DNA of 56,631 nucleotides, from positions 1-56,631 of IMG/VR virus record IMGVR_UViG_3300045421_000607, one strand, 5' to 3'. The notes beneath the pieces are model-generated. The model saw only the letters and a program-made list of their open reading frames with translations. It was not told where the DNA came from and did not search any database. The translations under genes and the position numbers were made by a program. Source of the stretch: a virus. Its lineage: Duplodnaviria; Caudoviricetes. The number at the start of each line of letters is the position of its first letter. The stretch's first letter is position 1. This document shows positions 1 to 56,631 of the stretch, one piece after another.

Positions 1-354
1 GCTCAAGGAGTATCTGTGCCAATAGCAAGTTATGCTACTAACGCAGGATTTGCTAGTCAAGCTGGATTTGCTCAACAAGCCCAATATGCTACAATCGCAG
101 GATATGCTACTAACGCAGGATATGCTAATCAAGCTGGATCTGCGCAATCATTAGCTCCAGGAGTATTTGTGTCAGTAGCAAGTTATGCTACTAACGCAGG
201 ATTTGCTAGTCAAGCTGGATTTGCTCAACAAGCCCAATATGCTACAATCGCAGGATATGCTACTAACGCAGGAAGCATATCGGGTCAAAGTGTAACGACT
301 AGACAAATTAATGTATGTAACCTTGGGCAAATAACGTTTTATACGAAAAACTAA
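1..354 (+). CDS. C-terminal part of a repeat-rich virion/tail-fibre-like protein (5' end outside the window)
   Basis: Frame is open from base 1 (AQGVSVPIASY...). A-x-x-A-G repeats (SYATNAGFASQAG) are typical of phage tail proteins. Confidence 0.6.
   Translation, partial: AQGVSVPIASYATNAGFASQAGFAQQAQYATIAGYATNAGYANQAGSAQSLAPGVFVSVASYATNAGFASQAGFAQQAQYATIAGYATNAGSISGQSVTTRQINVCNLGQITFYTKN
23..273 (+). repeat. Exact 98-nt direct repeat (23-120 and 176-273), period 153 nt / 51 aa
   Basis: tagcaagttatgctactaacgcagg...tactaacgcagga read twice in the sequence. Confidence 0.95.
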
Positions 355-1229
355 AAATTATCTTTTATTAAAAAATCTATTTTTTCTTTTACCATCTCAA
401 ATGATATTTTTTTAGAACATTCAAAAATGTCTTCTGTACCCTTTTTTCTGGGGCACCATAGCCAGTCACTTCTATCAAATCCATGCTCTTCCCAACAATT
501 TGTGCAGACATTTTTATTTATAACTCTATATGGTGTATAAAATTCAATCTTAGGATCTGTGAATCCACCTATCATTATGGTTGGTTTGTTTAGTGCCCAA
601 GAAAGCCATGATAAACCCGAACATAAACCAATAAAAAAAGAGCAATGCAATAAATCCGTGATTCTATCATGAAGAGTAAAATTTCCTTTATCTGAAGTTT
701 TATCTATTACATTCTTATGGACCCCGTGAAACATATTATGCTCAAGACTTCCATACGTTGAGTGTTGGTCTATACATACTACTTCATATCCTAAATTTCT
801 TAAATAAAAAATTGTTTGATCCCAGCCAGTAGGATTATTCCAAAACTTAGCTTGACAAGTACTTTTCGCTCCAATACAAACATAAGGGCGATTAAAATTG
901 CTTTTTTTATTTTTAATGTAAATTTTTGGCCTCAGGTCTCCAATATAATCTATTCCTAAAGAAACAGCTGCTAGATGTTGAAGTGGTAGGTGTCTTTCTC
1001 TATTATATGGATATCCACATATAGTAGTTGTGTTTAGCATATCTTTTGAATTTTTCTCAAGAAAATGTATATTATCATACATTGGGGCAAAGATTTCTGA
1101 ATTATTAATTTTGCAAAAAACATTTTTTTTAGTTTGCTGCTGATATGAATCAATATATGGCACCCAAGCTATAGAATCTCCTAAACCTGCTTGTCCATTA
1201 ATTTGTATATTTGATTCTTTGGTATTCAT
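351..1229 (-). CDS. Autotransporter O-heptosyltransferase-like (Aah/TibC family, GT-B)
   Basis: GLGDSIAW, STCQAKFWNNPTGW, FIGLCSGLSWLSWA and C-terminal CxxCW...WCP...FECSK iron-finger cysteines. Confidence 0.8.
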   Translation of the reverse strand: MNTKESNIQINGQAGLGDSIAWVPYIDSYQQQTKKNVFCKINNSEIFAPMYDNIHFLEKNSKDMLNTTTICGYPYNRERHLPLQHLAAVSLGIDYIGDLRPKIYIKNKKSNFNRPYVCIGAKSTCQAKFWNNPTGWDQTIFYLRNLGYEVVCIDQHSTYGSLEHNMFHGVHKNVIDKTSDKGNFTLHDRITDLLHCSFFIGLCSGLSWLSWALNKPTIMIGGFTDPKIEFYTPYRVINKNVCTNCWEEHGFDRSDWLWCPRKKGTEDIFECSKKISFEMVKEKIDFLIKDNF

Positions 1230-2035
1230 AGAAACTTAGATAAAAATGGACATTTACTCTCATAAATTTTATTAACATTTTCTCTTTGTTTTTTTCTTGA
1301 GGGTATAAAAGACGTTCTAATTGATGGAATTATTGATTTTTCTGCTTTTTCTTCTTGTTTAGATATTTCTCTAACAGAGAATTCTATATTTTCATTAAGA
1401 TTGATTGGCAACATCTTCACTATAGATATTCCTGCTGGAAAAAAAACGCTACTCCCGGCTTTTTTATGTATTTGTAAATTAATATTTAGATGTCTTCCAT
1501 ATTGAGGATTCCATATCCCTGGAACAGCTGAAAACCAAGGATTATCTGAGTAAAAAACCGGCAGCAATAAGAACGCCCATCCTTTTGACATTTTAGCTCT
1601 CCAGGGAGTAACGATTTTAACTATTGTTGGAAAAGTGTCTTCTCTAGAAGTACAAAAAGCGGGAAATTGATTTGCTGTGTGAAATTGTATTTCCGGTTCA
1701 ATAAGTTTAGCGTTTTCATTAAAAAATGATAACTGATTAGGCTGGTGCCATTTAAAGGATCCATCAGGATTTAGAAATAATGATATGTCTTGCCAGGTTT
1801 TTAAATGAAAACCAAGATCCATTACGCCTCTGATGCCTGGGCATTTTTCTATAGAAAATCTAGACGCAGTAGGCACTTTATTTTCTTCTAGCCATTGCTT
1901 TGAATTTGCAGCGTGTTCTTTTACCCATTTTGGTAGTGGTTCTTTTCTAGCATAAATCGGTGGATTTATCTTTTCTAAGCCTTGACAAATATTGTAAAAT
2001 TCTATTTTAGGTTTTTTTTTAAAATTAAAAAACAT
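1226..2035 (-). CDS. Conserved phage hypothetical protein (beta-rich, CPG...GF / KIVTPW type)
   Basis: 269-aa ORF in the operon; function not recognised. Confidence 0.6.
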   Translation of the reverse strand: MFFNFKKKPKIEFYNICQGLEKINPPIYARKEPLPKWVKEHAANSKQWLEENKVPTASRFSIEKCPGIRGVMDLGFHLKTWQDISLFLNPDGSFKWHQPNQLSFFNENAKLIEPEIQFHTANQFPAFCTSREDTFPTIVKIVTPWRAKMSKGWAFLLLPVFYSDNPWFSAVPGIWNPQYGRHLNINLQIHKKAGSSVFFPAGISIVKMLPINLNENIEFSVREISKQEEKAEKSIIPSIRTSFIPSRKKQRENVNKIYESKCPFLSKFL

Positions 2036-2223
2036 TATTTTGTTAAAACTTTTGGGTCAAATAAAGAGATTACTTTATTCATTTCTGGTACCTCGGCTCC
2101 TTTTAAATCTGCCCTAGCCAAATATTTAAAAAGTAGCTCTAATTCTCTTCTGGAGATTTTTACGTTAAAAACCTCATCTTCTTGCTGCCTGACATTGTCT
2201 TGATTATCATTTTGAGTTGTCAT
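2035..2223 (-). CDS. Small hypothetical protein
   Basis: 62-aa ORF overlapping both neighbours in the operon. Confidence 0.6.
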   Translation of the reverse strand: MTTQNDNQDNVRQQEDEVFNVKISRRELELLFKYLARADLKGAEVPEMNKVISLFDPKVLTK

Positions 2224-2992
2224 ATTTTTTTATCCTTTCTATGAGTTCGAATATTTTATTCTTTGGTATGTCCCGTAAAGAAGATATACCATCTATATTC
2301 TCTTTGAGAAGCTTATTTTTTAAAATATTAAATGTAATATTTTTTTCTTTCATGAGTTTATCTAATAAATTATAAGGAGAAGTTGGATTTTCTACAAAAG
2401 TATTTTCTTCTATAATTTTAGCGTCTCCAAGTTCTTCCTGACCGACAATATTAATCTTTAAGAAATTTCTCACACACCTAACAAAAGCTCTATTCTCTGC
2501 AATTGCTGCTAAAAAGTACCTAGCAAAACTTTTTGTATTATTAATAGATGCATCCGCTAAAGACTCAAAAGATATTTCTCTATTCGCTGTTTCATAATTT
2601 GGAATCCAGGTTATTCTACAGGATGTTGCAAAATAGCCATCTGATGCCGCCACTACGTTATAAGTTACATTCGTGTAGCCTCTAATTTGAGCCAACTCCT
2701 TGATGCCTCCCAATAAAATAAGAAGGTCTTTATCATCTAGCTTTGAAACATCTGTTTCTTGGGTCTTTTGTCTATTTGGCACTAGATATTGAGGCTTGAC
2801 CATTCCTCTCCAGTTAATCGTGCCGTCTTCGTTGTATATATAGCTTACATCATGATTATTAATAAGGCCATATTTATTTCTTGAAAAGATTTTGCTTGGT
2901 ATATTACATTCTTCCGGCAAACTCATATAAGATTGGATAACATTGTCTCCAGATCCTTTAATATCTATAGATTTGGTAGAGTCTTCGAGCAT
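2207..2992 (-). CDS. Putative single-strand annealing protein (Rad52/Sak-like)
   Basis: ESLADAS...AIAENRAFVRCVR...VGQEEL resembles the SSAP core helix; has its own sigma70 promoter. Confidence 0.45.
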   Translation of the reverse strand: MLEDSTKSIDIKGSGDNVIQSYMSLPEECNIPSKIFSRNKYGLINNHDVSYIYNEDGTINWRGMVKPQYLVPNRQKTQETDVSKLDDKDLLILLGGIKELAQIRGYTNVTYNVVAASDGYFATSCRITWIPNYETANREISFESLADASINNTKSFARYFLAAIAENRAFVRCVRNFLKINIVGQEELGDAKIIEENTFVENPTSPYNLLDKLMKEKNITFNILKNKLLKENIDGISSLRDIPKNKIFELIERIKKYDNSK

Positions 2993-2998
2993 AAATAA

Positions 2999-3027
2999 AT
3001 TATATATTAAATATAATTACTTGTCAA
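2999..3027 (-). promoter_or_regulatory. sigma70-type promoter TTGACA-17-TATAAT, ATG 6 nt downstream of the -10
   Basis: Perfect consensus on the minus strand upstream of ATG 2992. Confidence 0.85.
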
Positions 3028-4150
3028 TAGAATATATATATAGATTCTCGTATTCTCTAGAAGAGATATCTTTCAGGAAAAGAGGCGGATTATTTATTGG
3101 TATATTTTTTTGCCAGTGATATTTTGTGCTAAATAAACCTTTCGAACTTGCCAGCACCCTTGAAGATTTAAACCAGAGATTATCCTTGCCTATTAAATCT
3201 TCTGATATTTTATTAGTTTGCTTTCTGTGAATAAGGCCAAGATCGAGATAATTTAATTTAAATTTATTTAAAATATCTTCTGGTAAATAAGAAATAATTT
3301 CATATTTTATTCCTAAGCTTTTAATATTCATAACAAATGTTGGGTCGTTTTGTTCGTCTATTTCGTATATTATTTGAATGATATTATTCCTATGCTTCAA
3401 TAAAAGATCTACGTTAATATTTTTATTTGTAATTATTATAGATCTTTTAGTAGATAAAAATGAAGCTAGCGATTCTTCATTAAATAAGTAATCCATTCTA
3501 ATAATAAGATTTGAAATTTGTTGTGGAGTAATAAAAAAGCCATCTGGTATAATCTCAAAAGTCTTATTTATATAGCTATCTCCAATATATTCTGTTTTAA
3601 TTTTCGCAGGGGGTTGTAAATTTATTAGATCTAATATTTTAAAAGCTATTTCCTCTGGTTTTATTTCATTTATTGCATCAGATTCAATTAGATTGTACGT
3701 CGGTTTGGTGTGTTCTTGCAAATAAATATTTACAATATTTAAATCTTCAGACCAGTATGGTCTTTTATTCTCAGGAGGAAAGTCTCCATATACCGTTACA
3801 ATTTTTTTGCCATAAAAAGATGCAACGTCTGCGTGAAATCCATCCACACCAAAATAAATAATTGAATTTTTAATTAGATAAGCTTTGCTTCTATAGTCTA
3901 CCTCTCTCGGTATAGAGAAGCAATTATTTAACTTTTCTCCGTTTAATTGTAAAACTTTTATACCTTCTTTTTCTAGAATTGGATTTATTATCTCTATGAC
4001 TTCTTGCCAAAATTTATATTTTTGTCTATTATTATTTTCTGGACTAAATGAGATATATTTTTGAAATGGTAGAGGAAAAAAAACATCAAAAATAAATGGT
4101 TTCCTGATCTGCGCCCCAGAATTAATTGCGTATTGTTCTAAAATATGCAT
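3017..4150 (-). CDS. GT9-like glycosyltransferase domain protein
   Basis: YFGVDGFHADVASFYGKKIVTVYG resembles the GT9 G-x-D-S/G...A...G motif. Confidence 0.55.
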   Translation of the reverse strand: MHILEQYAINSGAQIRKPFIFDVFFPLPFQKYISFSPENNNRQKYKFWQEVIEIINPILEKEGIKVLQLNGEKLNNCFSIPREVDYRSKAYLIKNSIIYFGVDGFHADVASFYGKKIVTVYGDFPPENKRPYWSEDLNIVNIYLQEHTKPTYNLIESDAINEIKPEEIAFKILDLINLQPPAKIKTEYIGDSYINKTFEIIPDGFFITPQQISNLIIRMDYLFNEESLASFLSTKRSIIITNKNINVDLLLKHRNNIIQIIYEIDEQNDPTFVMNIKSLGIKYEIISYLPEDILNKFKLNYLDLGLIHRKQTNKISEDLIGKDNLWFKSSRVLASSKGLFSTKYHWQKNIPINNPPLFLKDISSREYENLYIYSIDK

Positions 4151-4208
4151 ATATTAATTATATTTGTCTATTAATTCTCCAACGGAAATTTCACAAAATA
4201 AACTCATA

Positions 4209-6128
4209 TTAAAAATCTTTTATATTGAAAGCTAATTTATCTTTTCCGTTATGAGTATATAAAATAGCTCTTTGAGAAGATAAATGAGGAATAAATGCTA
4301 AGTCAAAATATCCTTTATGAGGCCCATACCCTTCGAGCCATAGTGGATTATCCATTTGAGAAAAATATTGTATAACCTTGTGAATGAATGGATTACCCTC
4401 TAATATTGAAAAGAATTCTGGCTTAGTGGCAAAATATAAATAGTGGTCTGGATAATTATTTTTTATAGACTCTAGAAGAGAAGTAGAAAGAAAAATGTCT
4501 TCTTCATTTTCAGGCATAACAAATAAAATTCTTTTTGAGGGGTCTATTTGGTCGTTTAAAATTTTATTAAAATCAATATTTCCATCTTTTTGATTTTCTT
4601 GAAGTGCTACCTTCCGAAAATAATTTTCTATAGCAATTCTTGGCGTCCCCTTCTTTATTTCTTCCATCCAATATTTATGCCCATCATCCTGCTCATTAAC
4701 TTCTGGTCTTTTTAAGATATTTGTGTACATATATATTAACCATTCTGTATCGTCTTTTATGTCTGGGATCTGAAAGTAAGGATCTTTTTGAAGCTCTTCG
4801 AGTGTAAAGTCTGATTTTAGAAAAGGCGCAGAATCAATAAATTTTTCTATTTTTTCTCCTATAACTTCTACAGAATAATTTTTTATTGTCCATTCTCTCG
4901 CTTTTTTGCCCAGCTCTTCCCTTTTGTGTTTAGGCATAAGATATACTTTATTTAATTGTTTTGCTATAGAATTTGGTTTTGTAGAAGCTTTTATAAATTC
5001 TGTTCCGTGCTCCCTGTATTCGCTCCATTCTAAAGGCAAAGAGCAAGCTTCTTCACAACACATTTCTTCGCCACAAGAATAATTTGTGACTAAAGTAATT
5101 AATTCGGTTAATTTAGCTTCTTGAATTGGTATTTCCTGCCCTCCACTAGTAAATGGATGGCAATATACATCCATGAGGTTATAAATCTCATTTAATTGCT
5201 CCTCTGTAACGCCTAAAGATACGCTGGTTGTAGATTGACATTTTTCGCACCGGCAATAAGGGCAAGATACATCTTCTCCAACAAATTGTTTCACTTCATA
5301 TTTACCGCATTGACCACATGTATAAGTGGTCAAAATTTCTCTAGGATCTAATTCATATTCTTTTGTTAATTTTGGAATATTCCATCCTTCTTTCCACGAA
5401 GTATGCAAAAATAAAAATGTATTTTTTATTTTAGGATTTGATCTTTTCCATAAAGCATATCCTTCTAAGAGGTTGGGGACGCTTTTACGCAATTGATTTC
5501 TAAATACAAATCCTATTATAAATGATTCTTGATCTATATTATGCCTAGATCTTAGCGCTTTTTTTTCATTTTGAGTCAGCTTAAAAAATTTATCTGTTTC
5601 TATGGGCCCATGGATCGTCTCAACATGAGCATGACCTAGCCTATGAAGGTTCTTTGCCGCAAAGTCGCTCCAAATCCAATAATTTTTAATTTTGTCAGCT
5701 TTTTCAACCGCAGATGGAAGTATGGGCAATGAGTCCAAAGTTGTCCATAAAGCTGTTGTTATTTGATTAAACCATTTCTTTTCAATGGCAAAATCTATTC
5801 CCCATATGTCTTGGGCCGCAATATATACATCAGGCTTGATTTCGTTTATGACTTTATCTATCAGATGCGCTCCGTAGCTTGCCATTCTAAAGTTAGAAGG
5901 GTCTTTATTTAATTCTTCTAAATCAGATCTTGAGTTAGGAAGCGTACCCAAAGATTTCCATGGCGTTCTTGATAATTCTGGATGATTATAAGTTAATCCA
6001 CAGCAATAATGTATAATTTCGTATTTACTTGTGTTATACAAATATTTTAGTAACGCTTTTGATGCCCTGCCAAAACCGGTCTTTGCAAGACTAAAATCAG
6101 ATTGATATAGTAACTTCTTTTTTTTCAC
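4209..6128 (-). CDS. GT4-family glycosyltransferase with CxxC insert and a C-terminal GT9-like N-domain
   Basis: KTGFGR, RNQLRK, YNLMDVYCHPFTSGGQEIPIQEAK (GT4 E-x7-E region); two CxxC pairs; C-terminal DIFLSTSLL...ILEGNPFI. Confidence 0.75.
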   Translation of the reverse strand: MKKKKLLYQSDFSLAKTGFGRASKALLKYLYNTSKYEIIHYCCGLTYNHPELSRTPWKSLGTLPNSRSDLEELNKDPSNFRMASYGAHLIDKVINEIKPDVYIAAQDIWGIDFAIEKKWFNQITTALWTTLDSLPILPSAVEKADKIKNYWIWSDFAAKNLHRLGHAHVETIHGPIETDKFFKLTQNEKKALRSRHNIDQESFIIGFVFRNQLRKSVPNLLEGYALWKRSNPKIKNTFLFLHTSWKEGWNIPKLTKEYELDPREILTTYTCGQCGKYEVKQFVGEDVSCPYCRCEKCQSTTSVSLGVTEEQLNEIYNLMDVYCHPFTSGGQEIPIQEAKLTELITLVTNYSCGEEMCCEEACSLPLEWSEYREHGTEFIKASTKPNSIAKQLNKVYLMPKHKREELGKKAREWTIKNYSVEVIGEKIEKFIDSAPFLKSDFTLEELQKDPYFQIPDIKDDTEWLIYMYTNILKRPEVNEQDDGHKYWMEEIKKGTPRIAIENYFRKVALQENQKDGNIDFNKILNDQIDPSKRILFVMPENEEDIFLSTSLLESIKNNYPDHYLYFATKPEFFSILEGNPFIHKVIQYFSQMDNPLWLEGYGPHKGYFDLAFIPHLSSQRAILYTHNGKDKLAFNIKDF

Positions 6129-6131
6129 TTA

Positions 6132-6680
6132 TCACCAAAGGTCGCCCTCTTCAGGGCCTTCAGCTTTTTCTGTAGATTTATCTTGATCTTTAGGACTATT
6201 TTTTAATTTTTTAATTATTTCGATTCTTTGAGATTCAAACACAGAGCCCAAAGCGTATTGCAAAAACTCTTTAAGAAGTCTGGCTTCATTAAAATAAAAA
6301 CCTATTAGGTAAGATTGCTTGTTTTCGCTATTTTGCTTGTCTGTTTTATTTACGATATAAGAGAAACCTACTTGTTTATCGTCTCTAATATATGGACTAA
6401 GTTTAATTTGGGTAGATTGTTTTTCTGAACTATGATACGCAGAAAATTCGGTATTTCTTTCTAGTGCATCAAGTAGTCCGGCGGCCTCTGTAAGCGCAAA
6501 TTTAATTTTTACGCTTTTATTAGGATTATTTTGATTTTCAGAGAATGATCCTATTTTTTTTGCATCATTCCAAGAGCTCTGTTTAATTAATGAGCTCCAA
6601 ATTGATTCGTCCTTTGAATTGACTGAGAAGCTACACGCCGTCCCTGTATTTTTGCTATTAGGTTTATAAAATGATATCAT
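6132..6680 (-). CDS. Putative ssDNA-binding protein, Whirly-like fold
   Basis: SFYK..., FALTEAAGLL, EFSAYH, IKLSP, GFSYIV, SYLIG...EARLL pattern; acidic tail EGPEEGDLW; lies beside the polymerase. Confidence 0.55.
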   Translation of the reverse strand: MISFYKPNSKNTGTACSFSVNSKDESIWSSLIKQSSWNDAKKIGSFSENQNNPNKSVKIKFALTEAAGLLDALERNTEFSAYHSSEKQSTQIKLSPYIRDDKQVGFSYIVNKTDKQNSENKQSYLIGFYFNEARLLKEFLQYALGSVFESQRIEIIKKLKNSPKDQDKSTEKAEGPEEGDLW

Positions 6681-6686
6681 TTATAT

Positions 6687-6715
6687 ATATTAAAACGAAA
6701 TAAACATTTTGTCAA
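6687..6715 (-). promoter_or_regulatory. sigma70-type promoter TTGACA-17-TAATAT, ATG 6 nt downstream
   Basis: Read directly upstream of ATG 6680. Confidence 0.8.
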
Positions 6716-9282
6716 GTTTTTGTTGCACTTTTTAATTCACTTAGCTTCATATAAATTTTTTGGTCTTGAGTAGCTATAACCTCTCCAAATACTGCATTAT
6801 CTTTTTTCGTTCCCTTAACGACGACAATATTCTTTTCTTGGTAATTTTTATTATTATTTAAAGATTTATTTGTGTCAATAAAATCATTAAATAATAATGT
6901 ATCTATTGTATTTGTTTCGTCTGAGATTGTGACCCTACAAAATCTAGTTTTTCTTTCGTTCTGAGAAACCCCATTATATATATCCACTATTTCTCCAACA
7001 AAAAATACTCTTGTCCCAATTGGTGCATCCCATACTTGTTGTATTGATAGAAGGTTGTCTCTTTTGCTAGCGAAAATATCTCTTAATGTTTTTTCGTATG
7101 TATATCCTAACAGTCTTTTTTCATAATACCAATTGGCGAAGCTTTCGCTCTTACTATTTTGATTGTATATATTTAAATATGGCTCATATCTCTTTTTTAT
7201 TGTTTCAAGCCTGGAGTCTTTAATAATAACCTTATTTTTTTCATCAGTAAATTGATTTAAATATTTAATTATTCTAATTAAATCATAGTCGAACTTTTCT
7301 CCAAATAAAATAGATCGTTTTTTTTCATTTATATTTAATAAATTCCATAATTGCGCTTCTAGCACTATCTTGCTTCTTGATTGTTTAAAACCCGTTAAGG
7401 CACCAGCTTGTATCAAAGAACAAAGGACTCCAATGTTAAGATCTGCTTCTTCTGCGGCCTGGAATATTTCAAATTTATTAGAATATTTATTTCGAAAACT
7501 ATTTAGTTTTTCTATTGATTTATCAGAGATTCCTTTGACGGATAGTAAGCCAAATCTTATATCAGAATTTTCGATTGAAAAGTCCATCTCGGATTTTATA
7601 ATATGCGGTCTCAAAAGTTTTATACCAAATGCGGCCATTTCTTTTTGGATTTTGGATATTTCTCCAATAGGATCAGGTTCGTGCCTAGTCATTTTCAATA
7701 GAGATAAAAAAAACTGTTGAGGATAATTAAACTTCAAATAAACTGTACACGCAGCCAATGCTGCGTAAGCTATTGAATGGGATTTATTAAATGAATAATT
7801 CGCAGAATCTTCCAAAATTTTCCATAAAATTTGTCCAACTTCTTTTGGAAGTTTATTTTCTTCGCATTTGTTTTTGATTTTTTGTTTCCATTCTTTAATC
7901 TCTTCGGTTTTTTTCTTGCCGACAATTCTTCTTAAGATTTCGGCTTCGTCTAACGAAAAGCCTATCTTGTTTGCCATTTGCATGAGTTGCTCTTGGTATA
8001 AAGCTACTCCTCCTGTTTGTTGTAATATTTCGTCAAAAAATGGGTGTATTGCTTCATATTCTTGAGTATTTGTGTATTTTGCATATGTATCCGCAAAATC
8101 TAATGCTCCTGGTCGAGCTAAAGCCAGTACCGCGCTAAGTTCTTCTAAATTTTTAGGTTTTACTTTTTGACATACTCTAAAGTTTGTATCCGCTTCGATT
8201 TGGAATAAGCCGTGTGGATTTTTAAGATCTTGCAAAGATCTATATATGGAAGGATCATTTAGGTCTATGTTCCCAATTTTAATGCCTATTCGCTTACATA
8301 CATCGTCAACTACAGAAACACTTCTTAAACCCAAGATATCTAATTTTATATTAAAAAGCGAAACCCAACTCATATCAAAAGAAGAAACAGATTCTTTATC
8401 AGAAGAAAGTTCTGTGGGGCAAGCTTCTTCTAATCTATCGTAAGATAATAATACGCCTGATGGATGCACGCCTTTATTTTTAACTAAATTTCTTAATTTC
8501 AAAGCTATTCGATAAATTTCTTTGTTTTCGTCGCACCATTTTTTAAATTTATTAACTTCTTCGTAGGCATCTTCTATGTCTTTGACCTGTCCAAATATCT
8601 TCGGAACCATCCCAGATACTAGTGTCATTTCTTGTTCTGATTTTTCGCCAACTATTTTCCCGCATTCTTTGATTAACAATCTTCCGCTTAAGGTATTTAG
8701 CGTTAAAATCTTGCTGGTTTTGCCTTTAAATTTTTCTTCTAGGTGCTGCAATACTTTTTGCCTATTATAATAACATATATCTAGATCTACGTCGCACATT
8801 AAAGTTCCGTCAAGATACATGACTCCATTAATTTCTTGTTTTTTAGCTCTAATTTTAGATATAAATCTTTCAAAATAAAGATTATATTTTAAACTATCTA
8901 TTTGTGTGACCCCTATTAAAAATAATATTAATGATCCCGCAGCAGAACCTCTTCCTAGCCCCACTGGAATATTGTTCTCTTTGCAATAATTAATAACATA
9001 CCAAACCAAGAGTATATAATCAATGAAGCCTAAATCTTTAATTGTTTCTAGTTCGTATTTAATTCTGGTTATATAATTTTGGTGTGCCTTGGAGTCTTTA
9101 TTAAGTTTTAAACTTTTCAAACCTTTTAAAGCTAAGGATCTAAGATAGTCATAATTTGAAGCATCCTCGCTGATCCCGACCTCATGCTTGTATTTGGCGT
9201 CAATAGAGAACTCTGGAAGTCTTACTCCATGGAATGGAAGATCTATCTCGGCAAATTGATTTTTAAAGGCATCTAATTTCAT
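6712..9282 (-). CDS. dnaE: DNA polymerase III alpha catalytic subunit lacking the PHP domain
   Basis: GLGRGSAAGS, LYFERF, CDVDLD, GVHPSG, KLDILGL, YQEQLM, YSFNKSH and a C-terminal OB fold. Confidence 0.95.
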   Translation of the reverse strand: MKLDAFKNQFAEIDLPFHGVRLPEFSIDAKYKHEVGISEDASNYDYLRSLALKGLKSLKLNKDSKAHQNYITRIKYELETIKDLGFIDYILLVWYVINYCKENNIPVGLGRGSAAGSLILFLIGVTQIDSLKYNLYFERFISKIRAKKQEINGVMYLDGTLMCDVDLDICYYNRQKVLQHLEEKFKGKTSKILTLNTLSGRLLIKECGKIVGEKSEQEMTLVSGMVPKIFGQVKDIEDAYEEVNKFKKWCDENKEIYRIALKLRNLVKNKGVHPSGVLLSYDRLEEACPTELSSDKESVSSFDMSWVSLFNIKLDILGLRSVSVVDDVCKRIGIKIGNIDLNDPSIYRSLQDLKNPHGLFQIEADTNFRVCQKVKPKNLEELSAVLALARPGALDFADTYAKYTNTQEYEAIHPFFDEILQQTGGVALYQEQLMQMANKIGFSLDEAEILRRIVGKKKTEEIKEWKQKIKNKCEENKLPKEVGQILWKILEDSANYSFNKSHSIAYAALAACTVYLKFNYPQQFFLSLLKMTRHEPDPIGEISKIQKEMAAFGIKLLRPHIIKSEMDFSIENSDIRFGLLSVKGISDKSIEKLNSFRNKYSNKFEIFQAAEEADLNIGVLCSLIQAGALTGFKQSRSKIVLEAQLWNLLNINEKKRSILFGEKFDYDLIRIIKYLNQFTDEKNKVIIKDSRLETIKKRYEPYLNIYNQNSKSESFANWYYEKRLLGYTYEKTLRDIFASKRDNLLSIQQVWDAPIGTRVFFVGEIVDIYNGVSQNERKTRFCRVTISDETNTIDTLLFNDFIDTNKSLNNNKNYQEKNIVVVKGTKKDNAVFGEVIATQDQKIYMKLSELKSATKT

Positions 9283-9491
9283 TCAAATCCTTCTCCTCTA
9301 ATTCTGTCTACTTCCTTATTAAAAACCCCTAGCCCTTCTGCTAAGACTTTCAAAGAAGTTTTATCTTTTAGATTAAAAAACACATCAGCTTTTCCATTCT
9401 TCTTGCCTTTTTGAATAGTTATCAGCAAGTATTCTATGTCAGAATCTTCTATTTTTTGTATTAAATCGTATATATCGTCTAGTGAGGCCAT
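9279..9491 (-). CDS. Small hypothetical protein inside the polymerase cluster
   Basis: 70-aa ORF translationally coupled to dnaE (ATGA overlap). Confidence 0.65.
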   Translation of the reverse strand: MASLDDIYDLIQKIEDSDIEYLLITIQKGKKNGKADVFFNLKDKTSLKVLAEGLGVFNKEVDRIRGEGFE

Positions 9492-9492
9492 A

Positions 9493-10131
9493 TTATATTT
9501 CTACCTGCCATTTTAATTTATTCCATATTTTTAAATTTAAGTCAAGATCATTTAGTGCGTCGTGCAATCTTTCATAGTCATGTTCTATTCCATTTTCTTT
9601 GCCGAGAAGGGACAAAGAACTTTTTACGTCTTTTCTTCTTGTGTGATATATCTTATATTGATATTCCAAAAGGTCTTGCTTGCTTTTGTATGGAATACCA
9701 TACTTTATTCCTCTGGCTAGGCAATTTGTATCTACTACTTTATTCATAAGGTGATCCCAGTGACACCCCATTTTTTGATATAATTCTTTTATTAAATAAA
9801 TATCAAAGCCTAGTATGTTATGACCAATTATATAATCTGCGTGATCTAGCCAATCTTTTATTGTTGGAAAAACCTCTTCGATTTTTAGCCCCAATTTTTT
9901 TACTTTATTATGATCATATCTCGTTATTCTTGCTGCATCTTCACTTATTTTGAGATTCGTATCCCAATTAATGTAATAATTTTTACTATCTACTTTAGAA
10001 TCGCCTCTAGCTTTAACTAGTCCAATCTGCCAAGGAAGATTATGACAAAAATTTAAACATAAATTAAATGTTTCGCAATCTATAAGAACAAAAGTTTTGT
10101 TTTTATTATATCTTAATAAATGTTCATCCAT
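9493..10131 (-). CDS. DEDDh 3'-5' exonuclease (DnaQ/epsilon-like proofreader); start probably 10131 rather than 10170
   Basis: IDCET, GHNILGFDI, VDT and LHDALND motifs. Confidence 0.9.
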   Translation of the reverse strand: MDEHLLRYNKNKTFVLIDCETFNLCLNFCHNLPWQIGLVKARGDSKVDSKNYYINWDTNLKISEDAARITRYDHNKVKKLGLKIEEVFPTIKDWLDHADYIIGHNILGFDIYLIKELYQKMGCHWDHLMNKVVDTNCLARGIKYGIPYKSKQDLLEYQYKIYHTRRKDVKSSLSLLGKENGIEHDYERLHDALNDLDLNLKIWNKLKWQVEI

Positions 10132-10888
10132 TGATTGCTTTCTCCTTCCAGCTTTCAAAAGAGAAGTCATTGCTTGTCATATGTTCTATTTCTGGCTTGT
10201 TGAGGTTAGTCCTGGAATTAATACATCTAAATGTCAAATAAGCTTTAAAATCAGATTTAAGTTTGTAATAGATGCTTTTGACATTAAGTGATGGAAAATT
10301 GTTTGTACCGCAATATTCTAAAACTTTTTGTTTAATTAAACCATCGAATGGCATATTATTCGATTCCAGAAAAAAGATTGGAGAGCAAAAGTCTATCTGA
10401 GGCGCACAGAGGTTATTTTTTAATAAATTATTAAATATAAAAGAATCGTAAAATGGAACACAAAGCAACAATTCTTTGTCGCCCCATATAGACTTTAATG
10501 TTTTATAATCTATCCTGGGCTCATAATAAAAACCATTTTTCGAAGCAATGCTAAATATTTTAATAAGTTTTTTATATCCACTATTATTTTTAAAAAAGAT
10601 AATAAACTTACAATTTTTTGATCTGCTCTCTTCGCTTTTATCTTCCATATTATCTGTAATAGTTATTCTGAGCCCATAGTGTAATTTAATTTTATTTTTT
10701 TTACAATGCGTATAAGCCTGTAAAAATGATGTCATATTGTCTTCTACTAGAAATAATTCTTTTAAAGAATTATCTTTAACAATATTTATAATAGAGTCTG
10801 GGTAAGATTCTGCTTGGGGTTCGTTTTCTAAAGTTAATATTGATCTTCCTATACTGTAGTGTGATTTAAATAAAGGTAATATATCCAT
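10124..10888 (-). CDS. Stand-alone PHP domain of DNA polymerase III alpha
   Basis: KSHYSIGRS, LVEDN, IKLHYG, KNNSGYKKLIKI, GFYYEPRID match the DnaE N-terminus. Confidence 0.85.
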   Translation of the reverse strand: MDILPLFKSHYSIGRSILTLENEPQAESYPDSIINIVKDNSLKELFLVEDNMTSFLQAYTHCKKNKIKLHYGLRITITDNMEDKSEESRSKNCKFIIFFKNNSGYKKLIKIFSIASKNGFYYEPRIDYKTLKSIWGDKELLLCVPFYDSFIFNNLLKNNLCAPQIDFCSPIFFLESNNMPFDGLIKQKVLEYCGTNNFPSLNVKSIYYKLKSDFKAYLTFRCINSRTNLNKPEIEHMTSNDFSFESWKEKAING

Positions 10889-10894
10889 AAGATA

Positions 10895-10922
10895 ATTGTA
10901 TTGATAATATTTATCTTGTCAA
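10895..10922 (-). promoter_or_regulatory. sigma70-type promoter TTGACA-16-TACAAT, ATG 6 nt downstream
   Basis: Read directly upstream of ATG 10888. Confidence 0.75.
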
Positions 10923-11884
10923 TCCAAAAATTCGTCTTTTATGGAAATATTATTATCATTTTTATTTGATAAGGGTTTCCATTTAGGACAACCATCATAG
11001 GTTCTTTTTTCTATTTTGAATCCATTTATATCATCAAATTTGCCTGTAAAATTTGATTCTATCACTTCTCCGTTATCGTCTAGTTTCACATAGTAATCAT
11101 AAGAATCTTTATATGGGCATTTCCAGCTGCCTATTTGGCACATCCATTTATTTTTATCATTATCTGCTGCAAAATTAGCTTTTGCAGATTCATGATTGAA
11201 ATTATTTATATAATCATTAACATGCTCTAAATAATGTTCAAATCCTTTTATTTGGTCTCCTGTAAACACAAGCTCTTGAATTGGTTGTTTGGGAAATCTT
11301 AAAAAGAGGAATTTAACTATTGGTTTTAATTTGGGCCATATTTTTAAACTAGCGAGACTATACATCATGGCTTGGATATTTGCTTCTAGGTCATCTCCTC
11401 TAAATTTATATTTAGAGCTTTTATAGTCAATTATATGCATTTCTTTTTTCTTTTTAATAGGTTTATCAATAAAACCTTTAATATGATATTTAGGCTTATC
11501 ATTTTTTATTTCAAATGGGTATTCTGGCTGGACTATTTTACCGCCTTCTCCAAAGAAATCATGTTTTAATCCGACCATGATCATTTGATCTAGAATTTCA
11601 AAATTCGATTGGTCTAATCCTACTTTGGCTTTTATTTTTTTTACTAATTTAGTAATTGCTTCGCTGCCTTTTATGGAGCCTTTTTTTATTATTTTATTAT
11701 AATGTTTTTTATGTTTTGGATTCAAAAGCAATTCAAAGACGGTGTGACAAATTGTTCCTCTAAGAGCTCCGTCATTTTGGGTTTGAGGAACTTTGGTATG
11801 ATAATTATTCCAATAAGCCCAGGAACAGGTCTCTAATGTTTTAATTCTTGAAGCAGATAAAATTTTTAGATTTTTGTCGCCCAT
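10919..11884 (-). CDS. PD-(D/E)XK exonuclease (RecB/AddB/Cas4-like)
   Basis: LSASRI...C, GTICH, GFID, IIDYKS, Q...Y and C-terminal cysteines. Confidence 0.85.
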   Translation of the reverse strand: MGDKNLKILSASRIKTLETCSWAYWNNYHTKVPQTQNDGALRGTICHTVFELLLNPKHKKHYNKIIKKGSIKGSEAITKLVKKIKAKVGLDQSNFEILDQMIMVGLKHDFFGEGGKIVQPEYPFEIKNDKPKYHIKGFIDKPIKKKKEMHIIDYKSSKYKFRGDDLEANIQAMMYSLASLKIWPKLKPIVKFLFLRFPKQPIQELVFTGDQIKGFEHYLEHVNDYINNFNHESAKANFAADNDKNKWMCQIGSWKCPYKDSYDYYVKLDDNGEVIESNFTGKFDDINGFKIEKRTYDGCPKWKPLSNKNDNNISIKDEFLD

Positions 11885-12777
11885 TGTTTTATCTCTTCTA
11901 TTGACATTTCGCCAAAATCTTTTCTTATTGGCAATTTAATCTGCAATTGTTTCGAGTCAAAATATCTCAAAAGTTTATTCACAGCTTTCTCTGATGCATT
12001 GTTTCCGGCTTTATTTTTGTCTATATCATTATTAAAGGATATATATATTTGATTTGGATCAATCTTTAGTAATAAATTCAATATAGCTATACTTATTTCT
12101 AATCCAAAAGTAACAATAGTATTTTTTATTCCCGCATCCCATAAGGCTAAACAGTCACCGATGCTTTCTATAATATAGACTTCTTTTTTTTCTTTTAAAA
12201 TATTTAAATTTAAAAAAGTTGGGTAGCACCAACTAGATTTATCTCCTAAATGTTTCCATTTGATTTTACTTTCGTTTGTTATGTCTCTTCCAGAAAAGCC
12301 TAAAATTTCTTCTTTACTATTAATTATTGGAAAAACATATCTGTTTTTCATTTTGCCAGCTTTAGCAACTCCACCTTTAAATAAATCCAACGTCTGTTCT
12401 TCAACTCCTCTCTTAACCCAATACTCATGATTTCTTTCTAATTTTAGAAGTAATTCTTTATCAAAGATTTTTTTATCTTTTATTTTGGGTTGATCTTGCT
12501 CTTCGCTTCTTATATAAGAATAATTTTTTTCTTTTAACCAAGTTTTGGCTTGGTCTTCCGATTCTAATCTTAGACTTTTTTTGATTAAAAGCGGAAAATC
12601 TCCGCTAATATTTTCTTTAAAATCTACCCAAAATCCAGTGTCTTTGTATATTCTTAATACTGTATCATTATCGCTTTCTCTATATAAAGGTTTTGCTCTG
12701 TATTCTCTACCATAATCTTTAAGAGAATATCCAATATTAGTTAATATTTGATATATATTGTTTATGTTCTCTTCCAT
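11866..12777 (-). CDS. DNA primase (DnaG-like, TOPRIM)
   Basis: NRYVFPI...GFSGR, YIIESIGD, FNND...AG, KDFGEM. The N-terminal Zn-finger cysteines are absent. Confidence 0.85.
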   Translation of the reverse strand: MEENINNIYQILTNIGYSLKDYGREYRAKPLYRESDNDTVLRIYKDTGFWVDFKENISGDFPLLIKKSLRLESEDQAKTWLKEKNYSYIRSEEQDQPKIKDKKIFDKELLLKLERNHEYWVKRGVEEQTLDLFKGGVAKAGKMKNRYVFPIINSKEEILGFSGRDITNESKIKWKHLGDKSSWCYPTFLNLNILKEKKEVYIIESIGDCLALWDAGIKNTIVTFGLEISIAILNLLLKIDPNQIYISFNNDIDKNKAGNNASEKAVNKLLRYFDSKQLQIKLPIRKDFGEMSIEEIKQWATKI

Positions 12778-13421
12778 CCTAACGCCTCCGAAATAATTGG
12801 ATATTTTTCTATAAAAATATTTTTACATTCATCTGCAATGATTCTGTGTTCTTTTTGAGTGTTATGTTCTGTTCTTAATTCTATATAGTGAACCCAAGAT
12901 CTAAGATTGCCTTTCATATACATGGTTGTCTGTGTGGTTAATGGTAATATCATTCTAGCGACTTCCTTAGCTATACCATTTTCAATCATAGTATTATAAC
13001 AATAATCACTTAAAGAAAGGGTTTCGGCTATTAGATGATTTAAAGAGTTGAAGGCGGGACTATTTTTTGGTAATAAATTTTCTCCAACTTGTCTGTTTTT
13101 ATCTCCTTGTAGTCTTAACTCTACATCTTCGTATTCTGTAGCTAGACTATATCTTTGACTGAATTCTTGAAACGAAAAAGATTTGTGTCTTAAAATCTGA
13201 GCAGCTATAGCTCTACTGGTTTTTATTTCTAGTGTCATGTCTACCATTTCTAGCGGTGACCAATGCTTATGTTTAATTAAAAATTTTAATAATTTTGGTG
13301 CAGTTTCTGTGTTATTTTGATTGGAGGGACTACTAACTCTAGCGCAATAAGCTACTAGGTCTTCTGAATTCAGTACTCCGTCTATATATGGTTGAGTTGA
13401 TGAAATGAATTTTACATTCAT
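12762..13421 (-). CDS. thyX: Flavin-dependent thymidylate synthase
   Basis: HWSPLE, QILRHKSFSFQEFSQRY, EVARMILP, TQKEHR. Confidence 0.95.
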   Translation of the reverse strand: MNVKFISSTQPYIDGVLNSEDLVAYCARVSSPSNQNNTETAPKLLKFLIKHKHWSPLEMVDMTLEIKTSRAIAAQILRHKSFSFQEFSQRYSLATEYEDVELRLQGDKNRQVGENLLPKNSPAFNSLNHLIAETLSLSDYCYNTMIENGIAKEVARMILPLTTQTTMYMKGNLRSWVHYIELRTEHNTQKEHRIIADECKNIFIEKYPIISEALGWKRT

Positions 13422-14902
13422 AGAATTTCTCCATCATTTTCATTTTTATCATTAAGTTCATATTGCTCTCTTTGTCTTTGCGCTATTGTAAGCAAGGAGC
13501 CTCTTTCTTCTATTTTAAAATTATGGACATTATAGTTTAAATAATTTTGAGCCCAAATCTGCTTGCCGCTTGCATCTAGTCTTCTAACTAAATCTTGATG
13601 CCCAGCAGCCTCTCTTCCTTGAAATCTTGTTTTTGTAGGTATTAGTTTGTGAGTACCAAATTCTTGGGTATCTAAGGCTAATTCATCCAAGGTTTTTCTT
13701 CTAAAGATGGCTACAAAAGAGGCAAACCATTGGAGTCTATCTGATAAAGCTATAACAGAACTATCGTCTACAACATTTGCAGCTGTTCTATTAAAGCTTT
13801 CTCCTGTTCTGTTTAATTGCATTGCGGTAACAATTGGGCATTGTATTTCTTCAGATATTCTTTTAAGCTTATCTATTTTTTGGCCTATAGCTTGATGCTC
13901 TGCCCAATTTTGCCCGACTTTTTCTCCAGTGAGTTTGACATAATCATATGCAATTAAAGCTTGGTTTCCTCTGCCGACCTTAGAAAGATACCATCTTCTT
14001 ATAATAGAACAGATTTGATCTATATTTTTACTACCCACGTGATAATGATAGTATTCATGATTTTTTATCACAGCCCAAGCAGCTCTAACTTTGATTGTCA
14101 TCTCTTCATTCTTTCTCCAGTTTCCAGTTTCCAGATACCACATAGGTACATCTGTCATGGAGGATATCATCCTTAATTGAATATCTAAAGTTTGCATCTC
14201 TGTATCTAAAACTAAAGTTTTCGTTTTATTTTGCGGTATTTTACTTGTATTGAAACATATATCATTTATCCAGGTTGATTTGCCTTGTCCAGGTCTGCTA
14301 ACTATAGCGTAAATATTTCCGTTTTTAAGCCCTCCATATAATCTATTAAATTCTTGATAGGGGGTTACTAATCCAACTTCTTCTCTTGGAGAATTTCCTA
14401 TTTCTTCTATGATATCTTCTACGTTTTCGAAGAGATTTACTGGCTCTTCGTTTGATTCATAAGAAGATATTTTGTCATTATAAATGGCATCTGCTTCCGC
14501 TATGATTTTATCAATTGGTTCTTCTCCATTTTGGGAGACATATTTTTTTAATTTTTCAGCTGTTTCAGCAATTTCTCTTCTAATTCTTAGTTTTAGAAGC
14601 TCTTTACAAGCTTTCATTGTAGCTTCTTCAGTAATTTGAGAGAAACTTAAATTATCTATATAGTCGTAGATATTAATGTCGTCTTTAAAAGATATTCCTA
14701 AATTTTTAATTTTCTCGGCTAATAATACTTTATCTACTTTTTCGCCTTTATATTTAGTATTTCTATATACTGCATATATAATAGAGTGAACATTATGAAA
14801 AAAATCATCTTCCGTTAAGAAAATGTCAATATCAGAAAATAGGTGCTGATATTTTATAAGCCCGCTTAATACATGCCGCTCTATCTGAAGAGAATATATC
14901 AT
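13418..14902 (-). CDS. dnaB: Replicative DNA helicase
   Basis: RPGQGKST Walker A, DTEM, YDYVKL, AMQLNR. Confidence 0.9.
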   Translation of the reverse strand: MIYSLQIERHVLSGLIKYQHLFSDIDIFLTEDDFFHNVHSIIYAVYRNTKYKGEKVDKVLLAEKIKNLGISFKDDINIYDYIDNLSFSQITEEATMKACKELLKLRIRREIAETAEKLKKYVSQNGEEPIDKIIAEADAIYNDKISSYESNEEPVNLFENVEDIIEEIGNSPREEVGLVTPYQEFNRLYGGLKNGNIYAIVSRPGQGKSTWINDICFNTSKIPQNKTKTLVLDTEMQTLDIQLRMISSMTDVPMWYLETGNWRKNEEMTIKVRAAWAVIKNHEYYHYHVGSKNIDQICSIIRRWYLSKVGRGNQALIAYDYVKLTGEKVGQNWAEHQAIGQKIDKLKRISEEIQCPIVTAMQLNRTGESFNRTAANVVDDSSVIALSDRLQWFASFVAIFRRKTLDELALDTQEFGTHKLIPTKTRFQGREAAGHQDLVRRLDASGKQIWAQNYLNYNVHNFKIEERGSLLTIAQRQREQYELNDKNENDGEIL

Positions 14903-14910
14903 TCTTTATA

Positions 14911-14939
14911 ATAATAGCTTTTTATATTTTCAAAGTCAA
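14911..14939 (-). promoter_or_regulatory. sigma70-type promoter TTGACT-17-TATTAT, ATG 8 nt downstream
   Basis: Read directly upstream of ATG 14902. Confidence 0.75.
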
Positions 14940-14954
14940 GCAAACTGTTGCACT

Positions 14955-15230
14955 TCAATCTTCTTCTTCGTCTTCTTTTGTTTTTTTTCTATTTTCTTTA
15001 TTAATCGCGTCTGCTGTGGCATCCATATTCATTTGGTCTACTGTGCTTATCCAAGATCCAAGATAATATAGCAAAGCCATCGCATTCATTTGGTTATCGA
15101 ACTTCGTGAAAACCTGTGGGTCTCCGTCGGAATTAAAATTAAATAATACATATCCTCCAAAACTACATTCGTCCAATTGTTTTAATAATTGATTTGGAAA
15201 ATTAAAATTTTTTTTATTCGTCACTACCAC
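14955..15230 (-). CDS. Hypothetical protein (start may be GTG 15224)
   Basis: ORF in the operon with an acidic tail; GTGTAA motif at 15234-15239. Confidence 0.65.
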   Translation of the reverse strand: MVVTNKKNFNFPNQLLKQLDECSFGGYVLFNFNSDGDPQVFTKFDNQMNAMALLYYLGSWISTVDQMNMDATADAINKENRKKTKEDEEED

Positions 15231-15239
15231 AGTTTACAC

Positions 15240-15659
15240 TTAAATAATTAAAATTCCACATTTTTCTTCTATATATTGTGGTGATAGATTTTTTAAATCG
15301 TCTTCATATAATTCTAAAAATTTAAAACTATTCATCTCAAGCCATTTTTCTTTTTTTACATCCCTTTTTATGCTTTCAAGATATTTTAATCTAGAATTAT
15401 CATGAAAAAATTTATTAAAACTTTCATGTTGATCGCCTTGTATCTCAATAGCTATTTTTTTTGTCGCATTTAATATATCAACCTTAAGCCTTGTTCCATA
15501 AACTGGAAATTCTTCATATACTACATGATTTTTCCAATATGCATAAAAGAATTGTTTAAATTTAAATTGAAGTTTACTACGACTTTTTCCATTCCAATCT
15601 ATTAAATTTTTCTTTACATTTTTATTAACGAGTTTACCGTTAACATTTAATAATCTCAT
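15240..15659 (-). CDS. Small PD-(D/E)XK endonuclease (DUF559/Vsr-like)
   Basis: EEF...VDI...AIEIQGDQH...RDVKKEKW. Confidence 0.75.
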   Translation of the reverse strand: MRLLNVNGKLVNKNVKKNLIDWNGKSRSKLQFKFKQFFYAYWKNHVVYEEFPVYGTRLKVDILNATKKIAIEIQGDQHESFNKFFHDNSRLKYLESIKRDVKKEKWLEMNSFKFLELYEDDLKNLSPQYIEEKCGILII

Positions 15660-16801
15660 GACGCAAGAGTTTTAATGAATTTATTATAAAAATAATCTAT
15701 AATTTGCTTATTTTCTTCTAGATATAGTCTTAGATTGTCAATTCCTTGATGTTGTTTTTTAAGATCAATATTAGATTTTTTAAGTTCTTCTATAATCTCG
15801 TCTGAAAATGTAACCCATGCGCCTTTAGCTGTAGCAAATTCCCAAGATAGAATTTGGTCAATTATTTCATACTCTTTCCAAACTGATGACCCTTCTTTGC
15901 GGCCATATTTGATTGGATATTGGACTTTAGAATTTGTTGATTCATTCGTTGATTTTTTGATAGCAATTTTTACATTATGACCAATAATTTTATTTTTAAT
16001 AGGATCATATTTTTCATTTGGTTTTTCAAGAATAAGATCTTTGTTATAACGAGGTTCAAATTCAAGAATCCAGTTCGCAAAATGCAATAACGCATTACCG
16101 CCAGTAGCAGTTGTTTGTCTTACCTCTTTACTTGCCGCATAAGGGTCAAGTTTAATATCAGAACGTACTTGGCTAATAAAAATAGCCATATGTCCACGCT
16201 TTGATAATGCAAGAGAAATCTTCTTCATTAACATTGAAGATATAACTGCTCCTCCAGCGACTTTTGTTGCTTCACTTAAAGTTTTTTCTTTATCACCTTT
16301 AGTAATAAGACCATCAACTGAATCAAGAATAAAAATATATCTTTTATTTTCATCATTTGAATGAATAAGGTCTTTCATTAATTCAGATACTGTTTCAAAA
16401 ATATTGCATTCAAAAACGAAACAGGTTCCGTCTTTCCATTCTTTAGGATCGGTAACAAAATTAATTCCAGATCTATCTTTGATTTCTTTGCTTAATCTTC
16501 CTTCGGCTTTGAAAAGCAAAGCTCTTGAATCTTTTACTGTTTTTAGGAAATTTTTAGCTACTTCTAGTGCTTCCGACGTCTTTCCGCCTTCATTCATTCC
16601 TATGAATCTATGAAGCCCAGGTGACAATCCTCCTCCTGTAGCTATATCCAAATTAAGTGTTCCGGTTGAAACTTTATAATATATTTCGTCTTCGAAATTA
16701 TAATGATCCTCTTTATTATCCTTTAAAAAAGATAATAATCTATCAGACGCAGTTAATCCAGATGATTCTGGCGTCGCGTCCTCTTTAGGCTTTCTTCCCA
16801 T
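15656..16801 (-). CDS. recA: RecA/UvsX-like recombinase
   Basis: STGTLNLDIATGGG, GMNEGGKT, FILDSV, FISQVR, TGGNALLHFA. Confidence 0.9.
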   Translation of the reverse strand: MGRKPKEDATPESSGLTASDRLLSFLKDNKEDHYNFEDEIYYKVSTGTLNLDIATGGGLSPGLHRFIGMNEGGKTSEALEVAKNFLKTVKDSRALLFKAEGRLSKEIKDRSGINFVTDPKEWKDGTCFVFECNIFETVSELMKDLIHSNDENKRYIFILDSVDGLITKGDKEKTLSEATKVAGGAVISSMLMKKISLALSKRGHMAIFISQVRSDIKLDPYAASKEVRQTTATGGNALLHFANWILEFEPRYNKDLILEKPNEKYDPIKNKIIGHNVKIAIKKSTNESTNSKVQYPIKYGRKEGSSVWKEYEIIDQILSWEFATAKGAWVTFSDEIIEELKKSNIDLKKQHQGIDNLRLYLEENKQIIDYFYNKFIKTLAS

Positions 16802-17126
16802 ATGTTACAAATTCTAATAGATTCTTAGGTTTTTGGCAAGTCTTTTTATCTTCTCCAATTTTTTCTGTTTTTATTTTATAAAACTTTTTATCTGGAACGG
16901 GCAAATTTTGAATTTTTATATTTAACTTTAAAAAGTTTTTGCCGTCATCTGTAAAAAACCAAGCTAAGGAAGGTAATTTTAATTCTTTTAAAGAGTTCCA
17001 AAAATTATAGTCTTTATATGTTTTGATTAAAGTTTGAGCTATTTTTATTTCTTTTGGCCAATTTATATTACTATTAATATATTTTTTTACGATAAATTGA
17101 CATAGTTTATGGTTACTTATTTTCAA
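16785..17126 (-). CDS. Hypothetical protein
   Basis: 113-aa ORF overlapping the recA start; TTGACA upstream at ~17157-17162. Confidence 0.65.
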   Translation of the reverse strand: MKISNHKLCQFIVKKYINSNINWPKEIKIAQTLIKTYKDYNFWNSLKELKLPSLAWFFTDDGKNFLKLNIKIQNLPVPDKKFYKIKTEKIGEDKKTCQKPKNLLEFVTYGKKA

Positions 17127-17327
17127 TCTCTTATATATAATATACTTTTAAATCTTTGTCAAATTTTATTGATTGGTTAATGCCAAATCATAGTTATAAT
17201 CTAATACTAATTTATCTACAGTTATGTATTTTGGTCGTATTGAATAGCTACTCTAGCCCTATTATTATTATAAAATATTTTATTTTTTTGCTTTTGTGGA
17301 GGCCACATATTTATGTTAAATTTATAA

Positions 17328-18290
17328 TTAGACTATATCTGCTATATTATTTACAATGGATATATAATTATTATTATATTTGCAAACCCTAAGCCCTTCT
17401 GCTACGGCAAATTTTATAACATCTTCTCCAAGAGAATCAGATATTTTTTTCGCATCTTTATAATTTTTATCATAAGCAATTAAAGAGAAAAAAGCTTTCC
17501 CTGCGTCTGTTATATAACTTCCAAAAATATTTTTGTAATTTGGATCAATTAAAAATAATTCATTTTGTTTTTTTAGAATATGTTCTCTGCAGAAATCTCC
17601 ATGAAAAAATGTGCCATTGTGATGCGGTAGGTTTTTAGCTATAAGTTTTACTTTTTCGCTAGCGTATTCTGCGATTTTGATATTATCTATATAAGTTTGA
17701 AAATTAAAATTGTGTATTTTATTTTCTTTAAAAATATTTAATAAGTTAATCATATCATCTATGTCAACGATGCCGTCGCCCCTTATTCTTGATAAGATAA
17801 TTGTTTGATCATTTAGAAACAAAACCTCTGGAGTTTTAACAATTTTGCTGGCAGTAGCATACCATTCTTTTTCAAATAATGCTGTGGCACATTTTTTAAT
17901 AATTTTTTCTTCTGTAAAAATTATTGAATTTTTTGTAAATGGTCTTTTAATGCCATTAAAATCTTCAAATTGATTTATAGTCATATCGTCAATATATAAA
18001 TCTGCATATTCTTTAGAGAAAGATATTTCATTGTAAGGCACCTCATACATTTCGCAAAATTGCTTGATTAAGTTTTCGTATTTATTTTTTTTTTCTTCTA
18101 ACGTAAGTTTATTTTTTCCTCCTCTTGCTGTGACAATTTTAATGTAACAATTGGTTTCTTTTTTAAGGTCTTTTATTCTTTTTATTAAATCTCGATTTGG
18201 CTCCGATAAAGTTATATGACTTTTGTTCCCCAGAGCCAGAGTGCCATCAAAGTCTACGGATATAATTATATTACTCTGAGATAGATTCAT
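17328..18290 (-). CDS. HAD phosphatase fused to an APH/choline-kinase-like domain
   Basis: VDFDGT, TARG, YIDD (HAD) followed by HGDF...LIDP (kinase). Confidence 0.8.
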   Translation of the reverse strand: MNLSQSNIIISVDFDGTLALGNKSHITLSEPNRDLIKRIKDLKKETNCYIKIVTARGGKNKLTLEEKKNKYENLIKQFCEMYEVPYNEISFSKEYADLYIDDMTINQFEDFNGIKRPFTKNSIIFTEEKIIKKCATALFEKEWYATASKIVKTPEVLFLNDQTIILSRIRGDGIVDIDDMINLLNIFKENKIHNFNFQTYIDNIKIAEYASEKVKLIAKNLPHHNGTFFHGDFCREHILKKQNELFLIDPNYKNIFGSYITDAGKAFFSLIAYDKNYKDAKKISDSLGEDVIKFAVAEGLRVCKYNNNYISIVNNIADIV

Positions 18291-18807
18291 AATAGTCTTC
18301 TACGTCTCCAAATCTTTTAAATGTATTTTCATATATAGCCTTTGCGCCTATCATCCCTGATACAATACTGTTATCTTCCATATTTTTCAATAATATATCT
18401 ATATCCTTTACACAATAAATTCCGCTACATTTTATGTTTGATATATTTTCTTTTTCATTTGATTCTTTAATTATGTTATTTTCTACAATGACAGATCCAT
18501 ATTTTTTTTTATCACTATTAAATACATATACAGAATTAAAATCAATCTTCGTCAAGTCAATTCCAAACGGTATAATATCACAATCTATTATCACTACATT
18601 TTTTTCGTTTTTAATTTCTTGCAAGGTGTGTTTTCTACTAAGTGTTTTTGTCGCCCCGAGTAGTTTTGCATCTGGTATTAAATGCAGAATCCAGTCTATA
18701 ATTCTTCTATTTTTATAATATAATAAATGTTTTTCTTTGGGGCTTATGGCTTTCATTCTTAAGCCTTGTCCGCCAATTGTTACGTAAAATTTATTATTAA
18801 TTTTCAT
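18271..18807 (-). CDS. Sugar-phosphate nucleotidyltransferase
   Basis: GGQGLRM...KHLL, IIDCD, SGIY. Confidence 0.75.
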   Translation of the reverse strand: MKINNKFYVTIGGQGLRMKAISPKEKHLLYYKNRRIIDWILHLIPDAKLLGATKTLSRKHTLQEIKNEKNVVIIDCDIIPFGIDLTKIDFNSVYVFNSDKKKYGSVIVENNIIKESNEKENISNIKCSGIYCVKDIDILLKNMEDNSIVSGMIGAKAIYENTFKRFGDVEDYYESISE

Positions 18808-18840
18808 ATAAAATTAAGTTTATATGATAAGATGGACAAC

Positions 18841-20034
18841 TTATGTCTTTGTGTTTTGTTCTAATTTTTTTAAATCAGATTCAATCATTTTGATTATTAG
18901 TGAATCAAAATTAGTTTTGGGACTCCATCCTAAGTCTTTTCTTGCCATAGACGAATCTCCTAATAAAAGATCTACTTCCGCTGGCCTATAGAGATTTTTA
19001 TTGATTTTTACTAAAGTCAACGGCATATATCTGGACGTTGAATTAATTGCGGTTTTGTATTCTAAATTCTCTGGAATTACATGTTCTGAACTATAGCTCC
19101 AATTTCCAGATATTCCTACGCATTTAAACGCCTTCTCTACAAACTCTTTGATTGTATGAGATTCATTGGACGAAAAAACGTATTCTTTTGGAATACCATC
19201 ATATTTTAAATTATATTTGTCTTGATTTAACATCCTCCACACACCGTCTATAAAATCTTCTGCGTCACTCCAGTCTCTTTTTGCGTCAACATTGCCTAAT
19301 TCTAATGGAGTAAAATTTAAATTAGATTTTATCGCGCGATAAATTTTCGCTATATTTTTCGTTATTTTCCTTGACACAAACTCTTCTCCTCTTCTTGGGC
19401 CTTCATGGTTAAATAACCATCCTTGTATTGCGTATAAATTATATGATTCTCTGTAAACTTTAATTAATTGTCGAGATGCAGCCTTACTTGCACCATATGG
19501 GCTTCTTGGTCTCAAGGGATGTTTTTCGTCTTGAGGGGTATAAATTACGTTACCAAACTCTTCGCTAGATCCAGCTTGGTATAATCTGCAAGAGGGTCTA
19601 TAAAGTCGAATTGCTTCCAAAATATCTAACACAGCTGTAGAATTCGTTTGCCAAGTCTGTCTAGCAAAATCCCAACTGCTTGCGACAAAGCTCTGTGCAG
19701 CAAAATTTATAAAATAATCTGGTTTTAATTTTTCGACTGTTCTTGCTATTGCATGTGCATCTGTAAGATCGAAATTAATTAAATAAAATCTATCAGATTT
19801 AATATGATTAATATTTTCATGATTATAAACGCTAAGTCTTCTGACCCCGCCAAAGATAGTATACTCTGTATTTTTTAATAAATAATCTACCATTAAGCTT
19901 CCATCTTGTCCAGATACACCCGTAACAATTATAGTTTTTTTATCTTTTATTAATTTGGCTGCGTCTTCAATATTCAATATATTAGAGGTATCTATTTTTT
20001 TTCCATAGTACGTTTCTTTAAAATTTAAATTCAT
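18841..20034 (-). CDS. gmd: GDP-mannose 4,6-dehydratase
   Basis: TGVSGQDG, AAQSFV, QAGSSEEFG, PRSPYGASK, FNHEGPRRGEEFVSRKI, KRDW, RPAEV. Confidence 0.95.
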   Translation of the reverse strand: MNLNFKETYYGKKIDTSNILNIEDAAKLIKDKKTIIVTGVSGQDGSLMVDYLLKNTEYTIFGGVRRLSVYNHENINHIKSDRFYLINFDLTDAHAIARTVEKLKPDYFINFAAQSFVASSWDFARQTWQTNSTAVLDILEAIRLYRPSCRLYQAGSSEEFGNVIYTPQDEKHPLRPRSPYGASKAASRQLIKVYRESYNLYAIQGWLFNHEGPRRGEEFVSRKITKNIAKIYRAIKSNLNFTPLELGNVDAKRDWSDAEDFIDGVWRMLNQDKYNLKYDGIPKEYVFSSNESHTIKEFVEKAFKCVGISGNWSYSSEHVIPENLEYKTAINSTSRYMPLTLVKINKNLYRPAEVDLLLGDSSMARKDLGWSPKTNFDSLIIKMIESDLKKLEQNTKT

Positions 20035-20213
20035 TGGGTCTTAGCTTCTGTTATTGTATTATTAATAGATTTGGCTTGTAATTCTAATAAATTAAAATTT
20101 ATTTTTTAATTCTATTTCTAGGATTTTAAATTTTTTATTATTTACTGTAAAGTCATAATAATGACAAATATATAATCCATAAAGCTATAAAAAGTTACAC
20201 CCGCATAATATAA

Positions 20214-21218
20214 CTATCCTCTTCCCAGGTAATATTTTATAAATTTTGTTGTATGATTTATTGATTTTCCATTAGTATGTTTAAACCAATTAATGCTTTT
20301 CGCTCCGTTCAAGAACTTATAACCTATATTAGCTTGAGCGAAAGCTAGCGACCAAATTCTCTCCCATGCGCAAGCTCCAGTTTTATCATTTGGTAACGGG
20401 CAAATATTAATAATATTTGTGCCCAAAACTTTTTCTAGATCTTTTGAAGCAGCAAGAAATGAATTGCAATAAACTATATGAAATGGTTTTGCATAAGATT
20501 TTATAATATCCTTATCTAATCCCGAACTAACATTGGAGCCAATAAATATTGGGTTTTTAGTGCCACGCTTAAAAACTTCTGGCCTTATAACACAATTATT
20601 TTTTTCATCTAGCGTCCATTCTTGGGTTTCTGAATTAAAATCTGCTCTGTCGCACCATCCAGCTACGCATTCTTGAATATGATAATAAAAATTGTTTTCA
20701 TTAAAATTGTTGACCTCTTTTATTTTTTCTGGTTCGAGCAGGATGCTGTCTTGTAAAAATAAAAAAGAATCAAAACAATTTTTATATTTTTTAAAAGCAT
20801 ATATTATAGCCCCGGTTTCATAGTTTTTATTATCGATATCTTCAATAACAATCGAATTATCTATATCTTTAATAATCCTTTGATAGTCTTTGTTTGGAGA
20901 AGACGAATCAATTATAATAATTTGATTATTAGGATAATATTTCTTTATCTTTTCTACAGAAGATATAACGTCTGGAAAATCTTTGACAAAGAATTCTTCT
21001 CCGTCTTTTCTGTAAGTAAATTCAAAAAGTTCTCTATCTTTAAATTTAGTAAAAATTACAAAAGCTGTTTTTTCTTTATTTTTAAATACCTTTGGATTTT
21101 CTTCAATAGGTTTTATGTCAAAAACAAATTTTGCTGTCGTTTCGCCAGATGGCTTACTGCTAGAAAAAATAATATTAGAGTATTTTCTAGTTTTTTTTGA
21201 AGATTTTGGAGGCCACAT
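20214..21218 (-). CDS. GT-A fold glycosyltransferase-like protein
   Basis: IIIIDSSS, NYETGA, FLQDS, AWERIW. Confidence 0.55.
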   Translation of the reverse strand: MWPPKSSKKTRKYSNIIFSSSKPSGETTAKFVFDIKPIEENPKVFKNKEKTAFVIFTKFKDRELFEFTYRKDGEEFFVKDFPDVISSVEKIKKYYPNNQIIIIDSSSPNKDYQRIIKDIDNSIVIEDIDNKNYETGAIIYAFKKYKNCFDSFLFLQDSILLEPEKIKEVNNFNENNFYYHIQECVAGWCDRADFNSETQEWTLDEKNNCVIRPEVFKRGTKNPIFIGSNVSSGLDKDIIKSYAKPFHIVYCNSFLAASKDLEKVLGTNIINICPLPNDKTGACAWERIWSLAFAQANIGYKFLNGAKSINWFKHTNGKSINHTTKFIKYYLGRG

Positions 21219-21233
21219 AAGAACTATATTTTC

Positions 21234-21947
21234 TTAAATGAGCTCTACGCTACTAAATTTTAATCTTGATTCTTTTTTTGTTGTGAAAAAAAACGTTTGG
21301 TATAATCTACCCTCTTCATCTATATTAGAGAATCCATCCGCACCGCTATGTGGTTTCTTGCCTCTGCATAATATAAGTCTATTGAAAACTGCGCCAAGAG
21401 AATCTATAAGCCTCCAATTATTGTCAGGAGTCATCCAGTCATAATTTTTTGATGAATCGAGATTCTCCCACAAGAACAATCCAGAATCATTTGGAGCCTG
21501 AGGATTCAAATATATTAGCCCAACCCATCCGTCTTCCCCTACGCAGTTCCAAACGTCTGTCACATGATTGTGCACCCCCTGACCAATTCTTTGCCCTGTC
21601 TTAGGTTTTAAATGAAAAGAGCAATTCCATTTAGAATTTTTATATAATTTTCCTTCCCATTTTGGATTATCTTGGTTTGGCGTTATATCTTCTTGACTTC
21701 CGTGCGCAGGATAATCTAGATTCCATGCGTCTAAATCAATTTCTTCTCCAGTTATTTTATTTAAATTATATATAAGTGAGGCCGAAGATTTGAAAGGGCA
21801 TTCGTTAGCTCTCTTTGTGGTAGTCGCTTTCCAAGTATTGTTTCCATATGGAAGATAGTAGTTATTTTTTAATTCATTTAATGCATAATTTCTTACTTTA
21901 TATGGATCTTTATAAAAATTTTCAACAATTATTATATCTTTTTTCAT
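21234..21947 (-). CDS. 2OG-Fe(II) oxygenase-like protein (DUF6445-like)
   Basis: IIVENFYKDP, HxxD, GLIYL, FNRLIL...H, RLYQTFFF. Confidence 0.75.
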   Translation of the reverse strand: MKKDIIIVENFYKDPYKVRNYALNELKNNYYLPYGNNTWKATTTKRANECPFKSSASLIYNLNKITGEEIDLDAWNLDYPAHGSQEDITPNQDNPKWEGKLYKNSKWNCSFHLKPKTGQRIGQGVHNHVTDVWNCVGEDGWVGLIYLNPQAPNDSGLFLWENLDSSKNYDWMTPDNNWRLIDSLGAVFNRLILCRGKKPHSGADGFSNIDEEGRLYQTFFFTTKKESRLKFSSVELI

Positions 21948-21966
21948 AAATCAATTAATACGGGAT

Positions 21967-22155
21967 TTATTGTTTTTTATCTAGAGTTTTAAAGAAAAAA
22001 GTTTGAAAAGGCCTAGCGTCTTCTAATAGGTTAAAAAATCCATTGGCTCCTTGACGGGGAATATGGGATTTTTGTAAAATCAATCTATTAAATAGGGCAC
22101 CAAAGTTATCAACTAAAATCCATCTCTTATCTATAATAATTACATCGGACTGCAT
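21967..22155 (-). pseudogene. Truncated paralog of the C-terminus of the adjacent oxygenase
   Basis: WILVDNFGALFNRLIL...GANGF...RPFQTFFF aligns with WRLIDSLGAVFNRLIL...GADGF...RLYQTFFF. Confidence 0.75.
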
Positions 22156-22303
22156 ATATTATATTATACCTTTCAACTTTTAAAAAACCTAACTAATTTA
22201 TCGACTTTTTTTATTTAAAATTCTCTAGATTTTGGTCTATAAATCTTCTATATTTCCGAACAAAAATATTGAATTTTATTCACAAAATAAATTAAAATCT
22301 AAA

Positions 22304-23113
22304 TTACATCATGCGTCTATCTTCTTTTAAGTGAGGTGCATTCATTAAAATAGATTTATGTCTTTCTATAAAAACTTTGCTGTTTTTAAAATTTGCTTGG
22401 AACATCCAGGTCTTCGTCTTGCCATTCTCTCTAGTGCCACCCCATTCTGGTTGAGATACATAATCAATTGAATAAAAACCAGACTTATAACCAAGACTTT
22501 TAGCTCTATAGCATAAATCGTGTTCGTCCATATCTAGTGGAGCATATATCTCATCAAAGTAATTTAATTTTTTGAAAATTTCGTGTTTTAATAATAGAGG
22601 CCCTCTATTCACAGAGTCTCTTATTGCAAAGATATCTCTTTCTGTGCAGTTTTTGTCCGCATGATTTATGTGAATTAAGATGTCTGGCCAACGATCCAAT
22701 TCAAAATCTAATAAATGTATGTCTTTACTATTCTCGTTTATTTTCCAGCTGTGAGCCGTTCTGGCCGTAACAGCGAATATATCATCAAATTTTTTTATTG
22801 GTTGAACTAGCCTAAGATTCCATCCTTCCTCTTTTATTACCATATCGTCTTGTATAATAATAATGTAATCTTCGGAGCTGTTTTTTGCGGCCAGATTATT
22901 TGATCGTGTTTCAAATATATTATTTGCGTATAATATTTTATATTTTATATTAGTATTTTTTAGAAAATTTTTAACTAAAAATTCACTTTGATCGGTGCAT
23001 CCATCTAAGGCTACAATTAGTTCGTATTTGCCTTTTGTGTTTTGTATTATTCCATTCAATACAGATTCGATTAAAAAATCTTTATTGTGTATCGTTAAAT
23101 TTAAGCTAAACAT
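22304..23113 (-). CDS. GT2 glycosyltransferase
   Basis: LDGCTDQS, IQDDM, YFDE...DEHDLCYR. Confidence 0.85.
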   Translation of the reverse strand: MFSLNLTIHNKDFLIESVLNGIIQNTKGKYELIVALDGCTDQSEFLVKNFLKNTNIKYKILYANNIFETRSNNLAAKNSSEDYIIIIQDDMVIKEEGWNLRLVQPIKKFDDIFAVTARTAHSWKINENSKDIHLLDFELDRWPDILIHINHADKNCTERDIFAIRDSVNRGPLLLKHEIFKKLNYFDEIYAPLDMDEHDLCYRAKSLGYKSGFYSIDYVSQPEWGGTRENGKTKTWMFQANFKNSKVFIERHKSILMNAPHLKEDRRMM

Positions 23114-23799
23114 CTAAGAAGATTTTCTTTGTTGCAATCTATGTGAAATCTTTGATACAAAGGAACCGCGCCCATAGAATATTTTATTTTTAAAATAGTT
23201 AAAATGCTCTGGTCTCTTCTATGTTCTATAAATAAATCATCTTTAAGATTGAGGTCGTATCTGTCGTCAAGTATTAGTTTTTTATTTTCGCATAGAGTAA
23301 GCCACTCAGTCAAAAACTTTATATTTTTTTCTGTTCTTCTAAACCCGCATATACCGGCTTCCAATTGAATCGAGGTTTTATATTCTTCTCCAAGATTAAG
23401 TTCTTTAAAAAGTTCTGGTTTAGTATAGCGTCTATTTTCCTTATCTCCTTCATAAAGTATATAATCAAAATATTTAAAATGCTCAGAAAGATATTCTCCT
23501 AAACTTTCGTTTGGAATGTCTGCAGAATCTATATAAAAAACAATATCATCTGCCTCTGATTTGTTTAATTGCTCTAATATTATATACGGTTTCCAAATCC
23601 AATAACCCGCCCCAATTCTTTGAGATAAAATTTCTTTATTTTTTTCTTTAAATTCTTCCGATAAGTCTTTAGGTCCATATTCTATTACGTCATATCCCAT
23701 TGATCTCATTAGTGACGATTGAGCTCGTCTTATTTTTTCGTATTTTTCGTTTGCGTAATTAATTATTTTGATATTTTTTTCTGTATTCAGTTTTAGCAT
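23101..23799 (-). CDS. Putative glycosyltransferase (GT-A-like)
   Basis: GYWIWKPYII, YIDSAD, EHRRDQSIL. Confidence 0.6.
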   Translation of the reverse strand: MLKLNTEKNIKIINYANEKYEKIRRAQSSLMRSMGYDVIEYGPKDLSEEFKEKNKEILSQRIGAGYWIWKPYIILEQLNKSEADDIVFYIDSADIPNESLGEYLSEHFKYFDYILYEGDKENRRYTKPELFKELNLGEEYKTSIQLEAGICGFRRTEKNIKFLTEWLTLCENKKLILDDRYDLNLKDDLFIEHRRDQSILTILKIKYSMGAVPLYQRFHIDCNKENLLRCLA

Positions 23800-24556
23800 A
23801 GAACTCCTTTGTTTGATCTGCTGTAAGACTTTTAAAGTATTGATATAACGACCAATTTTGATTAAAGTAAATATTTTTTTCTGAAGAATCTTGGCCTCTA
23901 TAATGCTGAAGATGGTACACTGGTGATGATTTTATAAAATGTATTCTTTTCTTGAGCTTCAGGAGCCTCTCAAATCTTTCCTTATCTTCTGGCCCGTAGG
24001 ATATAAAATATTCATTTTCCATGCCATTATCTATATAGACCTGCCTGTTAAAGAACTGACAGTGTCCAACTTCACTCAAATGATTTTTCATAGAAAAATC
24101 TGTTTCTATTAGATCTTGTAACAAATAATTTTTTTTAAAATTAACTTTGCCTTGGTTATTGATCTCGTACTGCATTTTCCCATATTCAAATGGATATACG
24201 AGGTCTGCTTGGTCATTAATGATTAGATCATGGGCTAGTTTATATGCTTCTAACGGAAGGATTACGTCTATATCATAATTTATCACACATTTCGTATTTG
24301 ATCTAGATAACATTATATTTAGAAATTTAGTTCTATGGAATGGCATAGACGCTTCTTTTATATCATAGAAAATATAATCTATACTTTTATCTAATAAGTT
24401 TTTCGCTTTTGGCTTTATGTCTGCTTCTAAGATGATTATATTTGTTTTAAAATTGCGCAGTATGTAATCTGTCGTAATCAATAAATTGTTAATTCTATCT
24501 TCAGAATCTATCTTCAGTGGTATAATGAACGTACTCTCCAAGAGATCAATTTTCAT
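23759..24556 (-). CDS. GT2/GT7-like galactosyltransferase
   Basis: NYDIDV DxD motif; GMENEYFISYGPEDKE resembles the GT7 WGxED region. Confidence 0.75.
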   Translation of the reverse strand: MKIDLLESTFIIPLKIDSEDRINNLLITTDYILRNFKTNIIILEADIKPKAKNLLDKSIDYIFYDIKEASMPFHRTKFLNIMLSRSNTKCVINYDIDVILPLEAYKLAHDLIINDQADLVYPFEYGKMQYEINNQGKVNFKKNYLLQDLIETDFSMKNHLSEVGHCQFFNRQVYIDNGMENEYFISYGPEDKERFERLLKLKKRIHFIKSSPVYHLQHYRGQDSSEKNIYFNQNWSLYQYFKSLTADQTKEFYAKTEYRKKYQNN

Positions 24557-25374
24557 AGCTTAATCCACCCAGGACAGTATATATCTTTTGTATCTTTATC
24601 TCCATATCCTTCATTAAACCAACGCTTAGGTGCAATAATTTTTTTATTAATATTTGGATTTAACCATGCGCCCCACCAGCTAAAAGAACTATTAGCTATA
24701 ATATTATGATCGCATATCGTCATTGTAGCTAATTCTAAAAATTGATTCTTTGCGTCGCATATATGGAATCTTTCTTTATTAGAAAAATTACAATAAAGAA
24801 AGTCTATATCATCTGAAAATAATAAAAATTTATATTTTTTACTATCAAAGATTTTAAATGCTTCTTCGTAGTAAGCGTCTAGATCCGTATTGTAGAAATG
24901 TTTTAGATTTAAATAATCTGATTTTCTGAAATGCACTGAAACCAATTCGAATCCCTGCATTGTTTTTGTAAATTCTTTGGCAGAAGAAATTAAATGTTCT
25001 GGGAATCTATATTCGTTACGAACCTCTTCTTTTATATGTTCAAAATATTTTTCCGTTTGAAAATATCCATGTAAATTAACATTGTCTGTTATATTGAAAA
25101 GATCCTCGCAAAAATGCATATATGGTTCTGAGATTGTTCGGTAATTCTTATCAGCGGAATCTTGAGCAGATAATTTAAAGAGTCTAGATAGCGTTAATAT
25201 TTTTTGATTTATATAAATATCTTCGGGAATATCTTTAAGATCAAGCCCATAGTCATTAGAAAAATTAATTCCATACTCGAAATCATTCTTTTTCGCAATA
25301 CCCATTAATGCGGCGTATTGGAACATTTGATTTCCTAGTCTACCATTTAAGCCTATATTGTTCATTGTTATCAT
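24553..25374 (-). CDS. GT11 alpha-1,2-fucosyltransferase
   Basis: GRLGNQMFQYA, GYFQ, SVHFRKSDY, FSDD, NSSFSWWGAWL. Confidence 0.9.
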   Translation of the reverse strand: MITMNNIGLNGRLGNQMFQYAALMGIAKKNDFEYGINFSNDYGLDLKDIPEDIYINQKILTLSRLFKLSAQDSADKNYRTISEPYMHFCEDLFNITDNVNLHGYFQTEKYFEHIKEEVRNEYRFPEHLISSAKEFTKTMQGFELVSVHFRKSDYLNLKHFYNTDLDAYYEEAFKIFDSKKYKFLLFSDDIDFLYCNFSNKERFHICDAKNQFLELATMTICDHNIIANSSFSWWGAWLNPNINKKIIAPKRWFNEGYGDKDTKDIYCPGWIKL

Positions 25375-26300
25375 GTTATTCTGATTAAATTATTATATTC
25401 TTGATTGTCAAATTCAAATTTAGAATCTTCTAGCTTTCCGCCATATCTTAATTCTATGTCTTCGATATATTTTTGTGCTACAAAATTTTTATCTATTATT
25501 GCTGATTTTCTTATAAGATCCATTCCCTCTGCCTCAAGTCCATAATTAAATAGTTCTTCTCCAAATTTACATAATATCTCTGGAGGTAGATCTAAATTTT
25601 GACACCATTTTTGGCTTTTATTATTCGACCTTCTTCTCACAACTCTTCCTATAGATGTATAAGTAGCATCATCGTGATATACTCTAACGGATGGGGCATG
25701 AGTAATCTTGAACTTATTGTCCCTGCATTTTAAAGAAAAATCAGTATCTTCATTATGTTTACCCTGTGCGTATTCATTCAAATTTTTCATGGAATATATT
25801 AATATATTCTCGTCCCATTTTACCTTATCAAATACATATTTTTTCATAACCCAAGATTGGCCTCCAGACATATAGAGATATTGATCCTTTTCGTCTGAGT
25901 TTAAGATACGATGTCCATTAATTGGGCTCAAATAGCATGCGTTATCCCAAAATCTTGTACCGTCTGGAGTTTTCACTCTAGGTGTTAAAATATCAAAATT
26001 CCCATTATTACAAATATTTAGAAACCAATCTTCTGAGAAAAGCATGTCGTCATCAGAAATAACTAAGTTGTCGTAACTAGATTTTCCGCAAGCTAGATTC
26101 CTTAATCCTCCAAGAGATCCTTTGAAAGCTTTATCTTTAGATTCTATATATAGAATATTATTTTCTTTAAATTGAGTATTTGTGTGTCCGCATATAATAA
26201 TCTCGTAATTTTTTATATTCTGATTTTTAATTGTCCTTACTTGATTTATTAGTTTATAATCTTTTTTGCCGTTAGTTATAATAACAAAAGATATATTCAT
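25371..26300 (-). CDS. GT2 glycosyltransferase
   Basis: ISFVIIT, YEIII, RNLAC, SDDDM, WDE...EDTDFS. Confidence 0.8.
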   Translation of the reverse strand: MNISFVIITNGKKDYKLINQVRTIKNQNIKNYEIIICGHTNTQFKENNILYIESKDKAFKGSLGGLRNLACGKSSYDNLVISDDDMLFSEDWFLNICNNGNFDILTPRVKTPDGTRFWDNACYLSPINGHRILNSDEKDQYLYMSGGQSWVMKKYVFDKVKWDENILIYSMKNLNEYAQGKHNEDTDFSLKCRDNKFKITHAPSVRVYHDDATYTSIGRVVRRRSNNKSQKWCQNLDLPPEILCKFGEELFNYGLEAEGMDLIRKSAIIDKNFVAQKYIEDIELRYGGKLEDSKFEFDNQEYNNLIRIT

Positions 26301-26340
26301 TTATAATTATATTTATTTTTAATATTTTAGTATATTTTTT

Positions 26341-26369
26341 TTGACAAAAAGATAAATAAGATATACTAT
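26341..26369 (+). promoter_or_regulatory. sigma70-type promoter TTGACA-17-TACTAT driving a structured RNA
   Basis: Consensus elements lie ~10 nt upstream of the first hairpin. Confidence 0.75.
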
Positions 26370-26375
26370 ATAGAT

Positions 26376-26655
26376 ACATACCGCCAAATTAGCGGATAAG
26401 GTTTGTCGTACTCCGTAAAACGATAAGTCTTATTAGTTCACGCGTGGGCAACGCTATCGGAGCTTGCGACCCAGAAAACTACTAGTAGTAGTAGGTGTGT
26501 AGGTGTAAGGGCTAACACGAGAATGACAGTCCTACCGGTGTCTGATAAGTGTTAGGGCCGAAAGGCTTCTGGACTCAATTGGGAAGTTGAACTAATAGAC
26601 TTTTATAACCCTTTTCCAGGGAAAGCTCCGCTTTGAGGAGCTCATTGGGAAGTTA
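26376..26655 (+). ncRNA. Unidentified highly structured non-coding RNA (~280 nt)
   Basis: GC-richer ORF-free island with multiple helices, two candidate pseudoknots and a GAAA tetraloop (see findings). Confidence 0.7.
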
Positions 26656-26782
26656 AATAATTAAACGTAGTCATACACTCCATTATGTAATTTCATTAAA
26701 ATGTTAATAATAAATTAAAATTTTCTTTCTTAGGAAATAAAACTACTGTAATATCAACATATCTGTTGGAGAAAAGTTTTTA

Positions 26783-29044
26783 ATGAATAAAAGTTTTAAT
26801 GTAAAGAAAAGAAATGGATCTACTGAAAAATTCAACATAGAAAAAATACATAAAGTAATAAATTGGGCTATAAAAGATTTATCAAATGTTAGTTTGACTG
26901 ATATAGAAATAAATGCTAAAATAAATTTACACGATGGAGTATCTACAAAGGAAATACATAATTTATTAATCGAATCTTCTGCTAATTTAATCTCGATAGA
27001 AAAACCAAACTATCAATATGTTGCCGGAAGATTACTGAATTATCAATTAAGAAAAGACGTTTGGAAAGGTAAGCACGCTCCAAGGTTATTAGAATTTCTG
27101 CATCAAGGTTTAAAAAATAAAATTTATGATTCTATTATAATCGAAAAATACGACGAAAACGAGTTAAATAAAATAGGAGAATTTATTGATCATGATAGAG
27201 ATTATAATTTTACATACGCTGGAATAAAACAATTATGCGATAAATATTTAATCAAAGATCGTGTTATTAATAAGATATACGAAACTCCACAATTTGCTTA
27301 TATACTTATTTCTGCCTATGCTTTTATAAATTATCCTAAAGAATCAAGATTGGGCTATATTCGAAAATTTTATGATGCTATAAGTAAGCATAAAATTAAT
27401 CTTCCTACCCCCATAATGGCAGGGGTTAGAACTCCTAGCAAAAATTACGCGAGCTGTTGTCTAATTGGTGTTGATGACACTAAAGAAAGCATAACAGCAA
27501 GTGCTACTGCTGTTAGTATAGCAACTGCAAATAGATGTGGGATTGGAATTGACGTGACTAAGATTAGAGCTATTGGGTCTCCAATCAAAAATGGCGAGGT
27601 TATACATACTGGTCTAGTTCCATTTCTAAAAATATATGAGAGTAGCGTAAAGGCTTGGCAGCAAAACGGTCTTCGAGGAGGTAGTGCTACATGCAATATT
27701 CAATGGTGGCATTATGAAATAGAAGATGTCGTTGTGCTAAAAAATAACGCAGGTACAGACGATAATAGAGTTCGTAAGCTTGATTATACAATCGGCATGA
27801 GTAAATTATTTTACGATAGAGTCTTAAAAGATGAGGATGTAACGCTCTTCAATACCGCAGAGGTCCCCGAGCTTTATGAAGCCTGGGGCACAAAAGACTT
27901 CGACAAAATATATAAAGAATGCGAAGCCAAAAGAACTAAACTTAAAAAGAAGATACCTGCGCGTAAATTATTTTCGTTAATCGTAAAAGAAAGAGTTGAA
28001 ACTGGGAGGATTTATATTTTAAATGTCGATCATGCAAATCAACATGGATCATGGTTAGATAAAATTACGATGAGCAATTTATGCACAGAAGTTATACACC
28101 CAACAATTCCTCTGAATGATTTTAATGATAAGAATGGTGAAATTGGCATGTGTATGCTCTCTGCTATAAATATGCTTGAGATAAAAAATTGGCAAGATCT
28201 TGAGAAAACTTGCGATCTTGTCGTAAGATTTCTTGACGAAATAATTGACACTCAAGATTATTTTAATATTGCTGCAGAAAATTTTGCAAAAAAACGTCGC
28301 AGTATTGGCGTAGGTATAACTAATTTAGCCGCTTTTCTTGCTAAAAATGAATTAAAATATAATTCTGATAAAACACTCCCAGTACTAGACGAGTGGATGG
28401 AACATTTTCAATATTATCTTCTGAAGTCTAGCGTAGAATTAGCTAAAGAGAAAGGCAAGTGCGATAAATTTGATAGAACAAAATATTCCAAAGGTATTCT
28501 TTCCATTGATACATACAAAAATAAAATAGATGAAATTTGTAAACGCAAGCTTTCTCTTAATTGGGAAATTTTAAGAAAAGATATTAAAGAATTTGGATTA
28601 AGACATTCTACTTTATCATCTTGCATGCCTTGCGAGAGTAGCTCTGTTATTCAATCTTCTACAAATGGGGTGGAGCCAATTCGTAGTCTTATTACTTATA
28701 AAATGAGCAAAATGGGTAAATTACCAGTGTTAGTTCCAGGAATTGGAAAGTATGATAAAAATTATGAATTAGCTTATGATTTTAAAGATAATATAGGTCT
28801 ATTAAAAATTAATGCTATTGTTCAAAAATATATTGACATGGCTATTTCTACTAATATATATTACAATTATTTACATTATGAAAATCATATTCTCCCCGAT
28901 GCAAAAGTAATGAAAGAAATTATGTATGCATATAGTTTAGGTTTAATAAGTTTATATTATAATAATAGTGATGACGGAGATAAAGAGCAATTAATGAGCC
29001 AGAAAGAAGACCAAGATTGTCACTCTGGCGCGTGTAAACTTTAA
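26783..29044 (+). CDS. nrdA: Class Ia ribonucleotide reductase alpha subunit with ATP cone
   Basis: VKKRNG ATP cone, ETPQ, ASCC, SNLCTE, MPCESSS...TNGVEP, C-terminal CxxxxC. Confidence 0.97.
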   Translation: MNKSFNVKKRNGSTEKFNIEKIHKVINWAIKDLSNVSLTDIEINAKINLHDGVSTKEIHNLLIESSANLISIEKPNYQYVAGRLLNYQLRKDVWKGKHAPRLLEFLHQGLKNKIYDSIIIEKYDENELNKIGEFIDHDRDYNFTYAGIKQLCDKYLIKDRVINKIYETPQFAYILISAYAFINYPKESRLGYIRKFYDAISKHKINLPTPIMAGVRTPSKNYASCCLIGVDDTKESITASATAVSIATANRCGIGIDVTKIRAIGSPIKNGEVIHTGLVPFLKIYESSVKAWQQNGLRGGSATCNIQWWHYEIEDVVVLKNNAGTDDNRVRKLDYTIGMSKLFYDRVLKDEDVTLFNTAEVPELYEAWGTKDFDKIYKECEAKRTKLKKKIPARKLFSLIVKERVETGRIYILNVDHANQHGSWLDKITMSNLCTEVIHPTIPLNDFNDKNGEIGMCMLSAINMLEIKNWQDLEKTCDLVVRFLDEIIDTQDYFNIAAENFAKKRRSIGVGITNLAAFLAKNELKYNSDKTLPVLDEWMEHFQYYLLKSSVELAKEKGKCDKFDRTKYSKGILSIDTYKNKIDEICKRKLSLNWEILRKDIKEFGLRHSTLSSCMPCESSSVIQSSTNGVEPIRSLITYKMSKMGKLPVLVPGIGKYDKNYELAYDFKDNIGLLKINAIVQKYIDMAISTNIYYNYLHYENHILPDAKVMKEIMYAYSLGLISLYYNNSDDGDKEQLMSQKEDQDCHSGACKL

Positions 29045-29097
29045 TTCTTTAGTAAAAAATACTAGTTATATTTTTAAATTTAACATATAATTTATTT

Positions 29098-29589
29098 ATG
29101 GATAAATCTCCTTTGTCTACTGAAGAACAGAATTTAATAAAATTAAATATAGAAAAATTTCGCTTAGAAGGTTTTACTTTTGATAATTTTTATATAAAAG
29201 AAGCGGGTAAAAACATTTATGGCAAAGATAAAGGTTTAGGAGTTTTTACTAGAGAAAGAATATCTGAAGGGGTTCTTTTTGGATATTTTCCCATGAGTTT
29301 TATTGGTAACAGGAAACTTTATTTAAATATATATAATAATCCTGTCAAAAGGTACGCGCATTGGGCGGCATGTATGTGTGAGAATTGCCAAAAAAACGGC
29401 GCAAGAGGATTTATAGCTTCAATTGGAGTTTTTATAAATTCTCCAGATTCAAAAGAAGATTGGAATTGTCATTATTATGTTGATCGTACCGCAGAAGTTC
29501 TTATTTTAAAATCTATCAAAAATATAGAGGCTAATCAAGAAATTTTAACTTGGTATGGGCAACATTATTATGATAAGTGGTGCACTTGA
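29098..29589 (+). CDS. SET-domain protein (putative lysine methyltransferase)
   Basis: KGLGVFT...I, FINS, NC, KNIEANQEILTWYG...Y. Confidence 0.75.
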   Translation: MDKSPLSTEEQNLIKLNIEKFRLEGFTFDNFYIKEAGKNIYGKDKGLGVFTRERISEGVLFGYFPMSFIGNRKLYLNIYNNPVKRYAHWAACMCENCQKNGARGFIASIGVFINSPDSKEDWNCHYYVDRTAEVLILKSIKNIEANQEILTWYGQHYYDKWCT

Positions 29590-29628
29590 AAGTGTATCTA
29601 TTAGTAAATAGTATAATAAATTAAATAA

Positions 29629-30693
29629 TTGAATACAGTTTTAAACATGAAAAACATAGATTATACAAAGCAGCCCTTATTCTTTGGTGAAGATCTTAAC
29701 TTGCAAAGATATGATCGTTTTAAATATTCCATCTTTTTCGAACTTTTTAAAAAACAAGAAGAATTTTTTTGGTGGCCACATGAAGTTTCTTTAAATAAAG
29801 ATCGTAGTGATTACAGGGAATTATCGGATCAAGAAAGGTTTGTCTTTGATACCAACTTAAAATTCCAAACTCTTGGAGACAGCATGCTGTCTAGGAGCAT
29901 TCATTCCTTGAAGGATTACGTTAGTAATCCTGAGCTAGAAATATGTATGAATACTTGGCAAAGATTCGAAGGAATTCATAGTTATTCTTATTCTTATCTT
30001 TTAAATAATGTTCATCCAGACGCAAGCAAATTTTTTGATAGCATTATGGAAGACAAAGAAATAACATCAAGAGCAAAATTAATAAGAAATAATTTTGATA
30101 AAATTATTGGAAGCGACGAAAAGAAAGATTTAAAACAAAAAATATTTGATTGCATCCTTGCTGTTAATGTTATGGAAGGATTAGTTTTTTACGTGTCTTT
30201 TGCCTGTTCTTTCTACTTTGGTTATCGAGGCAAAATGGAGGGCAATGCTAAAATTATCAAATTCATTCAAAGAGATGAAGCTTTGCATTTTGCTGTAACT
30301 CAAAATCTTCTTAAAATTTTAAGAGACGAGGATGACGAAGGCTTTACCACAATAACAAAGAAAAGTGAAGATAAAATTTATGCGTTTTATGAACAAGCCG
30401 CCCATAATGAAATAGCTTGGGCAGAATATTTGTTCAGCAAAGGATCTTTATTAGGGTTAAATGCAGAGGTTTTAAGTGGATACTCTAAATGGCTTTGTGA
30501 CGCGCGCCTGAGATCCTTAGGTTATAAAAAAATCTTTAACCAAAAAAGTAATCCAATTAGTGGGTGGTTAGATAGCTATTTAGATAGTAGCAAAGTTCAA
30601 GTCGCTCCGCAAGAGACGGAGATATCTGCCTATAGAATGGGGGCAAGAAATACTAATATAGTAGAAACAGATTTTCATGACTTAACGCTATAA
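29629..30693 (+). CDS. nrdB: Ribonucleotide reductase beta subunit
   Basis: FWWPHEV, FEGIHSYSY, MEGLVFYVSF, RDEALH, QVAPQETE...Y. Confidence 0.97.
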   Translation: MNTVLNMKNIDYTKQPLFFGEDLNLQRYDRFKYSIFFELFKKQEEFFWWPHEVSLNKDRSDYRELSDQERFVFDTNLKFQTLGDSMLSRSIHSLKDYVSNPELEICMNTWQRFEGIHSYSYSYLLNNVHPDASKFFDSIMEDKEITSRAKLIRNNFDKIIGSDEKKDLKQKIFDCILAVNVMEGLVFYVSFACSFYFGYRGKMEGNAKIIKFIQRDEALHFAVTQNLLKILRDEDDEGFTTITKKSEDKIYAFYEQAAHNEIAWAEYLFSKGSLLGLNAEVLSGYSKWLCDARLRSLGYKKIFNQKSNPISGWLDSYLDSSKVQVAPQETEISAYRMGARNTNIVETDFHDLTL

Positions 30694-30721
30694 TATTACA
30701 TAAAATTGTGTAATTAATTAT

Positions 30722-31051
30722 ATGGAAAGTCTTCAATTATTATTAAATATATCTTTTGGCATTATAGCCTTTCTTGGAGGATGGGTTCTAACAAGGCTTT
30801 TTAGCCTAATCGATAGGCAAGAATCTTTAACTAAAGATTTAAATGATAAGACATTTACAGATTTTATAACTCTTAGAAGAGAAGTAGAGGCTGAAAGCAG
30901 AAAACATCAACAGGATATATCTGATTTAGCATTAAAAGTCAGCACCACTTATGTAACTAAAGAGGTATTTGAATCTTATTTATCAAGAATAGAATCTAAA
31001 TTAGACAAAAATTTTGAATCAATTCAACAGATTTTAATTAATAAAAAGTAA
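30722..31051 (+). CDS. Membrane-anchored coiled-coil protein (possibly holin-related)
   Basis: N-terminal TM helix (ISFGIIAFLGGWVL) followed by a coiled coil; GTGTAA motif upstream. Confidence 0.55.
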   Translation: MESLQLLLNISFGIIAFLGGWVLTRLFSLIDRQESLTKDLNDKTFTDFITLRREVEAESRKHQQDISDLALKVSTTYVTKEVFESYLSRIESKLDKNFESIQQILINKK

Positions 31052-31061
31052 ATTTATTTTG

Positions 31062-31409
31062 CTATTTCTTGGCGTGCGGATGGTTTTTATTTTTTCTTTT
31101 CTTTTTCCATTCACTAAGATATTTTTGTTTTACTGGATCTTCGCCATATATAGCTTTTCTTTTTTCAGATAGTTCAGCGCTTCTATCCCAAAGATCGCCA
31201 ATGCCTCCTTTTTTCTTTTTAGTATATTCAGAGAATTCTTTTTGTGTGCAATTTACATCTAGAGATCCTTCTGTATTGAGTTGCGGGATAGTGAATATTC
31301 TTTCCCATTTGATGCCTTTTTCATCAAAATATTCATGAGTTTCATGTATCGATTGATGTATAGAGATTATTTTTTTCGCTGTTGGGTGCTGGTATAAATA
31401 TTCGGGCAT
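31062..31409 (-). CDS. FmdB-like regulator with a degenerate zinc ribbon
   Basis: MPEYLY start and W-x-RIF resemble FmdB, but the cysteines are missing. Confidence 0.45.
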   Translation of the reverse strand: MPEYLYQHPTAKKIISIHQSIHETHEYFDEKGIKWERIFTIPQLNTEGSLDVNCTQKEFSEYTKKKKGGIGDLWDRSAELSEKRKAIYGEDPVKQKYLSEWKKKRKNKNHPHAKK

Positions 31410-32494
31410 TATTTTAATAATTCTAAGATTTTATCTACAGTTTTTTCTATTGTAAATCTTTTTTGCAAAAGAATTCCTTTTTCATTCACTGGATTATTTA
31501 ATACTTTTAATTCTGCGTTTTCGCAAGCAGAATAAAAGTCTTCGTCTTCAAAATTAAATAGATTACCTTGATTAAATTTTGCTCCTTTTTGAAAGAAGAT
31601 ATTATCATAAGCTTCTATTTTGTTTTTAGATGGTTTTACTAAAATTGAATTTTCTTTATTAGCCCATTCTTTGTATCCGTGCGCGTCTAAGATGATGCCA
31701 TATTTTCCAATACCTATTGAATGAAATTCTGGAAGTCCCCATCCTTCTCCGCCACTTAATCCTAATATAATATTAGCGCTATTAAGATAATCGTTATATG
31801 TTGAATTGTCCTGCATGTAATTCAAGAATGTTATATTAAAATATTTTTTATTCTCTAAAGCAGAAGAGATAAGCGCTTGTTGATCTTCTATTTTAAGAAA
31901 AGGGTTATATATCGCGCATTGAAGAGAGTATTTTGGATTGTTGCCGTATTTCTTGGCCCAAAGATTTATAATTCTTAAATGATGTTTTCTTCTTTCCAGT
32001 TTACCAGTTAAATTGAAAATAATTCTATTAGAGTTATAGACTTTATCTATTTTATAAAAGCTATTTTTATCAAAAGCTAGGGGTATTTTTTCTACATTTT
32101 CACACCCAGTTTTTTTAAATAAAGAAGTATAGTGCTCTGTCGAGAATGCAATTTTATAATTATTTCTTGCTATATTTATTTCTTCTGGAGTAGGGGAATC
32201 TAATTCGTAGAAAGAAAGAAGTATTTGTTTTTCAGAAAAGCTTTCCAAGCCACCATTTAGGTGCCAAAGCTTAAAAATTTTATTAGATCTTTTATGATCT
32301 CTTAAAAATCTTTCTGAATTTTTTATAATCCAATTCTTAAATTCTACTTCATTAAAACCAGAAGAAAGATCTATATTTGCACCAATCGGTGAGATTAATG
32401 TATCAAGATCTCGCTTATAACATTCGTAAAGTATATTTAAACTGGTTTGACCAAATGATAATGAGTTTAGTGGTAGATTAAAACTATAAGCCAT
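31409..32494 (-). CDS. GT4 glycosyltransferase
   Basis: GKLERRKH, SGGEGWGLPEF. Confidence 0.8.
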   Translation of the reverse strand: MAYSFNLPLNSLSFGQTSLNILYECYKRDLDTLISPIGANIDLSSGFNEVEFKNWIIKNSERFLRDHKRSNKIFKLWHLNGGLESFSEKQILLSFYELDSPTPEEINIARNNYKIAFSTEHYTSLFKKTGCENVEKIPLAFDKNSFYKIDKVYNSNRIIFNLTGKLERRKHHLRIINLWAKKYGNNPKYSLQCAIYNPFLKIEDQQALISSALENKKYFNITFLNYMQDNSTYNDYLNSANIILGLSGGEGWGLPEFHSIGIGKYGIILDAHGYKEWANKENSILVKPSKNKIEAYDNIFFQKGAKFNQGNLFNFEDEDFYSACENAELKVLNNPVNEKGILLQKRFTIEKTVDKILELLK

Positions 32495-32853
32495 TATAGA
32501 AGTTCTTCTTCTGCCTCTAATTTAGAGGTATTATTTTTTTCTGAAAAAGATCCTTCTTTAATTTTAGTTTTCTGGGTTTTGACTGAAACGTTCTGATTCT
32601 TTTCAGAATTGGTCAAACTTTTTTCTAAGGGCTTAGATACGTAGATTCTATAATCTGGAGCTTTTTCATTATTGTTTTTGTTTTTGTTTGAGAAAACAAC
32701 AATTTTCAATTCTCTTTCGATTCCAAGTTCGTCAACTTTTACATATCCAGAAAGATATTTTTGGGTAGCGCTTTCTCTTTTCCAGAGAGCACCTACGTCT
32801 CTTTTTGCCCACTCAGATTTTTCATTATTATTATTATTATTATTATTATTCAT
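32494..32853 (-). CDS. DUF736-like putative nucleic-acid-binding protein with poly-Asn N-terminus
   Basis: VGALWKR...YLSG...APDYRIY; acidic tail. Confidence 0.6.
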   Translation of the reverse strand: MNNNNNNNNNEKSEWAKRDVGALWKRESATQKYLSGYVKVDELGIERELKIVVFSNKNKNNNEKAPDYRIYVSKPLEKSLTNSEKNQNVSVKTQKTKIKEGSFSEKNNTSKLEAEEELL

Positions 32854-32870
32854 ATGTTTTCCTATTTATA

Positions 32871-33470
32871 TTAAATGATATCAGCATTATTAATGCTTGT
32901 CAATTTATTTTTTATAAAAATTTTCCCTTTATTATGTAGATTTATAGCGGTTTGAGTGCTAATTTTTAATTTTTTCCCTATTTTATACCAGGCTGTATAT
33001 TTTGCGTTTTGAAAATATCTTAATTTAAATATTTTCAATATTCTTTTGTCTTTTATTCTTTCCAAAAGAGAGAATACAAAGTCAGATTTTTCCTTGATTA
33101 AAGTCTCTGAAAAGTTATATTTTTTTTGGTTTTGTTCCACTATAGTTTTTATAGTTTCATTTTCCATAGTAAATATATTATTTTTTTTATTTAGACAATT
33201 CAAACAGTGATATCTCATTTGATTCCCCAACCACGTAGAAAATTTTACATTTTTATTGGGATCATAATTTAAAATTGACTTATATATTACCATTAATTTA
33301 TCAGAAGCTACATCTTCTGGATCGATGCCAGAATTGACAATGTTTCTATAATATCTTCTTATCATTTGATGACATATTCCGCTGTGTCTAGCTTCAAGCT
33401 CTTTTAAAGCTAAGCTATCATTTTTTGTTCTAACTTGATTTATTAAATCTATATCGGGTATATTGTTCAT
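32871..33470 (-). CDS. Phage RNA polymerase sigma factor (sigma70 family); start probably 33470
   Basis: YDPNKNVKFSTWL (region 2.3-2.4) and C-terminal HTH (LRYF...IGKKLKIS...AINLH). Confidence 0.8.
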   Translation of the reverse strand: MNNIPDIDLINQVRTKNDSLALKELEARHSGICHQMIRRYYRNIVNSGIDPEDVASDKLMVIYKSILNYDPNKNVKFSTWLGNQMRYHCLNCLNKKNNIFTMENETIKTIVEQNQKKYNFSETLIKEKSDFVFSLLERIKDKRILKIFKLRYFQNAKYTAWYKIGKKLKISTQTAINLHNKGKIFIKNKLTSINNADII

Positions 33471-34020
33471 ATATTTCTTCAAAGTTTTTATTGTATTCTT
33501 CGTAAAGAGTTTCTTCGCAAGGATTAGTGCACCAAACCATTTTATAGTGAGATTTCTCTGAAAGAAAAATATCGTTTCTTGCTTCTTCATCATTTGCGGG
33601 CGGAATTATTTTTCCATTTAATACTCTAGAAATATGAATAAGAAATCCTTTATTTTCTTTTATTAACCAATGAAGTTCATCTTTTTCGTATTCCGCGTAT
33701 CTTATGTCTGTTACTATAGGTATAGATGTGTTTTTATCTATATTTTCGTCTAAAAGATCGATCCAATATCTACCATTAGATCGTTCTCTTTTTATTTTTC
33801 CATAAATTACTAATATAGGTCTGATAGACTCTTTTTCCTTGGGACTCAAATTATTTATATCTATATTAAACTCTTCTTCGATAAAAGGTTTTATTTTCTT
33901 CTTTAAGATATCAGCTAGCGCATATCTTTTAGATTTAATTCCTTTTTCTTTAAATTTTTTATGCAAGAAATTGAATAGTGTATCTTTCCCAGATGTTGCT
34001 ACTCCAGTTATTCCGATCAT
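33430..34020 (-). CDS. Deoxynucleoside monophosphate kinase
   Basis: IGITGVATSGKDT, ALADILK, VTDIRY..E. Confidence 0.85.
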   Translation of the reverse strand: MIGITGVATSGKDTLFNFLHKKFKEKGIKSKRYALADILKKKIKPFIEEEFNIDINNLSPKEKESIRPILVIYGKIKRERSNGRYWIDLLDENIDKNTSIPIVTDIRYAEYEKDELHWLIKENKGFLIHISRVLNGKIIPPANDEEARNDIFLSEKSHYKMVWCTNPCEETLYEEYNKNFEEIYEQYTRYRFNKSS

Positions 34021-34030
34021 TATTATTTAT

Positions 34031-34095
34031 ATAATACTTTATAAAAATATAAATGTCAAGCTCTTATTGACGTATGCATAATATCTTGATATACT
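34031..34095. promoter_or_regulatory. Back-to-back sigma70-type promoters: minus TTGACA-17-TATTAT (34059-34031) and plus TTGACG-17-TATACT (34067-34095)
   Basis: Start codons lie 10 nt and 6 nt downstream of the -10 elements. Confidence 0.8.
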
Positions 34096-34101
34096 ATTTT
34101 A

Positions 34102-34518
34102 GTGAGTAGAATTTCATTTGAAAAATTTGCTATTGAATTGGCGATCACCGCTTCTGCAAGATCAGAAGATCCATATAAGAAGGTAGGATGCTCTATACTA
34201 AATAGAGACGGCAGACTTTTAAGTATAGGTTATAATGGGCTAGTTTCAAAACATATTGTTGGGCAAAACTTTTGGGAAAATAGAGATGCTAGACGAAATT
34301 ATGTGATTCATGCTGAGACTAATGCTTTATCTTGCGTGTCAAGATATGACAATCCGTATTTATTAGCCTCGACTCTTTTGCCTTGTTCTTGCTGCGCAAT
34401 TAATATTGCATCGTATGGTATAAAAAATGTTTTGTATATAGATGACTATAACAGAGATAAAGAGGCAATTAATATCTTTAGATTTTATAATATAAATTTA
34501 TTAAAATATAAAATATGA
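34102..34518 (+). CDS. dCMP deaminase
   Basis: RSEDP, GYNG, HAE, PCxxC. Confidence 0.9.
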   Translation: MSRISFEKFAIELAITASARSEDPYKKVGCSILNRDGRLLSIGYNGLVSKHIVGQNFWENRDARRNYVIHAETNALSCVSRYDNPYLLASTLLPCSCCAINIASYGIKNVLYIDDYNRDKEAINIFRFYNINLLKYKI

Positions 34519-36242
34519 ATATTTTATCCTGCAATTATAACCATGATGGCTCTGCGGCTATATTAAAAGATGGAAAAATAGCAGGTTATGTTAATACCGA
34601 AAGATTCACAAGGATAAAGAAACATCCTGGCGTTACTAAGCAAGCCTTTAATGAATTATTTAAAATGGCGAATATAGCTCCATCAGAAATAGATATGTAC
34701 ATATTAAATAATTTAAATTATATGTTTTCGCCTGTTTATTATTCAGAGAATAATGGATATTATCAAAACACTTGGGAGAATTTTTTGATACGAGACGATA
34801 CCAGAAAAGATTTACTATCAAAAGATAGGTTTTTTGATATAAAAGATTATGGACTTGATTTAGTCAATAAAGATTTTTTTCCCAAGGTTTCAAATTTTAA
34901 ACTTAACTTTTCTACAAGCGCACATTTTAGAAATTTTCAAAGAAGCTGCTTGGTGAACATACCTCATTATGTTCTTCATGCTGCTGCCGCTTATTATACT
35001 TCTCCTTTTAAATCTGCAACTATTTTTGTTTGGGATCCTACAGGTTTTGAAGCGTTTATAGGTTTTGGGAACAAGATATTTTCTATTTTTAATGATTCGA
35101 TGCTTAATTTTATTAATTTTGGCAGAATCTACGCAGAAATGAGTGAGACAATACTTTTGGAATCTTCGCTGACTTCTGCCGGCAAGTTGATGGGACTAGC
35201 GGCATACGGAAAGAGTTCGCTAGATAAAAAATTCGAAGATTTTAATCTTTTTTCCAATTCGAATTATGCAAATATTTTTGATCTCATAAAGAATGAATCT
35301 AATAAAAATCCTAAATTCTATCAAGAAAAACATATGAAGTTAGACGCAAAAGCTGCGTTTATAACGCAGTCTTTATTAGAAAGTCAATTAGAATATATGT
35401 TTAAATTTCTTTATCAATATGCTTTGGTAAATAATATAGAGCCAAACATATGTATATCTGGTGGGACCGGATTAAATTGTGCAGCTAATGAAAAAGCTTT
35501 TTCTAATTCTAAATTTAAAAATATATTTATGCATCCTGCTTCCGGAGATGATGGTACGGCATTAGGAGGAGCGCTCTACCATTGGCATCATACCCTAGAT
35601 AATCCAAAAGAAAGCTATAGTAATTCAGAACTTATGTATTCAAAAAAGTGTTATTCAAATTTTGAAGTAGAAGAAGCCGTAAAATTGTTCGGCGCAGAAA
35701 TTCAAGTTAGAAAGACAGATAATTATATTAACACTGCTGCTCGATTTATAGCCGATGGGAAAGTAATAGCTTGGTACGAAGGCGGATCTGAAATAGGGCC
35801 AAGAGCTTTAGGACATAGAAGTATACTAGGAGATCCAAGATCGGTCTCTATAAGAGATTTTTTAAATCTTGAAGTAAAGAGTAGAGAATCTTACAGACCC
35901 TTAGCCCCATCAATTTTAAAAGAATATGCAAAAGAATGGTTTGGTATAGAAGAGAGCCCATTTATGCTTAGATCAACAAAAATATTAAAAGATTCTCTAC
36001 CAGGCATTGCTCATGTAGACGGCACATCTAGGCCTCAGGTGCTTGATGCAAAAGACAACCCAAATTATTATAATTTAATTCTATCTTTTTTTAAGATAAC
36101 TGGTATTCCCATGATTTTAGACACCTCATTTAATATTAAAGGAGAACCAATAGTAGAAACCCCTGAAGATGCGTTAAAGAGCTTTCTTAGGAGCAAAATA
36201 GACGCTCTAGTATTCCCTGGGTTGATAATAACAAAGAGATGA
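34515..36242 (+). CDS. O-carbamoyltransferase (NodU/CmcH family)
   Basis: HDGSAA, ERFTRIKK, GKLMGLAAYG, GDDG, GPRALGHRS, KSRESYRP, HVDGTSR, TSFN..GEP. Confidence 0.92.
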   Translation: MNILSCNYNHDGSAAILKDGKIAGYVNTERFTRIKKHPGVTKQAFNELFKMANIAPSEIDMYILNNLNYMFSPVYYSENNGYYQNTWENFLIRDDTRKDLLSKDRFFDIKDYGLDLVNKDFFPKVSNFKLNFSTSAHFRNFQRSCLVNIPHYVLHAAAAYYTSPFKSATIFVWDPTGFEAFIGFGNKIFSIFNDSMLNFINFGRIYAEMSETILLESSLTSAGKLMGLAAYGKSSLDKKFEDFNLFSNSNYANIFDLIKNESNKNPKFYQEKHMKLDAKAAFITQSLLESQLEYMFKFLYQYALVNNIEPNICISGGTGLNCAANEKAFSNSKFKNIFMHPASGDDGTALGGALYHWHHTLDNPKESYSNSELMYSKKCYSNFEVEEAVKLFGAEIQVRKTDNYINTAARFIADGKVIAWYEGGSEIGPRALGHRSILGDPRSVSIRDFLNLEVKSRESYRPLAPSILKEYAKEWFGIEESPFMLRSTKILKDSLPGIAHVDGTSRPQVLDAKDNPNYYNLILSFFKITGIPMILDTSFNIKGEPIVETPEDALKSFLRSKIDALVFPGLIITKR

Positions 36243-36604
36243 ATGACTTATTTTTTATTTTTATAAATTTATTTTTCATGTATATATGGTTTAATACAGA
36301 TGCATTTATAGAATACTGCAGATATATAAGATATTTTTCTTATAAATTTAAAGTAAAAGAATACCTTTCTTTTAGGGACAAATATCCTAATATTTCTTAT
36401 CACGCTTTTCTTATATTAAATTATAATAATTTTTTTATTAGACTTATTACATGTCCCTCATGTTTAGGAGTATGGCTTAATTTCGTGACGGTATTATTCT
36501 ATAATAATAAAGCGTTTTTCTTTAGTAATTTTGCGTTAAATATGATATTATATTATATATTGGCTATACTTAAAAATAAATATGACAGAATCAACAATTT
36601 TTAA
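36239..36604 (+). CDS. Small membrane protein with CxxC (DUF1360-like)
   Basis: Hydrophobic segments and LITCPSCLGVW. Confidence 0.5.
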   Translation: MNDLFFIFINLFFMYIWFNTDAFIEYCRYIRYFSYKFKVKEYLSFRDKYPNISYHAFLILNYNNFFIRLITCPSCLGVWLNFVTVLFYNNKAFFFSNFALNMILYYILAILKNKYDRINNF

Positions 36605-36875
36605 TTTAGAATCTTTTGTTGAATTTTTGAAAAAAAATAATTTCAACTCGCACCAAAGACTCAATAAATTTTCAGAAGTTGTAAAATTTTTTGACAATTC
36701 CTTAGGGGGATGCGGATGCAACAAAAATACTAGAGTTAAATTTGCCAACGATTTTTATTTTAATTTTATAAAAGAAAGCACAGACCATATAGATGGAGTC
36801 ATTTTTAAAGAATTATCTTTTTCTAAGCAGATAGTTTTTGTAGACAAAAATAATACTATAATTAAACAATTTTAA
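36582..36875 (+). CDS. Hypothetical protein with a GCGC motif
   Basis: 97-aa ORF overlapping the upstream gene. Confidence 0.6.
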   Translation: MTESTIFNLESFVEFLKKNNFNSHQRLNKFSEVVKFFDNSLGGCGCNKNTRVKFANDFYFNFIKESTDHIDGVIFKELSFSKQIVFVDKNNTIIKQF

Positions 36876-36878
36876 CGC

Positions 36879-36907
36879 TTGACTTTATTAAAAAAAATAA
36901 TTAGCAT
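36879..36907 (+). promoter_or_regulatory. sigma70-type promoter TTGACT-17-TAGCAT
   Basis: ATG 36919 lies 11 nt downstream. Confidence 0.7.
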
Positions 36908-36918
36908 TGTACTTACTG

Positions 36919-38037
36919 ATGCATTTTAAAGAAGCGATAGGATACGACGACATAGCTTTATTGCCAAACTTTTCAGAAATTACCTCTAGAAAAGAGGTAG
37001 ACACTACAACAAAGATTTCGAAAAACAATTATATTGATATTCCTATTATTCTATCTCCTATGGACACGGTCTCTTCTGTAAAGGCTTGCATAAAATTAAA
37101 TAGACTTGGTGCCGCAGGAGTTCTGCATAGATTCTTATCAATCGAAGACCAAGTTAGCAAGGCTATTTATATAAGAAACGAAAGTAATTTCTGCATAACA
37201 GCAATAGGTTTAAAAGATGCGCGAAATAGGTTGGAAGCAACCGCACCTTATACAGACATTTTTTTTCTAGATACGGCTAACGGATTGTCTTCTAATGTCG
37301 AGGATTTTTTAATTAATTACAAGCAGTCTAATTTTCAACAAGATATTATTGTGGGTAATACCCTAACGAAAGAAAGCGTATATAGATTAGCTAATTTAAG
37401 GGCCGATGGATTTCGACATCTTATTGGGCCAGGAAGCATGTGCCTTACTCAAATAAAAACTGGGATTGGATGCCCGAGCGTAACAGGCCTTTATTATGGT
37501 TGGAAGGCCGTAAGAAATTTTCAATTATCCAATTTAGATTATTTTCGTAATGAAAATCCCAAAGAAGAAAACCGCCCTAGTATTTTAGCAGATGGTGGTA
37601 TTAGATATCCTCGAGATCTTGTTAAGGCTATAGCTAGTGGAGCAGACGCAGTTATTTGCGGAAGGATATTTGCCGGTCTGAGAGATGTAGTAGATGAAGA
37701 GAATATTATAGAGAAGCATGGTCGTTATTACGCTAAATACAGAGGCATGGCCAGCAAAGAGGTTGTCGAAGATTATGAGTTGTATGATGGCTCTAAAAAG
37801 AATCTATTTGTAGAAGGAGATAAAACTCTTGTGCCTCTTCGAGAAGATAAGACGATAGAAGATATTGTATTTGATTTTGCAAACGGTCTTAGAAGCGCTA
37901 TGAGCTATTTAGGTTTTAAATCTTTAGAGAAAATGAGAGGCGGAATTTGGGAAGATAGAATTAGAATAGTTAAAGTTACTTCTAATAATATGTATGAGAG
38001 CTTTTCTCATGGCAAAATGAGTATTGACAATATATAA
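36919..38037 (+). CDS. GMP reductase / IMP dehydrogenase family protein (no CBS domains); start probably ATG 36919
   Basis: YDDIALLP, SPMDTV, IGPGSMC, ADGGI, YRGMAS, EG. The IMPDH flap RY motif is not evident, which favours GMP reductase. Confidence 0.85.
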   Translation: MHFKEAIGYDDIALLPNFSEITSRKEVDTTTKISKNNYIDIPIILSPMDTVSSVKACIKLNRLGAAGVLHRFLSIEDQVSKAIYIRNESNFCITAIGLKDARNRLEATAPYTDIFFLDTANGLSSNVEDFLINYKQSNFQQDIIVGNTLTKESVYRLANLRADGFRHLIGPGSMCLTQIKTGIGCPSVTGLYYGWKAVRNFQLSNLDYFRNENPKEENRPSILADGGIRYPRDLVKAIASGADAVICGRIFAGLRDVVDEENIIEKHGRYYAKYRGMASKEVVEDYELYDGSKKNLFVEGDKTLVPLREDKTIEDIVFDFANGLRSAMSYLGFKSLEKMRGGIWEDRIRIVKVTSNNMYESFSHGKMSIDNI

Positions 38038-38052
38038 TATATATAGTAGCAT
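38024..38052 (+). promoter_or_regulatory. sigma70-type promoter TTGACA-17-TAGCAT, ATG 6 nt downstream
   Basis: Read directly upstream of ATG 38059. Confidence 0.75.
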
Positions 38053-38058
38053 ATCAAA

Positions 38059-38421
38059 ATGAGATATTTTAAATATATTACAATTATTTTAGTAACAATT
38101 TGGGTTATTTTTTGTTCGAATTCTAATGCTCAGGATTTTCAATCAAATGACTACAACAAATCAAGGATGACTTATTTTCAAACGAAAGCAAAGATTGAAA
38201 GGTATCAAAAAGATATTTATCACTATAAAGCTCAAAAATTAGCATTAATGTCTAATGGAGATTTTAAATCAAAAACCTTTAAAAGAATTTCTTCTTCTCT
38301 CGAGAAGAGAGAAAGAGACGTCGCAAGACTTCAAATTATCAAAAATAATAGTGGCGTCTTTTCTTGTCAAGTCCCCAAAGATTTTATCCAACCAGTAGAA
38401 AGGAATTTACTGAATGAGTAA
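38059..38421 (+). CDS. Hypothetical protein with a signal peptide
   Basis: MRYFKYITIILVTIWVIFC..SNA/Q. Confidence 0.6.
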   Translation: MRYFKYITIILVTIWVIFCSNSNAQDFQSNDYNKSRMTYFQTKAKIERYQKDIYHYKAQKLALMSNGDFKSKTFKRISSSLEKRERDVARLQIIKNNSGVFSCQVPKDFIQPVERNLLNE

Positions 38422-38614
38422 TAAATTATTTATCTTAAAAAAGATGATTGGTAAGAAAATCGTAGTAATTGAAGACCTTGCAAAGTTTATAACTTGGTTT
38501 GGGATAGTCGAATCGGTCAAAGACGAAGAGACTTTGGTGGTAAAAAACGAAAATGAAGAAAGCTTCAATGTATCAATTTTTAATATTAGAAATCCATATC
38601 AAGATATAATATAA
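38414..38614 (+). CDS. Small Sm/SH3-like beta-barrel hypothetical protein
   Basis: IGKKIVV...GIVESV...VSIFNIR. Confidence 0.45.
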   Translation: MSNKLFILKKMIGKKIVVIEDLAKFITWFGIVESVKDEETLVVKNENEESFNVSIFNIRNPYQDII

Positions 38615-38621
38615 TCATACT

Positions 38622-39191
38622 ATGAGTGATAATAACGCAGATATCCTTCTTAAGGAGCGCGAGAAAATAAATAAAATTTTGAACCCTGAAGCTAAATCTG
38701 AATATAAAGTTATTGACGATGCACTCGATAAAAGCGCTTTCTTTTCTTTACAAAAGGTACTAATTGATTATAGTGCATTTCCTTGGTATTATGGACCCAG
38801 CGTTACATTCCCTGGCGATTCTGATAATAAATATTGTTTATTTTATCATTTGTTTTATTCTGGTCCCAGGTCTATGCCATCTCAATATTTTAATTTGATT
38901 TTACCTATATTAGATATTATTAAACCAAATTCCTTAGTTAGGATTAAGGCTAATCTTTACCCAAACAGTGGAGATTACCACGAGCATGACATGCATGTAG
39001 ATTTTTCATTTCCTCATAAAGGTGCAATATTTTTTATTAACACAAACAATGGATTTACTATTTTAGAAGATGGCACGAGAATAGAAAATAAAGAAAACAG
39101 ACTGTTGCTGTTTGATACCTCTAGGCCTCATACAGGCACAACATCTACAGATGCATCTGTAAGATGTAATATAATTTTTAATTATACATAA
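38622..39191 (+). CDS. 2OG-Fe(II) oxygenase
   Basis: RIKANL, HVD, NRLLLFD...H, RCNIIFNY. Confidence 0.8.
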   Translation: MSDNNADILLKEREKINKILNPEAKSEYKVIDDALDKSAFFSLQKVLIDYSAFPWYYGPSVTFPGDSDNKYCLFYHLFYSGPRSMPSQYFNLILPILDIIKPNSLVRIKANLYPNSGDYHEHDMHVDFSFPHKGAIFFINTNNGFTILEDGTRIENKENRLLLFDTSRPHTGTTSTDASVRCNIIFNYT

Positions 39192-39194
39192 TTT

Positions 39195-39404
39195 ATGCTT
39201 GATTCGCAAGAGAATCAAATAGAGATTGATGTTTTCACTCCTTACTTAAGGGCTTACGATAGAGCTCCCATACATAGAATTACAAAGAAATTTAATAGGA
39301 ATGAAAGATGTCCTTATACGGATATAAAATTCAAAAAATGTTGCGGTAAAGATGGTAAAAACTTTTGTCCAAAGCTCACAAAAGATTATATAGATAATTT
39401 ATAA
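39195..39404 (+). CDS. SEC-C motif protein
   Basis: RNERCP...KFKKCCG. Confidence 0.7.
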   Translation: MLDSQENQIEIDVFTPYLRAYDRAPIHRITKKFNRNERCPYTDIKFKKCCGKDGKNFCPKLTKDYIDNL

Positions 39405-40408
39405 TGGATTTAAAATATGCAGATGTTGTTATAGGTCTCCAATTTGGGGACGAAGGGAAAGGCAAAGTCAGTAGTTTTTTATCCAAGGACTATGATATGG
39501 TTTGTAGGTTTAATGGTGGACCAAATGCTGGGCACACGGTCTATATTGAAAATATAAAATATAAAACTCATGTTATACCTTGCGGAATTTTTTATAATAA
39601 AACCAGCATAGTTGGTCCAAATTGTGTTTTAAATTTAGACAAGTTTTATCAAGAGATTGAGTATTTAAAAAATAATGGTTTTGATATAGATTTAATTAAA
39701 GTTAGTCCATATACTCACGTGATAACTGATAAGCATATACAGTGCGATTTAGAATATTTACAAGAAAAATTTGGTACTACTGGGCAAGGTATAGCTCCGG
39801 CTTATTCCGATAAAATGATGAGGAGTGGGCTTAGAGCAGAAAGTTCAATAGATAAAAAATACATATGGGATGGTAATCTAAAAGGCAAAGTCTTATGCGA
39901 AGGAGCGCAAAGTTTTTGGCTAGACATTAATTATGGTAATTATCCTTATGTTACTAGTAGTGAAACCCTACCTTATGCAGCTTGTTCTTTGGGTTTTTCT
40001 CCTAAAAAAATTAATAAAATAATTGGTGTAGCAAAAATATATGAAACCAAAAGCGGTGTTGATCCTCTTTTCCCGGACCTTTTGCTTCAAGATTTGATTT
40101 TTAATAAGATTATAGAACTTGGCAAAGAATTTGGAACTACTACAGGCAGAAAGAGAATAGTGAATTGGATGAGGATAGATAGATTGATATATGCTATAAA
40201 CAAAAGTGGGATTAATTATTTAATCATAAACAAGTGTGATATCTTAGAACGGGTAAATCAATTTAAATTAATTTCTGATTCTTTGAAAAATCAGATCGAA
40301 GATTTTAAAAATTTAAATGATATGTGTGCTTTTATAAATACCTTTATAAGAAATAATTTAGACGAATGGGTTGATATAAAATATTCTTTTAGTCCAGAAT
40401 ATATTTAG
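39404..40408 (+). CDS. purA: Adenylosuccinate synthetase (short form)
   Basis: GLQFGDEGKGK, GGPNAGHT, GTTGQGI, EGAQ, YPYVTS, TTTGRKR, NKCD. Confidence 0.92.
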   Translation: MDLKYADVVIGLQFGDEGKGKVSSFLSKDYDMVCRFNGGPNAGHTVYIENIKYKTHVIPCGIFYNKTSIVGPNCVLNLDKFYQEIEYLKNNGFDIDLIKVSPYTHVITDKHIQCDLEYLQEKFGTTGQGIAPAYSDKMMRSGLRAESSIDKKYIWDGNLKGKVLCEGAQSFWLDINYGNYPYVTSSETLPYAACSLGFSPKKINKIIGVAKIYETKSGVDPLFPDLLLQDLIFNKIIELGKEFGTTTGRKRIVNWMRIDRLIYAINKSGINYLIINKCDILERVNQFKLISDSLKNQIEDFKNLNDMCAFINTFIRNNLDEWVDIKYSFSPEYI

Positions 40409-40512
40409 ATATTAATTGTCCTTTAAGGCATACAAGAGGCTTATTATATCTATTTTTGTTTCCCATAAATTATTTTGCATTATTTTTTTTATATATGTGT
40501 AATAGTTTTTAA

Positions 40513-41169
40513 ATGAGTCTAACAAAATTTCGACCTATTCCTTCTTGTCCGAAGACTACTATAATTTTAGACAGGTATAATAAACCTCTTAAATGTTTTC
40601 AAGGATATAGCATTAGACCAGATATTTGGATACAACCTGATAAAAAATGTCCTAGATTTTTGAGTCACAGATGCACACCATGTAAGTGCAAGCGGTATCC
40701 CTTATGTAGTTCTTCAACAAGGAGAAGAGTCAAAAGTTGGTCAACAGATTTTATTCCGCATCCTACTGATAAAGGAAAGGGGTGGGTTTGTTGTACACCT
40801 ATTTTTGAGTGCGTATCAGGTAATGCACCAGACATATCTATGCCACCAGAATGTAAAACTTGTGTTTGTCCTTTTGGTGGAAATCCAGATAATCCAGACC
40901 CCCATAGCATATGGGATCACTTTAGGGTTGCTACTATTCCTTGTCCTTCGGCGCCATTCTGCAAGCCTGGAACAGTTCCTAAAGCGTTAGGCATAGGACC
41001 TGATGGATGCATGAGATACATTTGCGTTACAGCTCCTCCCTCTATTCCTGATTGGTGCAAAACTGCGCGAGTAGATTGTACTAGAATACCTGGTCATGTT
41101 TGCTGTGGTGGATCAGGTGAACCTCCATTACCATGTGGTAGACCGGGTTTTCTCCCTTGCCCTTCTTAA
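40513..41169 (+). CDS. Cys/Pro-rich protein
   Basis: More than 20 Cys in 218 aa; GTGTAA motif 10 nt upstream of the ATG. Confidence 0.6.
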   Translation: MSLTKFRPIPSCPKTTIILDRYNKPLKCFQGYSIRPDIWIQPDKKCPRFLSHRCTPCKCKRYPLCSSSTRRRVKSWSTDFIPHPTDKGKGWVCCTPIFECVSGNAPDISMPPECKTCVCPFGGNPDNPDPHSIWDHFRVATIPCPSAPFCKPGTVPKALGIGPDGCMRYICVTAPPSIPDWCKTARVDCTRIPGHVCCGGSGEPPLPCGRPGFLPCPS

Positions 41170-41175
41170 AGAAGG

Positions 41176-41637
41176 TTAAATAAAATAAACTTCTAAATGT
41201 GTTTTTTTGTCTACAACAGAGAAACTTTGAAACATTAAACTGGCTCGGATTGTATTGACAAATTCTGACCATGCTTCATTAGTTTTTTCAACTGTGTAAA
41301 TTTTTCCTGGGGTAGAGAATTCTGCTGATAAATTTTCTGTTTTTTTATTTTCTTCTCCAATAATAAATTCCCAATTTTGATCAATTTTTTCTTTATGGTT
41401 TAGATTTTTAGGATTGTCTATTATTTTTTTTATGAAACTTTCGTCTTCTTTAATATTTAATCTTACATTTAAGTAATTTATAACTCTATTCTTACAAGTA
41501 CAGTTAGGATTATCTTTAGCACTTATTAAGTCTATTGCTAGTTCTGGATATTTTGTTTTGATTTTATTAAAAGCGTCTTCGTCCTGAATGATTAAATCGA
41601 AGTAGCGGTCTATATAGGAGATATCATTTATTGTCAT
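41176..41637 (-). CDS. Hypothetical CxC protein, paralog of 52432-52851
   Basis: KYPE...D...NCTC..R.INYL...W...FS shared with the paralog. Confidence 0.75.
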   Translation of the reverse strand: MTINDISYIDRYFDLIIQDEDAFNKIKTKYPELAIDLISAKDNPNCTCKNRVINYLNVRLNIKEDESFIKKIIDNPKNLNHKEKIDQNWEFIIGEENKKTENLSAEFSTPGKIYTVEKTNEAWSEFVNTIRASLMFQSFSVVDKKTHLEVYFI

Positions 41638-41688
41638 TATACTATATAATATATTTTTTTTAAAAAGTTTCTATTTTTTTTTGTATTT

Positions 41689-41694
41689 GTGTAA
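41689..41694 (+). promoter_or_regulatory. GTGTAA phage promoter motif directly upstream of the group I core
   Basis: The same motif precedes at least 8 genes in the window. Confidence 0.6.
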
Positions 41695-41699
41695 ATCTT

Positions 41700-42085
41700 T
41701 TTGGCCTTATCGGGTGAATTCGGTAAAAGCCCTCAAACATAAAAAAGTTCTTTGAAATATGAGGGTAATGCCGAGCCAAGCATATATCACGGCCTAAAAG
41801 ATATATGAAGGTGTAGAGACTAATTCTTGACCTGCCGTAGGAATAAAAGAGACACGAGCGCCCGAAGTTATCTAAAGAAGATAACTAAGACATAGTCCGA
41901 TCTTAATGGTAACATTAAGTTTTAAATTTAAAAATTTAAAAATTAACTATATGAAAATGCAAACTGCAAGTTGCTCCGCATGGAAATTATCTAACTTTCA
42001 TACCGTCCCGCGAATGGCCCCATCGTATAAAAGTTAAGGTTAAAAGACCATCCACTTAACCGTGAAAACAAGTAGTAAGGCTAAA
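41700..42085 (+). ncRNA. Group I ribozyme core without a host gene, probably circularly permuted
   Basis: P3 TCGGGTG 41710-16/CGCCCGA 41859-65; P4 TTCGGT 41719-24/GCCGAG 41770-75; P5 GCCCTCA/TGAGGGT; P6a CATATATC/GATATATG; P7 GACTA 41818-22/TAGTC 41893-97 (R GTAGAGACTA, S AAGACATAGTCC); P8 AGTTATCT/AGATAACT; P9 CTTAATG-GTAA-CATTAAG. Confidence 0.9.
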
Positions 42086-42087
42086 TC

Positions 42088-43716
42088 ATGAATCTAATAA
42101 AAAATACAAGAGCAGGGTTACCTGCCGACTTAAGTTCAACAGAATTAAGAAAAATACTTTCTGTAAATGATGAAAATTTTAAACAATTTTCTAAAGATCA
42201 TCTTCTTACAGAAGAAGCGCTTTTCTATAAAACAGGATTTTTTTGTCCTAAAGGAAATTCTATATCTAAAAGATCTGATAAAGAAGACATAAAAGAATAT
42301 AGAATAAATAATTATGATGGATTTTGGAAGGAATCTGGATGGATACCTCAAAGAAATAATAAAATCTATCTTTCTAAGCCTCGAAGTCATTGTCCTAAAG
42401 ATTTATTGCCTTACAGCTCTTTGGATAAGACAGGAGTTTATATTAGTGTGAATTGGTCTGGATATCAAGACGATTACGACAATGACAAGTATTGTGTTGC
42501 AGGGATTTTGAAACAAAGTCTTGCAGAAAAGGGGAAAACAAGATCTTTTCCTTATAGGAATGTCTTTGAGATTTTTGAGCATAGCGGTTTTCAATATAAA
42601 GATATATCAAATCATAGATTTTATTTAGAGAGTGGATATAGACACGGACAACCAATAGGTTACAATAAAATATATTTTCAATCTGGTCTAAATCCTTCAG
42701 AAGTGGCAAATTATAAATGTTTCTTAGTTCCCAACAGAAGAATTACAGACTATGACAATAGATTAGGGAAAATACATAGAACTTATATTCCCAGTATGGA
42801 TTTATTAAATGAGCCTCACAATGTTGTTAGATATAATGCCTTTTTTTATACAGGTGAATTACCAATAGTATATTTAACTGGCGCTAATAATCAAGTTAAA
42901 AGAGGTTTTGGTTTTGGATCTGCGTATCAACACTCGAATTCAAAATATATATTAAATACAAATTTTAATAATTTTAGAGTTAGAGCTACAGGAATATATG
43001 GAGAAAGCATATCGAAAACTATTTCAATATTTAATACTGGGAATATCACAGAAAGATTTTATATTGGCATTAATAATCCTTCGGTCATATCAATAGATCA
43101 TTACAAAACCCCTGGAATACCAAATTATGGCGTATGGACTTACGAGAGCCAACCAAATAAAACATATGGTCAAATTATAGATAAAGTTTATAAAGTAGGT
43201 AGAGAGGCGAATATTAATTTTAATATTAAAATCAATACAGCAGCCTTACCTGCAAATAAAGTGAATACAGTATTTCTAAATATATACAGGATTACTGGTG
43301 GCAATATTCCATTCAATAATGAACAATTTCCATCAAAAACCCCAGAAAAATGGTTTGAGAATAAAGGGTGGGGACATAAAAACAAAAGAGCCCCTTTTGA
43401 ACTAAAGGAGATTATAAATACAGGTTATTTTTCACAAAAATATGTTTTGCCAATAGATATTTACGCAAGAACGAATTCGAGTAAAGTTGTTGAAGATAAT
43501 ATCTTTTATCAAAATTTAGCTAGCGGAGACTACAAACCCATTAATAGTATTGGGCAACCAATTGATATTAATCCAGAAAGCGATAATAAATACGTAGATT
43601 TAAATAAACAAATAGGATTGACTTTCTATAATATAGGAGAAAACACCAAAGATTTACGTGTAAAGCTGGATACATTAGCAAAAATCAAAATGAAGGGCCT
43701 AGAAGAAAGCATTTAA
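42088..43716 (+). CDS. Hypothetical protein, probably virion structural
   Basis: 542 aa, rich in SG/TG motifs, co-transcribed with the tail-like gene. Confidence 0.55.
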   Translation: MNLIKNTRAGLPADLSSTELRKILSVNDENFKQFSKDHLLTEEALFYKTGFFCPKGNSISKRSDKEDIKEYRINNYDGFWKESGWIPQRNNKIYLSKPRSHCPKDLLPYSSLDKTGVYISVNWSGYQDDYDNDKYCVAGILKQSLAEKGKTRSFPYRNVFEIFEHSGFQYKDISNHRFYLESGYRHGQPIGYNKIYFQSGLNPSEVANYKCFLVPNRRITDYDNRLGKIHRTYIPSMDLLNEPHNVVRYNAFFYTGELPIVYLTGANNQVKRGFGFGSAYQHSNSKYILNTNFNNFRVRATGIYGESISKTISIFNTGNITERFYIGINNPSVISIDHYKTPGIPNYGVWTYESQPNKTYGQIIDKVYKVGREANINFNIKINTAALPANKVNTVFLNIYRITGGNIPFNNEQFPSKTPEKWFENKGWGHKNKRAPFELKEIINTGYFSQKYVLPIDIYARTNSSKVVEDNIFYQNLASGDYKPINSIGQPIDINPESDNKYVDLNKQIGLTFYNIGENTKDLRVKLDTLAKIKMKGLEESI

Positions 43717-43717
43717 A

Positions 43718-46700
43718 ATGTCACAAATTACTTCAGTAAAAGTTCTAGAAAAAAAATTAAACCCTAGCGGTAGTGTACTTTTTGATGAGTATATTCAAAA
43801 ATTTGTTTCTAACTATCTTTTTACTTGGGGTTTGCATAATGATAATACTTTAAATATTTTCTATGGGGCTAATCCTCCAATTCAATTAGAAGGAGTGAGT
43901 AAAGTTTATAGAGGATATGCGCTTGGTGGTGCTAATGACAGAAGAAAAATAATAGCGAACGCTTGGGACGAAAGCACTCCTCAAAACGCAAAAGATTTAA
44001 CGGGATTACGTGATATCGATGGGGAACATGTGCATGGATTAGCCTTATTAAATAATGGTACAATAACTGGTTGGACTAAAACTGGATACGTGAACGCAAT
44101 GGGAAACAGACAATGGGCGACTGAAAATAGTACTTTATGGAAGCAGTCTAGACATTCTGTAACCGGTGGTAAATTTTTAACAGGCGTTAAAAAAATTGGC
44201 GCAGATTTTCAAGCTAGTTTTGCTTTATTAAGTGGAGATATTCTTACTGGTTGGGGCAATATGGGAGAGACTTGGATCAATCCGGGATACGCATCGATTG
44301 GGAGAGGACCAGCTGTTTATTTTATAAATAAAAATGATAATAGAAAAAAATGGAAAGCATTTAATTTTGGTCATAATTTGCCTTTTCAACCAGCTTCAGT
44401 TAAGTGGAATTGGTATAAGAATGGTATAGCTTCTTATGAGTCTGGAAATGCTACCCATGTTGTAAGGACATACTTTCAAAATTGGTCTGCTGATGCTCAG
44501 CCTCAATTAAGAGGTCTTTTCTGGCCGGAAGGTTTACCCACAGCGAGTGGGAAATTTTCTTCATATGTTTCTAGTAACTATGAATTATCTGTCCTTACTG
44601 TAAGCGGAGGCGATAATTGGATTACAACATCTGGATCAGCCCAAAGGAATAATAATAATCCTTATGAAAGAGTAGTAATTGGTGGGCCTAAATCTTGGGT
44701 TGGTGGATTTATGTACGTTAAACCCTCTAGGGATACTTATTATAATCCTACTCTATGGAATCTGCCAGCAATTTCACAAAATCCTCAAACATCTGGATTT
44801 GGTCTCAAAACTATTTTATTAGAAAATGATGGAGACATTTGGGTTTCTACTGATACTGGTTTTCAAAATTGGTCTACAAAAGGTATTAATAAAAAATGGT
44901 TAGGCCTAGCTTATAATGCTGGCGCATCAGTTTCTTTTAGAACTCCCATAAGTAATATATTAGTATCAGATAATTTTACTTATGGCAAATATATAACAGC
45001 TTTTACAAATAGCGGATATTTATGGGTTTCTAATGATACAGGAGAGACTTGGGCTCAAAAAGGTACTCTTCAAAATTGGTCTTGCGCAGCAATATCTGCA
45101 GAAGGTCGATATCAAATAGCTGGTGCAAATAGTGGCTATCTTTGGAAATCAGAAGATTATGGTCAGAATTGGACGCAAATTACAAATTTAGGAATAAAAA
45201 ATTGGAAATCAGTTTCTTTGTTTGGGCCATCAAAAGATTGGGTTGGAAAGTATGATACTGGCAGAAATCTAATAACAAATGAATTTGCCGAAGCGGCTTA
45301 TATTAGCGCTGTTTCCGAAGATAATCTTTGGATTTCTTATGATTCTGGTACGAGCTGGAACTCAAAACTAGGTGGAAGCGTTTTTTCTTTAAATAATGGA
45401 ACTGTATCAGGTCCAACTAAAATTATTGGTGGAGAAGATGATACTTTAATTCCAGATAGTGGACTTATGTTTGTAGCGAACAATTTAGGAACAGATGGTT
45501 ATTATACTGGTCCAGCTTCTCCAGAAATTCCATTTGCTAGTTATCCAAATATATATTTAACAGGAGTGAAAGACTTCGACGTAGGTCAAAATTATATAAC
45601 TATCTTATTAAAAACTGGTTCAGACGAGTTGTTTCAATTGTCTGGGTTTGGCAACGCTCGTCCTGTAAGGTTAAATAAAGATGGATTAAACAATGTTAAA
45701 AAGGTTGTATCTACTAGAGACCATACTTTTGCTTTGGTAAAAAACGGAGACAGGTCTATCATATCTGGTTGGGGCTTAGAAGAGACAAACTTAAGTCAGT
45801 TTGAGCGATGGATTTGGAATTCTTATGGAGGCATTAGTGGATGGTTTAGTGGTTATATTCATGGAGCTAAAGACTGGACAGGAATTAAAGATTTTGATAT
45901 TGGGTACAATCACGGTATAGCTATCTTTGAAGATGATCGGGCTTCTGGATGGGGCGGAGAGCAACCAGTAGAGGTTAAAGGACTTATTGGACAAATTAAC
46001 AATAGATACAAAAACGTTAACGAAAAAGAAGTAAATTTTTATTTAGATACTCCATCTTTTAGCGGGAACGAGATTAGCTATTATACTGATGTTGCAGATT
46101 GGATATTTAAATACGATAATTCTTTAGACAGATGGATACTTACCGAAAGCGAAAATCAAAACAATGTAGCATATATGGCAAGATCAGCTGGATCTGGAGG
46201 ATTAGTAGGCAGCTGGGATGGAGTAGGAAATTATAATGGTCAAGAATTAGAAGTAAAAAATAATTCTGTTCAAACTATATATCCAGTAGAAGCTGGGGAA
46301 ACTTACATTTCAAACGTTACAGACGTTGATTGGATAGATGTTCCAAATAAAAATCAAATTTTTTCTTGGAATAGAGCGATTGTTTATACTGGTAAAAAAA
46401 TTAATCAAATTCAAATTTATAATTTTCCATCTGGTTTTGGATATGGTCAAGAAAATGAGTTTAGCTATTTGGGCGGCGGACAAGAAGAGATATTAGACAG
46501 CAGTACTTATGGTTCTGTTTGGACAACTGGATTTATTCTAAATAATCAAAATTCTCTTTTAGGACCCTCAATTAGCATAAGTAAAGACGGTAGATATCAG
46601 ACTATGGTTTCAGATAAAATTTATGTATCTCAGAATTCGGGTCAGAGCTGGGTAGCTGCTTTAGATCAAACAGGATGGAAAGACATAGCTTTAAGTAAGA

Positions 46701-49700
46701 ACGGACAAACGCAACTTGCGATTCAAAATAGAACTTATCCTAAAAATTGTGATCAAATATGGATTTCAAATAATTACGGAGTCACATGGAATGATCCTGG
46801 TACTAGCTTACCTGATATAGCTGGAGCAATGGCTTGGAGAGAGACTGAAGTAGGCGGAAGAATGAATTCTATTTTACCCGTACAAACAGATTCTAGCGCT
46901 CCGCTCTCGGATTTACTTGTTTTTTCTAGTGGAAATATAAAATATATATATTCTTTGCAAGATAATTTATTCCAAAACGGATTGGATCTATTTGATATAC
47001 CTGAAGGAGAAAACTGGATAGGAGGAGCAGTCTCAAGCGAAAGCGATTCTTTCTTTAAATACTTAACTTTTATTAGAGACAATAAGCCTATTTTAGTATC
47101 TTCAAATGTCGGAAGCACATTTACTGAAAAGCTTGCATCTGGAAAATGGTTAGATGTAGCAATGAGTAAAAATGGAAAATATCAAATAGTGACTTCATCG
47201 GGTCAGGGAGTTTGGATGTCTCAAGATTATGGCAGTGAATGGTATGCGCTTCCATTTTTTACAAATGCAGTTTATCCTAAGGTTAAAATGAGCGAAGATG
47301 GAAGATATCAAACAGTTCTTAGACATAATTTTGGAATTCATACGTCTAAGGATTACGGATTATCTTGGCAAATTCAATCTAATCAAAATAATTGGAAAGA
47401 CTTAGATGTTTCTTCTATTGGTACAATGCAAGTAGCTACCGCTATAAGCGGAGTAACTTTGACTGCGCCGAATACTTCTTTTTATTCAAGGTCTTTAACT
47501 AGTAAAAAAATTGAAGCTCGCACGAAACTTTATCCGACAATAGATTATCCACTTACAGTATATAGAGAAAGCTCTGGAGTAAGCGCGAGCAATCCAATAC
47601 TTAAAAATGGATCAACAGAAGTATTCTTGTATCAAAGGAACTCTAAAGATGCGCGGTGGGCATTATCTTTGAAATATTCTTGCTGCGGTAGCACAACAGT
47701 TAGAGAGAAAGAAATTACAACAAGAAGAAAGAGTATAAACGAGATAGGCTACGCTCTTCCTCCTTCTGGAGAATGGGGAACTTTTTCAATAGAAAGTTCA
47801 GGATCTTTCTTTAAAGATTTAAATGTTAGTGGCTTAAGGTTAGATTTTAATACGGCAAATCTTATAGATCTTATAGATGAGAGAGTAGGATATATGAATG
47901 ATCTTAGATATAATATAAATTATTCTAAGATTCTTCCTAATTATTCAAATGATAGTCAGATTAGTTATTGGCCAGATAATGTTATTAAACATTCTAAATT
48001 TGGAAGCAATATTTTAGTTCAAGATGCAGAATCTTCAACTTGGAAATTTAATGCAGACGACTTAAAATTGAGTAACCCACATATGACTGGATTTGTTGCT
48101 AGATTTAGCGCGGATCCAGGGGTAAATTGGGATCAGCAAATTATTTGTAATGGTTATCCAGTTTCAGTTAACTTGCAAGGGATTTTAAACGATGAACCCT
48201 TAAGAACAATAGACTATCAAACTTCAGGATCTTTTGATGGAGCTAAATGGTATATCTTATTAAAAGTAGTAGGCCAAGGCACAGGAACACCTTTGTATAA
48301 TGTGAGCTCAGGAAGCAAATTTGTATGGAAAGCTCCATATATTTACGATAAAGCATCTAATACTAAATTGCCTATGAGTGGAGAAATATATTGGGGCCCA
48401 GCAGTAGCGTCTGGTTTATCTGTCTGGCAACCATGTCCACACGGTAGAGTATTTTCTCAAGCAGGAGGGGTTTGCTATCAATATCAAATAAGAATATCGC
48501 ATCCCTTGATGTATTCTGGCGGCTTTACTTTACCTGGAAATCCAAGAAATATCTGGCCTCTTTTAAGTACCACAGGGATATATAGCGGATCTTATCTATG
48601 GAATGGTAGAGAAGACGAATCAAGTGGTCTCGCTCCAAGCCTCTCTCTTCAAAGAGGAAAAGAATATAGATTTATTCAGAAAGGCCCAATAAACAGTGAA
48701 AATAAATTAAAGATTTATCCTACAAGCGGAATTCATGTTTTTGAGCACGACGCTAGTAACGCTTTGGATTATCATTGCATAAGAGTCATTATTGATTCAG
48801 ATACGATATCGGATACTTCTATAAGATGGTCGAAAGGCGATGGAACTTATTTATCTAATTTTACGGGACAATTTCCCAGCACCAGAGGTTCTAATTTTAT
48901 AGGAACTTTTTATCAAAAAGATATAACTGGTCTTGTTGTAAATGAGTCTAATCCAAATTTTAGAGAATATGTTTATAATGACGTTACGGGGAATTGGGTA
49001 GCTTCTGGTCAAAGTAAAATAACAGGAACAATTATTTATGACAATAAAGTTCATCCCGCAGAATTTTGGAGATTCGCTGATGGATCTACGTTTAATACCT
49101 GGGAGAGTAATTTTATTAATGGTCAAAAAGCGCTTAATTCATATGCCTTCATTAGGTCTGGTGGTCAACAAATACCTTTTTATGGTATTATGCAGCAAAC
49201 ATCTAGAGATATTAATTTTGAAGCAAGAAATCCAAGCGGTAATCAAAATAATACAAAAAATATTTGGGGCGGGAGATTTGGCATAATAGGCAAAAATGAA
49301 TTTACTAGCGCCAGCAATCATTTTGTTGAGATGCCTCCAGGATATATTGTTCCATTTGATATACATGTTTGTACAGATTACAATACTCCAAATGATACGT
49401 CTTTATGGGATAAATTATTAGCACCGCTTCCTGTTAGGAGTGGAATATTTCAATTTTCTGGAATTGAAACCTCTGGTCATTTCTTTAAAAACAAGTTTGA
49501 TTATTTCTCGGCAAGAAAAGAGATTATTCTTTCTGCAGATGCAATTTCTAATATAATCTTTGTTCCCCCAACGCAAGCTAGATTACAAGCAAATGAATTA
49601 ATTTTTTGGACGGGCCAAACCTCGAATGGTCCCTGGCAAGAAGTAACTGGGCGAGTAGAAGGCTTTAACGGTAAAGCAGCGAGCATTTGGGGTGGAACTC

Positions 49701-50107
49701 AAAATTTTTGGAATGCAAATTCTTTAGAGTATGGACCAGAGGCCACTCTTGACAGCGTTTTTGGTAATGTATGGCAGCTTATACAGATTTATATTCCAAA
49801 CACTAGCTTAAATCTATCTAATATATACGCTAAAATTGGCAGGAAAGGCACAGCTTCAAACTGTACTACTTGCGGACATACAACTATCTCGATAGTTGGA
49901 AAGGCTGAAACCTTACCAGTAAATGTAAAAGGTGGATACATGCAATTAATAAGCGGACAAAATAATTTTATCTCTGGTTCAGATTATCGCGAAAGAATAA
50001 ATTCTGTATTTAAAGGCAATATTTATGCTTGGTCTTCTGATCCCGCTTTTGTCAAACAGATTCCAGTATTATTGACCGGCGCAGTAGATTATATTAATTA
50101 TCAATAA
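43718..50107 (+). CDS. Large tail/receptor-binding protein with RCC1-like and BNR/Asp-box beta-propeller repeats
   Basis: HGLALLNNGTITGW-type RCC1 blades; many S-x-D-x-G-x-x-W Asp boxes (SNDTGETW, SEDYGQNW, SYDSGTSW, SQDYGSEW, SKDYGLSW). Confidence 0.75.
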   Translation: MSQITSVKVLEKKLNPSGSVLFDEYIQKFVSNYLFTWGLHNDNTLNIFYGANPPIQLEGVSKVYRGYALGGANDRRKIIANAWDESTPQNAKDLTGLRDIDGEHVHGLALLNNGTITGWTKTGYVNAMGNRQWATENSTLWKQSRHSVTGGKFLTGVKKIGADFQASFALLSGDILTGWGNMGETWINPGYASIGRGPAVYFINKNDNRKKWKAFNFGHNLPFQPASVKWNWYKNGIASYESGNATHVVRTYFQNWSADAQPQLRGLFWPEGLPTASGKFSSYVSSNYELSVLTVSGGDNWITTSGSAQRNNNNPYERVVIGGPKSWVGGFMYVKPSRDTYYNPTLWNLPAISQNPQTSGFGLKTILLENDGDIWVSTDTGFQNWSTKGINKKWLGLAYNAGASVSFRTPISNILVSDNFTYGKYITAFTNSGYLWVSNDTGETWAQKGTLQNWSCAAISAEGRYQIAGANSGYLWKSEDYGQNWTQITNLGIKNWKSVSLFGPSKDWVGKYDTGRNLITNEFAEAAYISAVSEDNLWISYDSGTSWNSKLGGSVFSLNNGTVSGPTKIIGGEDDTLIPDSGLMFVANNLGTDGYYTGPASPEIPFASYPNIYLTGVKDFDVGQNYITILLKTGSDELFQLSGFGNARPVRLNKDGLNNVKKVVSTRDHTFALVKNGDRSIISGWGLEETNLSQFERWIWNSYGGISGWFSGYIHGAKDWTGIKDFDIGYNHGIAIFEDDRASGWGGEQPVEVKGLIGQINNRYKNVNEKEVNFYLDTPSFSGNEISYYTDVADWIFKYDNSLDRWILTESENQNNVAYMARSAGSGGLVGSWDGVGNYNGQELEVKNNSVQTIYPVEAGETYISNVTDVDWIDVPNKNQIFSWNRAIVYTGKKINQIQIYNFPSGFGYGQENEFSYLGGGQEEILDSSTYGSVWTTGFILNNQNSLLGPSISISKDGRYQTMVSDKIYVSQNSGQSWVAALDQTGWKDIALSKNGQTQLAIQNRTYPKNCDQIWISNNYGVTWNDPGTSLPDIAGAMAWRETEVGGRMNSILPVQTDSSAPLSDLLVFSSGNIKYIYSLQDNLFQNGLDLFDIPEGENWIGGAVSSESDSFFKYLTFIRDNKPILVSSNVGSTFTEKLASGKWLDVAMSKNGKYQIVTSSGQGVWMSQDYGSEWYALPFFTNAVYPKVKMSEDGRYQTVLRHNFGIHTSKDYGLSWQIQSNQNNWKDLDVSSIGTMQVATAISGVTLTAPNTSFYSRSLTSKKIEARTKLYPTIDYPLTVYRESSGVSASNPILKNGSTEVFLYQRNSKDARWALSLKYSCCGSTTVREKEITTRRKSINEIGYALPPSGEWGTFSIESSGSFFKDLNVSGLRLDFNTANLIDLIDERVGYMNDLRYNINYSKILPNYSNDSQISYWPDNVIKHSKFGSNILVQDAESSTWKFNADDLKLSNPHMTGFVARFSADPGVNWDQQIICNGYPVSVNLQGILNDEPLRTIDYQTSGSFDGAKWYILLKVVGQGTGTPLYNVSSGSKFVWKAPYIYDKASNTKLPMSGEIYWGPAVASGLSVWQPCPHGRVFSQAGGVCYQYQIRISHPLMYSGGFTLPGNPRNIWPLLSTTGIYSGSYLWNGREDESSGLAPSLSLQRGKEYRFIQKGPINSENKLKIYPTSGIHVFEHDASNALDYHCIRVIIDSDTISDTSIRWSKGDGTYLSNFTGQFPSTRGSNFIGTFYQKDITGLVVNESNPNFREYVYNDVTGNWVASGQSKITGTIIYDNKVHPAEFWRFADGSTFNTWESNFINGQKALNSYAFIRSGGQQIPFYGIMQQTSRDINFEARNPSGNQNNTKNIWGGRFGIIGKNEFTSASNHFVEMPPGYIVPFDIHVCTDYNTPNDTSLWDKLLAPLPVRSGIFQFSGIETSGHFFKNKFDYFSARKEIILSADAISNIIFVPPTQARLQANELIFWTGQTSNGPWQEVTGRVEGFNGKAASIWGGTQNFWNANSLEYGPEATLDSVFGNVWQLIQIYIPNTSLNLSNIYAKIGRKGTASNCTTCGHTTISIVGKAETLPVNVKGGYMQLISGQNNFISGSDYRERINSVFKGNIYAWSSDPAFVKQIPVLLTGAVDYINYQ

Positions 50108-50595
50108 CAAGGCTGGCAGTTTTCATTCCAAGGATATCTTGTAGCGAAAATTGAATTATTTAAATAATCGTGGTAACATGCAATCTGATATTGATAACAA
50201 GAATCCTCACGCATTGCACTACCAAAGCAAGAAGTACCGCCGGTTGGGCAGCTGCAACTCATGCTAAGTATTGCTCCGCTTTGGTTATTTGTTATGCTTG
50301 CGCCGTAAAATCGAAAATCTCGCGTCCCAGGGTTAATAGAAAAACTAGCACCCGCTGTTTGGTATTTTAAAAGTATAAAGTATCTGCCCCCATCCTGTGA
50401 ACGATAAGGAGTACGATCAGAAGCTTCTCCGCAATGATTATTAGAGAGGCTTGTACCCGCGCTACTTGCGCAAGTAGTTGATCCACCACATCCACTGTCT
50501 CCTCTAAATCTAGCATGTTTAGCATGCATAGGACGATTTCCACTAGTCCATGACTCACTAAAGCGATAAGTACAGTTTCCAGGCAAAAAAGCCAT
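50101..50595 (-). CDS. Cys-rich stand-alone homolog of an internal domain of the 2129-aa protein
   Basis: HARFRGDSG/VARFSADPG, DGGRYFILLK/DGAKWYILLK, CYQYQI/CYQYQI. Confidence 0.7.
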   Translation of the reverse strand: MAFLPGNCTYRFSESWTSGNRPMHAKHARFRGDSGCGGSTTCASSAGTSLSNNHCGEASDRTPYRSQDGGRYFILLKYQTAGASFSINPGTRDFRFYGASITNNQSGAILSMSCSCPTGGTSCFGSAMREDSCYQYQIACYHDYLNNSIFATRYPWNENCQPCY

Positions 50596-50600
50596 AAGAT

Positions 50601-50801
50601 TTATGCTTGTGGGATTTCGTTATTGTATCTATAACAATGAATATATTCTTTAATATTATTATTTTCGTCTATGCAATGCTTCTGAATCCTTCCAAAAGCA
50701 GTATTGCAGACAAATTTGAGGTCTGGATTAGAATCAAATTCATCGGCTACACTGCATTCTTCTTTTTCTAATTCAAAATTAATCTCATTACAGTAGATCA
50801 T
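50601..50801 (-). CDS. Small Cys-containing acidic protein
   Basis: 66 aa; GTGTAA motif 11 nt upstream; co-oriented with 50101-50595. Confidence 0.6.
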   Translation of the reverse strand: MIYCNEINFELEKEECSVADEFDSNPDLKFVCNTAFGRIQKHCIDENNNIKEYIHCYRYNNEIPQA

Positions 50802-50867
50802 ATATATATATATTACACAAATTCTTAGGTATTTTCTACTTATTTTTTCGTGTAACTTCCAATACCT

Positions 50868-51587
50868 ATGCGTTTCACAAAAATCTTTGTTAAGAATAAT
50901 TTTGAGGATTTGAAGGAATCAACCGCTTGGGGCCCTCGACCCGGGGGGTGGGAATGCATTGGTTGCGGGTGCATTTGGGGTTGTCCAAGTCCATCGCCTA
51001 GTCCAAGTCCATCGCCAAGTCCAAGTCCATCGCCAAGTCCATCGCCTAGTCCAAGTCCATCGCCAAGTCCATCGCCAAGTCCAAGTCCAAGTCCATCGCC
51101 TAGTCCAAGTCCAAGTCCATCGCCAAGTCCAAGTCCATCGCCTAGTCCAAGTCCAAGTCCATCGCCAAGTCCTAGTCCAAGTGGTACACCTTGTGATGGA
51201 CTACCAGAACCACAGCCAGATTGGGAGTGTGATAAGGAGGAGGGAGATAAAGCTGATTGCCTTCTCGAACTCTTCGAGGCAAGTTTGGTCTGTGAAAATT
51301 TAGAAGCAAAAGCAGATGCAAACAATGCAGATCCTAATTGTCCAGACCAAGGAACCGTAGAAGATTTTCCATACGATTGTGACTATTGCGAACCTGGAGT
51401 TGCATCACCAGGATTAGACTGTAGTTACTCGATAGTTAACGGTGTGGTGGTCACGGCGAGATGGGTGTGGAAACCGCCTTATGCACCTAGGACTTTTGGG
51501 GTAGAGGAAATTCCAAATTGCGTTTGGATACCTGCTTCTGATGGAACACATGCTGGCGATTGCTGTAGCGGAACAGGAGTAGTTTAA
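50868..51587 (+). CDS. Cys-rich acidic protein with a (Pro-Ser)33 linker, copy 1
   Basis: PS run at 50985-51182; GTGTAA motif 12 nt upstream. Confidence 0.8.
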   Translation: MRFTKIFVKNNFEDLKESTAWGPRPGGWECIGCGCIWGCPSPSPSPSPSPSPSPSPSPSPSPSPSPSPSPSPSPSPSPSPSPSPSPSPSPSPSPSPSPSPSPSPSGTPCDGLPEPQPDWECDKEEGDKADCLLELFEASLVCENLEAKADANNADPNCPDQGTVEDFPYDCDYCEPGVASPGLDCSYSIVNGVVVTARWVWKPPYAPRTFGVEEIPNCVWIPASDGTHAGDCCSGTGVV

Positions 51588-51627
51588 TTCTCTGATAGAT
51601 ACTTTTTTCGTGTAATTTCCAATACCT

Positions 51628-52386
51628 ATGCGTTTCACAAAAATCTTTGTTAAGAATAATTTTGAGGATTTGAAGGAATCAACCGCTTGGGGCCCTCGAC
51701 CCGGGGGGTGGGAATGCATTGGTTGCGGGTGCATTTGGGGTTGTCCAAGTCCATCGCCTAGTCCAAGTCCATCGCCAAGTCCATCGCCAAGTCCATCGCC
51801 AAGTCCAAGTCCATCGCCAAGTCCATCGCCAAGTCCATCGCCAAGTCCATCGCCAAGTCCAAGTCCAAGTCCATCGCCTAGTCCAAGTCCAAGTCCAAGT
51901 CCATCGCCAAGTCCAAGTCCATCGCCTAGTCCAAGTCCAAGTCCATCGCCTGGTCCTGGTCCTGGTCCTGGTCCAAGTGGTACACCTTGTGATGGACTAC
52001 CAGAACCACAGCCAGATTGGGAGTGTGATAAGGAGGAGGGAGTTAAAGCTGATTGCCAGGAAGAGTACGATAAGGCAATGGCAGTCTGTCAAGAGTTACA
52101 AGCAAAAGCAGATGCAAACAGTGCAGATCCTAATTGTCCAGACCAAGGAAGTGTATCAGATCAATATCCATACGATTGTATCTATTGCGTAGATGGAACT
52201 GCATCACCAGGATTAGACTGTAGTTACTCGATAGTTAACGGTGTGGTGGTCACGGCGAGCTGGGTGTGGAAACCGCCTCATGCAACTAGGACTTTTGAGG
52301 TACAGGAAATTCCAAATTGCGTTTGGGTACCTGCTCCTGATGGAACACATGCTGGCGATTGCTGTAGCGGAACAGGAGTAGTTTAA
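51628..52386 (+). CDS. Cys-rich acidic protein with a (Pro-Ser)34(Pro-Gly)4 linker, copy 2
   Basis: PS run at 51745-51948, PG run at 51949-51972; GTGTAA motif 12 nt upstream. Confidence 0.8.
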   Translation: MRFTKIFVKNNFEDLKESTAWGPRPGGWECIGCGCIWGCPSPSPSPSPSPSPSPSPSPSPSPSPSPSPSPSPSPSPSPSPSPSPSPSPSPSPSPSPSPSPSPSPSPSPGPGPGPGPSGTPCDGLPEPQPDWECDKEEGVKADCQEEYDKAMAVCQELQAKADANSADPNCPDQGSVSDQYPYDCIYCVDGTASPGLDCSYSIVNGVVVTASWVWKPPHATRTFEVQEIPNCVWVPAPDGTHAGDCCSGTGVV

Positions 52387-52393
52387 TTTTTTT

Positions 52394-52422
52394 TTGATAC
52401 ATACAATATATTATTATATAAT
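52394..52422 (+). promoter_or_regulatory. sigma70-type promoter TTGATA-17-TATAAT, ATG 9 nt downstream
   Basis: Read directly upstream of ATG 52432. Confidence 0.7.
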
Positions 52423-52431
52423 ATAATATAT

Positions 52432-52851
52432 ATGAATATAGATAAAAACATAGCAAGAGCAATAGTTGAATTAGATACATTTTTTGATATAATTAAATTA
52501 AAATATCCAGAGACGCAAGAGGATATGTCTTCCTGGAAGACCGATTACAGTTGTAGTTGTGGAGCTAGATTTATTAATTTTTTAAATAAAAAATTTAAAG
52601 ATGAACAAGAAAAATCTTTTATCAATTTAATCATAAAGAATGATGAAGTAATTAAGAAGGCAGAAGAGATTAGAAGCAAGGAAGAAGAAGAGTATAAGAG
52701 CAGATTATTTCACGGTAAAGTTATAAAAATGGATAAATCCCCCCAATCTTGGGAAGAATTATCTGAAACTTTATTAAAGAAAAACGCCATTTATAGGGCT
52801 TTCTCCATTATAGATAATGGAGATTCTACAATCGAAGTTAGATTTCTTTAA
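52432..52851 (+). CDS. Hypothetical CxC protein, paralog of 41176-41637
   Basis: KYPE...SCSC..RFINFL...GK...W...FSI. Confidence 0.75.
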   Translation: MNIDKNIARAIVELDTFFDIIKLKYPETQEDMSSWKTDYSCSCGARFINFLNKKFKDEQEKSFINLIIKNDEVIKKAEEIRSKEEEEYKSRLFHGKVIKMDKSPQSWEELSETLLKKNAIYRAFSIIDNGDSTIEVRFL

Positions 52852-53790
52852 TTATTTAAATAAATAATCTAGGAACGAGAATAAAGAGACAATCATAAGC
52901 GGCCCGAAGTTATTAAGCCTTAGGAACAATAAAATTCCTAAATGAAAAGATGCTAGAATTAATATATAAATTAATCTTGTATCTTTTAACCATAAAAATA
53001 ATGGAGCACAGAATTGTATTAACATAATAGCATAATTGATAATTTTAGCAAATTTACTATTGAAAAATGTATAGACAGATTCTCTTAAAAATTCAGATTT
53101 AATATTTCTTAAATTATTCCCCCAGCCAGGATTTAGCGCTGCATATTTCAAGCCCTCTCCATGTTGCCAGAGCGAATCTTTTGATTTTGCTACCCCTGCA
53201 TTAAAATATATCCAAGATAAGTATACTTGAAAAAACCTAATTGACCAACCGTTACTATGATTTTCCGGTTGAGCAGCATTTAGGAAATAATCTATAGAAA
53301 ATTTTGTACCACAATCAGTGAATATTAAACATAGAAGCAATAATTTTATTACCTGATCTCCAGCCGTGCTCCAAACGGTGATTGCTCGATTTTGTATAGA
53401 AGCATAGGTTATAAAAAGACCCAACATAGAAAATTTAGTAAATATTCCCAATACAGAAGCTACGGCAAATACATAGAATAAATAATAAATTATATAAATA
53501 AAAACTTTAGATTTTCCTAATTGTGGTATTGAAAATAGCGAATAGGGAACATATAATCCTTCTTTATAATTTTTTATATAATTTTTAAATGGATATAAAC
53601 CTTCTGGAGTTAGATGCGATAGTATATCTTTTCTTAGATAAATACAATCAACTAAAATAAAAGAAGTTACCAATATCCTAAAATAACTTAAAAATGTTGT
53701 GCTTACTGCATAATCGAAGAAGAAAGAATCTATAGATTTTAAGAATTCAAATAGACTCACGGTTAAGACTCCCATCGAGATTCGTAACAA
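52852..53790 (-). CDS. HTTM-domain membrane protein (SdpB / vitamin-K-dependent carboxylase-like); start may be GTG 53760
   Basis: Multiple TM helices; GDQV, FSID, YFNAGVAK...W..G, FHLGI...FG..M. Confidence 0.8.
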   Translation of the reverse strand: MLRISMGVLTVSLFEFLKSIDSFFFDYAVSTTFLSYFRILVTSFILVDCIYLRKDILSHLTPEGLYPFKNYIKNYKEGLYVPYSLFSIPQLGKSKVFIYIIYYLFYVFAVASVLGIFTKFSMLGLFITYASIQNRAITVWSTAGDQVIKLLLLCLIFTDCGTKFSIDYFLNAAQPENHSNGWSIRFFQVYLSWIYFNAGVAKSKDSLWQHGEGLKYAALNPGWGNNLRNIKSEFLRESVYTFFNSKFAKIINYAIMLIQFCAPLFLWLKDTRLIYILILASFHLGILLFLRLNNFGPLMIVSLFSFLDYLFK

Positions 53791-54284
53791 AGTTTTGGAG
53801 GAGCACTTGGTTTGGGTCTTTTCTGGTAACCAAGAAGATAGTTTTTATTATGATTAATATTATATCTAATTATATATACTTTAAATGATATTAATGGGTC
53901 CTTTAATACGTCAAATGCATAATTCAATAATTTTTCTTCTGCCATCTCGTGAAAATATAGAAATGATCCATAGAAAGTAACAACGTTTTTTCTGACGGTC
54001 TTATTATGGATCTTTATGTCACCAATAGATTCTGCTGTTGATAGCAACCAATTTAATCTTTTTCCACTTTTTAATTTTATTATAAATTCATATTCTGAAG
54101 TCTCTTCTGACATGCCTGTAAAAATACCCCAATTACTAATAAAGTTTAATCTTCTAAATAACAGTCCTAGCCTTGGGAATTTGCTAATAAAAATTCTGAA
54201 TGGAGAAGCTACTACACAGGCGTAAAATACAGCTACAAAAAGATAACCATATACAAATATTCTAGAAATAATTTCTTCTATCAT
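53763..54284 (-). CDS. SdpA/DUF5819-like partner of the HTTM protein
   Basis: N-terminal TM helix followed by NWGIFT (cf. Q-x-W-x-x-F-A-P); immediately upstream of the HTTM gene. Confidence 0.55.
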   Translation of the reverse strand: MIEEIISRIFVYGYLFVAVFYACVVASPFRIFISKFPRLGLLFRRLNFISNWGIFTGMSEETSEYEFIIKLKSGKRLNWLLSTAESIGDIKIHNKTVRKNVVTFYGSFLYFHEMAEEKLLNYAFDVLKDPLISFKVYIIRYNINHNKNYLLGYQKRPKPSAPPKLCYESRWES

Positions 54285-54327
54285 ATCTAAATGATAGATA
54301 TTTTTTAAATTAAATCTAATATTAATT

Positions 54328-54718
54328 TGGACCTGCTCGGAGTTGAACCGAGGTCTTCTAATAATAGAAAAATAATATACTACAAGTTTAGTTGTTTTTG
54401 TTTTTTAGCTTTATATAGAGAAACAACAAACATATTTAGCGATTTTATTTTGAATACAAAACATTAATAGAATAAAAAAACTATTAATATAAAGACATCT
54501 AAATACGCAATATTCCAGTAGATGTGTCGTAGATATCACGCCGTAGGATTTTAGGCTACAGAAGTGGTCTCTTCTACGAGAGAAACTCTTGTAGAAAGAT
54601 GACCTTTGTATTTAGCTGTTTTGGCAGTTAATACTTTTAAGACTTTTTAAAGAGGCCCGTCTAAACCTCTACTTGCATATTAGTTTTTATCATTAAAATC
54701 GAAACCAAATTCAGGCCC
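54328..54718 (-). ncRNA. ssrA: tmRNA
   Basis: 5' GGGCCTG pairs with 3' CAGGTCC-A, including G3:U70; GGTTTCGA D-loop-like segment; T-arm CTCGG-TTCAACT-CCGAG; tag ORF 54625-54551 after TAACT; CCA not encoded. Confidence 0.93.
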
Positions 54719-54739
54719 AACATTAGAAAGAACTTATAT

Positions 54740-54768
54740 ATTATATAGTATATTTTGAAAATTATCAA
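54740..54768 (-). promoter_or_regulatory. sigma70-type promoter TTGATA-17-TATAAT for the tmRNA
   Basis: The -10 lies 21 nt upstream of the mature 5' end. Confidence 0.75.
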
Positions 54769-54791
54769 TATATTATATATAATATATATAA

Positions 54792-54956
54792 ATGCCAAGA
54801 ACAAAAAAACAAAAGTATTATGCTGTTTATTCAAAAAATGATAACTTTTTGCACGGAGCATTTCCTATGTCGAAAGATGGATATAATATGGCCAAGAAAT
54901 ATATAATTAAGATTGCGGCTAATAACCGAGAAAACTTTTATATTAAAAAGAAATAG
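54792..54956 (+). CDS. Small basic protein (54 aa), not in the ORF track
   Basis: MPRTKKQKYYAVYSKNDNFLHGAFP...FYIKKK* translated by hand. Confidence 0.65.
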   Translation: MPRTKKQKYYAVYSKNDNFLHGAFPMSKDGYNMAKKYIIKIAANNRENFYIKKK

Positions 54957-54993
54957 GCGTATTCTATATATTCCGGTGTAATAATATATTTAT

Positions 54994-55575
54994 ATGAAGA
55001 GACATATTTTGGAATTAGATTTTCAAACTTTTTCTGCAGAAGAAAAAAAGAAAAAAGCTCTCAATAAACCCTTTAGATTGCCAAAAGGAAGTAATAAAAA
55101 ATTTGGAGTATATGTTAAAAACGATAAAGGAAACGTTGTTGTAGTTAAATTTGGAGATCCAAATATGGAAATCAAAAGGGATAACCCAGAAAGAAGAAAA
55201 GCTTACAGAGCAAGGCATAATTGCTCAAATCCTGGGCCCAAGTGGAAAGCAAACTATTGGAGCTGTAAAATGTGGAGCGCGAAACCAGTGAGTAAAGTTA
55301 CTAAATCTTCAGAAATATTAACAGAAGATTTTGTTTTAGATATAGAACTTCAGGGAAAAAATAAAGGACTTTGGCATAATATTAGAGAAAAGAAAAAAAG
55401 AATGGGTAAAAATTACAAACCAGCAAAACCAGGCTCGCCTGATCGTCCCAAAAAAGACGCTTGGGAAAAAGCCCAAGGCGAATACGAGTGGGACGGCGAA
55501 GAAGAATTTAATCAAGAAGATCTTTTAAAATTAGATCCTACATTGGCTAACGCAGAGATTATTGAAGAAAATTAA
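54994..55575 (+). CDS. Conserved phage basic protein (V.FGD...R..YRARHNC...YWSC..W motif)
   Basis: Motif-rich ORF; GTGTAA motif 12 nt upstream. Confidence 0.65.
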   Translation: MKRHILELDFQTFSAEEKKKKALNKPFRLPKGSNKKFGVYVKNDKGNVVVVKFGDPNMEIKRDNPERRKAYRARHNCSNPGPKWKANYWSCKMWSAKPVSKVTKSSEILTEDFVLDIELQGKNKGLWHNIREKKKRMGKNYKPAKPGSPDRPKKDAWEKAQGEYEWDGEEEFNQEDLLKLDPTLANAEIIEEN

Positions 55576-55597
55576 TTAGATTTGTGTAAATTACTGT

Positions 55598-56128
55598 ATG
55601 CTTGGCATCGGTGATTTAGAGTACTTATCTTATAGAACTGGCTTAAGCGAAGAAAAGGTCATCTTACTATCTGAGTCTCAAGAAGATTTAGATTTAATTA
55701 TAAATGAATTAGCAAAAGAAGAAATAGAAGATGGTCTTCTACATATTAGTTTTGAACTTTTTACTAAGTTATATGTTTATAGAATAAGCTCGGAATTAGA
55801 TTTTAAACTAAAAGAAAAAAGCTATGTTAGTTCTACTATTAGTTCTATATATCCTAAACTAGAAAGACATAAAATAGAAAATGTTACAATACAAGAAGAT
55901 TGGGAAAGCTTATGGAAACCAGACGAAGAGATTGCAAAATATTACTTTGTTTTACTAAGCATGTTTAAAGATAGCCTTGAAAGACGCAGAAGATCTTATC
56001 CAAATTTAAATATGTTTTATTTAAAAGCTGTCGAAGGCTTTGAGAATTCAAATAAGAAAGAACTAGCGGCGCATTTAAAAGTTTGGATTAACTTAATGAG
56101 AAGAATGAAAGAAGAATATTGGGTTTGA
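55598..56128 (+). CDS. Hypothetical helical protein
   Basis: 176-aa ORF; GTGTAA motif 8 nt upstream. Confidence 0.65.
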   Translation: MLGIGDLEYLSYRTGLSEEKVILLSESQEDLDLIINELAKEEIEDGLLHISFELFTKLYVYRISSELDFKLKEKSYVSSTISSIYPKLERHKIENVTIQEDWESLWKPDEEIAKYYFVLLSMFKDSLERRRRSYPNLNMFYLKAVEGFENSNKKELAAHLKVWINLMRRMKEEYWV

Positions 56129-56173
56129 AATATATATTGAACATTTTTAATTTAGTGTAATCTATACTAAATA

Positions 56174-56631
56174 GTGAATAAGCTTAAAAATTTATTCAAT
56201 TGGTTTGGATGGAAAAGTAAACTAACATTAGTACTTTTGATCAATGGGACGATAGCTTATTATGGGGTTCAATTTGGATTTTATTTAGCAAAAGATCATA
56301 GTATATCTAAACTTCCTAATTCTTGCTTTGTTGATTCTGTGGCATTTGCTTCTTATGCTAATTATATATTATCTAGTAAAAATACATGGGCTCAAATTTA
56401 TGCTTTTCAATATCATTATACAGATGAATTAAATAATTTTTCAACTATTTTTAATAAAAATTTAATAGAGCGCACAGCTTCTATACCCAAGTATAGAGGA
56501 CACTCAATATGCGTTTTCGAATATAAAGGTATACTCTGGGTTTATGATAGTAATCATGGAACAATGCCAGTTGGTGTTGCTGGTAATAGATCAGAGTATC
56601 AAATAAGAATAACAAAATGGATTGAAAAGAA
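56174..56631 (+). CDS. Membrane-anchored transglutaminase/papain-like Cys-His-Asp protein (runs off the window end; not in the ORF track)
   Basis: GTG start 13 nt after GTGTAA; TM segment, then NSCFVDS...GHSICVFEYKGILWVYDSN. Confidence 0.65.
   Translation, partial: MNKLKNLFNWFGWKSKLTLVLLINGTIAYYGVQFGFYLAKDHSISKLPNSCFVDSVAFASYANYILSSKNTWAQIYAFQYHYTDELNNFSTIFNKNLIERTASIPKYRGHSICVFEYKGILWVYDSNHGTMPVGVAGNRSEYQIRITKWIEK

What the first reader, a model, noticed from the sequence alone, without database searches (positions are those of the whole stretch)
26341..26655. Unidentified ~280-nt RNA with two candidate pseudoknots and its own promoter, upstream of nrdA
Seen helices: CCGC/GCGG (26381-95); a 14-bp hairpin 26396-409/26420-33 whose loop CTCCG (26411-15) can pair with CGGAG (26458-62); long-range TAGTTCA 26434-40/TGAACTA 26588-94, extendable to AAGTCT(T)ATTAGTTCA/TGAACTAATAGACTT in competition with the 14-bp hairpin; GCGT/ACGC; CCAGAA 26471-76/TTCTGG 26567-72; GTAGG 26499-503/CCTAC 26531-35 enclosing CTAACAC (26512-18), which pairs with GTGTTAG (26549-55); GCC-GAAA-GGC; and a final AGCTCC/GGAGCT stem. 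I cannot match it to RNase P, SRP, 6S, tmRNA or a known riboswitch. Inference: a novel ribozyme or large phage ncRNA, or a switchable leader controlling nrdAB.
Basis: partly seen in the sequence, partly recalled or inferred. Interest (0 to 1): 0.85.

Follow-up and report, generated by a model that had tools for sequence, protein, structure and literature searches.

The report
New structured RNA gene in phages
This is a gene for an intricately folded RNA of about 285 bases, from a family not described before, carried by large uncultured freshwater phages; it lies next to the ribonucleotide reductase genes but is not part of them, and its job is unknown.

Summary
The finding is real but the reading needs correction. 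Window 26341-26660 (+) holds a conserved TTGACA-17-TAnTAT promoter followed by an RNA of about 285 nt. Nine nested helices and two pseudoknots are supported by compensatory changes. On 83 distinct homologues, 95.2% of cells pair, against 31-45% when partners are slid, and 49 of 60 pairs change on both sides. Rfam 15 gives no match, even at E<=10, for three divergent members.

CGGAGCUU pairs with AAGCUCCG at 26623-30, not with the P2 loop. The terminal hairpin is not conserved.

It is not an nrdA leader. A covariance model finds the RNA upstream of nrdA in 27 of 81 loci. In 21 it lies on the opposite strand beyond nrdB, converging on another gene. Elsewhere it precedes unrelated genes. In 42 of 52 testable loci it is divergent from a phage tmRNA gene. 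nrdA keeps its own conserved upstream motifs without the RNA.

One feature is unexplained. Two single-stranded copies of the same word of 10-13 nt, 65-75 nt apart, change together in all 71 distinct versions.

Function is unknown. My best guess is a stand-alone, trans-acting RNA.

The parts
26341..26369 (+). Promoter of the RNA gene: -35 TTGACA (26341-46), 17-nt spacer, -10 TACTAT (26364-69). The start is predicted near 26376 (inferred).
   Evidence: Found by the scan. This promoter type occurs 7 times in the window against 1.13 expected, and 0 of 100 shuffles reach 7. TTGACA is conserved at the same place in 37 of 39 homologues. The transcription start was not measured.
26381..26395 (+). P1 hairpin CCGC / GCGG, loop CAAATTA
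   Evidence: The stem changes as CCGC/GCGG, UCGC/GCGA, GUGC/GCAC, GUAUUA/UAAUAC, GCUU/AAGC and GCCU/AGGC across groups. Only 76% of cells pair on A1, because MAFFT misaligns the subgroups.
26405..26424 (+). P2 hairpin (26405-09 / 26420-24) with the conserved loop ACTCCGTAAA
   Evidence: All 5 pairs change on both sides; 98.8% of cells pair (helix 1).
26425..26440 (+). P3 5' strand; pairs with 26588-26602 and closes the multi-helix core
   Evidence: All 12 modelled pairs change on both sides; 97-99% of cells pair (helices 2 and 3).
26446..26472 (+). P4: GGG(26446-48)-CAA-CGC(26452-54) with GCG(26466-68)-A-CCC(26470-72). Its loop carries the 5' strand of pseudoknot A.
   Evidence: 100% of cells pair; 4 of 6 pairs change on both sides (helices 4 and 5).
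26458..26465 (+). Pseudoknot A, 5' strand CGGAGCTT; pairs with 26623-26630
   Evidence: 5 of 8 pairs change on both sides; 83.4% of cells pair. This pseudoknot was not in the covariance model, so the alignment was not fitted to it (helix 6).
26479..26494 (+). P5 hairpin CTACTA / TAGTAG, variable in length between groups
   Evidence: 5 of 6 pairs change on both sides; 98.1% of cells pair (helix 7).
26499..26503 (+). Pseudoknot B, 5' strand GTAGG; pairs with CCTAC 26531-35 in the P7 loop
   Evidence: 92.2% of cells pair. Two pairs covary: A-U to G-C in 9 rows, and C-G (40 rows) against G-C (34 rows). This pseudoknot was not in the model (helix 8).
26512..26555 (+). P6 (CTAACAC 26512-18 / GTGTTAG 26549-55) enclosing P7 (GACA 26525-28 / TGTC 26539-42) and the pseudoknot B 3' strand CCTAC 26531-35
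   Evidence: P6: 100% of cells pair and 5 of 6 pairs change on both sides. P7: 99.4% pair and all 4 pairs change on both sides (helices 9 and 11).
26557..26566 (+). P8 hairpin GCC-GAAA-GGC (GNRA loop), longer in other groups
   Evidence: All 3 pairs change on both sides (helix 12).
26571..26588 (+). Repeat 1: GGACTCAATTGGGAAGTT, a single-stranded joiner between P8 and the P3 3' strand
   Evidence: Shares an exact word of 10-13 nt with repeat 2 in 71 of 71 distinct versions. There are 15 different words; the control mean is 4.7 nt.
26588..26602 (+). P3 3' strand TGAACTAATAGACTT
   Evidence: See the P3 5' strand.
26609..26621 (+). P9 hairpin CCCT / AGGG, variable in length
   Evidence: All 3 modelled pairs change on both sides; 97.5% of cells pair (helix 13).
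26623..26630 (+). Pseudoknot A, 3' strand AAGCTCCG
   Evidence: See the pseudoknot A 5' strand.
26637..26654 (+). Repeat 2: GGAGCTCATTGGGAAGTT. This is the last conserved element and the probable 3' region of the RNA.
   Evidence: No intrinsic terminator follows. The 3' end was not measured.
26674..26754 (+). Not part of the RNA. nrdA-proximal conserved motifs: TACAC (26674-78), TGTTAATAA (26702-10), TTTTCTTT (26721-28) and TGTAATAT (26747-54).
   Evidence: These motifs are unique in the window. The motif chain is found in 16 of 26 loci with the RNA directly upstream and in 44 of 54 without.

Best explanation
Window 26341-26660 is an independent gene for a previously undescribed family of structured non-coding RNA. 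The RNA is about 285 nt here and 290-330 nt in other groups. It is carried by large AT-rich uncultured freshwater phages.

How it is made and folds. It is transcribed from its own host-type (sigma-70-like) promoter. It folds into a compact core: a long-range helix (P3) closes a junction of P4, P5, P6/P7 and P8. Two pseudoknots lock the core. One joins the P4 loop to a strand beyond P3. The other joins the P7 loop to the strand before P6. The fold is shown by comparison; transcription is inferred.

How it most likely works (inferred). It is not a cis-regulator of nrdA. It most likely acts in trans as a folded scaffold that displays two identical single-stranded purine-rich words, repeats 1 and 2. 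Both words would be read by the same co-evolving partner. That partner could be two copies of one protein or RNA, or one partner contacted alternately.

My odds:
- real structured RNA: about 0.95
- independent gene rather than nrdA leader: about 0.8
- two-site binding scaffold as the mode of action: about 0.35
For: Structure. On 98 matches (83 distinct rows), 95.2% of cells pair against 30.7-45.3% with partners slid. 49 of 60 pairs change on both sides. 0 of 500 shuffles reach any of the five measures. The same holds on 39 sequences and on the MAFFT alignment A1, which was not fitted to any structure. The two pseudoknots were not in the model, yet they covary.

Strand. Many G-U/U-G pairs and the conserved promoter point to the + strand.

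Independence. The covariance model R1 gives strong full-length matches in 48 of 81 sources:
- 27 upstream of nrdA on its strand
- 21 on the opposite strand, about 2 kb beyond nrdA

Other contexts:
- In L069 the RNA converges on ORF 6712-7233 and is divergent from a tmRNA gene.
- In L223 a 320-aa ORF follows it.
- In L012 a 371-aa ORF follows it.
- A divergent tmRNA gene lies within 900 nt in 42 of 52 loci with enough sequence.

Repeats. An exact shared word of 10-13 nt is present in 71 of 71 distinct versions. There are 15 different words. The base after GGGAA is the same in both copies in 39 of 39 group-A sequences: G,G 20; A,A 18; T,T 1.

No known family. Rfam gives nothing at gathering score or at E<=10.
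Against: - No transcript data: the start, the end and expression itself are unmeasured.
- No terminator follows the RNA. In the 27 loci where it precedes nrdA, read-through into nrdA is possible, so it could double as a leader there.
- No partner for the repeats was found. Duplexes with the phage's own tmRNA fall at inconsistent sites. The words are not enriched elsewhere in the window or in three related genomes. No neighbouring protein is shared by all groups.
- Single-sequence folding energy is not significant.
- The nested helices were counted on alignments fitted to the model, which favours them. Only one search is free of this.
Confidence: 0.6

Rival explanations
1. Cis-acting leader or riboswitch of the nrd operon. 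The fold senses a metabolite such as a (deoxy)nucleotide. It then sets readthrough into nrdAB where it lies upstream, or antisense transcription into the operon where it lies downstream on the other strand.
For: It lies directly upstream of nrdA on the same strand, with no predicted terminator, in 27 of 81 loci. In 21 more it points back into the nrd operon from downstream, so most copies are within 3 kb of nrd genes. The co-varying repeats could in principle be two strands competing for one partner, as in riboswitch expression platforms.
Against: - The downstream neighbour differs: nrdA, a 371-aa ORF, a 320-aa ORF or a convergent ORF.
- In one 87%-complete genome the RNA is about 9.6 kb from nrdA.
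- nrdA keeps its own conserved upstream motifs without the RNA.
- No strand complementary to the repeats was found in the RNA or the nrdA leader beyond low-complexity pyrimidine runs.
- No terminator or SD-sequestering hairpin is conserved.
- Linkage to tmRNA is at least as regular as linkage to nrd.
Confidence: 0.1
2. A ribozyme. The double-pseudoknot core is a catalytic centre, and the two identical words are two substrate or processing sites. For example, it could cut or join itself at both, releasing or circularising the 65-75-nt unit between them.
For: The size, the two pseudoknots, the GNRA loop and the invariant joiner nucleotides across five divergent groups are typical of catalytic RNAs. 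Two sites that must keep the same sequence fit recognition by one guide or active site. No terminator defines the 3' end, which lies at repeat 2.
Against: There is no match to any ribozyme family in Rfam. The unit between the repeats contains strands of P3 and pseudoknot A, so excising it would dismantle the core. No activity data exist.
Confidence: 0.15
3. A template RNA for a polymerase that jumps between the two identical words. This would be rolling-circle copying of the 65-75-nt unit, as I recall for the DRT2 reverse-transcriptase ncRNA. It would use a host enzyme or an unrecognised phage enzyme.
For: Identical words at both ends of a unit, held close together by P3 and pseudoknot A, are what template jumping needs. 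DRT2 as a concatemer-producing ncRNA system is described in passages of preprint 10.64898/2026.09.22.753630.
Against: No RVT_1 reverse transcriptase is found in the window record or in three related records (two 87% complete, one 63%). The controls rang in 4 of 14 genomes. Only 19 of 67 distinct units are a multiple of 3 long, so there is no conserved endless ORF. The would-be template is base-paired in the core.
Confidence: 0.07
4. A partner of the phage tmRNA, acting in or on trans-translation or ribosome rescue. The two genes would form a divergent non-coding pair.
For: A divergent tmRNA gene lies within 900 nt in 42 of 52 loci with room; 41 of the 43 adjacent cases (L270, with 697 nt of room, included) have an estimated gap of 85-290 nt. 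The window itself carries a tmRNA at 54327-54718.
Against: In the window and the other loci where the RNA sits upstream of nrdA, the two genes are far apart: 28 kb here. 10 of 52 loci lack the adjacency. Predicted duplexes between the repeats and the cognate tmRNAs fall at different places in three phages. Adjacency may be plain synteny.
Confidence: 0.08

Closest known systems
GOLLD and ROOL (large orphan structured RNAs, often phage- or prophage-borne)
   Same: Large, ornate, pseudoknotted stand-alone RNAs found by comparative genomics, carried by phages and of unknown function. GOLLD was also first seen in lake metagenomes (abstract of PMC12286853 seen in a search listing; the rest is recalled).
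   Different: No sequence or structure match to either Rfam model. This RNA is much shorter, about 285-330 nt. It has the co-varying internal direct repeat, which I do not recall for those RNAs.
DRT2 ncRNA (template of an antiviral reverse transcriptase)
   Same: A structured ncRNA of a few hundred nt in which a unit is bounded by repeated sequence and its ends are held together by the scaffold (recalled; the system is outlined in preprint 10.64898/2026.09.22.753630, passages seen).
   Different: No reverse transcriptase gene is found in four records. Unit length is not constrained to multiples of 3: 19 of 67. The RNA is phage-encoded rather than part of a host defence locus.
Bacterial RNase P RNA, P3-P4 region
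   Same: A hairpin is followed by a purine run (GGGAAAG here) whose 3' part forms a long-range pseudoknot helix. This resembles the hairpin-GGAAAG-P4 arrangement of RNase P. The resemblance is recalled, not computed.
   Different: No RNase P model matches at E<=10. The two pseudoknot strands come in the opposite order along the RNA. The large domain lies outside them, not between them. No specificity-domain equivalent was recognised.
Riboswitch or structured 5' leader (e.g. cobalamin or 2'-dG riboswitches before nrd genes; the glutamine riboswitch beside the tmRNA gene of marine phage Melnitz)
   Same: A structured RNA directly before nrdA in many loci. Marine pelagiphage relatives carry a known riboswitch next to their tmRNA gene (PMC9004378, passages seen).
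   Different: No riboswitch model matches. Gene context is not constant. No expression platform was found.

Membership tests
Any Rfam 15 family (4227 models) | Covariance-model match at the family's gathering score | tested here: not met
   The whole window gives only a tmRNA at 54327-54718 and a group I intron at 41673-41919. Four related loci give only a tmRNA. At E<=10, three divergent members give only chance hits with E 0.58-8.8, far below gathering scores.
Riboswitch / cis-regulatory leader of nrdAB | Constant position in the 5' UTR of the regulated gene | tested here: not met
   Of 81 loci, 27 have the RNA upstream of nrdA and 21 have it on the opposite strand downstream. Other downstream genes are seen in L223 and L012, and a convergent ORF in L069.
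Riboswitch / cis-regulatory leader of nrdAB | Expression platform (terminator/antiterminator or SD-sequestering helix) coupled to the aptamer | tested here: not met
   0 terminator-like sites in 26100-26900. No conserved complement to the repeats or to the SD region was found.
Riboswitch / cis-regulatory leader of nrdAB | Ligand-dependent structural change | not testable with these tools
   Needs in-line or SHAPE probing with candidate ligands.
Bacterial RNase P RNA | CM match and canonical order P1-P2-P3-P4(5')...specificity domain...P4(3') | tested here: not met
   No RNase P hit at E<=10. In the supported structure, the strand that follows the hairpin-purine run is the 3' strand of the pseudoknot, so the order is reversed.
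Group I intron | CM match, insertion in a gene, P3-P7 pseudoknot with P4-P6 between the strands | tested here: not met
   Rfam finds a true group I intron elsewhere in the window but nothing here at E<=10. The element has its own promoter and lies between genes. The helix order differs.
tmRNA | tRNA-like domain plus tag reading frame | tested here: not met
   ARAGORN and Rfam find the phage's tmRNA elsewhere. Neither calls one in this region.
Reverse-transcriptase template ncRNA (DRT2-like, retron-like) | Adjacent or co-encoded reverse transcriptase | tested here: not met
   PF00078 gives 0 matches in 4 records (the window's record, two 87% complete, one 63%). Controls rang in 4 of 14 genomes. 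This tool's first look missed a true RNA match once, so absence is likely but not proven.
Reverse-transcriptase template ncRNA (DRT2-like) | Repeat unit that gives an open reading frame when concatenated | tested here: not met
   Unit lengths are 65-75 nt; 19 of 67 are multiples of 3; 15 of 67 have any stop-free frame.
CRISPR mini-array / repeat-mimicking anti-CRISPR RNA | Repeats flanking a variable spacer, with no conserved fold around them | tested here: not met
   The segment between the repeats holds the conserved, covarying P3 3' strand, P9 and the pseudoknot A 3' strand. Exact shared words are only 10-13 nt.

The most novel reading that the evidence does not exclude
The RNA is a new catalytic or polymerase-templating RNA. 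The double-pseudoknot core brings together two identical, co-evolving words that mark the ends of a 65-75-nt unit. That unit is repeatedly cut out and joined, or copied by template jumping, giving circular or concatemeric products. This would be a phage-borne counterpart of rolling-circle ncRNA systems, made early in infection.
Probability: 0.15. Interest if true: 0.9.

Novelty: categorically new. Interest (0 to 1): 0.72.

Why it matters
New large RNA folds with this much comparative support are rare. Past examples (RNase P, group I/II introns, glmS, GOLLD/ROOL/OLE) each opened a line of structural or mechanistic work.

What this family offers:
- 83 distinct sequences in five divergent groups.
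- A fully specified secondary structure with two pseudoknots, ready for probing and cryo-EM.
- A puzzle I have not seen described: two copies of one word inside a single RNA that change in step through 15 versions.
- A regular link to phage-encoded tmRNA genes.

It also corrects an attractive but wrong reading, a riboswitch for ribonucleotide reductase. Its promoter is of the host type, so it is probably made early in infection. The RNA may therefore be part of host take-over or counter-defence in abundant lake phages.

Tried and rejected
Expression and earlier findings
- The look-up of sequencing runs for RNA: unreachable. When answered, no RNA holder was listed. I give this no weight either way.

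Model building and genome searches
R1 covers only P2 to the pseudoknot A 3' strand. P1 and repeat 2 were studied by script instead.
- The genome search with R1 reported no match in record G002. This was a false negative: the RNA is there. Its negatives for phages HTVC008M and Mosig therefore do not count.
- HTVC008M was re-tested whole by cmsearch: no match at E<=1, with the positive control found. Mosig was not re-tested.

Searches of cellular genomes and metagenomes
- One strict pattern scan of genome contigs gave 2 hits, both rejected by the model.
- 6 of 33 metagenome hits are also chance matches.
- The looser pattern gave mostly chance or coding hits.

Search for a partner of the repeats
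- tmRNA duplexes are inconsistent between phages.
- The words are not enriched in the window (24 hits against 29 expected).
- They are not enriched in three related genomes.
- Mutual information within 39 group-A sequences finds only the other repeat and phylogenetic columns.
- By eye, the P1 loop CCAAUU could pair with AAUUGG of repeat 1 in group A. Variants L063 and the window are not compensated, so I dropped it.
- By eye, UUUG between P1 and P2 could pair with the CAA(A) of the repeats. That is only 3-5 A-U-rich pairs, so I make no claim.

RegA/RegB idea
- The repeats look like GGAG/GGAU followed by an A-rich run (recalled from T4 biology).
- The Pfam RegB and RegA searches were silent, but so were their controls, so they are inconclusive.
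- tblastn with 12 HTVC008M proteins, RegA included, hit only PhoH in G002 and the window.
- These phages are therefore not close T4-like relatives, although NrdA is nearest to pelagimyophages at 51.5%.

Neighbouring proteins
- The small ORF between the RNA and the tmRNA (69 aa in L223) is present only in the groups that lie downstream of nrd (19 loci).
- It has no Pfam family, and other neighbours are uninformative.

Literature
- Three full-text searches and passages of PMC10690425, PMC9004378 and preprint 10.64898/2026.09.22.753630 show nothing that describes this RNA.
- PMC10690425 catalogues about 10,000 unnamed candidate RNAs from the same virus collection. Its supplementary tables were not seen, so it may list this motif.
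Full report
**What is there**

The window is a 56.6-kb fragment of an uncultured virus record, estimated 37% complete. It is AT-rich. Positions 26301-26782 hold no ORF of 40 aa or more. They lie between a leftward 309-aa ORF (25371-26300, no Pfam family) and nrdA (26783-29044). After nrdA come a SET-domain ORF and nrdB.

Inside this gap the G+C content rises to 46.5% (26400-26599), against 18-34% around it. Folding the single sequence is not better than shuffles: z -1.50, and 14 of 200 shuffles fold as well. The opposite strand gives z -2.53. Energy alone therefore proves nothing.

**No known family**

Rfam 15 at gathering scores finds only a tmRNA (54327-54718, minus strand) and a group I intron (41673-41919) in the window. 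With permissive filters and E<=10, the 700 bases around the finding give two chance hits, at E 3.7 and 7.6. Two very divergent homologues (L223, L069) also give only chance hits. blastn against 50,697 phage records finds nothing for three groups of the family.

**Relatives**

- NrdA retrieved 204 viral loci, and the best 80 were kept.
- blastn found the RNA region upstream of nrdA in 20 of the 80.
- Pattern scans added further viral contigs and 33 metagenome stretches, 27 of them confirmed.
- Six metagenome hits and both genome-contig hits are chance matches.
- A covariance model was built from 18 close relatives over P2 to the 3' strand of pseudoknot A (R1). It gave strong full-length matches in 48 of 81 sources.
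- A scan for the pair of repeats typical of the divergent groups found 61 more viral stretches.
- R1 then matched 98 of 100 chosen loci, which give 83 distinct aligned rows.

The family falls into five groups, which I label A to E. The window belongs to group A, which has 39 distinct full-length sequences.

**Structure**

On the MAFFT alignment A1, which is not fitted to any structure, my structure pairs 96.1% of cells, against 31.8-46.0% when the 3' partners are slid. 26 of 67 pairs change on both sides. 0 of 500 shuffles reach this.

On 39 and then 83 distinct sequences aligned to R1:

| Measure | 39 sequences | 83 sequences |
|---|---|---|
| Cells paired | 94.7% | 95.2% |
| Cells paired, partners slid | 31.5-44.0% | 30.7-45.3% |
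| Pairs changed on both sides | 48 of 60 | 49 of 60 |

These alignments lean towards the nested helices of the model. The two pseudoknots were not in the model and still hold:
- Pseudoknot A (CGGAGCUU 26458-65 with AAGCUCCG 26623-30) has 5 of 8 pairs with double changes.
- Pseudoknot B (GUAGG 26499-503 with CCUAC 26531-35) has A-U to G-C and C-G to G-C exchanges.

Frequent G-U pairs fix the strand as plus.

The architecture, 5' to 3':
1. P1 hairpin.
2. P2 hairpin.
3. A long-range helix P3 that closes a junction of P4, P5, P6/P7 and P8. The loop of P4 carries the pseudoknot A strand. The P7 loop carries the pseudoknot B strand. P8 has a GNRA loop.
4. Repeat 1.
5. The P3 3' strand.
6. P9 hairpin.
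7. The pseudoknot A 3' strand.
8. Repeat 2.

P1, the inner part of the '14-bp hairpin', P3, GTAGG/CCTAC, CTAACAC/GTGTTAG and GCC-GAAA-GGC are right.

Five others were tested together: the outer part of the 14-bp hairpin, loop CTCCG with CGGAG, GCGT/ACGC, CCAGAA/TTCTGG and the terminal AGCTCC/GGAGCT stem. They show no more pairing than shuffles (79.9% against 80.5%) and fewer double changes (2 against 4.4).

**Promoter**

TTGACA-17-TACTAT at 26341-69 is found by the scan. This promoter type is enriched in the window: 7 against 1.13 expected, and 0 of 100 shuffles reach 7. Several of the sites lie just before gene starts. TTGACA is kept at the same distance in 37 of 39 homologues from all groups. 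No terminator-like site follows the RNA. Start, end and expression are inferred, not measured.

**Not an nrdA leader**

Among the 81 sources:
- The RNA lies upstream of nrdA on the same strand in 27.
- It lies on the opposite strand, about 2 kb beyond nrdA, in 21.
- It is not seen within 3 kb in 33. One of these, L013, has a marginal partial hit at the locus end.

Other contexts:
- In L069 it converges on ORF 6712-7233 and is divergent from a tmRNA gene at 7691-8108.
- In L223 a co-oriented 320-aa ORF follows it. In that 87%-complete genome it is about 9.6 kb from nrdA.
- In L012 a 371-aa ORF separates it from nrdA.

The stretch between the RNA and nrdA carries conserved motifs: TACAC, TGTTAATAA, a pyrimidine block and TGTAATAT. 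These are unique in the window. They also occur before nrdA in phages that have a protein gene there instead of the RNA. A strict regular expression finds the chain in 16 of 26 loci with the RNA directly upstream and in 44 of 54 others. They are therefore nrdA's own control region.

Read-through from the RNA promoter into nrdA remains possible where the two are adjacent.

**Link to tmRNA**

Of the 61 loci from the repeat scan, 52 have at least 700 nt of sequence upstream of the RNA. 42 of these carry a divergent tmRNA gene within 900 nt. With L270 (697 nt of room), 43 loci have the adjacency, 41 of them at an estimated 85-290 nt. Ten of the 52 do not have it.

In the window the tmRNA is 28 kb away. 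A 69-aa ORF lies between the two RNA genes in groups D and E only and has no Pfam family.

Marine relatives of the nearest cultured phages are reported to carry a two-piece tmRNA with a glutamine riboswitch (PMC9004378, passages seen). That is a different arrangement.

**The co-varying repeats**

Repeat 1 (26571-88) is the joiner between P8 and the P3 3' strand. Repeat 2 (26637-54) follows pseudoknot A.

- In all 71 distinct versions, the two regions share an exact word of 10-13 nt. Random windows of the same RNAs share 4.7 nt on average.
- There are 15 different words. Examples are ATTGGGAAGTT, ATTGGGAAAT, ATTGGAAAGTA, ACTGGGAAGT, AAAGAAAAGTT and AGGGAAAAAGTTT.
- Within group A, the base after GGGAA is identical in both copies in 39 of 39 sequences.
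- The copies are 65-75 nt apart. 19 of 67 distinct units are multiples of three long.

I found no complementary partner:
- none in the RNA;
- none in the nrdA leader beyond a low-complexity pyrimidine run;
- none at a consistent site in the phage tmRNA;
- no enrichment elsewhere in the genomes.

Two segments that must stay identical point to one of three things: one partner read twice, two strands competing for one partner, or a polymerase or nuclease that treats both alike. Which of these applies is open.

**What kind of phage**

NrdA is nearest to Pelagibacter myophages HTVC008M and Mosig, at 51.5%. However, 11 of 12 HTVC008M proteins tried find nothing in the 87%-complete relative G002 or in the window. 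The 12 included DNA polymerase, gp32, RNase H, gp55 and RegA. Only PhoH matched. The phages are therefore not close T4-like relatives.

The window encodes a DNA polymerase, a DnaB-like helicase, a UvsX-like recombinase and many sugar-modifying enzymes. HTVC008M has no R1 match at E<=1, while a positive control was found in the same search. No reverse transcriptase domain is found in four records. The host is unknown.

**Verdict**

This is a real, well-supported, previously unclassified structured RNA family. It is an independent gene rather than a regulator of ribonucleotide reductase.

I commit to a trans-acting scaffold that presents two identical recognition words, at about 0.35. The rivals are a ribozyme (0.15), an nrd leader (0.10), tmRNA-linked action (0.08) and a polymerase template (0.07).

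My three literature searches and the passages I read show no description of it. The unseen supplementary catalogue of PMC10690425 may contain it unnamed.

Noticed in passing
window 41673-41919 (+): A full-length group I intron (Rfam RF00028, 74.4 bits, E 4e-17). The flanking ORFs 40513-41169(+), 41176-41637(-) and 42088-43716(+) have no Pfam family, so the interrupted gene was not identified.
   Followed up: partly
window 54327-54718 (-): A phage-encoded one-piece tmRNA with an unusual 24-residue tag (AKTAKYKGHLSTRVSLVEETTSVA). Close variants of this tag, and a second type ending in LIAA, recur in dozens of related contigs.
   Followed up: partly
window 26674-26754 (+) and the same place in L002-L072: A conserved chain of motifs before nrdA: TACAC, TTGTTAnTAA, a TTTTTCTTT block and TGTAATAT. 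It is present with or without the RNA and is probably nrdA's own promoter or operator. It does not fit the sigma-70 spacing, and I could not match it to NrdR boxes from memory.
   Followed up: partly
window 29098-29589 (+): A 163-aa SET-domain (protein methyltransferase-like) ORF is inserted between nrdA and nrdB (Pfam E 8.7e-07).
   Followed up: no
window 2999-3027, 6687-6715, 10895-10922, 32875-32903, 34031-34059 (all -), 38024-38052 (+): Six further TTGACA-N16-18-TAnnAT promoters, several placed just before gene starts. They suggest a set of host-polymerase (early) promoters.
   Followed up: no
window 20214-26300 (-) and 4209-6128 (-): A long run of glycosyltransferase and sugar-modifying genes: GT2, GT11, a nucleotide-sugar epimerase and a carbamoyltransferase at 34515-36242. 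This is unusual in amount for a phage.
   Followed up: no
L223 4832-5041 (-) and 19 loci of groups D and E: A conserved 69-aa ORF with no known family sits between the RNA gene and the tmRNA gene, on the tmRNA strand.
   Followed up: partly
record G002 (locus L223 5121-5391): the genome search with the RNA model reported no match in a record that does contain the RNA. Its first-look filter can miss true matches, so its negatives for RNA models should be re-checked by cmsearch.
   Followed up: yes

Follow-up and report, generated by a model that had tools for sequence, protein, structure and literature searches.

The window, i.e., the whole stretch of viral DNA analysed here (56,631 nt; IMG/VR record IMGVR_UViG_3300045421_000607), harbors a spacer of 450 nt, flanked by a minus-strand ORF of 153 aa (41176–41637) and a plus-strand ORF of 542 aa, the two genes being divergent. 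An Rfam scan placed a group I core in this spacer, with a match to RF00028 of 74.4 bits (cut-off 50; E 4e-17) at 41673–41919 on the plus strand, which was the sole match to this family within the window. The ORF map and the tRNA check revealed no interrupted ORF or tRNA in the window. A host gene whose exons could be rejoined, as in the introns of RF00028, was likewise absent from the window and from the 20 copies of the element around which ORFs were mapped, none of which interrupts an ORF. An earlier annotation (hereafter, the sequence-only reading) had described a full group I core in intergenic space with the motif GTGTAA ~8 nt ahead of it. All of this was borne out, the core by the Rfam score and the covarying P3–P8 helices, and the motif by its position 8 nt before G41703 of the guide. 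The features of the locus are listed in Table 1.

Table 1. Coordinates of the ribozyme, its predicted substrate strands and the downstream gene (window numbering; arrows mark predicted cuts).
Feature	Position	Strand	Basis
GTGTAA motif, probable −10-like promoter element for leaderless transcripts	41689–41694	+	position relative to gene starts
U-run 5′ of the guide G, possible P1 extension with A42083–85 or P10 with A41954–57, if transcribed	41698–41702	+	sequence
Putative internal guide sequence GGCCUUA, wobble G = G41703, one base from P3	41703–41709	+	fixed spacing and pairing in relatives
Catalytic core	41710–41897	+	RF00028 alignment and covariation on alignment A4
P3	41710–16/41859–65	+	RF00028 alignment
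P4	41720–25/41769–74	+	RF00028 alignment
P5	41729–34/41761–66	+	RF00028 alignment
L5 motif AGUUCUUUGAAA, conserved	41746–41757	+	alignments of relatives
P6	41775–76/41811–12	+	RF00028 alignment
P6a	41781–88/41800–07	+	RF00028 alignment
P7	41818–22/41893–97	+	RF00028 alignment
P7.1	41824–28/41847–51	+	RF00028 alignment
P7.2	41831–33/41839–41	+	RF00028 alignment
P8	41867–73/41879–85	+	RF00028 alignment
Ribozyme 3′ end	41899–41953	+	motif common to conventional relatives
J7/9 with P9.0 5′ strand	41900–01 (P9.0 5′ strand)	+	
P9, GUAA loop	41902–19	+	
P9.1	41920–41	+	
P9.0 3′ strand	41951–52	+	
Conserved AUUAACUAUAUG, ending in predicted omega-G G41953		+	
Insert separating the two predicted splice sites, the 'exon' in a permuted layout, predicted 129-nt circle	41954–42082	+	structured, non-coding
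Alternative substrate strand UAAGGUU↓AAAA, predicted cut after U42041	42035–42049	+	7 guide pairs, two G.U
Main substrate strand UAAGGCU↓AAA, predicted cut after U42082	42076–42085	+	7 pairs with 41703–09
542-aa gene	42088–43716	+	ORF map

The catalytic core was evaluated on an alignment of 23 sequences (A4) with 63 pairs. The core helices were paired in 88.7% of the cells, compared with 36–43% when they were slid, and both sides changed in 43 of the 63 core pairs; the observed values were reached by none of 500 shuffles. All five P7 pairs and the flanking junction bases (J6/7, J8/7) were invariant across the 23 sequences, which include spliceable relatives. A genuine group I core is present at this locus. 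The conserved motif in L5 may be the partner of the P9.1 loop in a tertiary contact, and alignments of other subfamilies showed AGUUCUUUGAAA in a hairpin 5′ of the guide instead of L5.

The analysed set comprised 29 copies of the element in 27 viral contigs from freshwater samples, the family having at least 29 copies; some phages carry two. The relatives were recovered by several routes. Blastn with the spacer as query gave no match in the phage collection, and the single downstream protein as query found nothing in viral contigs. An alignment of the downstream protein (A1) gave L002–L004 in viral contigs and nothing in genome contigs. Rfam scans of the relatives reported only L007 (73.3 bits) and missed L002, L004, and others that clearly align; as these misses are attributed to speed filters, Rfam alone undercounts the family. 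A pattern requiring GTGTAA retrieved mostly chance matches, with a core present in 15 of 86 distinct stretches among the matches listed. Fourteen of these 15 were counted as permuted, and L121 was left aside as being of unclear type. A long ORF starts within ~300 nt downstream of all 29 copies, and the element has kept its location in relatives in which the identity of the flanking protein is down to 54%. Conventional relatives were also found in IMG/VR contigs (L041, L032, L038, and L055), and all of these interrupt ORFs. The gene hosting L041 and L032 looks like a tape-measure gene, judging from the translated junctions, and L055, which is devoid of P2, interrupts an ORF of 561 aa and has a further ORF within the intron.

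The conventional relatives share with the window the 3′-terminal motif that ends in G41953, and in-silico splicing of L041 and L032 at this motif restored open frames, with 0 stops in 480 nt. The omega position was G in 23 of 23 sequences examined, and P9.0, which precedes G41953 as it precedes the omega-G in RF00028, formed 41 of 46 possible pairs (permutation p = 0.015), although it was imperfect in groups B and C (one of two pairs), a point against the permuted reading. Owing to the homology with the 3′ motif of the conventional relatives, the comparison identifies G41953, and not G42025, as the omega-G. The sequence-only reading had preferred G42025, with G41953 and G41973 as alternative candidates. 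The GAT/ATC geometry leading to G42025 is present in the window, but ATCG is missing at the aligned place in L002 and L004, and G41973 has no support from the conventional relatives. It is the candidate G41953 that agrees with the shared motif, the in-silico splicing and the covariation of P9.0.

In group I introns, the internal guide sequence pairs with the 5′ exon, and the cleavage site is marked by a U.G wobble. In the window, G41703–U41708 pairs with A42077–U42082, a G.U wobble being followed by AAA, five bases ahead of the ATG. The stretch TTTGGCCTT (41700–08), which the sequence-only reading had paired with AAGGCTAAA (42077–85) as an end-closing stem, retains this pairing with compensatory changes in relatives. 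Among the 29 copies counted as permuted, the guide G lies 11 nt before GTGAATTC in 25 and 12 nt before it in 4; L121 has no G at either distance. The main substrate strand is retained in L002 and L004, and compensatory variants of it occur in L013, L040, L018, L099, L172, and others. The downstream strand of each copy paired far better with that copy's own guide than with foreign guides: in 11 lineages, the own-guide (diagonal) total reached 48, the mean of the permutations being 34.5 (fraction 0.0013). For 19 gene-adjacent copies it was 89 against 63.7, a value matched by 0 of 100,000 permutations, so that the covariation check proposed for the stem across related phages came out positive. 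When the site was located from the 5 nt after the guide G alone, 12 of the 29 copies had a U opposite that G with AA next to it, against about one expected by chance from a rough base-composition estimate. A blind rule that takes the last T↓AA before the ORF start gave a site with 4–6 guide pairs in 12 of the 19 gene-adjacent copies, 2–11 nt before the ATG.

The P1 element of RF00028, a guide with a strand ending in U opposite its G, is found here with the strand downstream instead of upstream, and it covaries; when the upstream sequences of the window and of groups B, C, and D were inspected by eye, no complement of the guide was seen. Since the guide would lie at the 5′ end of the RNA, the substrate strand lies before the ATG, and the G.U followed by AAA is conserved, the helix 41703–08/42077–82 is read as P1; the end-closing stem most likely represents P1 with its loop opened. 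The pairing proposed earlier for this stem therefore stands, while its role as a clamp outside P1 and P2 does not. The earlier suggestion of U42041 as a possible cleavage site is retained in the form of an alternative predicted site, based on its seven guide pairs. This site is degenerate in L002 and L004, and in group B its equivalent, GGGU↓AAAAGUCC, is the only site.

Several observations count against the P1 reading. The guide is short (4–7 bp), its linker to P3 is only 1–3 nt, and other sites pair equally well or better in L037, L039, L040, L018, L022, and L031. No convincing guide-paired site was found in L097, L102, and L121, and L008, inspected by eye, breaks a helix that covaries in its sisters. 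The pair ACCAAU/GUUGGU was tried as the closing helix of group B and rejected, being covariant in L006, L010, and L011 and broken in L008; it could possibly be a distal extension of P1. A P10 was looked for by eye across the copies and was inconsistent, being absent or trivial in most; it amounted to 6 bp in L013, 6 bp with a 2-nt offset in L007, 5 bp in L154, and 4 bp in L073. In a transcript beginning with the guide G, the bases for P10 would be missing altogether.

The GTGTAA motif was analysed for its placement in the window and 15 related loci, where 42 of 92 sites precede, by 3–25 nt, the first start of a ≥70-aa ORF, compared with a mean of 2% across 89 permuted hexamers. Within the window, it precedes 6 of 61 ORF starts with gaps of 8–12 nt, and TATAAT precedes 7 of 61 with gaps of 5–11 nt, whereas Shine-Dalgarno motifs are rare (GGAG at 6 and AAGG at 3 of the 61 starts). 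Most copies of the ribozyme are preceded by GTGTAA, which is there by construction in the 14 of 29 that were retrieved with the pattern requiring it; the motif was also found upstream in 13 of the 15 copies obtained with core-only patterns. Judging from its position, GTGTAA is probably a promoter for leaderless genes, and it probably sets the 5′ end of the RNA at, or just ahead of, the guide sequence. Two other roles for the motif were considered and rejected. It is not taken as the guide sequence itself, as the upstream flanks differ and the motif also precedes ordinary genes, nor as a 5′ splice site GUGU↓AA of the kind present in the conventional L055, as the window family has no downstream guide complementary to GUGU. 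In L037, an intrinsic terminator directly follows the P1 site, and a new GTGTAA and a gene come thereafter, so that the ribozyme of L037 would be a transcription unit of its own. In groups B and C and in L031, the next gene has its own GTGTAA, and mRNA maturation therefore cannot be the role of the ribozyme there.

The inserts between the predicted splice sites ranged from 37 to 247 nt in 28 copies (L121 gave none) and were lineage-specific, consisting mostly of hairpins. The lack of sequence conservation argues against a sequence-specific role for the circle. The possibility that the circle acts as a rolling ORF was rejected, as stops were present in all three frames of 15 predicted circles, except for one frame of L004. 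With the omega-G at G41953 and a cut after U42082, the predicted circle measures 129 nt, and it would measure 88 nt upon use of the U42041 site. Of the sizes put forward earlier (16, 68, and 88 nt), only the last remains, as the predicted alternative.

The protein encoded downstream belongs to a family that follows the ribozyme in nine copies, with 22–54% identity. Its homologues are of about equal length and aligned across 98–100% of the query in 8 of 10 matches. Neither Pfam nor PHROGs yielded a match for the 542-aa protein, and across 10 copies no downstream protein had one. The AlphaFold model of the protein had a mean pLDDT of 37.6.

Wherever a site could be called, the 3′ splice site precedes the 5′ one; in the window, G41953 comes before both U42082 and U42041. 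A permuted intron–exon order is thus supported by the sequence comparisons, with the parts reassigned: the order claimed by the sequence-only reading stands, and its assignment of P1 and of the omega-G does not. We propose, with a probability of roughly 0.6, that this is a free-standing group I ribozyme whose circular permutation falls within the P1 loop and which acts as a self-removing mRNA leader. Transcription would start just after GTGTAA, with the RNA beginning with the guide G41703–U41708, which leads directly into P3–P9 and the omega-G G41953. The structured 129-nt insert would follow, and then A42077–U42082, which corresponds to the 5′-exon end of an ordinary intron, AAA and the ATG of the structural gene. 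The guide is expected to fold back onto A42077–U42082, forming P1 with the G41703.U42082 wobble. In a first step, guanosine or GTP bound in P7 would attack after U42082; the ribozyme would be cut off, and the mRNA would be left with an added G and a 5-nt leader (predicted as G plus AAAUC). Such a product would have a near-leaderless 5′ end of the kind that the promoters of this phage appear to give. In a second, less certain step, the 3′-OH of U42082 may attack after G41953, releasing the 129-nt circle and a 251-nt ribozyme; with U42041 as the alternative site of the first step, the circle would be the 88-nt one. The likely role would be to make translation of a late structural gene dependent on ribozyme folding and guanosine, and the circle is possibly a by-product. 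Processing of the mRNA 5′ end, which had earlier been offered as an alternative to circle formation, would be the direct result of the first step and is not a rival to it.

The long-range helix could instead be structural or regulatory, serving as an end clamp as in GIR1 and/or hiding the mRNA start, with the chemistry occurring elsewhere (hydrolysis at the omega-G, or branching) or with the RNA acting as a folded protective or translation-blocking leader. A helix 2–11 nt before the ATG must affect initiation, the linker to P3 is very short, GIR1 likewise is a ribozyme ahead of an ORF with paired ends, and hydrolysis at the omega-G would also be compatible with omega-G and P9.0 being conserved. 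However, a clamp needs no terminal G.U followed by AA, as seen in the 12 of 29 blind site calls, and the guide is located where conventional relatives without P2 (L055) carry theirs. The GIR1 family (RF01807) gave no match at E ≤ 10 in 41600–42200, where only RF00028 and one chance lncRNA were listed; the rarity of Shine-Dalgarno motifs makes hiding of a ribosome-binding site no obvious purpose; and L037 has the helix too, with a terminator and not a gene coming next. A purely structural or regulatory helix is thus unlikely. Still less probable is the arrangement of the sequence-only reading, in which the local hairpin GGUU-AAAA-GACC (U42041.G42046) serves as P1 and a second hairpin as P2, 41700–08/42077–85 ties the ends, and the permutation falls between P2 and P3. 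The local hairpin does exist: a 3-bp form appears in the RNAalifold structure of group A, L002 and L004 keep GACC unchanged, and group B allows an analogous GGGU-AAAA-GUCC to be drawn. Further, the second hairpin covaries (CAC/GUG vs. CAUC-GCAA-GAUG), and the cleavage site U42041 is common to this arrangement and to the alternative site of the preferred model. Its conservation is only partial, however. In L002 and L004, the first pair of the hairpin and the AAA are missing (3 bp remaining in L002), and in group C the loop-closing pair is C-G and not U.G. Members with short inserts (L084, L087, L096, L099, L113, L154, and L172) have no local partner after U↓AA, only the 5′ guide being able to pair there, and the covariation signal belongs to that guide.

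Two further explanations appear very improbable, and equally so. A conventional group I intron in the 5′ UTR would form P1 with a short upstream exon at ~41677–41698 and join the leader to the region before the ATG. The Rfam alignment does cover model positions 1–253 and draws a P1, and a 6-nt P10-like match (ACAAGU, 42068–73) can be seen by eye. Yet three of the nine pairs of the P1 so drawn are non-standard, this P1 is not retained in L002, L004, or groups B, C, and D, and the P2 drawn with it has no loop. The bases used include GTGTAA, a signal common to ordinary gene starts; ACAAGU lies 3 nt from any G, and such a match is estimated to arise about once by chance in 450 nt. The other explanation, a decaying intron remnant in the spacer with neither activity nor function, would account for the lack of a host gene and of a homing endonuclease ORF. 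It is at odds with helices that covary while the core junctions and P7 stay invariant in 23 sequences, with an omega-G that is G in all 23, and with a locus kept while the neighbouring protein diverged to 54% and one protein family to as low as 22% identity.

The preferred reading, a permuted ribozyme acting as a self-removing leader, may extend beyond the window. It is conceivable, at somewhat less than even odds, that a permuted group I family is widespread in a clade of AT-rich phages, each member having its own promoter, forming the leader of a late structural gene, cleaving itself off with cellular guanosine or GTP 2–11 nt before the start codon and releasing a small circle in the same reaction cycle. 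If true, an untranslatable precursor would be converted into a near-leaderless mRNA that starts with G, and the element would be the first natural compact group I ribozyme of the permuted intron–exon (PIE) type as well as the first whose job is formation of an mRNA 5′ end by G-addition. A compact permuted form recurring before start codons would show a second route by which group I ribozymes are domesticated and would connect ribozyme chemistry with the translation of leaderless messages. Natural permuted ribozymes opened at P1 could possibly serve as small scaffolds for making circular RNA.

To our knowledge, group I ribozymes occur in nature almost only as introns, the two exceptions being GIR1 and one organelle case of back-splicing. 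Engineered PIE constructs made from the T4 td and Anabaena introns yield circles; their order is the 3′ part of the intron, the 3′ splice site, an insert and the 5′ splice site, and the circle is formed from the insert. The phage element has the same order of parts and the same expected circle from the insert, which is a prediction here. The constructs, in contrast, are man-made and usually opened in a peripheral loop, so that both intron halves must reassemble, whereas a break in the P1 loop leaves the whole core of the phage element in one piece, the 'second half' being the downstream mRNA.

GIR1 is derived from a group I ribozyme and is positioned ahead of an ORF; base-pairing joins its 5′ and 3′ strands, and an mRNA 5′ end is produced when it cleaves. 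It resides inside a twin-ribozyme intron of eukaryotic rDNA and acts by 2′-OH branching. The comparison with GIR1 made by the sequence-only reading thus holds for the topology and not for the family, as no RF01807 match was obtained at E ≤ 10. In contrast to GIR1, P7, omega-G and guide are of the ordinary kind in the phage element, and attack by guanosine is predicted in place of 2′-OH branching. The c-di-GMP-dependent group I ribozyme of Clostridioides difficile lies in a 5′ UTR, and its reaction decides the translation of the downstream gene. The likeness is a group I ribozyme in a leader that controls downstream translation, as proposed here; that ribozyme, however, is an intron of the conventional kind, has its exon upstream and carries a riboswitch, while the phage order is permuted, and Rfam gave no riboswitch match at E ≤ 10 in 41600–42200.

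A literature search, mainly of open-access main texts, found no precedent for a natural permuted group I ribozyme in bacteria or phages. The earlier statement that no natural permuted group I intron had been described was too strong, as a case from coral mitochondria is in print (Chi et al., 2019, PMC6545197). According to that paper, ND5-717 of mushroom-coral mitochondria is a natural group I intron with a permuted precursor that undergoes back-splicing to a circular exon-containing RNA; it is a giant intron of 18–19 kb in a circular organelle genome, with genes inside P8 and exons that encode ND5. Both are natural group I elements of permuted order, but the phage element is ~380 nt, free-standing, without coding exons and permuted at P1. 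Bacterial circularly permuted group II ribozymes, according to their description (Roth et al., 2021, PMC8637638), are free-standing, interrupt no ORF and have reversed splice sites, with a short non-conserved linker freed as a 15–86-nt circle. The phage element, which would be their group I counterpart, shares with them the free-standing state, the reversed splice sites and the unconserved linker; they belong to another ribozyme class, use branching chemistry and are not known to lie directly before start codons. The conventional relatives L041, L032, L038, and L055 have the same P3–P9 core, P9/P9.1 region, 3′ motif, U↓AAA context and type of guide. In these relatives, the exon strand of P1 lies upstream, whereas the exon-like strand of the window lies downstream of the omega-G and nothing is interrupted.

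The window, an IMG/VR virus record estimated to be ∼37% complete, carries genes for a DNA polymerase, a DnaB-like helicase, a UvsX-like recombinase, a ribonucleotide reductase and endonuclease V. The Rfam scan returned a single group I intron match in the window, located in a spacer between two ORFs (see table). Neither an interrupted ORF nor an interrupted tRNA was found at this locus, in agreement with the sequence-only reading of a group I core in intergenic space. The window contains no tRNA genes; the phage encodes a tmRNA with the tag peptide AKTAKYKGHLSTRVSLVEETTSVA (ARAGORN). A 334-aa ORF matched adenylosuccinate synthetase (PF00709, E 8e-81), the best stretch spanning only profile positions 1-152 of 416; 2-aminoadenine DNA is made with short phage homologues of this enzyme, so the phage may modify its bases.

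Features of the window and guide/substrate strands of the ribozymes
Feature	Position	Strand	Detail
Spacer holding the ribozyme			450 nt, between 153-aa and 542-aa ORFs
153-aa ORF	41176-41637	minus	one flank of the spacer
542-aa ORF	42088-43716	plus	downstream flank of the spacer
Group I intron match	41673-41919	plus	74.4 bits
334-aa ORF	39404-40408	plus	PF00709
tmRNA	54327-54718	minus	RF00023, 107 bits
GTGTAA before starts	30708, 40497, 50850, 51610, 54976, 55584, 56155	plus
GTGTAA before start	15239	minus
Divergent TTACAC/GTGTAA pair	50813-50855
Adjacent similar genes	50868-51587, 51628-52386
L5 motif	41746-41757		AGUUCUUUGAAA
P9.1 loop	41927-41934		(A/U)UUAAAA(A)
Guide/substrate, window	41703-09, 42076-82		GGCCUUA with UAAGGCU
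Guide/substrate, L013			GCCUU with AAGGU
Guide/substrate, L040			GCCCU with AGGGU
Guide/substrate, L018			GGUCC with GGACU
Guide/substrate, L172			GCCAUUU with GGAUGGU
Guide/substrate, L099			GGUCA with UGGCU

Related contigs L002 (duplicate: L003) and L004, reached via homologues of the 542-aa protein, have the same gene order and spacer size as the window, with a downstream protein only 54% identical; the three spacers could be aligned end to end and showed compensatory changes in P3, P5, P6 and P8. Further copies in other contexts, along with conventional relatives, were obtained by pattern scans built on conserved core blocks, and the sample is limited to sequences with these blocks. The analysis covered 29 copies in 27 contigs (family size at least 29), leaving out the near-identical L003, L005, L009, L028, L034, L044 and L050, the truncated L046, and L121, whose type is unclear. 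When the structure derived for the window was evaluated on 15 permuted-type copies and 8 conventional relatives, 88.7% of cells were paired against 36-43% with slid partners, 43 of the 63 pairs had changed on both sides, P7 was invariant and none of 500 shuffles reached the observed pairing values. Owing to this covariation, a decaying intron remnant is unlikely, and the ribozyme is, as judged from its helices, conserved and under selection. Permuted copies clustered on the core tree (three label changes needed; 0/500 shuffles as low), which may reflect a single origin or several. Two permuted ribozymes were present per contig in some phages, i.e., L172 (two copies) and IMGVR_UViG_3300017774_006457 (L084 and L096), and the genes that follow the two ribozymes are paralogues from one protein family. 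In L172, the trimmed alignment shows no difference between the cores, and the guides and inserts differ. The RF00028 scan missed clear, structurally intact homologues in AT-rich relatives (L002, L004, L006, L008, L010, L011, L013 and others), so counts of group I introns based on Rfam only would be too low in such phages.

No interrupted ORF was found around the 20 of 29 copies with mapped ORFs, and the first long ORF lay within about 300 nt after omega-G in all 29. Conventional relatives from the same scans were located inside ORFs: in silico splicing of L041 and L032 (GGGU/AAA to after ...AACUG or ...AAUUG) gave frames with no stops in 480 nt, and L055, which has an intron ORF, lies within an ORF of 561 aa. 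Two core-pattern matches 460 nt apart in one contig (L036, 1826-1886 and 2284-2347) probably represent two neighbouring conventional introns. In the conventional relatives, P9 and the P9.1 hairpin are followed by a terminal stretch of GAUAACA type, and the in silico splicing of L041 and L032 has its 3′ splice site at the closing G of this stretch. Permuted copies keep this stretch, which ends at G41953 in the window, and of the 46 pairs that the two bases before omega-G could form with J7/9, 41 are present (permutation p 0.015; five standard pair combinations occur), with one of two pairs formed in groups B and C of the permuted copies. G42025, proposed earlier as omega-G, was not supported, having no counterpart in L002 and L004; the conventional relatives point instead to G41953, previously listed as an alternative. 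The called inserts were 37 to 247 nt long, lineage-specific and mostly folded into a hairpin, and no open frames were found in those of the 15 copies tested, except one frame of L004. In the window's subfamily, L5 carries the motif AGUUCUUUGAAA (other copies: AGUUCUUUAAAA); in other subfamilies (L018, L022, L073, L084 and others), the motif is in a hairpin upstream of the guide. Its partial complementarity to the conserved P9.1 loop makes a movable tertiary contact possible.

The guide G (41703 in the window) precedes GTGAATTC by 11 nt in 25/29 copies and by 12 nt in 4/29, and was absent at both positions in L121. This location matches that of the conventional, P2-less L055, whose guide is five bases further from P3. 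In the window, G41703 is opposite U42082, and the substrate strand is followed by AAA, with ATG five bases later; the five relatives tabulated likewise show AAA, with ATG 2-11 nt on, and the helix is kept by changes on both strands. Own guides were compared with permuted guides in two tests that avoided sites chosen by eye. At T/AA sites in 11 lineages, the consecutive pairs made by own guides summed to 48, and the permutations averaged 34.5 (fraction 0.0013). Within 40 nt before the ORF start of 19 gene-adjacent copies, the total was 89 against 63.7, matched by 0 of 100000 permutations, which bears out the covariation that the sequence-only reading had suggested examining in the terminal stem. 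A site located from the five bases after G alone placed U opposite G in 15/29 copies, followed by AA in 12/29. By inspection, no upstream strand complementary to the guide was found in the window or in groups B, C and D, and the weak P1 drawn by Rfam was rejected as it is not conserved in relatives.

A terminal G.U conserved next to AAA marks a group I cleavage site, not a clamp. The pairing recognized earlier between 41700-08 and 42077-85 stands, with its compensatory changes, and its role is best assigned as P1 rather than an end-closing clamp. Guide length is small, and several copies contain competing matches; no clear P1 site was found in L097 and L102, P10 was inconsistent among copies by inspection, and the guide-to-P3 linker is very short. 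The window has a second 7-bp guide match, UAAGGUU/AAAA, at the previously proposed splice site U42041; L002 and L004 have only a degenerate form of this site, and a local fold with GACC could form instead.

In groups A to D, GTGTAA occurs 8 nt upstream of the guide G; the motif also precedes ordinary genes and is not ribozyme-specific. In 14 copies, retrieved with a pattern requiring it, the motif is present by construction; among the 15 found otherwise, it occurs in 13 (GTGTAT in L040, ATGTAA in L039). In the 197 kb made up of the window plus 15 related loci, 42/92 GTGTAA sites are followed after 3-25 nt (mostly 7-15) by the first start codon of an ORF ≥70 aa; permuted hexamers reached 2% on average (n=89). 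Among 61 window ORF starts, GTGTAA precedes six (gaps 8-12 nt) and TATAAT seven (gaps 5-11 nt), and Shine-Dalgarno-like motifs are near background. GTGTAA and TATAAT may thus represent two −10-type promoter classes for leaderless or near-leaderless mRNAs. Eight window start codons have GTGTAA 3-13 nt upstream (8-13 nt at seven), with T-rich upstream sequence and no Shine-Dalgarno; many similar sites occur in L002-L172, and TATAAT takes the equivalent position before other genes. Divergent TTACAC and GTGTAA separated by 15-40 nt were observed in the window and in L084, L087, L099 and L154. In two adjacent window genes, the leaders and first codons are almost the same (one mismatch over the 44 bases that follow the GTGTAA sites 50850 and 51610), which suggests a recent tandem duplication. 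The ribozyme is probably expressed like a gene, with the RNA starting at the ribozyme; in L037, an intrinsic terminator follows it, and then a fresh GTGTAA precedes the next gene.

Along the RNA, the guide comes first, followed by the core, omega-G, the insert, the 5′-splice-site strand and the downstream RNA, which corresponds to a circular permutation in the P1 loop. The earlier observation was therefore largely right and its naturally permuted reading is supported by the sequence comparisons, with P1 reassigned to the closing stem and omega-G to G41953. Given standard group I chemistry, this order predicts a two-step reaction. Guanosine would attack after U42082, yielding an mRNA that begins with the added G and AAAUC, then AUG; U42082 would then attack after G41953, and the products would be the ribozyme (251 nt) and a circle of 129 nt (41954-42082). 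Use of U42041 in the first step would give an 88-nt circle. The downstream genes belong to three protein families (9, 11 and 4 members), with no Pfam or PHROG matches among 10 proteins tested. Identity within the window's family falls to 22%, which indicates that the pairing of ribozyme and gene is old. As the phage seems to translate from 5′-proximal starts without Shine-Dalgarno, a precursor with a 390-nt folded leader would be poorly translated until self-removal, and we propose that the ribozyme is a self-removing leader gating translation. This cannot be its full role, since a separate GTGTAA precedes the next gene in groups B and C, L031 and L037.

The layout matches that of engineered permuted intron-exon constructs. 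Ordinary phage group I introns share the core and both splice-site contexts with the window ribozyme; they interrupt genes, whereas the ribozyme does not. The likeness to GIR1 is limited to topology and position. The literature consulted (main texts, mostly of non-subscription journals) yielded no permuted group I ribozyme from bacteria or phages. The present copies document, at the level of sequence, permuted group I elements as a family in phages, with a core of known type and predicted activity. A parallel is offered by the permuted group II ribozymes, which, as described in PMC8637638, are free-standing and release linkers of 15-86 nt as circles of unknown role.

Follow-up and report, generated by a model that had tools for sequence, protein, structure and literature searches.

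How do two neighbouring phage genes come to be identical in their 5′ portions and to differ in their 3′ portions almost exclusively by changes that alter the protein? The question is raised by W1 (positions 50868-51587, plus strand, an ORF of 239 aa) and W2 (51628-52386, same strand, 252 aa), which are tandem paralogues within the 56,631-nucleotide stretch of viral DNA analyzed here, referred to below as the window. A first-pass annotation attributed the pattern to diversifying selection on a disulfide-scaffolded binding domain displayed on a rigid proline-rich stalk.

The two-gene cassette occupies 50843-52388 on the plus strand. From the ATG the genes are identical over 156 nt, which confirms the annotated identity of the N-terminal coding region and corresponds to a 39-aa N-part plus the first 13 residues of the linker. 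The 24 nt 5′ of the ATG are alike except for one mismatch; a conserved upstream motif at 50847-50867 (plus strand) recurs at 51607-51627 ahead of the second copy, and the 24-nt upstream pattern has precisely two occurrences in the window and none in 100 shuffles. W1 begins with an invariant 14-aa tag (M-R-F-T-K-I-F-V-K-N-N-F-E-D; 50868-50909), whose KIFVKNN core is conserved, followed by a variable mini-domain with a C-x-x-C(-x-C) motif (50910-50984) that is identical in W2. Next come a 68-aa (PS)n linker with 33 PS dipeptides and Tandem Repeats Finder periods of 12, 18 and 30 (50985-51188), and a Cys-rich head domain of 132 aa with 11 Cys (51189-51584). After a 40-nt spacer (51588-51627) the order is repeated in W2, with the same N-part of tag and mini-domain (51628-51744), an 80-aa (PS)n(PG)n linker with 35 PS dipeptides (51745-51984) and a 133-aa head, again with 11 Cys (51985-52383), all on the plus strand. 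All 15 Cys of each protein, four in the N-part and 11 in the C-terminal domain, are kept at matching positions. Read from the translations, neither N-terminus contains a signal-peptide-like hydrophobic stretch, so the disulfides envisaged for the head could form only post-lysis, or the Cys may bind metal instead. A foreign origin of the GC-rich cassette was considered and ruled out, as the head has a GC3 of 0.30, like the rest of the genome.

Comparison of the two C-terminal domains revealed 28 differing codon columns, of which 26 are non-synonymous, one is a one-codon indel and one is synonymous (GAA/GAG). Both the near-complete bias towards amino acid change and the lone silent change noted in the first-pass annotation were therefore recovered. 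The pairs that it listed are all present, namely the LLELFEASLVCENLE/QEEYDKAMAVCQELQ block, N/S, R/S, Y/H, P/T, G/E, E/Q, I/V and S/P; to these we add D/V, T/S, E/S, F/Y with an inserted Q, D/I, E/V, P/D and V/T. Codons for identical amino acids differ in one of 92 cases between W1 and W2, and in none of 83 between W2 and its homologue L3b. At the nucleotide level the heads differ at 44 positions, 12 of which fall inside a single block that also contains the synonymous change. This LLELFE/QEEYDK block is largely one in-place 16-nt inversion between 6-bp inverted repeats. In W2 the block (52052-52079, plus strand) has a perfect inverted repeat, ATTGCC/GGCAAT, around a 16-nt core (52058-52073), and in W1 (51256-51283, plus strand) two 6-bp arms enclose the core at 51262-51277. 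Compared with the reverse complement of the W2 core, the W1 core agrees at 12 of 16 positions, whereas a direct reading gives 4 of 16; this level is reached by 42 of 200000 shuffles. A scan for further in-place inversions revealed none beyond this one, and no inversion polymorphism was seen at either block in the contigs of four lake-water runs, although this carries little weight, as contigs drop rare variants.

The W1/W2 family is an orphan, found only in related lake-water phage contigs. The window and L003 each carry two copies, L004 at least four, and L005, L007 and L008 one each. Ten copies are complete, each an intact ORF of 239-275 aa built from four shared parts (invariant 14-aa tag, small CxxC piece, (PS)n or (PTT)n linker of 66-89 aa, and Cys-rich head of ~135 aa); three further copies are cut by contig ends. 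All ten have the tag core, as does the truncated copy L4d. Within a clade, identity over the first 42 nt is 88-100%, and between clades the tag codons differ synonymously (AAA/AAG, ATC/ATT). L003 matches the window in the cassette alone, with 85% identity over 1618 aligned nt between L003 4773-6323 and window 50843-52387 by blastn; no further match between the two was found by blastn, or by tblastx at E<=1e-8.

Searches outside this set returned little. Pfam gave no family for W1 or W2, PHROGs gave none for W1, and Pfam at E<=10 with 13 head sequences produced just three scattered, chance-level matches. A PDB profile search found no sequence relative (best E 0.25), two protein atlas searches gave no usable match, and no relative of the family was detected in 185,579 prokaryote species genomes. 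The AlphaFold2 model from the 13-sequence head alignment was unusable (mean pLDDT 38, pTM 0.36). Homologous-protein searches with the W2 head region and with alignment A4 found nothing. A HMMER representative search returned eight matches: a 47-aa fragment of W2, the distant relative P0004, and six weak matches to Ig-like repeat proteins that we regard as spurious. A homologue search from P0004 led to P0009 only. A metagenome scan with (PS)n-clade patterns found no further members, nor did a scan of genome contigs, and the tag DNA, sought as an exact match among viral contigs, turned up in the L003 contig alone. In the literature we found neither the tag motif nor anything relevant on cysteine-rich, proline-linker, tandem phage genes under diversifying selection; the matching passages of PMC2938197 concern dioxygenase neighbourhoods only and have no bearing on such genes.

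The copies do not share a single history along their length. Mosaicism is proven by the sequence comparisons, which indicate that head segments have been swapped between alleles: the variable segment of L7 is 91% identical to L4a and 63% to L5, while the remainder of L7 is 97% identical to L5 (Fisher p 8e-6; split matched by 0 of 10000 permutations). N-parts and heads, as these identities indicate, reassort independently across the repeat linker. Identity is 100% in the N-part and 89% in the head for W1-W2, 64% and 97% for W1-L3a, and 42% and 99% for L4a-L4b. Some of the phasing of N-part to head is uncertain, above all in L004, as the repeat linkers were perhaps unspanned by reads. The CxxC mini-domains of W1/W2 have just 64-66% nucleotide identity to those of L3a/L3b, and those of L4a, L4b and L4c cannot be aligned with one another.

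We propose, with about even confidence, that W1 and W2 belong to a small multigene family that is restricted to phages and encodes stalked, modular proteins, whose heads have been diversified by selection and exchange. The N-terminal tag would be a docking site for a conserved partner, which most likely sits on the virion, the linker of 66-89 residues would act as a spacer between the CxxC mini-domain and the head, and the head would be held by its roughly 11 conserved Cys, possibly as disulfides. In the head, a fixed set of positions would vary in amino acid, the scaffold codons remaining unchanged down to their silent sites. Copies in tandem or at dispersed places would swap sequence by gene conversion and recombination, joined at the repeat linker and the conserved flanks, and this exchange would homogenize whatever selection does not keep apart. 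Diversifying selection would retain and add differences at the variable positions, and extra variants may come from clustered events such as the 16-nt hairpin-flanked inversion, indels and linker slippage. A displayed head of this kind may bind a ligand, in host-surface recognition or adhesion.

The genomic neighbourhood bears on where the products might act. The array region appears rich in surface-interaction genes: a 2129-aa BNR/RCC1-repeat protein adjoins the array in the window and in L004 (41% identity), and L007 has lectin-like and BspA-LRR genes close by. The 56-kb window contains no capsid or tail hallmark gene, and its single 'head' match is a weak minor-coat PHROG at 21234-21947. 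The phage also has many sugar-modifying genes. On a different reading, the proteins would be non-virion products of the infected cell, made inside it or released, and would serve either as substrates of neighbouring modifying enzymes or as variable anti-defence decoys, with the tag as a recognition or leader peptide. The candidate enzymes are an HTTM/SdpB-like membrane protein, a papain-like protein, a 2OG-Fe(II) oxygenase and glycosyltransferases; the first of these would cast the proteins as SdpC-like products of an SdpA/SdpB (HTTM) system. Directly downstream of the array, the window has an HTTM gene whose upstream partner overlaps it; L007 has the two in the same order at 56-59% identity, and the downstream DNA of L007 is matched at 96% over 3 kb by that of L009. 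Just upstream of the array, L003 and L007 encode a papain-like/lectin-C-term protein and a 2OG-FeII_Oxy_3 protein; the oxygenase gene lies 1-2 kb upstream together with a weak Nucleotid_trans match (20.3 bits, under its cut-off of 22). The tag is also much better conserved than the remainder of the protein, in the manner of a leader peptide.

Several observations weaken this reading, and we consider it unlikely. No enzyme gene is constant beside the array: downstream, L003 has another gene and L005 and L008 have other DNA, unlike the HTTM genes of the window and L007, and the upstream gene shared by the window and L004 differs from that in L003 and L007. Indeed no gene of any kind neighbours the array consistently, which also counts against the main proposal: the array is flanked by one of two upstream modules and one of two downstream modules. 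The match of the HTTM protein to the SdpB family is weak, at 28.8 bits far under the cut-off of 178.4, and the oxygenase has no significant solved relative. We found no literature tying the HTTM domain to phages. Known leader-core peptides do not, to our knowledge, resemble proteins of 239-275 aa that contain a long spacer.

A second challenge to the proposed diversification by selection and exchange is that there was no adaptive diversification, the non-synonymous excess having two joint sources: redundancy, which would relax constraint on the tandem copies, and clustered mutations (inversions, template switches, multi-nucleotide changes, the import of segments). The window pair itself is compatible with this view. 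By the Nei-Gojobori method (NG86) W1-W2 alone gave sd 5.0, nd 37.0 and a dN/dS of 2.1, which is not significant (Fisher p 0.16), and on the four-sequence alignment the pair gave a ratio of 2.0 (p 0.24). Caution is warranted with such values, as pairwise dN/dS scored one 16-nt inversion as several independent non-synonymous changes. Many of the other differing codons alter two or three bases together, and mosaicism is proven. The (PTT)n clade has an M0 omega of 1.05 over the whole domain, indistinguishable from neutrality.

Tests on the (PS)n clade, which comprises W1, W2 and two L003 homologues, point the other way. M0 omega was 2.32 (LRT against omega=1, p 0.0099). It was 2.5 (p 0.011) with the inversion block masked and 3.25 (p 0.017) with columns 15-52, the most divergent segment, masked, so the excess persists in either case. 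Among 132 codon columns, 88 are identical, 44 are amino-acid-variable and none varies only synonymously. The 11 single-base differences between W1 and L3a are distributed 9, 2 and 0 over codon positions 1, 2 and 3. Old imports should bring silent differences, but none of 12 conserved-residue codons differs in the most divergent (PS)n-clade comparison. Also against this rival, all ten complete copies are intact and about half of the sites have an omega of 0; in the (PTT)n clade 55% of sites have omega 0 and 31% have omega 4.8 (2dlnL 44). The same columns vary in both clades, with 31 of the 44 variable columns of the (PS)n clade also variable in the (PTT)n clade (p 1.5e-7), even though the two have only ~28% identity in common.

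The effect also appears confined to this gene. Between L007 and L008/L009, flanking genes gave omega values of 0.03-0.39, with one at 0.79, and the head gave 0.98-1.32; as a control, our omega code returned 0.05 when run on a flanking gene. L005 and L007 are identical in two flanking genes, yet have 41 nucleotide differences in the head. Some of these statistics must be read with care. M2a against M1a gave 2dlnL 56 in the (PS)n clade, but false positives are a known weakness of these tests when recombination or multi-nucleotide events have occurred, as both have here; with segment exchange and gene conversion the site-model tests are inflated, and a dS near 0 provides no clock. The four (PS)n-clade sequences are possibly all paralogues of one phage population, and L003-type flanks show up as loose ends in the same lake-water runs as the window cassette. 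Together these comparisons support an excess of amino acid change on a conserved Cys scaffold that is particular to this gene, and we judge a purely non-adaptive origin decidedly unlikely. The diversifying selection put forward in the first-pass annotation is thus partly supported: an omega above 1 holds for the (PS)n clade, at 2.3-3.3 (p 0.01-0.017) with lower values in flanking genes, and for a subset of sites in the (PTT)n clade; selection is not supported for the window pair alone or for the whole (PTT)n domain, and its flagship block is largely one inversion in heads whose segments are exchanged.

It is very improbable that misassembly of a repeat-rich region created the pair or made its 5′ parts identical. 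All sequences come from metagenome assemblies, in which the repeat linkers (200-270 nt, and ~200-240 nt in the cassette) were perhaps unspanned by reads, so exact linker lengths are uncertain. In four lake-water runs, the Logan contigs carrying the flanks are long (17.8-18.1 kb on the upstream side and 2.3 kb on the downstream side), but the cassette is in ~80-160-nt pieces with no contig across it and with linkers partly uncovered; within the W1 linker, the contigs of these runs are 6 nt shorter at 51075 and 12 nt longer at 51174. Against an artefact, the independent record L003 has the same two-copy layout with the same 40-nt spacer preceding both of its copies, and its two N-parts were assembled as different. 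Read from the sequence, unique junctions (flank/N-part, head 1/spacer, head 2/flank) fix the order of the copies in the window.

A diversity-generating retroelement (DGR) or similar templated mutator, suggested by variation focused in the C-terminal domain of a phage protein with silent sites nearly unchanged, is extremely improbable: RVT_1 (PF00078) was found in neither of the two records searched (window and L003, fragments 37% and 12% complete, with L004, L007 and L008 outside the search), a six-frame search of the window record recovered the two genes only, with no third or template copy, tblastn over the window and loci found no extra partial copy, the mismatches of all seven pairs examined involve all four bases, in either direction (for W1-W2, A 9, T 16, C 9, G 10 against A 14, T 8, G 12, C 10), and the variation extends over ~350 nt with the last 16 residues invariant, such that, with neither a reverse transcriptase nor an adenine bias found, a DGR is unsupported.

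Returning to the family of stalked proteins diversified by selection and exchange, its closest parallels each match it in part. Modular phage receptor-binding proteins and tail fibres, such as T4 gp37, T7 gp17 and the lactococcal phage RBPs, combine a conserved N-terminal virion-attachment part with an exchangeable C-terminal head. W1 and W2 resemble them in their conserved N-terminus, hypervariable mosaic C-terminal head and recombination at conserved joints, and in lying beside a giant repeat protein that is likely surface-interacting. They differ in lacking any PHROG or Pfam fibre match, in their small size (239-275 aa across the family), in a Cys-rich head encoded in tandem arrays, and in a low-complexity Pro-Ser or Pro-Thr spacer in place of the trimeric beta/coiled-coil shaft; their virion location is putative. 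DGR targets, e.g. Mtd of Bordetella phage BPP-1, likewise vary in a C-terminal domain at set positions on a constant scaffold, with silent sites nearly untouched. W1 and W2 differ from these in that no reverse transcriptase, template repeat or adenine bias was found in the sequences searched, and in the ~350-nt spread, indels and inversion.

Parallels also exist outside phages. Conotoxin and other venom superfamilies pair a conserved signal/pro-region with a hypervariable mature peptide on a Cys framework, and evolve by tandem duplication with dN/dS>1. The W1/W2 family shares the near-invariant N-terminal segment, conserved Cys codons with hypervariable residues between them, arrays and omega>1, but it has a phage setting, no signal peptide, a long Pro-rich spacer, a head of ~135 aa rather than 10-40 aa, and no sequence relation. 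Staphylococcal MSCRAMM adhesins of the Clf/Sdr type, with their Ser-Asp stalk, similarly place a dipeptide-repeat stalk between an anchor and a ligand-binding domain, which is putative in W1/W2. In W1/W2, however, the order is reversed (anchor N-terminal, head C-terminal), the translations contain neither a signal peptide nor LPXTG, and the NCBIfam scores come from the repeat only, at 15-21 bits against cut-offs of 1150-2500. Chloroviruses encode proline-rich repeat proteins along with a prolyl hydroxylase and glycosyltransferases, and plant cell-wall proteins contain Ser-Pro glycomodules. The Pro-Ser/Thr stalk in a virus with many sugar-modifying genes is reminiscent of both; in contrast to those systems, hydroxylation or glycosylation of the W1/W2 stalk is putative and the Nucleotid_trans match is sub-cut-off.

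A broader and tentative reading, which we put forward as an unlikely one, is that the family serves large lake-water phages as a DGR-independent hypervariability device. The linker would be both stalk and recombination joint, letting CxxC mini-domains and heads reassort among tandem and dispersed cassettes, and the stalk may be hydroxylated or O-glycosylated by phage-coded enzymes. Gene conversion would erase silent divergence as selection keeps a defined head surface apart, small hairpin-flanked inversions would add helix variants, and the array would mark a breakpoint for neighbour-module swaps between phages.

Host range in phages is determined mainly by the proteins that contact the host surface, for which exchange of fibre modules and DGRs are the known sources of variability. 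The W1/W2 family presents a third pattern of tandem cassettes, concerted evolution of scaffold codons and amino-acid-only divergence at fixed positions, and it documents a case in which a micro-inversion produced a new helix variant. The family offers a compact model for the interplay of gene conversion and diversifying selection in a virus, and for uncultured freshwater phages its tag, stalk and head are concrete targets for binding assays and virion proteomics. Heads that change amino acids with silent sites almost intact are what would be expected of a part keeping pace with a changing target.

The two tandem Cys-rich paralogues of the window, W1 (50868-51587, 239 aa) and W2 (51628-52386, 252 aa), lie on the same strand, separated by a 40-nt spacer. 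Starting at the ATG they share 156 identical nt, and the preceding 24 nt agree bar one mismatch. Each protein has 15 cysteines at matching positions and a (PS)33-35 linker, with an extra (PG)4 in W2. From a conserved P-C-D-G-L-P onwards, the C-terminal Cys-rich domains (heads) differ non-synonymously at 26 codons and synonymously at 1, and by a one-codon indel. The first-pass annotation had reported a nucleotide-identical N-terminal coding region, retention of all cysteines, and C-terminal differences that nearly all change an amino acid, with one synonymous codon; as the identity, cysteine and codon counts agree with it, that description is correct. The heads have a GC3 of 0.30, in agreement with 0.20-0.28 in other window genes. 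The higher G+C of the cassette, which is consistent with the annotated reading frame, is thus due to amino-acid content, and a foreign origin was ruled out.

A second IMG/VR contig, L003, carries a tandem pair as in the window, with the same spacer. Scanning 1.84 billion representatives with HMMER yielded one true distant relative, P0004, which led to a second protein, P0009, and to six metagenome loci, L004-L009, where the open frame reaches upstream into the W1/W2-type architecture with a (PTT)n linker instead. The proteins consist of a 14-aa tag that includes K-I-F-V-K-N-N, a variable short piece in which a C-x-x-C motif is usually present, a Pro-rich linker of 66-89 aa, and a head of 132-138 aa. 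All complete copies (10/10) are intact and three more are truncated by contig ends; the arrays contain 2, 2, at least 4, 1, 1 and 1 copies. The tag codons differ synonymously between the (PS)n and (PTT)n clades, so the tag is conserved at the protein level. No relatives of the family were found in Pfam, PHROGs, the PDB, the protein atlas or 185,579 species genomes, NCBIfam returned repeat-only matches, and a homologue search found none among longer proteins. In copy L4b (L004, 6787-7614) a 45-aa Gly-rich hydrophobic membrane-like stretch takes the place of the CxxC mini-domain; the heads of L4b and the neighbouring L4a nevertheless share 99% identity. Remnants of neighbouring copies lie beside two members: before L3a in L003 (~4750-4797) there is a spacer with the last part of an earlier head, and after L7 in L007 (~5575-5600) there are the first ~11 nt of another copy. 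Judging from these remnants, the arrays evidently gain and lose copies.

Homology between the window and L003 ends exactly at the cassette borders (50843-52387). Upstream, the window and L004 share a giant BNR/RCC1-repeat protein and a small Cys-rich reverse-strand ORF (41% and 37% identity), and L003 and L007 (72% and 55% identity), as well as L008, have a 2OG-Fe(II) oxygenase, a small ORF and a papain-like/lectin-C-term protein. Downstream, the window and L007 share a 139-aa gene and, beyond it, a convergent gene for an HTTM-domain membrane protein with an overlapping partner (56-59% identity); the L009 and L007 DNA of this module is 96% identical over 3 kb. A different gene, for a 326-aa protein, occupies this position in L003, and L005 and L008 have a common downstream sequence of their own, unlike that of L007. 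Since the arrays sit between alternative modules, we regard the array as a junction of module exchange without a constant neighbour. Between the window and L007 the heads are ~28% identical, versus 56-59% for the flanking proteins.

Several neighbours merit description. The giant window protein (43718-50107, + strand, 2129 aa) has weak BNR/Asp-box and RCC1 repeat matches. Over ~1680 aa it shares 41% identity with the giant L004 ORF, and it gave no match in a PHROG search. Between it and the array, on the opposite strand, is a second Cys-rich orphan (window 50101-50595, - strand, 164 aa; L004 5229-5765, - strand, 178 aa; 37% identical), in which, by eye, there is a C-Y-Q-Y-Q-I-like motif that also occurs in the giant protein's C-terminal part. 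At 52852-54284 (- strand), the HTTM protein matches Pfam at 46 bits and, weakly, the SdpB family at 28.8 bits; its overlapping 173-aa upstream partner starts with a hydrophobic stretch. L007 retains these two genes, along with the 139-aa gene (52432-52851), at 56-59% identity. A literature search found no publication linking HTTM domains with phages. Upstream of the array in L007 (2228-4810) and L003 (2224-4733) are a weak GT77-like Nucleotid_trans match, a 2OG-FeII_Oxy_3 oxygenase and the papain-like/lectin-C-term protein (Pfam E 1.5e-7); the transferase, oxygenase and papain-like protein are possible candidate modifiers of a Pro-rich substrate.

The window, an IMG/VR virus record (56.6 kb, estimated 37% complete, G+C ~30%), carries a phage-type replication and nucleotide gene set. 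This includes a primase, a DnaB-like helicase, a UvsX-like recombinase, a PD-(D/E)XK nuclease, endonuclease V, thymidylate synthase, a carbamoyltransferase and several sugar-modifying genes. The replicative polymerase is split (6712-10888, - strand) into an 856-aa DnaE-type core without PHP, a 225-aa RNase T-like exonuclease and a 254-aa PHP-domain protein. A SET-domain gene (29098-29589, + strand) lies between the genes for the two ribonucleotide reductase subunits. A short adenylosuccinate-synthetase-like gene (39404-40408, + strand, 334 aa) adjoins a GMP-reductase/IMPDH-like gene and scores below both cut-offs (PurA 265 versus 402 bits; PurZ 116 versus 300 bits). A full-length group I intron (41673-41919, + strand; Rfam RF00028, 74 bits) is flanked by ORFs of 218 aa (40513-41169) and 542 aa (42088-43716), and a 153-aa reverse-strand ORF (41176-41637) adjoins. 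The phage-borne, one-piece tmRNA (54327-54718, - strand; Rfam 107 bits, ARAGORN in agreement) has an unusual predicted tag peptide.

A tag, a CxxC piece, a spacer and a diversifying head are as expected of an N-terminally docked protein that shows a variable binding surface. The tag would dock the protein to a conserved partner, the spacer of 66-89 Pro/Ser/Thr residues would present the binding surface at a distance, and the Cys-scaffolded head would diversify at defined positions. Genes near the arrays encode the giant BNR-repeat protein as well as lectin-like and BspA-LRR proteins, a setting that speaks for a part in host or environmental contact. From layout and neighbourhood, we give roughly even odds to the family being a putative virion-displayed, variable ligand-binding fibre or decoration. 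No structural hallmark gene was found near the array, and the family proteins have no signal peptide. The main alternative, which we consider unlikely, is a non-virion product whose tag is recognized by enzymes encoded nearby (HTTM/SdpB-like pair, papain-like protein, oxygenase or transferases). No candidate enzyme is a constant neighbour of the array.

The first-pass annotation had also proposed diversifying selection. Likelihood tests used our own code (GY94/F3x4), which gives an omega of 0.05 for a flanking control gene. The W1-W2 pair alone was not significant (NG86 dN/dS 2.0-2.1, Fisher p 0.16-0.24), but the amino-acid bias exceeded chance in the (PS)n clade, a test set of only four sequences (M0 omega 2.32; against omega = 1, 2dlnL 6.65, p 0.0099). 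Masking the inversion block gave an omega of 2.5 (p 0.011), and masking the whole variable segment 3.25 (p 0.017). The M2a versus M1a comparison, which is sensitive to the recombination and multi-nucleotide events present in this family, gave a 2dlnL of 56, with omega ~29 at 27% of sites. The 132 codon columns comprise 88 identical ones, 44 with amino-acid variation and 0 that are synonymous-only; the sole synonymous codon pair sits within the inversion block. W1 and L3a differ at 11 nucleotides, nine in codon position 1, two in position 2 and none in position 3. Omega across the eight (PTT)n sequences is 1.05 overall (p 0.8), with site classes of omega 0 at 55% and 4.8 at 31% of sites (2dlnL 44). 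Variable columns coincide between the clades: among 132 shared columns, 31/44 of those variable in (PS)n sequences are variable in (PTT)n sequences as well (Fisher p 1.5e-7). Between L007 and L008/L009, flanking genes (dS 0.05-0.68) have an omega of 0.03-0.39, apart from a single gene with 17 differences at 0.79, and the heads 0.98-1.32; between L005 and L007 two flanking genes are identical, yet the heads differ at 41 nt. These controls from the same contigs agree with the amino-acid bias in the head. We consider it improbable that mutational processes or neutral change alone produced that bias. L003-type flanks occur as loose ends in the very lake-water runs whose contigs match the window region, so the four (PS)n genes may be paralogues of one phage population.

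The differences arise in several ways. The W2 block most prominent in the first-pass annotation consists of a 16-nt core between ATTGCC and GGCAAT, which form a perfect 6-bp inverted repeat. The W1 and W2 cores match at 4/16 positions read directly and at 12/16 as reverse complements, a reverse-complement match reached in only 42 of 200000 composition-preserving shuffles. By our codon reading, inversion converts Q-E-E-Y-D-K to a Leu-rich string, and four subsequent changes give L-L-E-L-F-E. The codons do differ, as claimed, but the block is mostly one inversion event. No inversion polymorphism was seen in contigs of the lake-water runs compared with the region. Head segments are exchanged between copies: columns 15-52 of L7 are 91% identical to L4a and 63% to L5, and elsewhere in the head L7 shares 97% identity with L5 and 92% with L4a (informative sites across the breakpoint 29:7 versus 6:20, Fisher p 8e-6; observed split in 0/10000 permutations). 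N-parts and heads reassort across the linker, as seen in W1-W2 (N-part 100%, head 89%), W1-L3a (64%, 97%) and L4a-L4b (42%, 99%), long-repeat phasing being the weakest point of short-read assemblies, L004 above all. The linker slips, with copy number differing between copies and 6-nt and 12-nt indels between samples. In the (PS)n clade, codons for identical amino acids differ at 1/92 positions for W1-W2, 0/83 for W2-L3b and 0/12 for the most divergent segment comparison. Old imported alleles would bring silent differences. Near-absent silent divergence is in keeping with gene conversion that is still under way while selection maintains differences at particular codons, a published model for paralogues. 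A diversity-generating retroelement (DGR) is not supported as the source: RVT_1 was not found in the two searchable records, no template copy was found in the window or loci, and the mismatches have no adenine bias.

The family would work in the manner of modular phage receptor-binding proteins, and its evolutionary pattern is like that of venom Cys-framework gene families. Every membership test that could be run placed it outside DGR targets, known fibre/decoration families and MSCRAMMs. A literature search found no publication mentioning the tag motif, and a keyword search returned no relevant literature on such proteins, PMC2938197 being unrelated in the passages available. Judged from its sequences, the family would represent a hypervariable phage surface-interaction gene that forms an orphan family, and its mode of variation by cassette, conversion and inversion appears unusual.
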